Source: Cycas panzhihuaensis (taxonomy: Eukaryota > Plantae > Cycadophyta). Taken from it: 64,000 nucleotides of DNA. The notes below the pieces were generated by a model that worked only from the letters and a program-made list of their open reading frames with translations, did not search any database and had not been told where the DNA came from. The stretch is from positions 58,845,741 through 58,909,740 of the forward strand of contig CM041465.1 of NCBI GenBank assembly GCA_023213395.1. The letters are read 5' to 3'. Shown piece by piece: positions 1 to 64,000 of this stretch; the stretch's first letter is position 1, and each line of letters begins with the position of its first letter. The position numbers and the translations under genes were made by a program.

Positions 1-930
1 ACAGGATTAGAGAACTTATTCATGACGACATATTTCAACTGGAATACTACCCCATAGCAGATCAAGTGGTTAATATCTTCATCAAGCCACTGTAAAAGGT
101 GAAGTTTGAACAGTTTCAAAGGTAGCTCAGCCTTAGGGCCTCCATCTTTGACTTATCAAAGAAAATAGCAACAAGATCATCATACTCTATTCTCTTCGTG
201 AAAACCCCTGGTGGGCATGGAAGAATAAAAGTAAGTCTCTGCTCTATCCTATTTGTGAAAACCCCATGTGGGCACAGAAGGATAAGGGTTGTACTAGTTT
301 TAAAAAATTAAAACTTGTGAAAACCCAAAAGTGCAAAGGGGATGACCAAACAGTATATGGAGACTTAGCAGATTAAGCTACACATTTAAGTTAATTGGCT
401 ATCAGGCTACATCAAAGAGCCACCTTAGCCATTTTAATTTATAAAAGGGGCTATAGATCTTAGAAAGTTCGTGGGTTTTTATTCCCTATGAGGGTTTTCC
501 CACAAAAATGTCATTTAGAATTTCAATATAATAATGAGGCTCAAATGAAGACCTCATAGAATAGATTTTCTCAAAAATGACCTTCTACCATTAAGGGGGG
601 GATTAAAAGAGGTTAATGTATTAAAGTCATTTGTGTAGATTAATTATGTGACCTCAAGATATATTATTAGCATTATTCCCTTAATGAAATGCACTTTATG
701 TGCATTTAGATGTAATTTCAGGCTCATGTCATTAGGTGAAAAAATCCTAACCCTAATGCTCACCCTTAATAATAAAAGGTAAAATCTTAATGAGGGAATT
801 ATTATTCATTCTCACCTCCAAGCTTACTCTCATATCTTTTTCATTCTTCATTACCATTGTATGCATGTGAGTGATTTATTCCCTAGATACATCCTTTCTT
901 CAGGGGTGTGGTAGAAGAGGAAAGTTTTCA
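1..930 (+). mobile_element. 3' end of a Ty1/Copia element (RNase H C-terminus, PPT, 3' LTR), apparently inserted in the Gypsy-1 gag
   Basis: 1-134 translates RIRELIHDDIFQLEYYPIADQVVNIFIKPL*KVKFEQFQR*LSL (Copia RNase H end); PPT aaggggggg at 593-601; LTR-like sequence ends ...gttttca at 930, where Gypsy gag homology begins. Boundaries approximate. Confidence 0.7.
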
Positions 931-3304
931 ATTCAAATTTTAGAAGCCAAGACCACCAACTTTTAATGGGGAAATTATGAAAGGTAATGAAGCTAAAGCA
1001 TGGTTAGTAAGCATAAAGAAGTATTTTCAACTTAATAGTTTTATTTCTAATGAGAAGGTAAGGTTGGCAATTTATAACCTTACTAAAAATGCATCTTTGT
1101 GGTGGGAACATTACAAGAAGGTGAAGAATATTGGAGAAAGGGAGTTGTGATGGAATAAATTCTACAATTACTTCCAACAAAAGTACCTCTCAAAAAACCA
1201 TTTTGAAAAGATAACAAATGCTTTTATGAGCTAAAGGAAAGCATGATGAAGGTTGAAGAATATGAGAAGGAATTTATGAGCCTTCTTAAATATACTCCTT
1301 ATATATGAGAAGAAAGTATGAAGGTTAGTAGATTCATAAGTGGCTTGAATAAAATAATCTAAGGTCAAATTAAAAATTTAGAGGAAAAAACCTTGAAATA
1401 AATAAATAGGAAAGTGAGGCATTGTAAAGACTAGTGGGTTAAGTAACAAGATAACTACCTTGGATAGAAGGATAAGCTTTATAGAAGTAGGAATAATAAA
1501 AGAGAGGATTTCAACCACCTCCTCCTCGATAAGGTATAAGGAAATATAAGCAATTCTTAAGAGTGTAAAGATCCAATTACACTTATGGAAATTTTCTTAG
1601 AGATGCCTCTCACAATACTCAATTTTAAATGCAATGGAAAAGGACATTATTTACAAGTATCCAAAGAGGCAAAATATAGGAGGTAGATCTTACAACATAG
1701 AGATGCAACAAACAATGATAAGTACAGTCATAAAGAAGGGGTTAATACTGGCATACGAAGCAATAGATGGTTAATAGATAGATCACCAATCTACTATGGT
1801 GTTGGTACAAGTTAAAATCTCTGATTAAGTTATTTTTATATTTATTGATTTAAATAGCATTCATAATTTTATATCATCTAAAATTATAAGGAGGTGTAAA
1901 CTCAAGCCTAATAAGTATGAAGACATATGGGATGTTCTTATGGCAAATAGAAGCAAGAAGATAGTGACTAAATTCATCCCAAACTTTGAGTTGGAATAGG
2001 GAGGATAGAATAGTTGTGTAACCTTTACACCTGATTGGTGGGAAGGACATCAAGATAAAATTAACTGTTATAATAAGTTTATAAAGTATGTGGATGATGT
2101 AGGATATCCTAAGATCATCAAAGAGGAAAAGTCACCTATCTTTATTAGATAAATTTTAGCCATGCAAGTCAAGAAGAGTTTACAAAAAGGTTGCCAAGTT
2201 TACATAGCTTTTTTCAATAATGAATATGGTATAAGAGGGGGCTAAGTTCAAAGACTAACCACTATTACAAGAGTTCTTTGATGTATTTCTAGAAAATTTT
2301 CTTGGTTTATCACCTAGAAGATGGGTGGATTATATTATTGAACTAGTTTTAGGACCAAAATCTATTCCTAAAATGCCATACTAAACATCTACATTGAAAC
2401 TATTAGAATTAAAGATACTATTATAAGAATTATTGGATAATGATTTTATTCAACCAAGTGTGTCACCATAGAGAGCACCTATTTTATTTCTAAAAAAGAA
2501 GAATAAATCATTACAATTATGTATTGGCTACAAGCAACTAAATAAGGTGATGATAAATAATAGATATCTTATTTTAAAGATCAATGATCTATGTGACTAA
2601 TGAAAGGAGCCAAGGTATTCTTTAAAATTAACTTAAGATTAGGTTATCATCAAATTCAAATCAAGGAGGATAACATCTATAAGACAATATTTTAAATCCA
2701 GTATGGGTATTGCGAATCATATTATTATCATTTGGCTTAATAAATACTCTCGTTACAATCATGTGTTTGATGAATAACATATTTCATCAGTATTTAAATA
2801 AGTTTATTATAGCTTTTATTAATAACATTTTGATTTATTCCAAGTCATAATCAGCATGTGAAGAACATTTATGGAGGATATTCTAACTCTTGAGAGAGCA
2901 TAAGTTATATACTAAGTTGAGTAAATGCGAATTCTATCAAAAATGCGCACACTATCTAGGTTATGTTATATTAAAAAAAGAAATCTTTGTTGATTCACAA
3001 AAGGTTAAGGCTATCATGGAGAGGCCTACACTGAGGAATGTGTTTGAATAATAAGTTTTATGGGGCTTATAGATTATTATATAAGTTATATTGAAGGATT
3101 TTCTAGAATTACATATCTAATAACTTCATTATACAGGAAGGGTAAAAAGTTTAAGTGGACTATCAAATATAAGGAAAGATTCTATAAGCTTAAGGTTTTA
3201 TTAATATTTACACTTATTTTTACATTACCAAATCCTAGTATAGGCTATATCATTTACACTAATACTTATGTAGAAGGAATTTGTAGAGTTCTTATGTAAA
3301 ATGG
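931..3304 (+). pseudogene. Gypsy-1 gag-protease-RT segment
   Basis: Degenerate gag and RT (FIQPSVSP, LGYHQIQI, AFINNILIYS); many stops. Confidence 0.85.
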
Positions 3305-5869
3305 TGTTTCCCAGCTACTGGGAATGGACTCGAGACACATTGACGCAGGTTTGTTCAGGTATATTCTCTTACTTTTCTTGCCTTGGTTTGATTAAGGTTA
3401 TTTAGAGTAGTTTGTTTGACATATGCACACTGCCGCACGCGATTGCTTATGCCTTGCTCATAATGCACGTGCCTAATGGCATGCCTTCAGCCTATGACGA
3501 CTCACAGCGGGGCCATTCCTCAGCGAATGTTACACCCCGTATGGCGTACAGCCACCCATGGTGTCTCCACAGTTTCCCGGGATTGTTTTCGCCAGTTTAT
3601 TTGCTCATGCTACGACATGTCGTCTGTGTTGCCGTCCTTCCTAAGTCAAACTCAATCCTTAGTTAGGACTTTTTGGGTTGTTTTGGGTACTTGCCCACTG
3701 CCTGGGCCTTCCCTCAACTGATTTGATTCATGATTAGTTTATGTTTTTGCCTCAAAACCTGATTTTGCTGCTTGTTTTTCTCCTTTTTTAATTTCGGTAC
3801 GTCTGGTGGTAAACTTAGCGATCTGTAAAGTTTGCGGTGGTACCACGAGTTTGCCATGGTACATTGTTTGAAATTTAAAAGAGAACCACGACGATTTCGC
3901 TTTTCAGTAAAGCTGGCGTGCCTTCATTCGATTGGAGGCATACGACATCCCCAACGTTCACCTGTTGTGAACAGGGGATAAAGGGAATTTTCCTCCCCAT
4001 TTTCAGGACTTTTTGCCCATTTTTCAAACTTCCAAGAATCTTCCAAAGGATTGCACACAGGAAAACACACATAAAACAAACAACTTCATGTACAACAACT
4101 GAAGAGGGTGAAACAGGCTGCCATCAGTAGATTTTGCAGGGCCATTGCTGCCCCTCACTACTCTCCACAGCCAGCTCTATTCCCTCTGCAGGTGCTCAGA
4201 GATTCAAGGGTCTCCTTCAACTAAGAAGCTGCCCCAAAGGTTTACTCCACAGCTCCAAACTTGCAAGGAGCCTCTTTCATTCATACCTCAGCAGGAAATG
4301 CTCATAACTAGCTTCTGTTTGGACTCCATTGCTGCTGTTCCAAGTGGCAGAAGACATGCTTAGTCTCTCTACACAAGGCACCCCTTAGTTTTCACTTGCA
4401 ACTTCTTGTTTTTGCTTACACTTCCTTTTCTTTTTTTACTTGCAATCCCTTATCTATATTTGTAATTTCCCTATTTTTACTGGTAAGTATTCCATCCTTT
4501 CCTTCTCCCTGTTTTATCCCCTTTGCTCCTAAATGAAAGTGATCACCATTAGCCATAGCTATCCTGTAGTGCTATCTTGAACCAAAGCCACTCTCCTGGT
4601 GTTTTCCTTGGAGCCCCTCCTTTTTCTTTAGTCTCTCTTTTACTCGCCCCTTAGTCAGCCAGTGCAAGGGCATATACACGAGGATTCGAGGGAGGTAGGC
4701 GGGGTTTCATCCCCCATTGCCGTCCTTCTCCCTAAGGGTTCCGTCCCTTGTCCTCTTCCCCTTGCCGTACACGCTTTCTCAAGGGACGAGTCAAGGAAGT
4801 CTAGGGGACTTTGGCCAGGGCATCCCGACCGGTTTGAGGTAATCCGCATCCACCTTGTTACCACCTGCCGTTTCTTTCCCGAACTCCGTGGAGACCTCCC
4901 GTGGGTGAGTTAGCCCTCCCAAGGCTATACTTAGTTCCATTTAGTGTGTTTGTGGTATACGGCAGTGTGAGAGTTTCTTGTACATTTTTTATTTCGTTTT
5001 GCTACATTCTAATACATAGCTTAGTTTATTTAGTTTAGTTGATTTCAGTTTACATACATATACATATATCTCTCGGCATATTTCGTAGCCTCTCTTCCGA
5101 GAGGAAGGTGCTTTTCATACTTGTTTGCAGGATCGCGTTGGTGGAAGTGGTGCGTGAGACGAACCCGCCGCTGGTTAGCTCCCACACGGTATTTCTCTTC
5201 TTTAGTTTCAAGTTCCTTTTTTCATCCTTTCGCTTCATTTAGTTTCGCATGCTCAAGGGGAGGTAAGTGAACCCCCTTTACCACCGTCAACCGACGTTGC
5301 ATGTGTGGAGAAAGGAGAAAGAGGGAGCAGAACCTAGCGAGATTAGCTGTACTTCTACTCAAACGCCGGATCCAGGTATTCCTCTCGTTTCTTTCGTGTT
5401 TCCTTTTATGCTATTTTTGTCCTTTTGCATTTGCCTGAATAGATAAGAAAGGATAAAAGAACATAAAGAAAAAAGGGGAAAATAATCGTTTCTTTGCATT
5501 TACTCTCTTGCACCAGTTTCTTGCTTTATATAGCATAGGTGTAGAAAGCCCATTTATATTGTACCCTTCAGCTACACATTTCACCACACCCGTTCATACA
5601 CCAAGTTGATTGCCCCTACCTTTGTTGCCTTCTCATTACCTTGAGAAGTCACAACACACAAGGCTTCCCTTTCCTTCCCGACCATCTGAAGGGTAGGAAG
5701 GCCTTATTTTTGCACCTGCCACTGAAGCAACCGGGCACCTTGCGATCCCGAACACACTCCCAAGACACGGATGCCTGCAGTGAGATCCTCGCTACCTAGC
5801 TTAGTTAGCGTAGTGCTTTTTATATCCCTTTTCTAGACGTAGGATCACCGCCCCGTAGAGAGCGTTTCA
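3305..5869 (+). mobile_element. 2565-bp solo LTR of the long-LTR (Tat-like) family
   Basis: Starts TGTTTCCC, ends CGTTTCA; perfect 5-bp TSD AATGG (3300-3304 / 5870-5874); host RNase H frame resumes after it; no PBS, PPT or pol inside; orientation inferred from the PPT-adjacent relative ending at 60890. Confidence 0.9.
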
Positions 5870-5874
5870 AATGG

Positions 5875-6972
5875 CAACGCATTTTTTTATGAGTTATCAA
5901 AATTAAGGGATTATAAAATAAATTACTTAATGTATGATTTAGAGTTGGTTGTAGCAATGTATACATTAAAAAAGGGGAAACATTACCTTTTATAAAAGAA
6001 GGTTGAGTTAAAAAATAACCATGATGGATTAAGATATCTCTTCATATAACATAGCCATAATTGAATGCAAGAGAAAAAAGATGGATGGAGTTCCGATCAG
6101 AGTATAACTTCAACATAAAGCACATCAAAAGGAATGAAATAAGGTTGTGGATACATTAATTCATGAAAGACATATTGCTTCGATTAGTTTAACTTGACCT
6201 AATTTGAGGTTAGTTTATGTTGTTGTTATTAGTATTACTCGACCATACTTAAAACCTATTATCACATAGAAATTATTTAATGATAACTAATACAGATAGG
6301 TGAAGGGCTTTCTAGATAGTTAGAGCCAAAATGGACAAGTGGATTCAAGTTTGACACATAAGTATATGGACTACTATATTTTAGATGATTGACTCATCAT
6401 GTTTTAACATCAAATCTATGTTCTAAATGATGTTTCAATGTGAACATTAATTATGAAAAAAATTCATAATGTTCGCTATGTAGGTCATTCGAGACATCAA
6501 AAGACTCTTATAATTATAAAGGAAAATTTCTTTTGGCCAAGAATGAAGAATGATGTAGTAAGTTATGTTGTTCATTATTCATAGTGTTAGAAGGTTAAGG
6601 CAAAGAACCCACACCTTGTAGTATTATTATAATCTTTAGAAAATCTAAAATATATTTTCATGGATTTCATTATAGATAATAATAGACAAGTTAATATTAT
6701 CAACATACTTCATTCCTATGCAATCAACACATAAAACAATTAACATAGCAAAAATATTCATGAATATTATAATATGACGATACATAATACCAAAAGTAAT
6801 CATTACAATTAGAGATGCAAGTTTACATCCATGTTTTGAAAAGAATTATTCAAATCAATGGGGACTAAGTTAAACTTTAGCATTGTTTATAATCTAAAAT
6901 TAGATGGGCAAACTAAATAAATTAACTAAGTACTTAAGGATATACTTAGGATGTATATGGTAAAACAACCAT
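5875..6972 (+). pseudogene. Gypsy-1 RNase H and integrase N-terminal segment
   Basis: FYELSKLRDYKINY..YDLEL, HHCC zinc-finger remnant (FFWPRMKNDVV), MDFI, DGQT motifs. Confidence 0.85.
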
Positions 6973-7382
6973 TATTACATTTTTACCCTCTACAAGTGGA
7001 GTAGGATAAGCTAGCACTTAGAATGTTAATCATCAAAGGGTTAGTGTTAGTTATTAATTTATATGCATGGGCTACTTATGCCTACCAATAGAATTTAAGG
7101 CCATTTTTTCCACCAATAAAATTTCTTGTAAAAAGGCCTTGTATGCTTATTTAAAGCCAAGTTTTGTAAAGAATAGTTATTGAGTCAAGTTTTCTTCCTT
7201 GAGAGGTCATACTTTAATACTCCTTGTTAGTGTTCATTTAGTGTCTATTTCTACTCAAAGTATTCTCAAGCAAATCTAAGTTATAATTCGGTTTCCATTG
7301 TTAATAAAATTAAAGTTTAGATGCCATATTTCTTGTCTTTTATGCTTGAAGTTGAGGAACCATTGGGGTTTGGTGCATCCCA
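6973..7382 (+). repeat. Gypsy-2 5' LTR
   Basis: Direct repeat of 23117-23505, followed by a tRNA-Met PBS. Confidence 0.9.
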
Positions 7383-8101
7383 AGTGGTATTAAAGCCTAG
7401 TTTAGAATATAATGGGAGTAACAAGTAAAATCAAAGGAAGTTGAAGAAAAAGTATTTTTTTTCTCTTAGCATGTCACTATAAACCCTCTTTTATAATTTT
7501 TGTTTTATTCAAGGTTCTATTTAGTTTTATCTTAGGTTAGTCAAGATGCAATTGGGTAGCAGTCAAGTCCCACCTATTTTCTTAGTGGTTAGGTAGAGAC
7601 CTTATGCTAGGAATCTTTAAATATTATGGGGATCTATTACTACTAAGCTAAGTGTGCATGGCCATACACCTATGTATAAAGCAAAATGGTATAGCAATGC
7701 TTATACAATCTTCAGACAAAACATAGCTACAAAAGTGAGTCTCCATATACTTCGAGTATATTAGAAGACACCTATAAGTTCCCCCTATCAACTTAGATTA
7801 GAAAACCTATCGGTTATTTGTCCCTTTGTGGTACACAAGTTAGCAATTAGTGCCTAGAAGTTACCATTCATGAATACCCATGTATGGCTATTGACCTTAT
7901 GGATATAGATATTCCTTCATAGGTAGTGCCTTGAGATATTAGACCAAGCAACAGTATTAATAGGGAAGTTTATCGAAGGGCTTATAAAGCCAAACAATCC
8001 TATGGTAGGCTCTCTCTTTTCATTTATATAACATCGATGATAAAAGTATTTATTACCAAAATCCTATGATTATTGTACTTTTATTCATATTACTAGAATG
8101 A

Positions 8102-8192
<91 letters not shown>
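8102..8192. repeat. Compound (TA)n(GA)n microsatellite in the Gypsy-2 leader
   Basis: Visible directly in the sequence. Confidence 0.97.
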
Positions 8193-8194
<2 letters not shown>

Positions 8195-9552
8195 TATGTA
8201 ATCCTCGACATTTCATAGCATATCACTTCAATAGAAAGACCACAAATTTGAATAGATACCACTTGTAAAAAACAACAACATTAAAGTATCAAATCTATAT
8301 AGTTCAACTCCCAAGAATCAAAGAAGGTAAGAATTCCATAATCTAGAATCTAATATTATGTTCATGTTCAAATCTTTAGTATAATCTTTCTTATTTAAGT
8401 CCATATCATAGTCAATATTTAGTCAAGTCTAGTCTCCTCATTAAGTTAATCTATTCCACCTCCCTAAGCATCTTAAAAAACAAAAAGGGTAGTCCACAAG
8501 GTCACCTTGTTGAATACTTATCTAATTCAAATGAAACCTACACTATTGGACTTGAAATATTAAAACAAAAAAAAATCCACATCTTCAAAATTTACCATTA
8601 AAGTTTATACATCCTATTTTGATTAGCACATCACGCTAATCAATCTCCACTAAGTTAATTTTTATAGTCGGTTTCAAGGTATAACAACACTTAGGTCCCC
8701 GACGGGCCCTCTCACAAAACAATTATACCTAAACCTCACCCACTTCATTTTGACAAGCTCTTCACACTCATGTAAGTGTACTATGGGGGCTAACAAGTTA
8801 TAAACACTCGCTTTCCCATATTCCCCTCCTTGTTTACATAATCCCCCACTTCTATATAGCCCCTTCTTTCTATCCCTTTCCCTCTTCTCGAAGTGCCATT
8901 CTTATAAGCTATCACACTTCTCAATAACCCTTTCTTTACTTGTTCAAATATGGATTCAACTCCTATAGCACCCACACAAGTAGATCGCATCTAAGCCTTG
9001 GAAAATCACTATGAAAGATTATCAACTAGGCTAAAGACACTCAAGAATGAAGTTTAGTTTTAAAAAGTGACGACTAATTTAGAGGCACTCTCTAATGAAG
9101 TCACATGAATGAAATAAGAATTGGCATAAGAATTGAAGTGAGAAATTTAGGACACCAACCAAGTTCTCAAAGATAATCTTGACTTAAAACTAGACAATAT
9201 ACTATTAATTATCAAATCAAATACAAGCCCATCCACCTCCCACACCCCTCCACCAATCCAACCTACTTACAATAATGCAGGATCCACGCCTTCACTTCAC
9301 CAACATCCAATCTATCATAAAATCATAATACCAGCGTTTGATCTAGATCTTAATGTAGAATCTACCAGAAGTTAGATTAGTAAGTTAGAATCATACTTCT
9401 CCCTAAATCCCATATCACTAGTGGAATAATTAATATTTGCATTGATCCATTTATATGGGAAGACGTATCATTAGTTTCAATGATGGCAAAAAGAGAACCT
9501 GGTAGGATAGACGTGGGACTTCTTTTCTAAAGGATTCTTTGAATAATATAAT

Positions 9553-10191
9553 TGTTGGATATTGTGACAATAATATTTTGGGGCTAAAATTTTGGCATGT
9601 TTTCGGTGCGGTTTCCCCCCCTAATATTTCTTGAGGGGTTCCAAGGGAGGCAGGAGTCTCCCTTGGCTGGGATCCCGTGGAACGCCCCCTACTAAGAGGG
9701 GGTTCGGGGGCAATAGCCCCCGACCTAAAAAATTAGACCTGTAAACCATATTAAAATGTAAAGAGAATCAGGGTCATTCAATACAAATACCCTAGATTCT
9801 ATGATTGAGATTTATGCCTTGGATGTCCCTCTCATATAGCCCAATTTAGGGCTTTTTCTTATTATGTTGTATGTAATGTAATGTACTGCAATGAGGGTAG
9901 CGGCTGGTTATTGTTCCTGAGAGCACTCTACTACTGAGATATACTGTTTCTCCATTCTATAGCAATAAAGATCGATATGTTTCCTACGTGGATGTTTCCC
10001 TAGCACACTACTAGGGTTTTACCACGTTATATCGGGTGCATATGTGATGTTTGGCTTTCATTTTCATGTTATTGTATAATCTTTGATTTTAGAACTTGCA
10101 TGTAATTTTAAGTTTCGATTTCTGTAACTAATTGCAAGAATGCAATAGATCTTGGTAGCGATTAAAGGGTTGGGACCTTGTAGTCTCAACA
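9553..10191 (+). repeat. Copia-2 5' LTR
   Basis: TGTTGG...TCAACA; direct repeat of 14238-14883. Confidence 0.93.
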
Positions 10192-10263
10192 AGTGGTACA
10201 AAGCCACTCTTTTTTTTTTGTAGTGAGTTTGTGAAGGTTTTGGTGTCTACTTTTCTACACCAA

Positions 10264-13200
10264 ATGGCAAAACTAGCAGGTGCAAAGTTCGAGGTAGAGA
10301 AATTCAATGGCAAGAACAACTTTGAGTTGTGGAAGCTAAAAGCACATGATGTTCTTGTATAGTAGGGTTTGTATAAATCCCTTGCAAGTAAATCAAAGAA
10401 ACCCGTAGGGATGGATGATGATGAATGGGATGACTTAGACAAAAAGACACTTAACACAATACGATTGTGCTTGGCAGATGAAGTCTTATTTAACATCGCA
10501 GGGGAGTAGACAGTAGTAGGATTATGGACCTGGTTGGAAGGCTTGTATATGACCAAATTAGTAACGAATTAAATCTACCTGAAGAGGCAACTGTACTCAT
10601 TACGGATAAAGGAAGGTACAAAAATTGCTGACCATCTAAATATTTTCAATACTCTTATTTGTCAATTGACTAGTATCGATGTTAAAATTGAGGATGAAGA
10701 CAAGGTTGTTAACTTGTTATGCTTATTACCTGAATCCTAGGATAATATTGTCACCTCAATTAGTTTTAGCACTACAAATGTATTGGATTATGATTCTGTT
10801 GTGAGTGTTTTGTTAATGGAAGAAGTGCAGAGGAAGTCTAGTCTTGAAACCTCCACACTAGAAGCTATGATGGCAAGGGGTAGAACGATTGAGAGAGGAC
10901 AAAACTCTAGGGATATATCGAGGTCCAAGTCAAAGAGCAAAAAGAGTAATCTTAGATGTTGGCACTATAATAAGATCGATCACCTCAAGAATGATTGCTA
11001 CAAAAGGAAGGAGTTCCAGAAAAAAGAAGATCCTGCCAAGGAGGTGAATCAGGTGGAGTCAAATCAAGGTATGGATGATGATGTCTTGGTTGCTTATAAT
11101 ATTTCTCGTTATCACCATGACTAGTTGTTAAATTCAGGTGATTCACACCACATGTGTCCACACAAGAGTTGGTTCTCATCATACCAACCTCTTGATGATG
11201 GTGATGTGCTTATGGGGAATGAAGTTTCTTGTAAGAAAGTGGGCATCGATAGCATCAGGATTAAGATGTTTGATGGGGTAGTGAGAACATTAACTAAGGT
11301 TAGACATGTACCTGATCTGAAAAGGAATCTGATTTCCTTAGGTGAACTAGATTCGGGTGGTTATAAACATATAGGTCATGAAGGAGTCCTAAAGGTGTCA
11401 AAGGGTGCCTTGGTTGTTATGAAATCCTTAAAGAAAGGAAATCTTTACATTTTAGTGGGAAGTACAGATGTCAGCCAAGCAACTACAACATTAAAGACTG
11501 CAGAAGATTCAGCTCAGTTATGGCATCAGAGACTTAGGCACATAAGTGAGAGAGGACTTAAGGTGCTAATAAACTGTAAGTTGCTTCATAGCTTGCAGCT
11601 TTCAAACTTGGCTTTCTATAGACATTGTGTTTTTGGAAAACAATGTAGACTCAGGTTTAAAGTATGAAGTCACACTAGTAAAGGCATTCTAGATTACATA
11701 CATTCAGATGTATGGGGACCAACTGCTAAAATATCTTGTGGAAGATCATTGTATTTTGTCACATTTATAGATGATTACTCCAGGAAGGTATGGGTCTATT
11801 TTTTGAAAAGGAAATCTGAAGTGTTTAGTATGTTTAAGTAGTTCAAGACTCTAGTTGAGAACAACACTAGTAAGACAATCAAATGTTTAAGAACTGACAA
11901 TGGTAATGAGTTTAACTCTTTGGAATTTGAGAACTATAACAGAGAAGTTGGGATCAAAACACACAATACTACTAGCTATACTCCGCAGTAAAATGGCATT
12001 GTTGAGAGCATGAATAGGACACTCTTGGAAAGAGCAAGAAGCATGCTAAGTAATATAGGAGTGGAGCAGGGCTTATGGGTAAAAGTTGTTCAAATAGCTT
12101 GCTATCTGGTAAACAGGTCACCATCACTTGCAATAAATTACAAGATTCCTAAAGAGGTATGGACTAGACATCCATGTGATTATTCAAATTTAAAAGTTTT
12201 TGGTTATGATGCTTATGCCTGGACTGATAAAAGTAAATGTTCAAAGTTGGACCCAAAATCCAAGAGATATATCTTTGTTGGTTATGATGATAAGGATGGT
12301 GTGAAGGGATACAAGTTGTGGGATCTTACTGCCCACAAAATCACCATTAACATAGATGTCGTATTTGATGAATCTCCCCTTGTAAAATCAGAGAGTGGAG
12401 AAGTTAAAATAAAATAGGAGCAGCAAGCTGAACATCAACAAGTTAAGTTTGAAATGTAGCCATCTATGGAATCAGAAGAGCACGAAGATCTTTTTAAAGA
12501 TGAATCAGCAGCTGATTCAGAGGAGTATGTGGACACTCCTCTGCCAATAGTTAGAAGATCTACATGAGTTAGTCATCCACCTGACAGGTACAACCCTTCT
12601 ATTTCTATTGCTTTGGTTTCTAATGATGGTGAGCCCACATGTTATTAATAAGCAGTAGATGATATCCATGGTGAGAAGTGGAAAAGGGCTATGCAGGAAG
12701 AGATAGATGCTTTGAAGAAAAATAATTCATAGGACTTGGTAGAACTTCCGCATGGTACGAAGATTGTTGGTTGCAAGTGGGTTTTTAAAAAGAAAATAGA
12801 TGTTGATAGAAAGGTTGATAAATACAGGGCAAGACTGGTGGCTAAAGGTTTTGCACAAAAAGTAGGTATTGACTTTCATGAGATCTTTTCACTAATTGTC
12901 AAACTTGTTTTAATTCGAGTACTACTATCATTGGTAGCTTCTCTTGATTTGGAGTTGGAGTAGTTAGATGTAAAAATAACTTTTCTACATGGAGATTTAG
13001 ATGAGGAGATCTATACGGATCAACCAGAAGGGTTTGTACAATATGGCAGGAAAAGACTCGTTTACAGGCTCAAGAAATTATTGTATGGCCTGAAGCAATC
13101 ACCCAGGCAGTGGTACAAGAAGTTTGATGCCTTCATGGAGAGCCAAAATTTCAAAAGAAGTGAGTATGATCATTGTGTTTACTTTAAATTTATGGACAAT

Positions 13201-14181
13201 GGCTTACTCATTATCTTGGTATTATATGTTGATGATATGCTGGTTGCAAGCAAGAGCATGGAAGAAATCAATAAGTTAAAGGCTCAATTGGCTAGGACTT
13301 TTGATATGAAGGATCTAGGAGCTGCAAAACAAATCTTAGGCATAGAGATACATAGAGATAGGAGAAATAGTAAGCTATGGTTATCACAGTAGAAATACGT
13401 GGAGAAGGTGCTAACCAAGTTTGGTATGGCAAATGTGAAACCAGTGAGTATCCTATTGGCTTCCCACTTCAAGCTTTCTTCGAATATGAGTCCTAGTAGT
13501 GAAGAAGAAAAGGCTTATATATCTCGTGTGCCTTATGCCAGTGCAATAAGAAGTTTGATGTATGCCATGATATGTACAAGACCTGATATTTCACATGCAG
13601 TCAGTGTAGTTAGCAGGTTTACGGAAAATCCAAGAAAGGAACATTGGGCTGCAGTGAAATAGGTGCTTCGGTATTTGAGAGGCATGAGTGACTACTGCAT
13701 CACCTTTCGAGGTACAAGTAATCAGGTTTATGGATATGTTGATTCAGACTTTGTAGGAGATTTAGACAAAAGAAGGTCTACTTCAGGTTATGTTTTTACT
13801 CTTGCAAATGATCCAGTTAGTTGGATGTCCAAATTATAGAGCACAATTGCACTATCAACCACGGAAGCTGAATATGTTGCTACAGCACATGCTTGTAAAG
13901 AAGCAATCTGGTTACAGGGTCTATTGGTTGAGCTTGGAAGGAGACAGAAAAATGTAAAGGTATTTTGTGATAATCAAAGTGCCATTTACTTAGCCAAGAA
14001 TCCAACTTATCACAGTAGAACAAAGTATATTGCTCTTAAGTACCATTTTGTTAGACAAATTGTGGAAGTAGGTGGAGTGGCACTTGAGAAGATTCACACC
14101 AATCAGAATTATGCTGATATATTCACAAAACCAATACCATTAGAGAAGTTCAAATGGTGTTTGACTTCTCTTGGCTTGTAG
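10264..14181 (+). pseudogene. Copia-2 gag-pol polyprotein (gag, protease, integrase, RT, RNase H) with premature stops
   Basis: MAKLAGAKFEVEKFNGKNNFELWKLK; LWHQRL; MNRTLLERARSML; YVDDML; CDNQSAIYLAKNP; essentially one frame interrupted by nonsense codons. Confidence 0.95.
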
Positions 14182-14237
14182 AAAAGATGATGAAGGGTCC
14201 AATAAAGGTATCGGATAATTGTTGTCAAGGTGGAGAT

Positions 14238-14883
14238 TGTTGAATATTATAGCAATAATATTTTAGGGCTAAACTTTTAGCATGTTTTTGGTGTGGTTTC
14301 CCCCCTAATCTTTCTCGAGGGGTTCAAAGGGGGGCGGGAGCCCCCATTAGCTAAGGGGTGCGGGGGGCGTGGAATGCCCCTCGCTAAGAGGGGGTTCGGG
14401 GCAAATAGCCCCCGACCCAAAAAATTGGCCCTATAAACCATATTAAAATGTAAAGAGAATCATGGTCATTCGATACAAATACCCTAGATTCTATAGTTGA
14501 GATTTATGCCTTGGATGTCCCTCTTATGTAGCCTGATTTAGGGCTTTTTCTTATTATGTTGTATGTAATGTAATGTACTGTGATGAGGGCAATGGTTGGT
14601 TGTTGTTCCTGAGAGCACTTTGCTACTGAGATATATTATTTCTCCATTCTATAGCAATAAAGATTGATACCTTTCCTATTTGGATATTTCCCTAGTATAC
14701 TGCTAGGATTTTACCACGTTATATTGGGTGCATATGTGATGTTTGGCTTTCATTTTCATGTTATTATATAATCTCTTATTTTAGAACTTGCATGTAATTT
14801 TAAGTTTCGATTTCTATAACTAGTTGCAAGAATGTAATAGATCTTGGTGGTAGTTAAAGGGTTGGGACCTTGTATTCTCAATA
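14238..14883 (+). repeat. Copia-2 3' LTR
   Basis: Direct repeat of 9553-10191, preceded by the PPT. Confidence 0.93.
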
Positions 14884-14888
14884 ATAAT

Positions 14889-17093
14889 GACACTTAGAAT
14901 AGTTCTTTCTTCAGTTAACTCACTAGGTTGAAACAAATCACATCAGTAGAATCATATACCGATGAGTTCTAAGCACTCCAAAATTGAGTTATCTAATAAC
15001 TTGATTGGCATACCTTAGTTGATATTTACATATTGGGGCTTAAGGGGCATATCTAGATGCACTTAAAATCTTGAACCTTTTACTCCTTAAAGGGCATCAT
15101 CTCTACCACTAGAGTAGTTGAAAAGGAGTTTGTCATAGAACACACCCCCACCTTTAGGCAGGAGTCTAATTAGTGTCAACACCCCCCATTTTCTAGATCA
15201 ATAATAGTAACACCCTCAACTAGAAGAAACTCATCACCCTTAAGCAAACTCTACTAGATGACTTATTTACGTCTTATTTATAGAAGTAGATCATTGGATA
15301 AAGATTGGTTTATATGTCAAATGTTCAAAAAAATTGACCTTAATCCATACTAAGGTGTTTAAGGGAAGGTGAATAATTTTCACAGTCAGCCTAGACTTGG
15401 ATGACAATTTTGAAATTAAAGAAGAGCTTGAGCATGATGATGAGCCCTTAAAAGATTTATCACCACCTAACCCCTACAATGAAATCTCCCTATCTGTTGT
15501 TTCCTCTACTTCCTGTCCAGAACCACTTTGGATGAAAGGGACCCTTTGAAAATTACTCATTTCAATATTGATTAATAATGGTGCATCTTTAAATTTTATT
15601 AATATCTCTATAGCTCATCAATTAAACCTTTATATTCTTCCCAAAACTAGATTTACTTGTTCTTACCTATCCACTAGGCATTGTATTACATTGAAATAAT
15701 TAAAAACCTTCATTTCCAAATTGGCACTTATTGACTCACTTCAAATTTTTACACCTTATCAATAGGAGGATCTAACACCATTCTTAGAGTCCAATGGCTC
15801 TAAACTCTAGGAACATATACTATGAACAACTCCTCTAATAATTCCTTTATTTTATTTAAAGACCACATGGGGTAAACACATAAACTATATGGCATCTAAT
15901 CTCTTCTTAATCGAGTTGTATCTCCTAAGCAAATACACAAGCATTTGAATAATAGCATCAGCTATATTGTTTGAATCAATAATATCCAACATAATGGTAA
16001 CATTCACCCACACATCCATAACCTTCTCTACAAATACTAATATATATTTGCTCCACTTCTTGTAACACCCCCCTAGATCATGGTTTCTACCATTCCATTC
16101 GCCTCAAAACCCCTCATAATCCCATCATCCTTTGCTTATATAGAAATTTATATTTTTTAAAAAATAAAATTAGGAAAATTACAAATGAGTTAGAATGGAT
16201 ATCATATAGCCCAATAAAATCCCTTATAATGTATCTATTATCCTGGTTAGGGAAAAAGGTGGATCTTTTGGCCTCTGTATCCATGACCTCAATAAGATCA
16301 TGATCAAGAGTAAATTTCCTACACCTTGAATTGATAATATTCTTAATGAGATATATGGGACCACAATTTTCTCTAAGCTAGACCTTCAATCTGAGTATTA
16401 CCAAATTCCTATCACCCTAGAAGATAGTCCCAAAACTACTTTTTGCATACATCATGGGCACATCAAATTTCAAGTAATACCTTTCGGTCTTTATAATGCT
16501 CCAACAACATTCTAGGCCTTTATAAATAAAATCCTTGCACTATATCTTCAAAAATTTGTTTATTTTTTTGATAATATCCTAGTATATAGCCTAATTTTAC
16601 AAACTCACCTCTAACATCTAAATACCATTCTTTAGATCCTCAATCATCATAAACTCTATACCAAGTTATCTAAATATGAGCTTGAAAATTTTGAGCTTCA
16701 ATGTTTGGGCCATATCATTTTATCAGATGGAGTCCAAGTTGACCCAGATAAAATTTCTATTATTAACACTTAGCCAAAACCCAAAAATCTCACCCAAATT
16801 AGAGCTTTCTTAGGTCTCATAGGGTTCTACCACTAGTTTATATGAAGCAACGGCTCTATCACTACCCCACTAACAAACCTACTCTGAAAAGATGCCTTTT
16901 ATAGTCTTTAGAGGTAGACTTGGCCTTTGATAACCTTAAGGCTATCATGACTTATACCCTTGTTTTAGCTACCCCAAATTTCTTAGAGCCCTTCCAATTG
17001 GAATGTGATGTATTAGGTTCTAGTTTAGGTGTTATTCTTATGAAAGACTTTCATCCTATAACATTTGAAAGCAATAAACTTAAACATTGTAAA
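14889..17093 (+). pseudogene. Gypsy-2 gag C-terminus, protease, RT and start of RNase H
   Basis: ILINNGASLNFI (protease), [22 protein letters not shown] (RT), FQLECDV..HPITFESNKLK (RNase H). Confidence 0.88.
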
Positions 17094-20000
17094 TGTAGCA
17101 TTCTCAAAATAAAAAAGGAAGTCAATTTTATAAGAGAATTTATTATTATAAAGTTAGTTTTTAGGAGAATTAAAAGAAGAATCATTTATTTTATTTCATT
17201 ATGAAGTCAATTTTCTGGAGGAAAAAAACGAGTTAGGTTTTTTAAGGTTATAAATATAAGAGCCTTCCTCATTTATAAGATAATATTGGAGAATTTTGTA
17301 TATTAGTATAATGGCTTCATGCCATTAGGGCCTTGTGCCTATTGTAGGGTTGCTCTCACCTAAAAGAGAGTTCAACACTGCTAGACAATTTGTATTAAGT
17401 GCTATTATTTTGTTATTATTATTTCTTATTTTCATATGTTATTATGAACAATGTATGAATGATATATGTTTCTACTAAAATCATATTTTATAAGGGCTTA
17501 CCACTGCTCTATATATTATGAATGTGTAAAATATTAGAAAATTACTATTGTAATCATCTAACATTATTATTTAGATAAATATTATGTGTGAATATATGTC
17601 AATATTTCATTATCTGTTGACATATTACTTCTATTCTATTGTTTGCAAGTGTGCTTGGTACACATCACCTCATCACATGTTCAACCTAATTTAATTAAAT
17701 TGATCCTTTAAAAAAATATAAACCTAAGTCACCAAAAATCTTCTATGCTAAATATTTATCCATAATGTCGACTTTACTCATGGCACAACAATATGCTATC
17801 GTGATCCGAACTTTTCTAGAAACCCTGGGCATTAGTTTCCTTCATGCTTTTAAATGACCCTTTCAAAGTTAAAGAGGTACTTCTACAATGAATAATTTCA
17901 TGTGATGATGGCTAAATTATAGATACGAGCCTGTGTATATGCCTCTATGTACTTCCACTAGATATATTGCTCCTTGCATTTCAAAGCAAGGTTATTGAAC
18001 ATATATAAGTATGTTAGAGAGCTAAATGCAACCAAGATTCGATTTAAGTACCTTAGACAATTATTCAAATAGTTTACATTCTGTGCGAGTGATGGCAGTT
18101 AATTCATGCTCTTGTGCAACAAGCCAAGCTTCCCATCTCTTAACCTTGTCACTATTATGTAAAGCATATATGTAATTGTAGGTGTATGCCACTAAAGTAG
18201 GGTGAATTTCCTTAAAAAAAGAAAATTATAGAGATCAAGTCTTCATAGGGGGCTTTTCTTTTAAGTTATATGATCATACTCTATCCAAGTTTCCTAATCC
18301 CATAGGCATGTGACCCTTACCAACCTAAGTTATCCCTGATGATGCACAGACAAAGCAGGAAAATTAGATGAAGGGATCCCTCACCTTGCTACCTGTCATT
18401 GAAGGTTGTCTAGAGCTTACTTCAATCATGCCATGTTGGGATCAACACTCTTGAGTCAAGAATAATGTTCTACAAGTTATCGGGTAGTGGGCAAACCTTT
18501 CATGAAGTCTAGAGGTACTCTAATTGATGGTCTCTTGATGGCACTTTTATGGGTATAACCCTATGATACATAATGACCTTTCCTCATGAACTAGATTTGT
18601 GTTCATTTTGCTCTAAACTTTTCCTAATAAAACTTAGTTTCTCTGATAACCTTACTTTGATTTTGGTCATCACTAATAGTAGTGAATGAGGCTCTAATTT
18701 TATTCTCAATAATAACACGTGACTCTAATACCAGTTGTAGTGGGCCCACTTGTAAACAATAGAACAAAAATAATATGTCTAGTAGATAATAGAATATTGG
18801 CATACATTCACATATAATATTTATCCAAATAATAATACTAGTAAATTACAATAGTAATTTTCTAATATTTTCCACATTCATAGCAGATAGAACAATAGTA
18901 AATCCTTATAAAACATGATTTTAGCATAGACATATATCATTTACATATTGATAACATCAACATATGAAATAAGGAATGATAATAACAGAATAATATCACA
19001 TGATACAAAATGTCTAGCATTGTTAAACCCTCTTCAAGGGGAGAGTGACCATCCAGCAAGCATAAGGCCCTAATGGCATGAAGCTATTTTACCAATATAC
19101 AGAATTCTCCAAGATTGTCTTACAAATGAGGAAGACTTTTCTATTTATAGCCTTCAGAAACCTAACTCATTTTTTCCTTCTAAAAATTTAACTTTATAAT
19201 AAAACAAAATAAATTATTCTTCTTTTAATTCTCCTAAGAATTAACTTCCTTTTTTATTTTAGGAATGTTACATGACATGACATATGGCTAAGCTCTCAAA
19301 AGGGTTAATAAAAGAATATTTCTTTTTATTCTTTTTTAGTTTTATTTTTCAAAGGGGGTGCTTGGATGTTTTTGTCTATAACTCTGACTAAAGGTACCAA
19401 ATTACAGTGTTGTCTGAACCATTAGGTTCTTGGTTCATAGATGATCATTACGAGTGGTCATATATGATAGTTTTATCCAATGAAGAATATATATTTTTAT
19501 CATAAAAGTTATATTTTTTATTGATCAAGAGATTATTGAGTGGTTATTTTAGACATGAATAGATGTTTGACCTTTTTGAGCCCAATGAAAACATCAATAC
19601 AAGAGAATGGGTCGAATGGGTTGAAATTCAAAATCAATTCACGAGGAGTATAAAAAGTAAAGATTATTGGCTAGACTTAGAATTATTCTCAAGAGAAAAA
19701 GCTTCTAATTAGTTCATTAATTGATCCAACTAATCAATAAGATGCACCTATTCATTTTGGTTTTAACATGCATTTATCAAAGCTTTTGGATGAAAAGAAA
19801 AAGATCATCATTATACCCTCAAGCAAGCTGTGGATACTGAAGTATCAAAGTAACTAGATGAAAGGGTAGAAGTAAAAGAAGGAGAAAAAGAAGAAAAAAC
19901 TATTAATGAAGAAATCTCAGAGACTTTACAGGAAAATGAACAAGAACTAGTTCAGGGAGAACAACATGACTACATAGAAGATTTGAAGTAGGCACATATG

Positions 20001-21329
20001 AAAGAAGAGTTTCAAATTAAGATCAAGAAAGAGACTCAAGGTGAAGTTACATAGGAGCAACATGAAGACATAGAAGAACAAGTGAAAGAATAACTAAATT
20101 TTGAAGAATCTCAACAAACTTCATGTAAGGTACTCATTGATCCTATGTTGCACATGTACATTTTGTTTGGTAGTTTAATTTGTCCTCTCTCTTTCCTAAG
20201 TTTAATAGAAATAGAAAAGCCCTCTTTTCCCCATCCCATAATTAACCACAATTCCAATCCCCTTAACTCTAGTCTTTTTGTAGGATAAATCCTAATTCCC
20301 CTTCACAATCCTAGTTCATCTCTTTACTTGTGTACTCCTTCACCCCTTACAGACCAACCTCAATAGGATATTCTACAATTTTAATTTGTTCATTAGGTTT
20401 CATCAATCCATGAACCTGACGATTAATTCTTTTTATAAAATCCTTACTTCTCCTAGCATAAACCATTCCATCTGAAAATAAAATATACAAACACAAGAAA
20501 AAATTAGAATGAGACATTTGACACATCTCACAATTCCTAGGATCCTTCTGATACATAACAAGATATAATATGTACCTAGCCCCATGAACAAATATCGAAA
20601 AATTTAAGATGTTTGCCAACAAAATTCTATAAAAGATGTAAGATCAAGCCAAATCTGTGTAACATACAAGATCTAGCAGATGGTGACTAGAAGATTAGAC
20701 TGAATTACATGTGGTTCTCAACACTTGGAGGGCAAAGTATCATTTTAAGGGGAGGGGAATTGTAGTGTTCCTAAAATAAAAAAGAAGTTAGTTTTATAAG
20801 AGAATTTATTATTATGAAGTCAGTTTTTAGGAGAATTAAAAGAAGAATAATTTATTTTATTTTATTATGAAGTTAATTTGTTGGAGGGATAAAATGGATT
20901 GGGTTTTTTAATGTTATAAATAAAAGAGCCTTCCTCATTTGTAAGACAATCTTGAAGACTTTTGTATGTTAGTAAAATGGCTTTGTACTATTAGGGCCTC
21001 ATGCCTACTTAAGAGTCACTCTTACCTTGAAGAGGATTCAACATTGTTAGACATTTTGTATCAAGTGCTATTATTTTGTTATTATTATTCCTTATTTTCA
21101 TATCTTGCTATTATCAATGTATGAATGATATATGCCTATATTGAAATCATGTTTTATGAGGGTTTACTACTGTTTTATCTACTATAAATGTGAAAAATAT
21201 TGAAAAATTATTATTGTAATGTGCTAATATTATTGTTTGGATAAAAATTATTTGTGAATGTATGTTAATATTCCATTATCTGCTAGATATATTGCTTCTA
21301 TTCTAGTGTTTGCAAATGGGCCTGCTACA
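17094..21329 (+). mobile_element. Non-autonomous (LARD-like) LTR element with three LTR copies and an inverted internal segment
   Basis: LTRs 17094-17662(+), 18736-19272(-), 20761-21329(+); TSD GTAAA/ATAAA; PPT before 20761; PBS on the minus strand at 18722-18733; only a gag-like remnant (~19570-19800), no pol. Confidence 0.88.
18736..19272 (-). repeat. Inverted third LTR copy
   Basis: Reverse complement of 17094-17662 and 20761-21329. Confidence 0.9.
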
Positions 21330-21334
21330 ATAAA

Positions 21335-23090
21335 TGTTACTTATCCATATATAAAAATGAAATAAACGTTATCTTACACATTGTTAATAAATGACACTAA
21401 TATCTTTTGGGCTCTCAATTCACTATCTTAACTAACCATAATAACCTTCGTTACTAGCTCAAATAACCAACCCTCTCTAAAGAGCAAGTAAAATTGATTG
21501 ATTGCTTACAAGTATTCAATTTTAAGATCTCATATAAGAAGGGAAAAGAGAATGTTATTGTTGATAACCCTGTCCAATCTTTCAATAGAGGCTCCTCCCA
21601 CTAAACCAGTCATCCATGTAATCTCCATGCCAAAACCATTATGGTTAGCAGACCTAATAGTTGAGAATAATACACAACTAGATTTTGACAAATGGGCCTT
21701 CAAGGTCCACTCCCAAAAAAATTGGTTCTTACATAACTCCCAACTATTATATCAAAATCCTATATTCATCCATCCCACTTCATCATTTATCCTAAGAATT
21801 TGTATGAATACCATTCCACTCCCCTTGGCAAGCACTCAAGATTTGATAAAACCGATCATTGTATTCAATTGGATTTCTATTGGCCAAACATGAAAGCTTC
21901 AATCCTCTTATTTATCTTTGAATGCAATGTGTACCAATGGAACAAGGTTAAAACAAAGGCCCAACCTAGTCTTCTTTAGCCCCTACATATACCATAAGGT
22001 AAATAGTAAGATATTGCCATGGTTTTTATTAATAACTTACTAGTATAGCAAGATATTGCCATGGATTTTATCACCAACTTACCAGTATCTGCGAGTTTTG
22101 ATTCCATATGTATGATTATTGATAAAATCACCAAGTATGCATACTTCTTAACTATCCATACCTTGTACAAAACCTCTCACCTGGTGGATATCTATATTCA
22201 TTCTATTTTTTACCTCCAGGGTTTCCCTTCAACAATAGATGTGATCAAGAGCCTAAAATTACTAGTACATTTTGGTAAGAACTTTTTTGAGCTTCTAGTA
22301 CTTCCTTTAATATGAGCTCTACCCACCACCCACAAATAGATGGTTAATCAAAAGTCTTAAATAAGACATTAAAAACTTATCTAAAATCTTTGGTTTATAA
22401 CATCAACATAAATAGACTTCATGGCTAGTTATTATTGAATATTAGTATAAATCATCCCACCACTCAGTTATTCATATGTCACCCTTTATGGCCCTCTATA
22501 GATATCCTCCTCCATTGCATCACACCTTGGATACCAATCTTAGAATTACAATAATGTAACAAAAACTTTAGGATATGGATTAGATCTTTCATATACTTAA
22601 ATAAAATCTGGAAGTTGCCTAAAATCACATGAAACTACTTGTTAATTGCCACCACTTAGATCAATCTTTTCATGTGGGTGATTTCATCTTCCTTTGTCTT
22701 CAACTATATAAACAACAATCCCTTCAACGTTATAGAAACCAAAAGCTAATCCATCGTTACTATAGCCCTTACAAAATCCTTCAACATATTGGTGAAGTCA
22801 CTTATACCCTCAAATCCCCCCACTCTAAAATCCATAATATCTTTTATATTTCTTACCTTAATAAATACCTTGGCCAAAACACAGTACCCCAATCTACTTT
22901 ACCAATTTTGGATGAAGAACAATATCTCACTATTCCCCTTGATCACATTCTTGCCATTCGCCATCATTGCCTAATGAATATGATCATTTATGAATATTTG
23001 GTGCATTGGACTAGCTGTGAGCCAGATGAAGTAATATAGAAGTTAATAGAATTTATTAAGAAGTGCTTGCATCTTCTCATTTACTTCGAG
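21335..23090 (+). pseudogene. Gypsy-2 RNase H end, integrase and chromodomain
   Basis: CYLSIYKNE..YLLGSQFTILTNH; MDFITNLP; HHPQIDG; LDHILAIR..EYLVHW (chromodomain). Confidence 0.88.
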
Positions 23091-23116
23091 AACTCAACAT
23101 CCCAAGGGAGGGGACC

Positions 23117-23505
23117 TATTACATGTTCACCCTCTACAAGTGTAGCAGGTTAAGCTAGTACTTAGAGTGTTAGTCATCAAAGGGTTAGTGTTTGTTATTA
23201 ATTTGTATACATTGGTTGTTTATACCCACCAATAGAATTTGAGATCATTTTTCCTACCAATAAGATTTCTTGTAAAAAGGCCTTATATGTCTATTTAAGG
23301 CCTGATTTTATAAAGAATGGTTGTTGAGTCTTATGTTCTTCCTTGAGATTGTTGGTGTCCATTTAATGTTCATTTATACTCAAAGTGCTCTCAAGCAATC
23401 TAAGTTGTAATATAGTTTCCATTGTTCATAAAATTGAAGCTTAGCTACCATATAATTTATATTTTGTACTTGAAGTTAAAGAACCATTGGGTTTGCTACA
23501 TCCCA
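23117..23505 (+). repeat. Gypsy-2 3' LTR
   Basis: Direct repeat of 6973-7382, after the PPT. Confidence 0.9.
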
Positions 23506-23510
23506 ACTAT

Positions 23511-24200
23511 TTAGATGGAATGACTAATTATATTTAATAGAATTTATCTATAGCAATAGTTAACATGCATCATTAGGCATGAGCGCATTTGAAGCATTGT
23601 ATGGGTATAGGTGCAATATACCATTGAGATGGGATAACTTAAAAAATCATAATATGATTGAACAAAAATATTGCAAGAAATTAAGGAGTAGATTACTAGG
23701 ATTAGGAAGTATTTGAAGGCAACTCAAGATTGACAGAAAAACTATATAGATTTGAAAAGGACATTAAAAGACTTTAGTGTTGGGGACTATGTATTTCTTT
23801 AAATGAAACTAAAATAAAGTTTCTTAAAGTTGGGGAGATATACAAAACTAAAAACAAGATACTATAGACCATTTGAAATCCTAGAGAGAATGGAATTAAT
23901 TGCATATATGCTTATATTACCACCTAATTTAAATATGCACAATGTTTTTTATGTTTTATTATTAATATATATATATATATATATATACACGATCCTAATT
24001 ATGTTGTTGACTTGTCAATTATTTAGGTCAAAATTAGAGTGCAATTTAAGGTGGAATCCATATAGATATTAGATTGAAAGGTAAATATATTGCAGAATCA
24101 AGTCATAGAGCAAATAAAGGTCTAATGGAACTGTATGGAACTTTATAAAGCAACTTGGGAGCTAGTAGAGACTACGTTACAATAATATCCATATATTTTT
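23511..24200 (+). pseudogene. Gypsy-1 integrase C-terminus and chromodomain
   Basis: MSAFEALYGYRCNIPLRWD; KLKTRYYRPFEILER; IKV*W..ATWE..YPYIF. Confidence 0.85.
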
Positions 24201-24249
24201 ATAGGGCATGGTCACATCAAGGTCGATGCTTCTTTAAAGGGGGAGAAGA

Positions 24250-26109
24250 TATAATGCTCCATTTGTATCTATTATGGATACCACATTATATATTCTCTTC
24301 TTATATTTCCACTTAGTATTTTTATGTCACTATCTCTTGATATAAATGGGAGCTAGTTAAAAGCCCCATCAGATGTGTAGGATGCACCTTAGTTTGTAGT
24401 TCACATTAGAATATGGTGCTAAATAATCTTAGAGTTGCTAGGTCTATGTGCATATGTTATGCACATGTAAACATTTTTGGGTCCACATACCAATATATTA
24501 TATATAATGTAAATACTAAGACCACTAAATAAATGTGGCCAGATTGCTCACGGATAATAGTAAATAAGAGGGGATACATGATATGAATGAGAGAGAAATT
24601 TTCTAAGGGGTAAATTCTAAAAACCATGAATTTTATGTCTAATCCTATTTAATGATTCCACTTTTTAGCTTAGATAGGAAAGAGTATTAATGATAAGAGC
24701 CTTATGAGAAGAAAGAAAGTCTTACTTTTGGGTTAGTATTAATTGCAAGAGCCTTGTGGGAAAAATGAAAGTCTTACTTTTGAGCTAATATTAATGATAC
24801 GAGCCTTGTGGGGAAAAAGAAAGTTTTACTTTTGGGCTAGTATTAATGATAGGGGCTTTGTGGGAAAAAAAAGAGTTTTGACTTTCAGACTAGTATGGAT
24901 TTTAGTGCCATTTCACTTATTTTAAGGGAATCTTCATTTACTTTGGAGAGATTTGTTTTGGAGACTTCTTCATTCTTAAAGGGGAGGAGGGGAGGGGTTC
25001 ATTCTTTGGGGAGAAAGGAGGAGGTTCATATTTAAAATGAGGTTTTCATTTTTTTCTAAAAATAAACACATTCAAGAAAGGGAGAAATGAGACAATTGTT
25101 AAGGATGGATTGTGTTACAAAGTGGGATCTCGTAGAGATATATTACTAGGTAACACTCACATTTGTATTGTTGATTTCTCTTATGCTAGCTATATTAGAA
25201 TCTATGTTGTTGGTAAATGTACGATGTTATTGCATGGGAAAGCTTTACTAAAAGGGATTACGAGTATACTAGTTGCTCATGTGTTCAATATGTGGGAACT
25301 TCTTCTATGGTGATGAAATATATATTGTGTGGCTTGTAGTGGTAACTCAATTTAAGACCTTGTATTGATCATATATATTAATGGCTTGGTCTAGGACCAT
25401 GTATCAACAATCTATGATAATGGCTTGATCTAGGACCATGCATTAATGATTTGATTTGGAACCATTTGTATGAGTGGTCATTCGATTTAGTGTTAATATA
25501 TTGGGGCAAGAAGAAGCTGGATATGGTGTGATACCATCAAATGAGCCTTGGAGATTCTACATTAAGTTGTAGTATGATTGAAAGTGACAAGCCAGTGGAT
25601 TTGAGATAATGAATTAGGAGTTGGATTTTGAATAAAATGTCAAAAGAAAGTGCCCTAATATCCATATCATGTGTCTTAACTCGGGGGCAGATTTTCATGT
25701 GGAGTTTTTGCATGGTTGGATAGTGAATACCTCTGGGTAGTTTGGTTTTCCCACTTAAAGATAAGTTCATGCTATCTTGATCTTGTGTAGATATTCTATA
25801 AAAGTTATAAAATGAATATTAGGATTATATTACATATGTGAATATTAGGATTATATTTCGATCCTATTATGAAGGGCAAAGTGCATACACACTAGTGTTA
25901 CATAGTACGATCTATATTCTTAAATCTTCTTACGGTTAGCTTAGTATGTAGCTAGTTAATCATGTGATTCATTGCATATTATTGTTGTTGTTATTATTTT
26001 GGTGATGGAGCTTAGATAGTTTTGAGAAGGTGGTATCCTTCATGTCAGAAAAAGGAAAAAGAAGAAAATTTTATCTATTATTTTACATTGTTAAGGTATT
26101 GGGTTATCA
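24250..26109 (+). repeat. Gypsy-1 3' LTR (~1.86 kb)
   Basis: Follows PPT aaagggggagaaga; ends gggttatca at the junction with a minus-strand gag/protease; no second copy in the window to confirm the ends. Confidence 0.65.
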
Positions 26110-27500
26110 TAACAATGAAGATTGTCACTGATTCCTTCTTTGATATATCCTTATAACTTAAGTGTATTTGGCCTTATGTGTCTCAACATGGCTAAGAAAA
26201 ACATCTGAGATGGGGTGTCTTCTAAGCCGGGGATTTTATCTTTTAAGGGTTTAAATTTTGATTCAATCTCTTCTTCTAACCCCTCGTCCATGGCCCTTAG
26301 CTTGATAGTGCATGATTATTTTCTTGTGCAATTATGTCAAAGTCCCCACTTCTCCCTACATCCACAACAAAGATCGTTTCTTTGAAGTTTCTCATATTTT
26401 GCCTTGGGTCCTTATTGTATTGCTTTGCCAAGTCCTCTAGGGTGTGCTACTTGTCTACTAACTTCCTTGTTGTCAGGTAACTTGCCTTGGTTCTCTCATG
26501 CATATGGTAAGTTTTACTCCCCTTACTTGACCCAACCTTGTCTTTGAATATGCAAATGCAACTCATTGCCTTATTTATATCTTATGCATCTAATGTTTTA
26601 ACATTGACTTGAGTTTCTATGGCTAGGTTGTTGATATGTAACTTAAGTAATCTATTAGTTGGGATATCTTCTACTATATAAGCTAACCTAGTGAAAGCTT
26701 TACTTTACTCCTCCATTGACCTAATATATCTTGATCTCCTTAAACCACAATATAAATTTCTATTTGAAGTCATCTAAAATCTTTCTATGAAGAATTTGAC
26801 AAACTTGCCCCGTGAAGTTATATAATTCTTGAACATAGTTCTCTCCAAATTTTGCTACCACTAGCATGTGATATCATCTAAATGTAAAGTAGTAATCGAG
26901 TTTTTGTCACTAACTTCAATTTATTTGAGGTAGAAATATTATTCCATCAACTAGATCCACACCCTTGGCTAATGAGGGTTTTGTTATCTATTAAAACATT
27001 AGGTTATTATCTCTTCAAGCTTCTTCCTTTTCTATAGCAACAATGATTGAAGGTAATTGAAATATAGTTGAAAACTAATTATCTTTTAATCTTCTGCAAA
27101 CAAGCTCTAATAAAGGCTAGTATATCCAAGAATGGGTCCCTTAGCCTTTTTAGATTGGAACCATCATATCTTTTCAAAATAATCTTCTACCTTTTGTTTG
27201 TTCTTGTCATGTATCTTACCACCCTTTTCTTGCCCCCCTTGTTTTTTCTTTGGTAGATTATTGTCTTCTTAAAATCTTAAGTTATTCAAGCACTTCTTAT
27301 ACTATGATATTTAGCATAGTATTAGATGCATCTAAGGATTCCTTAATTGCTATGGTTATAAACTAGATCCATTGCTTTTGTAGCCGCTTTGCTTCACTTC
27401 ATAGGCTTTCTACTTCGCTTTTGGCCTCCAAGAATGGATTGACCATGGTGGTAATAGAAAAGGAATGGTTTTAAATGATGGTGTGAAGAAGGATAGTGGG
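26110..27500 (-). pseudogene. Gypsy-0: gag and start of protease of an older minus-strand Gypsy element, interrupted by Gypsy-1
   Basis: Minus strand reads VWI*LME*YFYL..TLHLDDITC*W, RNDLCCGCREKWGL*HNC (gag Cys motif) and KKESVTIFIV (protease start) up to 26110. Confidence 0.75.
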
Positions 27501-27984
27501 TTGAGGAATGGGAAATAACTCAAGTTTTGGTACCTAGTTTATGTAGCAACAACTTTAGTGGGTATTTTGCAAGCCATCCATAATAGTGGGTTTTGTAAGA
27601 AAGGCACACCGAGTGGTAGGTTGATCAACATACCAAATGGTAGGTCAACCCTACATACTAAAGGTAAGCCAACAAACACATTGAGCATAAAGTTGAAGGC
27701 CATATGGATATGGTTATGAAGGTGGGCATTTCTTAATATGTGAATACCTAGATACAATCCATGATATAATTAATTACATGATTGACCATGTCAATATTAC
27801 TATAAGTTAACGAACAAGCATTATGATATAATGCAATGTCATGTCATTTATGTAGGGTCAAATGTTGGCATGAGATGAAAGAGCATATTTTCATGAGATT
27901 TGATGTGAAAGCCAAGTTCTGACTATTGAAGTATTATCTATAGTTAGTAATGAAATACTAAGGGTTGGTGTGCTATAGTTGAAG

Positions 27985-28152
27985 TATGTTGTCTTATGCC
28001 ACAAACATATGTTGTTCTCTTTATAAGATTTGCCTTTTATCATCATTATTGAGTTTGCAAACATGCCTTATGTTGTCTTATGCCATAAACCTATGTTGTT
28101 CTCTTTATAAGATTTGCTTTTATCATCATTATTGAGTTTGCAAACTTGCCTT
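27985..28152. repeat. Tandem duplication of an ~84-bp unit (2 copies)
   Basis: tatgttgtcttatgcc...gagtttgcaaac(a/t)tgcct at 27985-28068 and 28069-28152. Confidence 0.92.
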
Positions 28153-29904
28153 GGGTTTCGCTTTGGATTGGCCTAAGTTCACCGAACATGGTGAACCCGC
28201 ATATCCAAAATGTTCACCCCAAAAGAATATCGAAAACTAATTTTAAAATTTTCTAAAACAAACTTCTCGAAGTCTAAAAGCACAATACATTAAGCATTTT
28301 ACCTTGGAAAGAGAAAATCTCATTCTAAACAAGCTATGAGAAACTAGAAGACTTGCAAATGAAACCGCACTTCGAAAAGACCCCATTGACCCTACTAAAA
28401 AAATGTCACACCTGATACGACCCATGAAAACATCGCTGAATTGGGGAAATTGAGCGGATGGCCTGAACGCCTGAAATTTTCTTTTATCGTCATTTGATTT
28501 ATGAACAAAAATAAAGGAAAAAGTGTATTAATTTTGGTTATTTGATTTTCGGTTCTAGGGGTCCAGGCCAATTGATGTGGGTAGCCTTTCTATGGGGGGT
28601 TCCCCCGACCCAGCAAACTTATTTCTGGCACTGCTTTTGCTTTTGAGATGTCCGTGTTATATGGCGCATTCCCATTACCTGGAACACACGGGATTTTGGG
28701 GTGTAAATCGTTGTCGCATTTTTTATTCACAAAAAGTCGAAGCAGAGGTACCAACATTCGTGAATGCACATAGATGGGAATATATAGTTTGGTACAGCTC
28801 TATCATCTTCCTCTCACCAAACAAAGTGTGGCTCTGCGGTGCCTAACAGAGTTGCAACTCACTCACTTTCTGAAGCAGCAGGAGGCTCATGAGAACGTAG
28901 GTGATGCAGGATGGCAGACTGCTGGCTGGACCCCACTCCACCAAACGATGATATATTTTCTCTTTTTTGGAACTATGAATCTGATTGGGAGAACTGACTT
29001 CAGTCTTGCGGTCCTCAGAACACTATGGGGTCTTCTGTGTCTCGCGGGGTTTGAAAGCTGGTAATTTTTTGGTTAATTTTAAGAGCTAGAGTTGGAACTG
29101 TACTCTATAGAAGTTAATATATGTTTTTTCTGATTACATTTATACCCCGGATGTTTCACCTTTTTTATTGATAGAATATACATCATTCCCAACAGAAAGA
29201 AAAAGGGCAAAATGCTCGCACAAGGTCACAATAATTTCAAAAACAATATCAAAAATTAAGGTGTGGCTTGTCTCCCCAAAAAAAAACAGGCAAATTCAGC
29301 TAAGCTGAGAGCCAAAAACTAAATCATGAAAATCTGGGAATTTCATTAATAATACAATGTATATAATATAAAAGGGATAGATTCACTCAATGCTGTCAAT
29401 AGCAGACCGCAAGCACACCTTCAAAAGGCATTGACAAGTGGATGATTTCCTACTTGTAGACCCCATCAAGCGTTGTTGCGGCTGATGGAATTTATTTATC
29501 CTGAAACAGAATCAGCACTCACAAAATTGGCAACAGCGTGGATTACTTCTATTGGCTGTGATTTTCAAGCATCCGTTGTCACTATCAGGTTCGGTCAATC
29601 AAATAAGTACAGTGGGATCAAGGTCTTTCCCATATTTTCCATGCAACAATGTTGGTGGACCATTTGCAGATAATATTGCGGCATGCTTGCCGTTTGCAGA
29701 GCATCTACAATTTCATAGATTCTACTGACGCATTTGCACAAAGGTCCTCTCATCAGAACTAAAGTAACATCCTGAAGTTGGATACATGGAAATTTCAGCC
29801 ACAGATGAATCGACCAATAGGGCTAAGACACCTTCAAATCTGCTCAAAATTGAATATTGACAGCATCATTTACAATACATATATACAGGAATCTTCATGC
29901 TTGG

Positions 29905-30668
29905 TCAGTCTTCCACTTCTTCCAATTTAGCTCTTTTAGCGGCAGCCACTTTTCTAACAGAGATTCCCCACTTGAGTGCAGCTTTCAGCTTTAACCATCC
30001 CATATATGCTTTACCATGTAGAGAAGCCTGCGACATATTGAAGTCCACATCTGATGTTGTAGGAAGGGCGGTAAAAGTGAAGCCGTGATCTATTTGTGTG
30101 TTTGGAAATAAGTTATATGCTTGTTCAGCCGTGCCTGCATTAAAAATACGAATCCAATTTTGCATTTGTGCCTGAACATCTTCAACATTCAATACTCGAT
30201 TTTCCAATTCAGATGACAGTTCACTAATGGGTTTGGTATAATAAAATCCCTCCATCCCTTCATGGGGCTCCCTATTCCAATCATTTCTGACAACATGACG
30301 TTCTCCATATTGGTCCCTAACACTCCTCTCTTCATATTCACTCCTCAAACTATTTCTTCCTATAACCTCATTCCTAATACCATCCCTAGGCATATGAGAA
30401 TTGAGATTCTGTGCTTGATAAGGTAAGACAGGAGAGCCCATCAGCAAATGTCGAGGACCAAGGGCTAAGGATGAAGATCCTAAACCTTGAATATCCATAT
30501 TCTGTTGGGTAAAACCTGTTCCTATTGCAACTTGATTGGGTGTTGCAATGTTTAAATTATCACCAGCATGAAGCCAACCGGTGCTGACCTGCTCTGTGGA
30601 CTGGTTATGGTCTATAAACCTGCTAACCATCATCTGTGACTTGAGGCCTGCTTGTGCTCCCTGCCCAT
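29905..30668 (-). CDS. CBP60: CBP60 exon 8 (C-terminal calmodulin-binding domain, stop)
   Basis: [36 protein letters not shown]. Confidence 0.94.
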
Positions 30669-33600
30669 CTGCAGAAGCATGCGTAAGTTATTAAGTTTCT
30701 AAAAAGAGCATCTATAATAAATGCCAAAAGCCTGTTTCAAGTAATAGCTGACTATATTGGCGAGTAAAGTTCAAGTACCATGCTCTCGTGATAAATCTGT
30801 CATTTGAAAGATAGAACCTCGAGATCCTTGGATATCATCAGCAACTTCTATATGAGCACTTAATGTTTGAGATGCATGACTGATCTGGAATCCTCCCTCA
30901 TATTCAATCACATTATCCCAATGTTTATATGCATGTCTTACCAACCTTTCTACATAGGGCTGCACAGTAGCAAATTGTAAGAGTTACACAGTCAGACCTA
31001 ATGCCCTAGCATACCAAGAGCATATACTATAAATTTGGTTCTAAAGAAGAGAACTAGAATTCCAGGGATCTTACTTTTTGAGCTTCTGTAAGGTCATGCA
31101 CAGGAATGCTCTGGCCCTCTGCAATAAGCCCCACCAATTCACATATGATATTAAAGACAACTCCAATATTGTGCTGCGCATCAGCATAATGCACAAAATA
31201 CTTGTTATTGAGATCACATGTCCTGGCGTGATCCACTGTTCCTTCCCACATTTTGTTTGACATTCCAGTGCCAAGGATCTGCAAATTTTTAACGGATTGC
31301 AAATGCTTTAGGCCTACAAAGGGCACTGACCAACAATCCACTTCTGTAGACTCACATAAAAGATCTTTCGTTTCTCACATTGAAAACTCTGATGGTAAGG
31401 ATTAGACATCAAAACCGAAGTAAAAGAATACTAATATTACCTGGCGAAGTCTTTGGGGATCCATAACCACTAGCCGTAAGAAGTCCTGCACTGTGTAAAT
31501 ACCTTCATTATTCAACCGTTTATGGAAAGCACCATCTTTGCCTATTTTGTCCAGACGCCAGACGTCATCATGCAGTGCTGGAGGATAGTGCTTCTTATAC
31601 ACTGCAAAGAAAAAGTCAACATTGCTTAGTTATTTCACTTCTACCTTTTGATGGGAAGGGATGTTTCAGCGACTAGAGAATGCGGGTTATCTGAAACATA
31701 TTTTCATTTGACAATCTTTCATATGTCCAACTATTTATCTAGGGGTAAATGCTAACTTTTTATTTCAAATAGTTTTCCAGATTATGTGAATTCCATCCCC
31801 GTATGCGTAGTTCCAATGAAATGCATTTTAGAAACATTTCATGTAATAAAAAAACTCCAGGAAACATTGACTAAAATTAATCCCTAAGTCAACAATTTTA
31901 TAAGTTTAAGGTTAAACTACTATCATTCATGAGAAAAGCACTATGTATGATTTAGGTTTTAGCTTTGATTTAATGGTTACACTGCAAACATTCATTAATT
32001 TTCAAAGTTTCCAATGGTCAAATCTGCAATGACCATTTCATATGTTTTAATCAGAATTGAAATGCCTTCTGGAAACATTTCACTGGATTGTGCATTTTTA
32101 AGTTCTGTCACAACTATGCTGCAAACAATTCTATTAACTTTCCATGTAAAGGGAAAAGGAGCAATCAAAATTGTAAACCCTGCCTTTGTGTTTCATTACC
32201 TGTCCAATAAGAAGTCATCAAGCTTTTCTTCCTAATACAACACATTTTGAAGAATAGTCGTCTTAAAAAATATGTAAGAATGAAGACTTAAAAAAACGCA
32301 TCTGCACTCTATTGTATTCAGTAAACTAGTTCCTATTTCAATAATGCACAATTCAAACGATCTGGGAAAAGCATTCGAGTTATTTTGATAACTATTAGGA
32401 AAGTCACAGAAAATTTTCCCAGGGGCAATGAAAGTCTTATGCTGACAGTTATTAAAACATTTGAGGGCTGTGAATATGCACCGATTTGATAATTTTATTG
32501 TAAAGTATTCAGTATACCAAAATATTATGACTCGAAAATATTTAAAAAATCCCTAAGATCCAGTTGACATCAGTTGTTTGTGCTACTCATCTAAGGACAA
32601 ATTATCCAATCCAAGAATGCTACATCATAGCCGTTTTTTTTTTTTTTAATTTCAACCAGCAATAAATGCAATTCAACCAGGGCCAATTGTTGGTCAATCA
32701 TGCTAAGGGGCCTGCTACATAGCCACCCGATCCCCTTTTCAATAGAGTCTTGTAACAAGCATGGCAGCCCTCAAGTACAGTAAAAGTACAAGATTTTGAG
32801 AAAAGGGTACAGAAAATATGGCAGTGCATAAAGGTGCAAAATATGAAATGAACTCAAGAAAACTGCACACATAAAATAAATATTATGTAGTATGAGATGT
32901 TGTATTTGTTTCACTTGTATGATATATTAGGTCAAAGTGGGCTAGTTTTCATGCATGCAAAATATGAAACGGACTTGAGATTTTATTCCTTTATTTTAGG
33001 TTTGACTGGGCTAGTTTGGTTTTAAAGCTTTGCGGGTCCTATTTTGTATTTTAAGTGATAGATACACCAAGGGTCCAAATGGGTACGAGTTAATCCACTA
33101 AAACGGGGCTTTGGTCTAATGTTAAGATGCAAGTGTTAGTGCATGCAAAACCACATTTCAATAACCATGGACACATCATTGTAATGCTAGCCTTTGAAAA
33201 AAAAAAATAAAAGGTAAAAAAGGTGATGGTTTTGAAGTTAGGTTTTCATACTTCAATTCAAAATATGTTACAAAGTCAAAATTTGCAGCTTGTATGCAGG
33301 GAACTGCAATTTTGCATATTAATTGATGGACTTGGCAATAATTTTGCATTTGATGATGGTTTTGGGTAATGGGAAATATTGAATATTTGCAAGGTTTACA
33401 ATCTGCAGAAGAATTATTGCTGTGAGCAGTGATTGTTGTCCTGATGATCGTGATCATGATCTACAGTAGATGTCTGATCACAATCCTGCTGAACCCATTT
33501 GAAGATGATTGTGAACTCACTGATAAGGATTGTGATCTGATACTTCTGTGTTTAACTAGTTGGAGATAGATTGCTTCTCTTATGTACTTTTGGAGGCCTA

Positions 33601-36600
33601 CAGACAAAGGACCAAGTTAAAAAACAGATAAGCTGTAAACTTCCTTATATAGGAGTAGTAGTTATTAGTTAAGGTGGTAGTTAACTGTCAAGTTGGTTAG
33701 AGTTGGTTGCAATTGATAACCCAGCATATAAGTAATAGAAAATGATATAAGGGATATTAGTCTCACCTTTTCGAGAATCCTGACTTGAGTCAGGATTGAT
33801 CCAGCAAATGTATTAGAAAAGTCACATCTACTTGCAGGGTAACTAGACGTACATCTTTCTAACATGAATAGAATCTGAATTCTGCCATTTATTGTGCTGA
33901 TTATTGCTGATTGCCTCTAACCAAAGCATGAGTGTAATAAGAGAGGGGCAGCAATCTTGCATCTGATTCTGTTGCGTCTTTGCCTGTTTGCAGGTTGGTT
34001 AGTTGTGGATTTTCTGTGGATGATTTCCCCCAACAGTTCTTGAATGAGGCCAACTATCCTGAATATGGTATGTTCAGCTAACAGTCAACACAGCTGCTTT
34101 TATGAAATAAAGTGCAACAGAAAAGGCTAAGTTTCCTGACACTTTTGCATGTTAAAATTATTAGGAGTTTGTTCCCAAGGTATAGATCAAGCAGTAAGGC
34201 ACCCTCCCTTTCACAGACTTGTTGGCAGGAATTCGAATCTCATTGGCAATACCCTCTCTACAACCAAGAATGTAGCAAGACCAACACCAAAATAATAATT
34301 AATCAGCAGATATAGTCAGATATAATTGTCAAAATATACTAATCAGCAATAACAACAGCAGAAGCAGTGAATGCCAGGCACTAAAGTGCCAAAATAACAG
34401 ACAATAACCCATTATGAAAAGAATAATAATTCATGCCTTTTTGGGATATCACGGCTCCCCTATGTATAGGCAAATAATTGGCCTTTATGGAGCCGACTTC
34501 ACTAGTAAAATATTGGTTATCATTTGGCTCATTACAAAGACTTGCAATGGGAGGGCCACGATAGAATCAAAGAAGTCATAGTCTTACCAATTTGTTTAAA
34601 AACCATGAATGTATGAGCACAGAAAGGACATGACAGGGGGAAAAGAACAATGAAAATATGAGTACCGGAAAAGCATGACAGCAAGAAAAGAGCAATAGAA
34701 AGAGTGCGAAGAGGAAACTTACATTCTCCCCGGTGATCCTTGACGGTGAAGGCTTCTGTCATTGCTTCTCGTACTCTAATTCCATCATCGGCACCCCCTG
34801 CAACTCTGGCTCCAAGCCTGAATTTACGACTTCTTATCCAGCTGGAATTATCAGTAAAGGTTAATTCCCCCAGAATTCCAATACCATCTTTCAGTGTAAT
34901 GACCAAGTCACCAGTAAGAAGTGGACGCTTCCCCTCCCTCTCTCGAACCACATGAATATCAAATTCTTCCACAGTCCAATCTTCATCTTCATCAGGTACA
35001 AAGTCACCTTCAAGAACAGTTATCTCCACCTTCATTGAAGATTCCGGCCCTGATTTGATCACTTCTCCGGTAGAAGCATCTAAAAGTGCTATGTGAATTG
35101 GGTGATTTTGCTCCCCTTCTACTCTGCTCCCGGTGAAAAGAGGAAGAGACAGCTTGTTTTGGAACTGTAATCGCATGTTTCTTGATTTAGATCCTTGTAT
35201 TTGCTTTGTGGAAGATCTACAACAAATTGCAACAAGGTACAGTCTTCAAAAGTCTTGAATATGACACATAGAGGATACCATAGTAAGTTACCAGGCTTTC
35301 CATTGCTGGATGCATTTGCCCATGGCTTTAGGTTGTGTGTGTGTGAAAGTGGTAGGATCCTGTAGGAATTGAGCCTGTAATGATAGTTTGGCAACTGCCA
35401 CCTAACATCCACCAGACCAAACCTGCTTCATCTGACATGCTATACAATCATATCTCATCATGCTTTCTAACAAGAATCAAAATTATGCAGCAACTTCCGT
35501 CCCTACCTTGCCTTTTCAAAGGCAAGGTTAAGATCCATTTCTTGAAAGAGATGGTTAAGATTGCAATTGTGCCTCTCACCTTGGCGGTGCAGGCACATGC
35601 TTTGCCAATGCTTTATCAACCTCCTCAGTTACCTGAAAAGAAGATGTGGATACCCACAGAATAAGCTTAACACTAAAATGTTACAAATGTGAAAAAACTT
35701 TGTAAATGTAAAACAGCTTGATATATAATTATAATGTACAATGTTCATGGACAATTCCATTTTAGAATTCGGTGTTCCTCTCTTTTGATTTTCTTCTTCC
35801 TCTTCTTGTCAGAGATGTGCCTTTAAACTGGACAACAGTGCTTTACATACTGTACATTCACTTCGTGATACTTCCTACTATTAGCACCTGTTCTTGTTTA
35901 AACAGAGGATGCCAATGTGATAAATGTACATAACAACAACGCTTCTTAGATAGACACTAAAAGCATTATCAATTAACTCAGATTTGAAAATCAATCCACC
36001 TTCAAGTTCTGAAATTGAGTGACATCTTGGTCAGTCCACTATATGAACCTTGTAATCTCTTTTTCTTACATTTACAATATGTTATTTCAGTTAGTTGAAT
36101 CTTACCGCGCCAGTTCTGATGTAGATCAGCCATGTTTCATTGCATTCTTTGCTGCTTGAATTCCTTACATAAGGATTTTACGCCTTAAAACAGTTGGAAC
36201 TGTTTGCCATGTATATTGTATACCATCACAATTTGCTCCAGGAGACCGTAGTGATATTTGGAATGCCCATCCTCTTATCTCTTTAATGTAAGTATCTATC
36301 ATAATCAAGGACACAATAATTCAATGTGCCTAAAAGGAGAATGTCAGTTACGAATAGATTGCAAAATAGTGTATCACGTGAACAGGATTCTTATTCGAGG
36401 ATAAAAGACAATTATGGTAGGGAGCAAAACGTCTTTCACCGAACGCTATCGTCTCATGATTCTTTATTCAAACTTATACGTTTTTGCATCTTACCCAAGG
36501 ATTGTGCTCGTGAGCTCTGAAAAGTAAGTACTGAGAAATATAAAAAGAGGGGTTTATGCACAACTTAATTCCAAGGCATTTTTCTTGTGAATGAGGTAGC

Positions 36601-37366
36601 TTTTAAACAAATTAAAAACAACTGTGAACTGAATCATCTGTTAAAAGTTTTCCTCTTTGCCCCTAATAAGCCAAGAACTTGTTTCAAGCATATTCAATTA
36701 CACTGTTTACAAGTATAACCGGTCCTGCAGATAAACTGGTGGCAGACTCTTGGCTTGTAATCCACCAATAGTATTGTAAGCACTCGGTTTTAACGCCCAC
36801 TTTTACTTCACGGTCTATGGGACTAAATATAAATAAATTAGAATATAAATGAATCGAAATTGCAAATAAATTATAAACAGGTGATGTTTTGGGGGTGTGG
36901 ACTATTTGTATATATGAGTTTTTTTCAGCTTGCCTAGAATATTGATTACGATCGCAGATGGAATGAAAGCATATCTATGCTGGAAATGTAATGGGTAGCT
37001 CAACAGAAGATTTTCCACTTCAACAGTAAACGCCATGCAGACAAAGAAAAGCCATCTTACCACTTTCCGAAGCAAGGGCTCTAAAGCTGAACAAAGCTTG
37101 TGCATCTTCATGGCTTCAGCTATGACACTGCAGACAATAAAACCCACAGCCGATCATCGGAACACGAACATTCTCCCAACTAGTCGTGAAATCATCATCT
37201 AACAATTCGCCCAAATAGGCTGTGGAAAACATTTACAACATCTTCTAACAATGTACCTTTCTCCTCCTACTCACCTTGCAAAGGAAGGGATTCGTGGGCG
37301 CTTTCCTTCTGGCAAATCGGCATCTCCAGAGTCATCGACATTCCCTAGAAGTCGCTTTGGGGCCAT
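29905..37366 (-). CDS. CBP60: Calmodulin-binding protein 60 transcription factor (prototypical CBP60b/c/d-like), 8 coding exons, 671 aa
   Basis: Exons 37366-37275, 37127-37061, 35632-35580, 35216-34723, 31601-31441, 31278-31075, 30959-30779, 30668-29905; all GT-AG with matching phases; 2016 nt; motifs [42 protein letters not shown]-terminal [12 protein letters not shown]. Confidence 0.96.
30779..30959 (-). CDS. CBP60: CBP60 exon 7
   Basis: [22 protein letters not shown]. Confidence 0.92.
31075..31278 (-). CDS. CBP60: CBP60 exon 6
   Basis: [21 protein letters not shown]...LTEAQK. Confidence 0.95.
31441..31601 (-). CDS. CBP60: CBP60 exon 5
   Basis: [29 protein letters not shown]. Confidence 0.96.
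34723..35216 (-). CDS. CBP60: CBP60 exon 4 (DNA-binding domain)
   Basis: [14 protein letters not shown]...FTVKDHRGE. Confidence 0.96.
35580..35632 (-). CDS. CBP60: CBP60 exon 3
   Basis: [17 protein letters not shown]; canonical splice sites. Confidence 0.88.
37061..37127 (-). CDS. CBP60: CBP60 exon 2
   Basis: [22 protein letters not shown]; cag| and |gtaag. Confidence 0.92.
37275..37366 (-). CDS. CBP60: CBP60 exon 1
   Basis: [30 protein letters not shown] then AG|GTGAG. Confidence 0.88.
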
Positions 37367-37579
37367 TTTTTGACTCTCGAACTTCAAACGGACCGAATAA
37401 AATCAAAATCAAAACGTTGAAGAGAATGAAAAGAAGATCTCGGGCAAATTCCAACAGGAATCCTCTGGTTTGGATGAGGCCACCGAATCCAAAGCCCTCG
37501 GATAGTGGAAGCACCAGAAAAGCTTGGGAAACTACACAGCCGACAACACTTCACAGAATCCCAGCTTCTCAGTTGCCCA

Positions 37580-38900
37580 GAAACCGCGGACACAAGGAAA
37601 CAATAATTACTAGCTGAAAGCACTCGGGAAAGGGGCAAAGCTCCAATATTAAAAGCACTAGAAGCCTCCGTCTGGAAATAATGATACGGGCAGGTCCGCG
37701 GAAGCTTCTGGCCAAATCTCAGAGCATAATACAAATCATGACCATAAGCCCAAAGAAACATATGGCGATTTGATCAATTGCTGACTTTTTCTGAACTTTT
37801 TTGGACAAAACAGAAAATGCATTATTATAATCCGAATTGCACCACTCTCGAGCAATCCGCGTGCGTCAAGGCATACCAAAACTTCTTAGAACCTTTGGAG
37901 CGGATTACTACAAATTGCATTTGGCCCAACGACCTCTGAGCAATTCAAACGTTTTGACTCCCCTTCATTTGGATGCTTCCACCTTTCTGCGCGGTCTACC
38001 CGTTCCGTAATCTCTTCAAACCCATCCCCATCAACCCATTATTAATTCGCGTCATCAATTTGACCCGCCTCAGCTCGTGGCTAACTTTGGCGTACCCAAG
38101 TTTTCCGTCAAATTTGACATTTAAAAACTGATTGCGGACGAAATTACATTGTATATATACGTGCGTTGTTTGACGTCTGAGCAAAAGCTGACTAATTTCA
38201 AGACATAGAAACGCGCACTCTGCAGTTTTGACGCGGCAAATGCCCTGAAAAGCGGTGCGCGCATTCCATACAACGCGTTTCAGGTGACACGAAGCTACGG
38301 GAACGGGTCAAGCCGTCCATGCCACCCCCACAAACGACCGTAAAACCAAAATTTATCCGAGCGAAAGGGTGGGGGGAGGCGGGAAAAGCACAGCGATGGC
38401 ACGAGGGTATATACGCAGTGCATATGCAATAATCAGTACGTATTGGTGATGCTAATTGCATTGGCAGGCCCGTCAGGTCATGGCTTTGGTGCCATGTCAC
38501 TTGTTGTGAAAATTTAAGAGTTTCCATTCTCATGTCCCTAATGGCTTTGCAACAGCCTCAGGCACGGTATGATGATGAAAGGGCTCCCGGCCGTGAAGCA
38601 GGGTGTTGAGGACGTATACCCAACCATAAAAACAATACTATCACCACAGAACCCTACTGGACCTGAGGTCAGTCAGCATGCGACGTGTATCCATCCAACG
38701 TGTGGTTAACCATTCGGGGATTCCGCGTATATACACCAACGGTAGGATACGTGCCGTCAGGACCGACGGAAAACGTCGCGCTTCAGTTCTTCCAACGAGA
38801 AGTCAACGAAAGACCCGGTCGTTTCTCTCAACTACACGGCAATGGCTGAGGTCATACTGCTGACGTTAGAAACCGCGTTAGCGCATGGACCGATGTCTAG
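37580..38900 (-). promoter_or_regulatory. CBP60 promoter/leader: CpG-rich region with about 12 CGCG cores, TGACG motifs, W-boxes and a TATA-like element
   Basis: CGCG at 37584, 37696, 37857, 37989, 38047, 38211, 38231, 38257, 38273, 38723, 38776, 38873; TGACG/CGTCA at 37864, 38050, 38171, 38229, 38861; W-box 38060, 38306; TATATATA ~38152. Confidence 0.6.
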
Positions 38901-39781
38901 CGAATAAGTGGGGGCAACGTGTTTTCTTCACATTCGCTGATACGTTTCCTGCCCTCCATTAAGAAAATTCTTGCCATCTACTTCCCCTTTTGACACGGCA
39001 TCCGTGCAGACCAAATCCCTAAATCATTATGCAGTCATTTATTCTTAAACCACTAACTAATCGGTATCGTGACAGAGAGTTTAATACTATTTTCCTTGGG
39101 AAATGAACTATCGATGAGCAACCGAACGCTGGACAAAGAGGCGTGCTATATCAATCAATCAGCATACCTTAGTTGAATAATTTCTATCTAGAAACCCATG
39201 CCAATGCTTTCCTTTTTCATGATAATTCTTTTTAATAAAATCATCAAATGGATTGAATGATGAGAACTTTGAAAGGGCACATGGGGTTTGAATTTCCTTT
39301 CCACGTCTCAAAGCAATATAATTAAGATCCAAAAGTTCAAAGGAATATAATTAATATCTAAAAGATCAATTGAATGACTGATTTTTGATTATCTCATTTC
39401 TCTCAAGTATTAATGAATAAATTTTTAAGTTATAAATTTTTTTAATTATCAAAAAGATTGTAAATCGGAAATTAAAAAATATTAATGTCTTGGGATTGAA
39501 TTTTTTAATATAAAGAATTGTAATAAAATTATGTTAAGATTTTTTTTTTCTTAAGTATAGTTAGGTTTAATTGAAAAATTGTATCCATAACTTAATCTTC
39601 TTTATGGAGGTTATATGAGAAGGATAAGGTATCAAGCTTATATATATGAGATTAATATGCTAATTAGAATTAGTAAAAGTTATTTGTTTTATATTAGAGT
39701 AATTCAAAGATTCATTACTTTGAGTTGGTAATTTCATTAAAATATGTAAAATGTTTTATAATAGAGTTATATCATTTTATC

Positions 39782-42603
39782 TGTTAAAACATGAGATTTA
39801 AATGTTGCCTTTAAAACTCTAATAAAAAATATGAATCAAAATTATGATACAAGTATAAAGTTTTAAAATAATAAAATAATAAATAAAAGATAAAATATGT
39901 ACAATGTAAAAACAACAAAGATATGGCAAAATGATCACCTTTTAAATTGTTGCATTAGGCATGAATACATACCTATAATACATTTGATCTCATACTTGAT
40001 CAATGATATGAAAGAACCCTTAAGTTTACCAATGGGACGATTACATGAATAAATATGCACCCATGCATACATTTTAATATTACAATAAAATAATATCTAT
40101 AAAAGTTAAGGGGAACACTTAACCAAATCCATGAACCAACATTAAACATTATGTTTTAACACCCTTTATAATGTTTAATGTCACATATGCACATTATGTA
40201 AAAAGATGATGGAACACATGAAGATTAGCTTCAAATAGTACTAGCTTTATCTGTAAGTTAGAAATAAAATCTACAAAAGTCCATATGAAAAAAAAATTAT
40301 CTACTAGAATGCATGAATAATCAGACGCTACAACTGTGAGTTGTATAGGAACCTCATTTAGATATATAATTCAATCAAATAGTTAATTTTATTTCAAGAA
40401 TAAATCTACTTAGTAAATGAGTTGAGTATCAAAGTAGTTGCATTCATGTTCGAGGCAACCAATTTGTGGTTCCTTCAAGAGTAGAAAAATATGCTTTTAT
40501 AAAGCATCGTTTGCTAAAAATTAATAATACAACTACAAGCAAGTAAATACTAGATATGATTTTATAGAAAATAGCTCTCATAAGTGTATAAGGGGTCATA
40601 AATAAGGAGGTCTTTAAACAATCATAAATAAGCAATTCTTGCTTAATTTTGAACTAAACGTATTTATTCTTACTTCTAAATGCAAAAATAATGTCACCAT
40701 GCTTTTATGAATGCTTAAAAACTACAAGGTATGTGAAATCAAATTTGAAAAATATCATGTAATGTACTTTTTATAAACTTTTAACTATTTGCATGAACTT
40801 TGATGATTAGAATACCAACCATCTGAATTTTGAAGTGTGCCTTGTGACCAATCGTTTCAATTGTCTCAAAACAACAAATCTAATACAATTGAGAGCACTA
40901 AATTTTGGCATTCTTATGAAGAGATGTGAAGGAAGAAGTACTAGTAGCCTATAAAAAATACACGATCCTTTGAAAATAAAAGATGGATCTAAAATATTAT
41001 CAATTTTAAAAAATAAAAAAACTTTTCAATTTCATTAATTCTATTTTAGAGTTTGACTTTTTGCTGCTTAGTCCCTCGGTTGTATGGATTATCCATATGA
41101 CCACCTGTCTATGGATAACGCTCTCCGTCGAACTTTAAAATTTATAAAAAATAATTAAATCTATAAAATCATATACAATTTTTTTAGGGTTTTGCAAAAT
41201 ATACTTTGCCTACAAATATATATATATATATATATATACTACAGAAATTCCTTCTGCACATTTGCGATGGTGGCAAGGGTGAATGTGGATGTCAAATTAT
41301 TGCAAAGTGTAATCGTCTATCATTTCATCTCGCGTTCAACAGTAACAAGCCTTTGTGTGCATGGTACCAAGTGTCACTTCATGGTATAATGTGGCAATTC
41401 TCTTCTGTAAGGTTATGTATTTCCTTAGAGGATTCAGGGAACTGTGCAAGTTGTATCAATTAAACATTTGTCATCTATGTTGTGTATCCCAGCTTGGGTT
41501 GCATATTTATGCACCTAAGGTTATCATTCCAATGAGCTATGTTGTTAGAGCATGCAACTAAGACATGGTTAACGAGCATTATGACTAGGTTCTTTAGCCA
41601 TGTAGGGTTTGTGTCGGTGACACTATTTATCCCACTAGTGCATCTCTATTCTTTGGATATCAGGTCACATGCAAGTATAGACAGACATCCAGGGATCGAT
41701 GCCATTCTGTATTGTATCTCTATGTTTAAGAGTTAGTGGGATCTCCATGGTAGAGGGGTGTCTGAGCAAGTGGGATGACTTCTTTATCTGTCTAGTCCAT
41801 ATTCACATGGATGGGAGAGTTATTATTCTCTATAAGGGATGAGGTTCTGATCCTCCATTTTTTTTTTTCTTCTTCGACGATTTCACTATGAGCACTTCAA
41901 GGGTTTTACATGGGTCTGCCATTACATGGGTGTTCTTCATCTTGTTTTATGGCTGCAGGTAGTTTGTGCAACATGTTCCAATAGTGGGCAGGCATCGTTG
42001 TGTATTAGGGCAGTAGCTTCGTTGGTTGTGTATCACTTCAAACATGATTAATTAATGATCTATGTGCTTGAATCTCTTCATTTGCAGGCTCCTGGATAGG
42101 CTTAAGATTTGATTTACAAGACCTTGACCTCATTGTAGTGGCTTAGATTCAACTCTACTCTGATACCATGTTAAAATATGTATCATAATTATTCCATAAT
42201 TGTTTTGATATCATGTTAAAACATGAGATTCAAAGATTGCCTTTGAAACCCTAATGAAAAATATAAATTAAAACTATAATACAAGTATAAGGTATTAAAA
42301 TGATAAAATAATAAATGAAATAAATGAGAGATAAAGTATATACATTACGAAAGACAACAAAAATATGAGAAAATAATCACCTTCCAAATTGTTGCATCAG
42401 GCATAAATACATACCTATGGTACATTTGACTTCATACTTGATCAATGAGATGAAAGAACACTTAGGTCCACTAATGGGATGATTGCATGAATATGTGTAC
42501 ACCCATGCACACATCTCAATATTACAATAAAATAATACCTATGAGAGTTAAGGGAAATACTTAATTAAATATATGAACTAATATTAAACATTATGTTTTA
42601 CCA
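39782..42603 (-). mobile_element. TRIM/LARD-like non-autonomous LTR element
   Basis: Direct repeats 39782-40161 and 42214-42603 (TGTTAAAAC...GTTTTA(A/C)CA); minus-strand PBS next to 42214; short PPT-like tract after 40161; ~2-kb interior with no recognisable coding domain; TSD not recognisable. Confidence 0.82.
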
Positions 42604-43514
42604 AATATTCTATAATAAGGATATGCCTTTTTATCAAGGCTAATATCAAATTTTATTAGACTCGGTAATAAATATAATTATTTGTTTCTAAACTTTTAAG
42701 TATTGAGACTATTTAGACCACTACAAATAGCATCAAAGTAATGTTTCTACAATTGTCTAATAATATTTTTCTTTTCATTATCTCTGTTTCTATTTAATGT
42801 TCATCATCTATTTCTTCATTTAATGTCTTGTCTTTTTATTCTGATTATGTTTCATGCTATACATAATAAGTTATTGTCAATGTTTGAATAATGTTTAATT
42901 ATGTAATGCTAAACTCATTTATTAAATGTGAAATTAGTGTCATTGGTTAATGTAGAGTTATAATGATTTTTATGAATAGTTGAATAACCATGAGGTGACA
43001 ATGTACTATAAGTATATATGCATATTTATCACAACAATTAGAGATGATCATTTCCCATAAGATCTTTTAATTTTTTGTACATAGTTCATTCTTTTATTTA
43101 TTTATTATTTATGTCTTTTCTTACCTCATGGATTTGCATTTCTAACATGGTATTAGAGTGGACACCCGAGTTCAAGTTGCCTCGAGTTTGGTTTGTCGGC
43201 GGGTATTGGAGTATTTTGATCCTCCCCAGGTGTATCTAACCTATCCTCTCATCTCCATAGGTGTACCAACTTGGAGTTGATCTTAGGCATATCAGTGAGT
43301 TATATCGAAACCAATTCCACCTAGGTCTTTTGATGCTACAACAACTCTTACATAATATCATAGCAAGTTATGACAAGAAGATCTACCTCCTTGTATCTCT
43401 TTTCTCTCTCTCCCTCATCCTTTGTCTCATGTTTCTCCTCCCTCAAAAATCAAAGAATTAAACATTGAAACCACCCATTTAATGTTTTTGACATTGTGAA
43501 GAATCTATGTTGCA

Positions 43515-43740
43515 ATGGATTGTTTTGTGCAAATTGCTAAAATAGAGTACATGAGCCTCATAGATGATCTAGTTAGGGCCTAGAAGATGGAGGCAAGGAA
43601 GAAATACCAGAGAATACAAACAATGAAGAAATATATTGGGTGTGTGCTCATGTTGGCCATCATTTTGGTAGTTCTCTTGTTGATAGTTTGGTTTCGTTGG
43701 AGGACAATAGCCTCATATGGCCTACTTTTTTATTGTTGAC
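43515..43740 (+). pseudogene. Possible DUF677/UPF0496-like gene fragment
   Basis: SLIDDLVRA*KMEARKKYQRIQTMKKYIGCVLMLAIILVVLLLIV: basic helix then hydrophobic segment; resemblance by eye only. Confidence 0.3.
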
Positions 43741-44292
43741 CAATGACACCAACAAAGAAAACCCTTCTAGCCATTTCCATGTTATAAGATGGCACTTGAA
43801 GTTATCAAGCCTAGTGTTTGTAACCCATTTAAAGAGAAACGTGAAGCAAGGGTATCTAAAAATGCCCAAATGAGGAAAGACGATAAAGGAATATTTGGTG
43901 AGGTGAGATAATTGATTCCTACTTCCACAGGAGAGTGTGAAGCATTATGTAAGAAACAATGAGAGGGATGCATAAGAATCACAACTCTGGTGGCATTTGA
44001 ACCAATTGTGGTAGTTTTAGAGCAAGGACGGGAGGAGCTTGCTTACTCTAGACCCTATATCTTTACTGGTAGGCAATTTTCAACCTACATACCTTGTTTT
44101 CAAAGGATTAGCAAATTTAGAGATTACAAAATTTCTATAGAAGGAAGGATTACACCCAATTTTGGCTTGTATGGATTCCTTCACTGTGGTTCAGTAAACC
44201 TTGGGTTTGAATAAGATAAACAATGTACAATATCATAGCTTACGGTTGGAATATTAAATAGTACAAATGACCTCGATAGACTTTACATTGGT

Positions 44293-45038
44293 CATGGGGT
44301 ACAATGTCTACTTATCTTTACCTTTCTCCACTGTCGAGCAACTAGTAGGAATGGCCTCCATGGACCCCTCCGGTCATCGTCACGAGGGACGGGACAAAAC
44401 TACGAAACGAGACTACTTTTTCATTATCAATCTGAATGGTTCAAATGGCCATACTATGGACATTGCAAGAGAGGCCATCAAGGGAGGAGCAATTGTCGTA
44501 ATTATAGTTGAAGATGATGGCACTCTTCATGAGGTTGTTAATGGCTTCTTTGATGCTGGAAAGCCTATTTCTACCTGTGAGGAAAGTGCCACACATACAA
44601 CATCTCTTGGACTTATTCTATTGGTAGCTAGCTCATATTTTGCAAGAACATTTGGCTAGAGGAATGATCCATATGAGGTAATTGAACGTATTGCCAAAGG
44701 CTAGAAGCAACAGATTGATGTTGGCCTTGTGGTTGGAAAGAATGATGAGTTGGACTATTTTCTAAATGTTGTCAATATGCATTTAAGTGCAAAGGTTTGA
44801 TACTATGCTTCCAAGTATAAGAGATTTGGAATTCTATGCTATGTAATTGGTGCCTTTCAAGGATTCATAGGTCACAATAACTAGCATATGAACATTAAGA
44901 TAGACAACAAAGAGTGGAAATCATTTCCTAAAGTTATAGCTCTCTTGTATAAGAAATACCAAGTTCTTTGATGGTGGGATAAAGATTACTCCAACAATAG
45001 ATCCTTCTAATGGGAAGTTTGAGGTTATGGTGCTGCAG
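44293..45038 (+). pseudogene. LCBK2: Processed (intronless) fragment of sphingoid long-chain base kinase 2 (DAGK-catalytic family)
   Basis: RDYFFIINLNGSNG..DIAREAIKGG..DGTLHEVVNGFF..LGLI..FARTFG*RNDPYE..IDVG..YFLNV..HLSAK..ASKYKRFG.LCYVIGA..GGIKITP..GKFEVMVLQ; stops, one frameshift, one internal deletion. Confidence 0.88.
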
Positions 45039-45067
45039 GTGAGCGATTGCTCTTTGAGAAAGAAAGA

Positions 45068-45517
45068 ATGACCATCACGGGCTTGAACGTGGGTGCAAAC
45101 CTGAAACATAATGAAGATACTACAGATATAAGCAACTTTAGTGCTATGCTTGCATAGGTTCCTCGCATTGATGAATGGTGCATTAGAGGTTCAACACTAG
45201 GACAAGGTACTTATGGAGTTGTGTATAAGGCCATTGATATATGACAAATCAAACCATGATAGTTAAGAAAATCTTCTGCGGGTAGTCAAAGAAGGTGTTA
45301 ATGTCACTACCTTGAGAGAAATCAAACTATTGAAGGAGCTCAATGACTCAACTATAATTGAATTAATAGATGATTATCATCACAAAAAGAACTTGTATAT
45401 TGTCTTTGAGTACATGGAGAGTGATCTTGAAACTATCATAAAAGATCATAACATAGTTCTCTCTCTTATTGACATAAGATCTTATATGCAAATGACTTTG
45501 AAAGGGCTTGCATTCTG
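45068..45517 (+). pseudogene. CDKD: Fragment of cyclin-dependent kinase D (CDK7-like CAK), N-terminal part
   Basis: [76 protein letters not shown]; truncated and frameshifted. Confidence 0.88.
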
Positions 45518-45894
45518 GTTGTTTATGACTTTTGTCATCTAAGCCCCATACCATTCCTTATAAGGTGATGGAATAGTACGGATTGATAACCATCAAAATG
45601 GTTCCTGCTATATGAGGTGTTGGAGATTGAGTAGTGTGTTAATGTTGAAAGATAACATGAATGGAGATTATAATACCAGTGATGCCCTTGATTGGCCTTG
45701 TTGCCAATACATTCAATTCACTGGCAGTTAGAGGAATTTCTTACTCAAGGGAAAATAAGAGGTAGTTTGTTAGTGTTGAGGAGACCAGACTACTTGTAGT
45801 AAACCCTGTGGTACCTAGAGGCCCTACTCACAATAAAATATTGTTGGGGACATACTAGTGCATGTAAATGGCAAGGTTGTAACACAATTCTCTA

Positions 45895-48800
45895 TGTTAG
45901 AGAATTGAGTTTTAAAAAAAAATATTTTATGAGAGAGAGTTATTTAATTTTATGAGTCACATCTTATGATTAATTTATCAATTACTAGTACTTGTAAGCC
46001 AAATAAAGGGTTATACGATTGTTTTGAGTGGGATAATAAGTATGTGGCATATTTAAGGGCCATTTATGGAGGTTTCAAGGATCATAGAAAATCTTGGAGA
46101 GCTTAGAGTTTGAGACTCCAAGTGATAATGATGAAATGATTAGAAAGACCAAATGATGATAATAAAAATCTTGAAGAGACTAGTGTTGGAGACTTCAAGC
46201 AACATGCCTGCTAGTAAACTTGAAGAGAGGCTTAGGAAGAGAAGCTGCTATTAAATCTCATTTGTCAAGAGGTGGGATCCACGTGCTACTCTTGTACTTA
46301 ACTCATTTGGTTAGCTTGGTAGTTCAACATATTCTCAGGATGGTATTAACAGATGCGAATAAAATCATATATCTAAAGCATGTTCTTATAGAACTAGCAA
46401 ATGCAGTGGCTAGTTATCTGATGGAAGAATTAATGTTGAATTCATTAATTCTTGATTAATTCATTATAATGTATATTTATAATGTATTGTAAAGTTATTT
46501 TGTTATTTTATGTTGAGGGTATTGTACTCATGAGAGGGTTAAGTGATGACTTAAGTTGTGAGCCTAAGTGTGTAGGGTATATAATGTTCATAACATTATA
46601 ATAATACAGATATGGTTTAATCATGCAAGGTGCCAATCGTCACCTTGCATGATAAACCATTTATTATTCTTTCATGCCTCATGTAATTATTATCTTTTCT
46701 ATATACAAGGCTTTACATGTAATGTAACATGATTTTTTGGTGATTAATCATTAGAGTTTTGAGTAATTCACTCTCCATCTTTTATTGTTGTATATTATTT
46801 GGCATATGTGGGACTAGAACCCAGGTCTAAACTGGGCATGTCCACAGCTTCCTTTACTTGGTATCAAAACAAAGTTGTACCAAGCTACACTAGCAGTATA
46901 GCAGATAAATGTTAGGTCGCAATAGGATCATGCCAAGTAATATTAGGTAACATCAAGGTTGTAGTTGGTTATACTTGGTTCTGTTGATTTCTGTTAAAAG
47001 GTCGCACAAATTACGAGTTCAACAAATGGAGGTTGCTTTGTCTTGCCTCACACCAATGGAAGTCATTTTGTTTTGTATCATGCCAATCTTTTATTAGTTT
47101 TATTTTACACCATGGCTCCTTTAATCTTTTGTTGATTCCTCATACTCAACTTGTTTCCATAGTTTATTGCATTTGGCTTCCTCTTTTTCACTCGACGGAT
47201 CTGGCTCATTCTAGTCGATGGACATGATGCTCTTCCTATTGATTTCATGATTCAATTTTTTGTTTATATGTCAATATTTATATAAATATTTACATAATTT
47301 TAATGCATACGAATCTTGATTACCTCGTAGACAGAGAACCAGTCATTTTAAGCAATAAACAAGCAAACAATCTTTTGTGAAAGCTACTCTTACATAGGTT
47401 TTATAATGTTGGGTCTTACCAGATTTTAAACAATTGTGACCACAACCATTACTAATTACTCGCAGATAAGATTTCTTGCAAATTTTGTTCTGCACTCTAA
47501 GTTTTGTTGGACCTATAGTCATTCACCTACAACCTCCATTACAAATTATGACTTGTGTCATGTTCAACAAATTAGCATCACAGCCTATATCATGACCATT
47601 AGATTTACATTTCAATCTACATTACAGGAAGGAAAATTCAAAGAGATTAATTGACTAATTTTTAGAGGAGATTTTGGGCAAGTTTAAAGATTTTATTCCA
47701 TTGCTGGTCTTTATACAATGGACCAAATTACTGTATATGACCACTTGTTTTAATCCTAGCTATATCCTCTTCTCATTGAAAGTGGCAGATCAAGATTCCA
47801 TTACTCTAGCAGAGAGATCTAGCCCTTTATATCCACACTTATTTGGCCATTTTTTTAAAGCCTGCATTTTATTTTTACTTTTTTATAAAGTTTATAGGTT
47901 ATATTCATTATAATATTTTTAGAATATTCTCTTTTCGATAAAGTACTCTAGCCTAAAGTTAGTTATTTTATCTCTTTTTAATCATTTTTTTAGTTTTTTC
48001 AATCTAATTTTAGTCAGTTTTAGGCAGCTTTTAAAGAATTTTTTAAATATTTCTTGAAAATATAAAATTTTAACATTTTAATCATAAAAAATCTTTTAAA
48101 AAATTTAAACTTTAAAAAGATAACGCCCAAATTAAATAAATCGATTATTAGCCTTACAAGTGGAACAATTAAGACCCCTAAAGTTACCACTCTACACATG
48201 CTAGTGAGCTTTCTCGAATTCTATAGATAATAGAGAAAGACAATAGCTATAATGTGTATTAAGTGGTAGGCTGAGGTGTTATTCCAAAAAACCTTAGAGT
48301 TTAGATAATAGGCTAAACTTTGAGAGGGTGAATGTCTTGGTTGTTAAGTGTGTCCTTAGATGAGGATTAGTCATTTAGACCATAAATCCAGTGTAGGTGA
48401 ATCAACGGTGTTAGGGGGATGGCTAAGCCTTCTATATCGACTATGTACCTTAAAGTATATTAAGTCCTTGGGCTACCACTTATGAGCAGGTATGCCATTA
48501 GATAGGACCGACTCAACTACTAGGGGTTATTAGGAAAGGAAACACTAAGACATAGATATCATATTAGCATGTCTTTTTAAATAGGCATAATACATACCTC
48601 AGACATAATGGAACTTCAAATGGTTGTAACCAATACAATTAAACTTTCTAGCAATGATAATTTCTTGGCTTGCAAGAAACGAGTCAAGAACATACTAATA
48701 ATAAATAAACTTTGGCCTTATATTTCTAGTAAAATTCCTATGCCAATTATTATCCAAGACCTTAGTGATCTTCAAATTGTCATTCTTCCCAATCCTGATG

Positions 48801-51637
48801 ATGTAGCTACCTTTAAAGAATCTGATGAAGTTTACTCTTTCTTTTTTACATTTGTCCTATGAAGATAATATCAATCAGAACATTGAATAAGCCTCGACCT
48901 CTATTGATACTTAGAATATCATTTATGTACTTTATGAGAGGAAAGACAATGCCAGGGTTGTTATGCTTATATCCTAGCTCTACTCTACTCCATCTGTAGG
49001 ATCTGTAGTAGGTCACTTAACTCGAATCAAACTGATCAAGAATAAATTAGTAGTTTTAAGTCAACCACCAAATGATAGTGATCTCATTTCCTATATAGTG
49101 ATTGTTTTACCGCCTAGATATAATTTGCTTATATCTAATTAGTCTTATATAGATTGGCTTGCCACTATTGTCTTTAACACATTTAAGGGTCTACTACTTC
49201 AAGAGGGATGTATTCTAAACATGTTAGGTAATCTAAGTGCCTCTTCTTCTACACCAACATTTGCAACTTGTTATAAAGGAAGAGAACAGTGTCCACATTT
49301 GACCCAATAATTTGGTTTAATGAATTTGAACCGACAACCATACTAATAACATCAACCATGACCAGCATATACTACTCAAATTATTTGTTACTATTGTGGT
49401 AAACTTGGACATATTACACCTGACTGCAAAAAAAAGAAAATTAACCTTCAATAATAATAGTTTTAGAACTGCCCTACCATGCAGGGTAATCAAAATCATC
49501 GATATGGTAATTACCAGGGACCACAATGGCAAAATCATCCTAACTATCAAGGACCAATGAGATAAAATCAAAATGATCCCTAAGGTAATTATTAAAATAA
49601 GAATCACAATTGAAGGTAAAATTAGAACCAAGGTGGCTATATGGTTGACTCACAAAATCTCTTCTTTGTTGCATTAACAACTCAATATTTTGATATATCT
49701 TAGTTGACTAATTAGGTGTCTCTGAATATATGATGGGTTTTGAACAATTTCTTACATATATAAGACCAGTGCATGACCAATTAGCTCTTTTTAAAGATGA
49801 TGTTATTTTGGAAGTTTCCAAGATTGGTAATATCCCTATTTCATTAAAGAATTATGACATTCATCATCATCTCAACAATATTTATTATATACCTATCATG
49901 ACACGTGACTTGTTATTTGTTAGCTAGATAAATAAATAAAAATTTGATATATTATTTAGTCACCTTGGAAAATGCTTGATTTCAAATCTAAATGGCAACC
50001 TAATTGTCTCAGGATATGAAGATCAAGGATTATATAAGGTTGATGCAGTAATTAGACTTTTGATCCTACCACTTGAATCTAGTTCTTGTAGTAATTCATC
50101 TTTAACTTTCGATACTTTAACTTTAGATATAGATGAGCAACTTGTTTTAAAAGCATTTATTTCATAAAGACTTCCAAAAGACTGGTTATAACATCAATGC
50201 CTAGTTCATTTGAATATGAATATCTTTTATCTGCTTAATAAATTAAATATGGTGTATGGTATACCTAATATAAAGTAAACAAGATGTATTTATAAGGCTT
50301 GTATTATAGATAAATATCATCAGGCTCTATTTAGGTTAAATAGAAGAGCCTAGCATGGCAAAGAACCTTTAGGCCTACTACATTCAGATATTTTTGGACC
50401 ATGTCAGAAGAATCTTTTGGAGGCTGCCAATATTTTATTATATTCATTAATGATTATTCTAAAAAAGTTTGGATCTGTTTTTTGAGGCAGACGTGATAAG
50501 CATTTGATAAATTCAAAAAATTTAAGCTTGACGCTAAAATAGAATCTAAAAAACCAATCAAAATCCTTCATTGTTATAATAGAGGTGAATATACATCAAA
50601 TGAATCTATCCAATTCTACAATGATATTGGCATCAAATAATAATTTTTTACCCCTTACACACTTAAGCAAAATGGAGTTGTTGAGAGGATAAATTGGACC
50701 TTGGTTACTACAGGAAAAGCCATGCTTACTACTAAAAATTTATGACTTTAATTCTGGGTTGAAACCCTTTATACAACCACTTATCTTACAAATCAAAGTT
50801 CAACCAAGCCAGTACTGAATATTACTCCTAAGGAAGCCTGATTAGGTCGAAAGCCCGTAGTCTCACATTTACGTACTTTTAATTATACAACATACATGCT
50901 CATACTGAAAAATAAAGGGAAAAGTTAGATGATAAAAGTAAGAAATGTATCTTCATTAGTTATCAACCTAGCTACAAAGCATATAAATTATATGATCCTA
51001 ACATTAAGCAAATATATATATCTCTAAATGTTATTTTTTCAGAAAAGAACTAGGATTTAGATATCGCTCAAATCTCATTTTTTTATGATCAATCTGAAAA
51101 AGCACTAGTTTTTGCTCTTGCTCTTTAAAATATTCTTACAAAATAATTACCTCCTTCATCATCATATACTCCTAGTATGTCATATGTACCACCTACCTCT
51201 ACATCAATAATTGTTTTAATCAGTCCTACAAAAGATATCCAAGATGGAGCTACTTTAAAGTGACTTCCCAAATGGTATTTATAGACAATCCCTTCTGCTC
51301 CTTCACCACCATAATAGATAAAAAGGTAATTTAAGTACAAGTCCTTGACCAACTTCATCCTAATGATAGAAGTCCTATCAGTTCTTGAGCCAACCACTTT
51401 TGAAGAAGTTGTTATAGATCAAAGATATCAAGCAACTATGAATGAAGAGATAGACTCTATCTTACAATATGACACATGGGAGCTAGTTGAGTTACCCGAA
51501 GGAAAGAAATATATTGATTGCAGATGGATATGCAAAATTAAATTCCATGTAAATGACTCCATTTAACAATGTAAAGTATGTTTGGTTGCTAAAAGTTTCA
51601 AACAGATTAAATGTGTTGATTATGAAGACACATTTAC
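45895..51637 (+). mobile_element. Copia-3: 5' LTR, long leader and gag-pol, interrupted in RT by Gypsy-3
   Basis: LTR ~45895-46856; PBS tggtatcaaaac 46859-46870; coding remnants downstream. Confidence 0.82.
48608..51637 (+). pseudogene. Copia-3 gag-pol remnant
   Basis: Zinc knuckle ICYYCGKLGHITPDC (~49383); LLHSDIFGP; QNGVVER; EPTTFEE..TWELVELPEGKK..CRWI; LVAKSFKQ..DYEDTF. Confidence 0.88.
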
Positions 51638-51885
51638 TATAACGTGACCCTACTTTTCCTAAGCACTAGTAAGCGAGAATCAGCAAAAGGTTAAGGATTG
51701 ATGTTAGTTATTAAGATTTGTGTATGGACTGCCAAGCTGTCTAATAAGATGTAAGGTTACTAGGGCCAATAATAATATCATAAGGAAGAAGACCCTCACA
51801 TGCCTATTTAAAGGGTCAAACTTTATTTGTAATGGTTGTTGAGTATTCTTATCTTTAAAGAGAAAGTATTTTGGTACTCCCTTTG

Positions 51886-52262
51886 TGTTAAAAATATGAA
51901 GATGCAATAATATAAACTCATGAGTATAAAACATCAAACACATAAAGTAAACATCATCAAACATAATCATCACCATAAGACACCAAGATTTATGTGTGGA
52001 AAATCCAATGTGGGAAAAACCATGGGAGAAGGTAGAGTTAGGACTCCACTTATGATCATAAGAATTACATCTTTCTCCTCTCTCATTTCTTAAGTTCTCA
52101 AATGGTGAGTGTATAAATATATAGTGATAATCACCTCATGAGCAGCCTATCACATACAATGAGCCATTACATCATCCAATGGTGGGATATTATGGATATG
52201 TGTGCATCTCACATATCTCAAAGTAGGTGAATAATGGGAAGTGTATATGTTATGTTTTAACA
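51886..52262. mobile_element. 377-bp solo LTR inserted in the Gypsy-3 LTR
   Basis: TGTTAAAA...TTTTAACA terminal inverted repeat; TSD CTTTG/CTTTC. Confidence 0.8.
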
Positions 52263-53386
52263 CTTTCGTGATTAATTTATTTGTTTTTTGTTTGCAAACT
52301 TGTGTTATTTTAGCTTTTATATCTATTGGACTACATCTATAAGGTCAATTTCTGTGAGGAAATACTACAAGTGGTATTAGAGCCATGTTTACAATCATGG
52401 AAAGTTGCTCATTAGGTTAGAGGAAAATCTTTTTTTTTTTTCTATAAGATCGAGTACTCTCTCTACCCAAGTAGAGATCGAGGAAAAGCCTTCTCTTAGT
52501 ACTCTCTCTATGGAGATTGAAGAACAACACTAGCACAACCCTGAGAGTTATGAGGGAAGGGGAATTACTCTCCTAGGTAATGTCAATACCTTATTTTTCT
52601 GCTTTACATTTTTTTTTTAGTTTCATTCCTTTATTTCAATTTTTGCATTAGATTATTAATCCAAGGGTAGATAACACCATTGGGTAGCTACTATTTTCTC
52701 CCTCTACCTCTCTTTTCCAAGTAGATAACATTGTTGGGTGACTACTCAAGTAGTTATATAGAGATCTCGTACTGGGGGGTCTTTAAAAATCTCAAGGATT
52801 TGTCATTCTGGCTAAGCCCATTGTGGCGTTTTCGCCCCTTACACGAAGGACTATAAATAACACTCTTAAACCAAGCCCCAAACATAATTTAGCTATGAAA
52901 GCATACCTTCACATATCTTTAGGTATATAGGAGGACCCATTTTAGTTCCCAAGTCCCTTCCTAACATAGGCAAAGTATCGGCCATTGAAGTCATGTAATG
53001 CAGTGGTTAGTGGTTAGTGCCATGAAACTACCTGCCTTGAACGTTTGCATTAGAAGTTTATTAGAAAGCCTATAAGACCAAGCACACCTTGTCTAGTGGT
53101 TAGTAGAACATCTTCATTGGTGGTCTCTACCACCCTAAATTCACCTTAAATTTCATATACCCCATTTAGATGAGCCATTCACACTCTTTTCAATGGGCTA
53201 AATATCTTGTTTATATAATTTTTGGAGTCAACAGGCAATGGACACCTTACCCCCCTTATTTACCCATTCTCTTCCCCATAACAACTCCCTTGTCCTTATA
53301 TCCCATTCTTTCATGATCTATCCCACTTCGTCCATTCCCCTTCTTTCTACTATTTCTCACTTATGTACACTTCTTCTACAACTCCA

Positions 53387-56300
53387 ATGGCAAAAACACA
53401 AGGAGAAAAAATTACTAAGTTAACCACTAACTTCACCAACTTTAAGTAAGACTTCACTAGTAGGTTCGAGGGCATACCTACCAAATTAGATCTCCAGGAC
53501 ATAAAAAAATAAATCATGGTGTAACTATTACAATCCTAACTCCATAGCACAGATACTGCTCATACAATAAGCAATCAACCTCCCCCTTTTCAAGGAAATA
53601 ATGCAACTATAATAGGTTCTCCACCAAGGTAGCCTTTCTTTCATAAAATTAATATTCTTATCTTCGATGTAGATGTGAATAAGGAATGTATTTGAAGCTA
53701 GATTAATAAGTTAGAATCCTATTTCACACTCCACCTAATGTCTGAGGAGGATCAACTCTTATGTGCTTCTATCCACCTAGATGGATAAGCCTACCATTGG
53801 TTCAACTGGTAGAAATAAGAATATCCCTCGCACTTAACATGGTCCCACTTCACTAGTTATTTCTTTAAATAATACGAGGACATATAGAGTCAATCTTTTT
53901 TCACATAACTCATTCAACTTAAATAGACTACAATAATGGAGGCTTATACTAATGAATTTCAAGCTTTACACAATCGCTCGCCACAAAGTCAAAACTTGGA
54001 TAAATAAATAATAATTGATATCTATGTGGCTGGACTCCAAGATCATATTCAAATAAGACTAAAGACAATGGCAATCTATTCCTTCAAAGATGCATTCAAG
54101 TGAGCTTAAGCAGTAGAGGCTGAATTTATGGTAGATAGACCCTAAGCTAATCGTCGGGATAGCAATTGGTTCTCACACACTCAACAATCAAACTTCCAAT
54201 GAATTTAATCTCGATTTGATGATGATGCCCATCCTCAAGATGACTTTGTACATCCTCAACCGTGACAAGATTATACCACCTGCCCAACCATCGATTGGTA
54301 AAATGATGACTCATCTACCAAAAGAGTCTAAATTTCCCAAGCTGAAGCACAATGCCAACTAGAGGCCCATCTCTGTATATAGTGTACAGAAAAGTAGACT
54401 TCTGGGCATGGTCGCATCTGTAAGGTGTGACGTATGGTTTTTTTCCATTGACCCATCCCTATCCCTTGATGAACCCTTTAACTCTAACTCTAAACACGAG
54501 GTTGAAGATGATACTTATGATGACTCTACCTCAGACCCTCACCCTGTAGTATCATTATCTATTGTCACTACCTCCTTTTGTCCTGAACCCCTATGTGTCC
54601 AAGGCATTTTTTACAAGACTCTTGTGTTTATCTTGATCGATGGTGATACATCAGTTAATTTTATTAATATCTCTATAGATCAACAATTTAACCTATATAT
54701 AGTATTAAAAACTGGCTCTGCCTATTCTCTACCAAGGTAGTAATAACTCCACTATACTAGTGTTATTAAAAACCTATAAGTCCAAATTAGCTCCTATCTG
54801 TTGATGTTAGATTTCTATGCCTTATCAATAAGAGGGTCTAATACTATCTTAGAGATTCAGTGGTTACAAACCCTAGGATCTTATAATACAAATAACTTGC
54901 CTACCAACCCATTCATCACTTTCAAAGACCAAATGGGTTGAAATCACAAAATTTTTGGGATGCAGTCCCCCACTAACCAAGTGGTCTCTCGCGGGCGTAC
55001 GAAATGTCATCTTCAATCTCACTTAGGATATATAATTCGCCTTAACAATATTTAAATCAAATCGTAAATTCACCCAAGTATTTAGGACATCATTACCCAA
55101 TATGAGCAGGTATTTACTCCTCTACTCACCACTACCCAACCTGATTGTGGATTTTATCATACAATTGACCTCTAATCTAATCATGACCTTATCAACTTAA
55201 GACTTGACCACAACTCATGCTTTTAAAAGAACAAAATTGAGAAACTCACAACCGAGCTCCTTGACATGGGCATAATCCAACCAAGCAAAAGCCCTTATAT
55301 AGCTCTAATAATCTTTGATAGGAAGAAAGATGGTTCCTTCCACCTCTGTGTTGATTATAGAGAACTAAATAAAATTACCATATAAAATAAGTTCTCCACA
55401 CCTTACATAGATGATATAGTGGACGGAATTCATGGTGTGACTATTTTTTCTAAGTTAGACCTTCAATCCGGTTACTACCAAATCTGAATTGCCCCAGAAG
55501 ACTACTATAAGATAATATTTTAAATATATCATGGCCATTTTAAGTTTCGTGTAATGCCCTTTGACCTTTATAATACCCTGGCAACTTTTCAAACCCTTAT
55601 GAACAAAATTTTTAGCCCATATCTCCAAAAATTCATCATAGTATTCTTTGATGACATTCTTATTTATAGTGTCTTCCTAGACCACCACATCCAACACTTA
55701 GAAATTGTCCTTCAAGTACTACAAAACCACCAACTCTATGCAAAATTATCTAAGTATGAGTTTGAACAATCTAAACTCAAATACTTAGGGCATATCATCT
55801 CATTGGAAGGGATATGCATGGACCTCAATAAAATATCCATCATTATGACTTGGCTAACACCTACCACCCTCACCTAACTATGAGTATTCCTTGGGCTCAT
55901 AGGATTCTACCAATAGTTTATGCATAACTATGCCACCCTCATTGCCACCTTAACCAATCTCCTTCATAAAGATGCTTTTCAATGGCCTCCAAAAGCTGAT
56001 GTTACCTTTTCTCATCTTAAAGTCATAATGACCTCTACCGTAGTCCTCATCACTCTTGATTTTAACCAGCCTTCTCAACTTGAATGTGATGCCTCGAGAT
56101 TTAGACTCAGTGTAGTCCTAATGCAAGACTCTCATCCCATTGCATTCAAGAGCCAAAAATTAAAAGAGCATGAACTCCATCTCTCTACATAACAGAAGGA
56201 GATGAAAGTTATTCTCTACAATATTGATAAGTGGAGGTAATACCTCTTAAGCTCTAAATCCACTATTCTTATGGATCATCATAGCCTCCATAATATGTTA

Positions 56301-56592
56301 GATCAGTTAGTCCTATTAGAGGAACAAGCTAAGTAAGTTCACCATCTACAAGTATTTGAATTCATAATATCGTATAAAAAAGGTAAAGTCAATATAGTTA
56401 TAGATGCCTATTTACATCTCCACCCTAACGACAATACTCCCAACTTGAGCCTCCATGCCATAAGCAAACCCTAACCCCTTTGGCTTGATGAAATATGGAT
56501 TGAAAACCATGCCCAACTTGACTACCCTAACTTGAGTAAAAAGATTTTCATTGATAAAGTTTGGTCAACCTTCAATAATCATCTACTCTATT
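53387..56592 (+). pseudogene. Gypsy-3 gag-pol remnant
   Basis: INKLESYFTLH..HLDG*AYHWF (gag); ILIDGDTSVNFI (protease); RT ~55250-55900; RNase H ~56070-56420. Confidence 0.87.
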
Positions 56593-57590
56593 TATTTCTC
56601 ACCTGTCAAAATGGATTTGGAGTTCATCGCATAAGTAAGTAGAGGTATACATTCTATCTCATACTTTTATTACATTCTTTTTAGTCATTACTTTATAGGA
56701 TGCTTGTTTTGCTACTTAGATACATGATGGTTTGGTTTATTTAGCTTTCTTGTGTTGATTACTTGCCTATGATGATCAGGACTTTGGTCCAATGGCATCA
56801 TTAAGCCTCGATAGTGGTCTCCTAGTTGGTAAGTAGTTCATTACATACTCCTGTAGCCTGATCTTAGCTAAGTTCTGACTCATTTTTGCTCCTTTGTTGC
56901 ATCTTTTCCACTTGCCTCTTGCCTTATCGATGACTTGGATAGCCTAGGGTAGTTTGTTGAGAACTTAGAGGGGATTTTGCACCTTATTATTTAGACCCCA
57001 TGTGATTTCTTTATTAATTTTCATGGATTCATCTCAATTGCTATTGTTCCCATCAAGTTCTGACTCAATTTCACAATATTATTATGTTTTCTAGCTATAT
57101 ATTAGTCATTTAGATGGCCTAATATTAGTTTGTAGGGATCTAGGGAAGAGTTCTTAACCCTTGGTAGTGAGCTTCCCCTCAATTTATATTAATTCTAGTA
57201 ATTTACCTCCACCCCGCTCTGGTTTCTGTGTTGTGCAGATATGTTTGTAGTGTTGCAAATATATTCACGATGCAACTGTTAGTGACAAAAACATGGCTAA
57301 TAACATCTAGATTTGTATTTAACATAGTCCCTAATAGGTCCCTCACCTCAAGACTAGCCTAGATCGAGGCCTAATGATCATGGGTGGGTGTTCAAATATA
57401 AAAACTCTTATTTTTATTGATCATTCATCATCCTACACCCATCTTTCGTGCTCATTTTTTACTCTTCTTGGACCGAACAGAGAATGCATATTCTTGAGGG
57501 AGAAAAAGATAAGAAGGACATAGATTTTGGGTAGTACAATCATTTGATCAACCTCTACTCTAAACTACATTCTTCCTTTATCTTCTTCAC
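56593..57590 (+). mobile_element. Start of a diverged long-LTR-family LTR, interrupted at about 57591
   Basis: tatttc..aatggatttggag..gtaagtagaggtata and gcctatgatga align with the LTR starts at 3305 and 63571. Confidence 0.55.
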
Positions 57591-59039
57591 TGAAAGATTT
57601 TACATAAAAGGTTTTCTTAAGTGCTACTAGAAGTGCACCTCTGGGGGTCACCAGATACGAAGAGATCAAGCCAATACAATCAATAATCTTGTGGATAAAG
57701 GATCTACAGAAGTGAGGGAAATGATTACCCATAAAGGTCATCCGTGTGTCAGAACACAGGTTTGAGGACCCACAAATGGCACACAAACTTCCTCTCAAAA
57801 CAAGCACCTTCTCAATTTAGGATGGGTAAGAGAGGGGCTTCCTCGGTTTATCGAGTAGCCTAGAAAAGGAGACCCTCCTATCCTGGATGGCTTAAGGAAG
57901 GAGGATATAAATGGGATACACCCTTCCCAAGGAGAGGGAATAGGTGAGGTAGGTCCTAACCAAAAGAGGAAGTACCCACAAGCAAGTAGCGGGTGGCTGG
58001 TAGTATGGATGAAAAGGGGATGTTGGGCTAAAGAAGGGCCAAGTTCTAAATAGAGGTAAGGGAAAGTAAGCCCTTACCAAAAGGGGAGAGGAAGACCTTA
58101 AGGGGGAGTGCTCCTAAGGTGCCTACACCTAAAATGGATAGTTAGATGTAGGGGACAAGGTAATATATTTTGTTCTTTCATTTTTTGTTATATAATGAGG
58201 TGGGGTGGTGCTACGAGTTATTGTTGTTTCTATTTTGTATTTGAATTAAAATAGGGAAGTAAACAAGACAATAACTCTCTCTCTCTCTCTTCCTAAACCC
58301 TAGCCTCTCTATCTTTATCTTTTATAAGTATAAAAGGAAATATGCAGGCAAGAAGCATAAGAAGAGGATGCAAAGACTAATGCAAGTCAACCCAATGGTG
58401 CATGGGAAAGGAGGATAGGTGAGAGCAGGGAGACTCACATCCCTTTACACTCTAATGCTAGCAGATATAAGAATTAAGTGAGGAGAAGCGGGGTAAAGAT
58501 GCAACTAGTGAGGGTTGACACCTACTTGTGCAAAGTAATTACCCTTCCACCTATATGATCAAATAAGTTAAGTAATGAACAATGAAATACAAAATTATAT
58601 TTTCTTTTATGAAATACCAAAAACTATCTTTTCTTTTGTTCTTCCTTTTCTTCTTTTGGGAGTAAGGGGGGGAAAGAATGGATGAGAGGATAGAAGGGAG
58701 TACACTTGGAAACTAGACGGTCAATGTAAAAGCCCTTTCTTCCACCATGCAATCCACTTTTGTTTACCTAACATTCCTTATCGTAATTTATGTATTGGAA
58801 AGAAACACTAACAGGGCTTCCTTACCTTCCCAAAGGTGAAATATAGAAAGAACTAAAAGAAGAAGAAGAAAAGAAAGGATTTCTTACAATGAAATTTCAA
58901 GGTAATGTAATAACAATGGGAGAAGTACGTGTACCTATAATGAAGACCTCTGTTTGTCCCAAAACGGGTGAAACCTGCATAAAAAACTACTTACCCTTTC
59001 CCAAGGGGCACTAAACATGCAAAGGAGCAAGCGTGTATA

Positions 59040-59070
<31 letters not shown>

Positions 59071-60890
59071 TTTCTTTTTTTTTTGCAAAAGAAAGAAACA
59101 AGAAAAGTAACCCTATATAAATGTCCTTTGAACAAGCAAAATACGCAATGTTAGTTTTACTTATCATATATACATAGTGATCCAATGATTATGGGAAAGG
59201 AGGGAGAAAGGAGAAAGGAAGGATAACCGCAAAATGGCTAACCCTCCTAATGGGATGTCTCCACGTTCCTAAGCACTTAAGAAAGCAAATCCAGATAGGA
59301 TCCAAGTTTCTTTCAAGGATAAAAGAGCAATAAACTTTGCATACAAAAAAGTTGCAAGGAAATGTAAAAGCTGCAATGACGAACTTTTGTAAGATTTTAC
59401 AAAGACAAGACTGAAATAGTATAAATATTAAGAAGCTATTGCTAAAAACTAGATTTTCTGAAGCCATGATGGCTGGTTATAAGCATAGCAAGGTGTTGTT
59501 AATGTTGCAACCAACAAGGCTCCCTACCCCAAGGGTTTCTAAGCAAACATGAGAGGTATTGGGAGGAAAAAGAGCGAAGACTAGGAGGTTGCCCTTGAGG
59601 AGATGGAAAAAGGATACAAAACCCTAGCTAAAACTCCTTTTTCTCTTTACTGGACACTTTTCTCTCCACCTCCTTGAGTGGACTGAAGGAAACCTCAAGG
59701 TACAAGGGAGTAAGCTTGAGAAAGAGAAGGGTTTGCCTTCTAGAGTGGACAAATAGGAGGTAGTTTCACATAATGAATTGAAATAGCAAGCAAAAAAACC
59801 ATAATGCTTGAGGAAAAGGATGATGTGCAGGCCTATAGATACCTAGTAAGAGCATATCTGAGGTAGATCTACCTTGTGTAGTGGTTGAAAGAGAGGTTCT
59901 CCTTGAGGACTGGTGAAGAAACCTTGCAATGGTACCAAGAAAGAGCATGACCTATAAATAAATTTGATGCTTATGCTTGGATGGGATATTTGTGGAGGAG
60001 ATCTATCCCAAAGCTCACTGTTGTAGACCTATAACTCATGGTTTTACCTTAAGGGAGATGGTGGCAAGAGTGGAGGACAAGTACAACAAGTGAGAGCCTT
60101 CGTTTCATAATTTTTCCTTAGAGGTGAGGAGGAAGAAGAGGAGCAATGAGAAAAAAATTAGGTTTTAAAACCTAATCATAGCTTAATGGGTGATTATGGC
60201 TCACCCTAGGAAGGAAACAACCCATCACCATATGTTAATTTTACATTTAATGTAAATTTGGCCATTGCAATATAAAAAAGTAAATTTGAATAATTGCACC
60301 ATAGTAAACTTCACAATACTGTAGAGTTTGTAGTGGTACCACAGAATTTACAGCGGTGCACTCAAAACTAATTAAAAACTAAGGAGGGAGCCCAAAAGGC
60401 TCCCCAAAAAGGAGGCCTTAGATCCCAAAAGGATAATAATACAATGGCAATGTGCCAAAGGGGGGTTATAGGACCTAGGGAGACCATGATGAACGAGGAG
60501 AAGGTGGTAACAAGGCCCTAAAGGGAGACAAATGGCGAAAAAGGGCGACAATCAGACCTAAACAAGATGTTAGGGGTCACATCATACCAAGGAGCAATAA
60601 AGGATAGGCTACGGGAGCTAAGAGTACTTAGAGGCATTGTGGAGACATGGCATAGGGTTGTAAGATGCCATGGGATATATATCCCTAGTCATCATAAGCT
60701 AAAGTATTAAGATGCAACATGAGTATGCAGGTAAGCTAAGTACAATGATCATGCAATCAACCAATCAATATGCAATGTGCATATATTAATAATCCAATAG
60801 CGTCCTGAAGCTAATGAAAGTGAGGATAGACACATACCTACACTTACTTAAGGTGAGTTATCCATGTCTATTCCCATTAGTTAGGAAATA
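57591..60890 (-). repeat. 3' LTR (~3.3 kb) of a minus-strand Tat-like element
   Basis: Right end (gtctattcccattagttaggaaata) matches the reverse complement of the 3305 LTR start; PPT ccaagggggtag (minus strand) at 60891-60902; patchy internal similarity; left boundary tentative. Confidence 0.65.
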
Positions 60891-61429
60891 CTACCCCCTT
60901 GGCAGTAGAGCCTCACTGCTCAAAAGCACAGTACGATGGCGAATGCTAGTAACACAAAGGTTAGTATCATGTATCAAAGCATTGTAGTGTCATCATCTAA
61001 GGGCGGTGGTAAGTATCGTAGCAGAATGCATGGACAAGGAGAAGAGAGGGGCAGAATAGGGGCTGCCTATGCATCACCCTAAAATCTAATGAAAGAGAGG
61101 ATGGATGAGGGGGATGCTCCCATCGCACCTATGCAAGGTGAATGATGCTGATAGTCACGAGTATGACAAGATAATATAACTAAAAGTATATATATATATA
61201 TATATATAGATCTAAATGTGAGGGCCTTGTACCATAGGTGGTACGAAGGACAAAGTGAAGAAACAAACCTAGTGGTTACTCTATTTTAACCTCATCAATG
61301 GCCAGCTTTCAGAGGTGCGAACAGATTGCAGGATGACAGATGGAACTCTCTCGGAACTAGGGTGATTGGGGAACTTGATAGGTTCCTCAGGGAGGATCAT
61401 CAAGGAGAGGGAGATGACACTTGAGGATG

Positions 61430-61809
61430 TGACAAACGAGGCGGTCTATCTCAATGTTTAAGTCTCCAGGAATGTGTTGAATATCTATGAAGGAGAAACA
61501 AGATAGAAGAGTCCTAGCAATCAAAGCAAGGGCTCTCAAATGTAGGTAGTGTACCTGGTAAACCTAGGTAAGCTGCAACATGACGATCTGAGAGTCACAA
61601 AGAAGGATAATAAGACCGTGATGGAAATGGAGTGCATCGGTAAGGGCCTTAATAACAGTTGTGTATTTAGCTTCGTTATTGGTGGCCTCAGGGAAAAAGA
61701 TTCTGGAACGTATGTAGTCATATCCAGAGGGGTCATGAAAGATCCACGCAGTGGCAGAAGGTCCTAGATTACCACGACTTTCTCCATCAGTGAAGATGAG
61801 TAATACCAT
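61430..61809 (-). pseudogene. Archaeal-type RNase HI (aRH) domain
   Basis: FTDGESRGNLGPS..ATNNEAKY..ALTDAL..CDSQIVMLQL..Y.V..; after a frameshift FIDIQHIPGDLNIEIDRL. Confidence 0.88.
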
Positions 61810-63083
61810 GGTGAAGAAGTAAGGACCTCTGCCAAATGGAAAAAGGAAAAGTGACAGTGAGGTTAATAGGTGGAGAGAAAAGAGGAAAGATAGCGATGGG
61901 GCTACGAATCACTCAGAAGGCTATAAATATAGGTCATAAAGAACATGAGGGTCCTAAAAAGAGGCTACCCAGGAATGAGGAAATCAACATGGTAAAGAGG
62001 TGAGAAAACAATGGTGAAAAAGGCCCCTTCATGGCTCCAAAGATTTCTAAAAGGACCAAAAGGAAGTCAAAAAAAAAAGGAGGGAAGCGCTTCCTTTAGG
62101 AGCCTCAAAGGCTTGAACAGGCAACAAAAATGGATCCAGAGTGGCGAAACGAGTCAAAGGAGTATAAACATAGGTATGTTTTGGGGCAATGCAAAAAACG
62201 AGATAAAAGGGATCTGGAGGAGGCTGGAGAGGTCATCATAAATATGCCAAAAAGCTAGAAATGGAAGCCATGGAGGTGAAACAGAAGATGGACCTAGAAG
62301 ACAAAGGTGATAAGGCTAAGAAAGCGATCTCAAGGGCTATCATGGCAAGGGAAAAGGAGAAAGTACCCCTCAGGGCCCCTGCGTATATAAAGGAAGGAGG
62401 GTGAAAATGAGATTCATTGTCACGGGCTTGTGATCGATCTGGAGCCCTTCCTTCTGCAGAGCAGAGTCTTACCTGACTTCAGGAGCACAGAGCGAGAGAT
62501 TCGATCATTGGATCAAGGAAAAGAGATAGCCAATATAATCAAGACGATGAGATGGTAATGGTGATGTTGGATTTAGTAAGTTGATCGTCCCCTATCCCCT
62601 TCATTTCATTGTTTATGTTTAGTGGCTTTTTGAGGTTTTTGTAGCTTGGTTTAGGCCCCTTAAGGGTGATTTAGGACCCTCTGGAGCTTGAACGAGGCCC
62701 AGAGTGGGGGACAACTAGGGCATTAGGTAGCCCTGGTCCTACTGGGCTAGGCCTTAGCCCACTCAGACAAACTTTTGAGGTCTATTGGGCATCCCCCTCT
62801 CCCCCTCCCTTTTTATAGGGGGAAACAATGGCCTTGCAGCAAAGATCACAGTGCCACAGAGTTTGCCGCAGGGTTGTTGATGGGACATGAGAACCTCAAT
62901 GGGGCTCGTGTTAAACTTCATGGTACCACAGAGTTTGATGTGGGGCAGAGAGGACATAGTGGAAAAAAGAAGAAAAGAGGTCCATGGGGATGGCTAACTC
63001 AACCTACTGGAGCATGAGACGTCCTAAGGACGACTAAGCATGGTATAGAGAGTATTTGGACTGATACTCATGTCATTTTACAG

Positions 63084-63570
63084 GTGGTTCTTGTGATCGA
63101 TAATTGCGAGAACATATGAGTCACGATGATGAGATTCATAGAGATGATGTTACAAGGAGACAGGTAGATATTGAGATGTTGTGGGCTCTTGAAGATCATT
63201 AGGATGCCCCAATATGCGTTAGACCAGCATCTCCTAATGGATATAGTCTCTCACTGGGATTGTAGACAATACGTTTTCCACTTCCCCTGGGTAGGAGATG
63301 TGATTGTCATACTAGGGGACATCAAGAGGATTTTAGGGGTACCAATACGATAAGCGCCAGCATCGTTAGGTACATTGCCTAGCACAAACGTTACACACAC
63401 AGAGGCAGCGACATACTTCACAGGCTAGGGTAGGTAGGATCGATGAGGGGTGTCAGTGCAAACTATGGTGATGTCCAGGATTCCTCGAGTGAGTAAGTTC
63501 ATTACACTAGGCATTTTGTTTTGGATCTCCCAGAAATAGAACTACATGGATATTCTATGCAGATGGATGG
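63084..63570 (+). pseudogene. Plant mobile domain (PMD, MAIN/MAIL-like) fragment, interrupted by an LTR
   Basis: GLLKIIRMPQYALDQHLLMDIVSHWDCRQYVFHFPWVGDVIVILGDIKRILGVPI matches the PMD pattern D..LL.ALVERW...THTFH.P.GE.TITL.DV..ILG.P; preceded by acceptor ttttacag. Confidence 0.82.
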
Positions 63571-64000
63571 TGTTTCATGGCTACCAGGAATGGACTTGAG
63601 ACAAGCAGGCTCAGGTAAGCACAGGTATATACTTCTCACTTTTATCCTCACTTTCGCTTGTTAGAAGTTGTTTAGAGTATTGTTTGATGCATGTTTGCTT
63701 GCCTTTTATGTGATCGCATTGCCTTCTCTGCTTGATCACGTTGCTTGCACCTGCCGCACACTATTTAGCCTATGACGACCCACCATGGAGCACTCCTTAG
63801 TGAGTCATGCACCCCATATGGCACTCAGTTGCATGTAACACCTCCACAACTCCTTAAACATTGTTGTTGGTAGCGATCCGCTCACATCAGCACTCCTATC
63901 ACCACTTTGAGCCCTCTTCTAGGTGTGATAGGACCTCTCTGAGACTTGTTTCTCTCTTTCGGCCATTTGCGAGCTACTTGGGCATGAGCTCCCAGCCTGC
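63571..64000 (+). mobile_element. Start of another long-LTR-family LTR, running off the window
   Basis: TGTTTCATGGCTACCAGGAATGGACTTGAG and agcctatgacgac..accccatatggc align with 3305-3600. Confidence 0.85.

Follow-up and report, generated by a model that had tools for sequence, protein, structure and literature searches.

Results

Gene content of the locus

The end of the window, by which we mean the whole 64,000-nt stretch of Cycas panzhihuaensis DNA that was analysed, carries an archaeal-type RNase H1 (aRH) ORF on the minus strand and, upstream of it on the opposite strand, the 5′ part of a PMD frame (Table 1). The two frames sit head-to-head with no integrase between them. Both are broken by mutation, the PMD frame is cut by a nested insertion, and the copy is likely dead. 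Related sequences are present in high copy number.

Table 1. Features at the aRH-PMD locus (window coordinates)
Feature	Position	Strand	Basis
Likely LTR, ~3.2 kb, both ends approximate	57635..60890	-	Depth drop, contig exits, adjoins purine tract
Likely PPT, 7-nt purine tract	60894..60900	-	Sequence
Archaeal-type RNase H1 (aRH) ORF	61387..61809	-	Pfam and PDB matches, Met column of relatives
Predicted intron or leader of aRH transcript	61829..62472	-	Donor-like site at 62472, pyrimidine tract and AG
TATA-like motif TATATAAA, candidate PMD promoter, inside predicted aRH intron	62384..62391	+	Sequence
Predicted PMD intron, weak pyrimidine tract	62576..63083	+	GTAAGT at 62576, AG at 63082-63083
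TATA-like motif with G/C-rich flanks, candidate aRH promoter, inside predicted PMD intron	62810..62817	-	Sequence
5′ part of PMD pseudogene, antisense to the element	63084..63567	+	PF10536 match at 63183-63398, stop count
Unrelated nested repeat, likely LTR end, in PMD, outside the cassette	63568..64000		Similarity within the window, contig exits

The window as a whole is repeat-rich, with 36% GC. A CBP60-like calmodulin-binding protein gene at 29908-35245 (-), with N-terminal, middle and C-terminal Pfam domains and several exons, has the look of a host gene. Diacylglycerol-kinase-like fragments followed by a protein kinase fragment (CDK-like by eye) at 44258-45539 (+) are likely pseudogene pieces. 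A Copia element with integrase-side, SH3 and RT domains occupies 9551-14884 (+), its paired LTRs sharing 87.5% identity. The Gypsy pol regions at 15565-23506 and 53700-56600 (+) are both decayed and related to each other (64% over 1.3 kb), the former containing three repeats of 500-570 nt at 17091-21330, one of them inverted.

The aRH ORF and its relatives

The aRH frame runs from the ATG at 61809 to a stop at 61387-61389, a length of 140-141 codons. With the internal stop read as X, the translation matched Pfam RVT_3 above the cut-off (E 2.9e-10, 40.6 bits, profile positions 2-113 of 123) and RNase_H at E 1e-5. All four PDB matches (4e19, 3u3g, 4h8k and 3hst; E 1e-13 to 2e-9) are archaeal-type RNase H1, which we take to be of Halobacterium type (4e19), LC11 (3u3g and 4h8k) and the N-domain of Rv2228c (3hst). 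The ORF has in common with archaeal-type RNase H1 the sequence family and the motif layout of the 130-residue domain; those proteins are cellular enzymes, whereas this copy has an internal stop (61564-61566, the only one in the frame, against 6 and 11 in the other two frames) and a non-acidic residue at the second catalytic acidic position. Moreover, the ORF lies ~500 bp upstream of the short purine tract and the likely LTR, that is, in the 3′ region and outside the RT-RH-INT core. An earlier reading of the sequence alone (the sequence-only reading) had placed an aRH on the minus strand just before the PPT and 3′ LTR, and the RVT_3 match together with the purine tract bears this out.

A search of 1.84 billion representative sequences returned 3,635 aRH matches at E<=0.001. 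Among the best 150 of these, P0005, P0008 and P0011 were 57-67% identical to the window aRH and the rest at most 42%; each of the three is a single sequence off a short assembled contig. In a quick tree of 61 rows, which held no named Tat reference and cannot assign lineage, these three and the window aRH formed one clade (SH-aLRT 98), with P0010, a 142-aa solo aRH of 42% identity, as its sister (support 88). A Met is aligned with ATG 61809 in all three close relatives, giving 4/4 with the window. Two of the three (P0005 and P0011) begin at this Met, which is not independent proof of the start, because gene callers choose Met starts. A word-based homolog search with the decayed aRH found nothing in 118 longer and 10 near-length candidates, a weak negative. 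Nothing was found in the viral contigs scanned, nor in metagenome contigs scanned for the PPT motif, and an alignment scan of metagenome contigs gave 80 loci of 29-44% identity, none of which resembled the element at the DNA level or matched PMD.

Several other origins for the ORF were considered. The placement of aRH inside Pol seen in Ogre/Retand (structure #1) was rejected, there being no RH upstream and no INT downstream of it. Plant L1 elements with a C-terminal RNase H have RT directly upstream in the same ORF, a poly(A) tail and no LTR; here no RT lies upstream, a purine tract and likely LTR lie downstream, and an L1 origin was likewise discarded. An origin from host RNase H1 was also rejected.

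The region between the two genes

The sequence-only reading had described a degenerate N-terminal extension of aRH at 61810-62340 that lacked integrase motifs. The second half of this description holds: none of the six minus-strand frames of 61799-63099 matched a Pfam family at E<=1, and we therefore take no integrase to lie between PMD and aRH. By the same search no pol domain lies within 1.3 kb upstream of aRH. The first half does not hold. The three minus frames of the supposed extension contain 8, 8 and 7 stops, its minus strand is 69% pyrimidine (T 39-41%, C 28-29%), and the 37 residues upstream in P0008 share only 1/37 with the window, with local scores no higher than those of shuffles in every frame. 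Taken with the Met at the aRH start of the three relatives, these data argue against coding, and the region is likely a non-coding intron or leader. The absence of a Pfam match and the pyrimidine content of the minus strand also led us to discard a decayed integrase tail upstream of aRH.

Minus-strand motifs include a strong donor-like site at 62472, a TATA-like motif at 62817 and, 19 nt before the aRH ATG, an AG (61830-61829) with a pyrimidine tract; these 19 nt are open in the aRH frame. The first exon of aRH predicted from these sites contains upstream ATGs. The plus strand has the TATA (62384), donor (62576) and acceptor (63082-63083) letters that had been proposed for PMD. The minus set mirrors the plus set (TATA 62384, donor 62576, acceptor 63083), and so each candidate promoter falls in the predicted intron of the other gene. 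A third TATA-like motif, at 61922 (+), lies inside the predicted aRH intron and points toward PMD. The letters are present, but their weight is limited: the window contains TATATAAA 9 times, and the number of donor-core hexamers (3, with 2.27 expected) is what chance would give. The strong donor was matched in 112/500 shuffles and the acceptor count in 28/500. The TATA-like motifs exceeded shuffles (3 seen, reached in 5/500), for a pattern picked after reading the sequence. The mirror-image TATA and intron motifs of this one decayed copy suggest two interlocked promoters. A single bidirectional promoter shared by both genes, as had been suggested, is not supported against two candidate promoters with overlapping 5′ exons.

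The PMD fragment and the nested repeat

That a PMD frame lies on the opposite strand was upheld by the match to PF10536, which covers profile positions 1-72 of 347 only and falls below the curated cut-off (E 2.6e-5; 24 bits against 34.9). The frame has 7 stops in 161 codons. The sequence-only reading had missed that it is interrupted: a different repeat has inserted directly after 63567, where PMD stops. An alignment to window 3301-3545 (64% over 257 nt, E 1e-16) opens at a TG at 63568, and the sequence ahead of this TG shows no resemblance. Moreover, 55 contigs of sequencing run X4 (see below) leave the window at 63570 with a common, different continuation, and depth rises about tenfold. A continuation of PMD to 64000 was rejected on these grounds. 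At window 3302 the matching repeat sequence follows a pol-like frame; the sequence from 3302 onward and 63568-64000 are diverged copies of one repeat end, each starting from TG and each interrupting a coding frame. Given the insertion, the rest of PMD would lie beyond it and pol is out of view; the pol and 5′ LTR of the element would be expected on the far side of the nested repeat.

The fragment shares its family with Arabidopsis MAIN/MAIL1 (PMD-C), which are host genes. According to the available text of PMC5418596, Gypsy PMDs form clades PMD-A1/A2, separate from the genic PMD-B/C. The sequence-only reading took PMD to have been domesticated as MAIN/MAIL1; the authors of that paper favour this in the same text and state the direction of transfer to be open.

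The purine tract, the likely LTR and the copies of the family

Contigs from four DNA runs of three organisms were aligned to 56000-64000 at 80% likeness. Between 31,593 and 36,109 contigs per run fell on this interval, with every bin covered in 4/4 runs. Of the 35,402 contigs of run X1, 1,052 were at 99% identity or more, 4,120 at 95-99%, 13,078 at 90-95% and 17,152 under 90%. Contigs were mostly less than 95% identical, and transitions far exceeded transversions. The family is plainly large and old, the contig depth not being itself a copy number.

Contig depth is highest or near-highest in all four runs at the purine tract (27,000-72,000, bin 60806-61072). At the far side it falls about thirtyfold, again in 4/4 runs, from 2,900-5,900 (bin 57602-57868) to 103-155 (bin 57335-57601), with 31 X4 contigs exiting the window sequence at 57636. 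From this fall and these exits the LTR likely spans ~57635-60890; it rests on depth and loose ends, there being no second LTR copy within the window. TatIII (structure #3) elements have paired LTRs, a 5-bp TSD and a PBS that is mostly tRNA-Arg, whereas one likely LTR is seen here, at 3.2 kb against 217-1,759 nt in structure #3 representatives, from a pipeline that limits LTRs to 3,000 nt. Window 57617-57640, past the end of the likely LTR, resembles with a short gap the continuation common to the 31 X4 contigs. Both resemble, by eye, what we take to be the tRNA-Arg PBS motif. Given PBS-like sequence past its end, the LTR may be the middle LTR of a tandem arrangement and not a plain 3′ LTR.

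Discussion

Taken together, we read the locus as what decay has left of the 3′ end of a Gypsy retrotransposon with many copies, its separate aRH ORF of ~140 codons lying downstream of an antisense PMD; the element would likely be a gymnosperm TatIII (structure #3), with aRH likely supplying RNase H in its active ancestors. We put the probability of this reading at about 0.78. TatIII membership is likely, the lineage not being placed by RT phylogeny because the RT, RH, INT, PBS and TSD of the element fall outside the window. The names need aligning: as far as the texts are available, TatIII of REXdb (PMC6317226) corresponds to lineage III (PMC4408406) and to structure #3, clusters Tat H and I (PMC10508981, PMC13468544).

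Like TatIII / structure #3, the locus has an archaeal-type aRH in a separate ORF between the expected place of integrase and the 3′ LTR, an antisense PMD ORF in the 3′ region (here sub-cut-off and broken) and a high copy number. Structure #3 was described in 2023 as having a separate ORF for aRH in conifers, Cycas and Ginkgo (PMC10508981). The text of that paper puts this aRH "upstream of pol", whilst its Table S3 gives INT.aRH and PMC13468544 has it post-integrase, so the wording, within the available parts of both, is likely a text slip. In REXdb, TatIII has aRH after INT (39 elements, mean 14.7 kb), with an intact antisense 3′ ORF in 18% of the 39 (PMC6317226, available text). For the gymnosperm lineage III, the 2015 text reports aRH as the last, C-terminal part of the putative Pol and, first seen in this lineage, a PMD ORF in antisense at the 3′ end (PMC4408406). 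That position of aRH implies an order opposite to that of this copy, where PMD is upstream of aRH and head-to-head with it. The available texts of PMC10508981 and PMC13468544, figures aside, make no mention of PMD, with 0 occurrences in the supplement of the former and the main text of the latter.

Other Tat elements offer partial parallels. In Ogre/Retand elements, too, pol and the 3′ LTR are separated by an accessory gene in antisense orientation, with PMD in 57% of Ogre and Transposase_28 in Retand; their aRH, however, is inside Pol between RH and INT, and the antisense ORF has no sense gene after it. In mosses and Selaginella tamariscina, structure #4 Tat likewise has aRH as an independent ORF outside pol, yet upstream of gag and not beside the 3′ LTR. 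Antisense 3′ ORFs in such elements are described in the available portions of PMC7264820 and PMC11963269, the former reporting that maize Grande gene23 has an upstream promoter of its own that drives its transcription.

It follows from these reports that an undescribed accessory module, as the sequence-only reading had suggested, cannot be claimed: a post-integrase aRH as separate ORF (PMC10508981, PMC13468544) and an antisense 3′ PMD ORF (PMC4408406) are both on record for gymnosperm TatIII. That aRH would be its own gene does fit this copy, given the antisense PMD, the 1.3 kb free of integrase upstream and the Met at the domain start. The locus is probably a dead member of a known lineage and brings no new system. 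With each gene already in print, what is new is at most the gene order and the predicted splicing scheme. Searches of the available literature turned up no paper, apart from those cited, on a PMD-then-aRH order or a spliced aRH, though figures, REXdb tables and non-open work (Steinbauerova 2011) may show the order.

How might such an arrangement have worked? The native RH is degenerate in all aRH-bearing Tat structures (PMC10508981). Because this RT-linked RH is reported degenerate, aRH probably performs the RNase H steps of reverse transcription, as the family literature suggests. As its own protein it would supply the RNase H activity reported missing from the reverse transcriptase of the element, and inside the particle it would degrade the RNA template and make the PPT primer. 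On our reading of the motifs, aRH would start at ATG 61809 on a message spliced at acceptor 61829, with transcription initiated either locally, from a promoter near 62817, or in the 5′ LTR, giving a protein of 140 residues. PMD would be an antisense accessory protein expressed from a promoter of its own near 62384, comparable to gene23 of Grande. Nothing here points to an R-loop or chromatin role, either of which had been suggested; the RNase H step of reverse transcription is the plainer role.

A more elaborate form of this scheme can be drawn, which we hold only tentatively and think rather unlikely. Between pol and the 3′ LTR, TatIII would carry an interlocked two-gene switch in which each gene has a short first exon and one intron, the promoters lie in each other's introns, the 5′ exons overlap at 62473-62575, and a solo RNase H complements the dead RT-linked RH in trans.

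Alternatively, aRH may be joined to Pol by splicing from a donor near the end of integrase to acceptor 61829, skipping the antisense PMD and producing a Pol-aRH fusion. Such a fusion retains some plausibility, since the aRH frame stays open through the 19 nt ahead of ATG 61809, and an RNase H tethered to RT is the arrangement of other Tat structures (PMC10508981). However, Met is kept at the domain start in 4/4 close sequences, which a pure fusion would not need, and the donor-like site at 62472 is nearer. Moreover, an alignment search of longer proteins found 7 matches to aRH among 7,996 scored, none of which had an integrase family; all were prokaryotic-looking and the search was weak. On balance we regard the fusion as improbable. 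If true, it would reconcile the "C-terminal of Pol" of 2015 (PMC4408406) with the "separate ORF" of 2023 (PMC10508981), so far as the available texts go.

It could also be asked whether PMD and aRH are one unit at all, since insertions are heavily nested in the window, one of them cutting PMD itself, and contig depth over PMD (380-1,850) is far below that over the aRH core (18,000-36,000). The two genes would then come from different elements and be neighbours in this copy by nesting or recombination. Against this, unequal divergence at the 80% threshold can yield such depth differences, and overlapping pieces from other copies run through the interval in order. Among the contigs listed, deletion joints in other copies step across 62208-62918, and one contig spans 62930-63265. 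A joint between 61774 (aRH) and 63369 (PMD), of unstated orientation, occurs in one X1 contig. None of the contigs listed spans the whole cassette. The loose ends listed between the genes resemble diverged kin of the window and not foreign flanks, and lineage III is reported with both genes in the available text of PMC4408406. Linkage of PMD and aRH in one element is therefore likely, and their origin from two different elements very improbable. A non-autonomous or internally deleted Tat derivative that retained PMD and aRH only would account for the lack of any pol of the element in the window and for the deletion joints common among aligned contigs. The window, however, ends inside the nested repeat, so that the absence of pol is not an observation, and autonomous structure #3 elements occur in thousands in pine-family genomes (Table S2 of PMC10508981, as available). 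We give this derivative hardly any credence.

The separate aRH ORF within the decayed 3′ end of a TatIII element, our preferred reading, bears on two questions raised for this family. PMC10508981 asks how aRH works from a separate ORF outside pol when the native RH has decayed. Together with the gene order, the predicted junctions, of which the acceptor 19 nt upstream of the aRH start is an exact one, make a question stated as open testable. In 2026 the status of aRH, as part of Pol or as separate ORF, was called controversial (PMC13468544, available text). With an antisense gene placed between integrase and aRH, an unspliced Pol-aRH fusion would be excluded, which bears on the controversy as that text frames it. 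If the interlocked switch were true, plant LTR elements would have in it their first split reverse-transcription machine, and whether the post-integrase aRH belongs to Pol would be settled.
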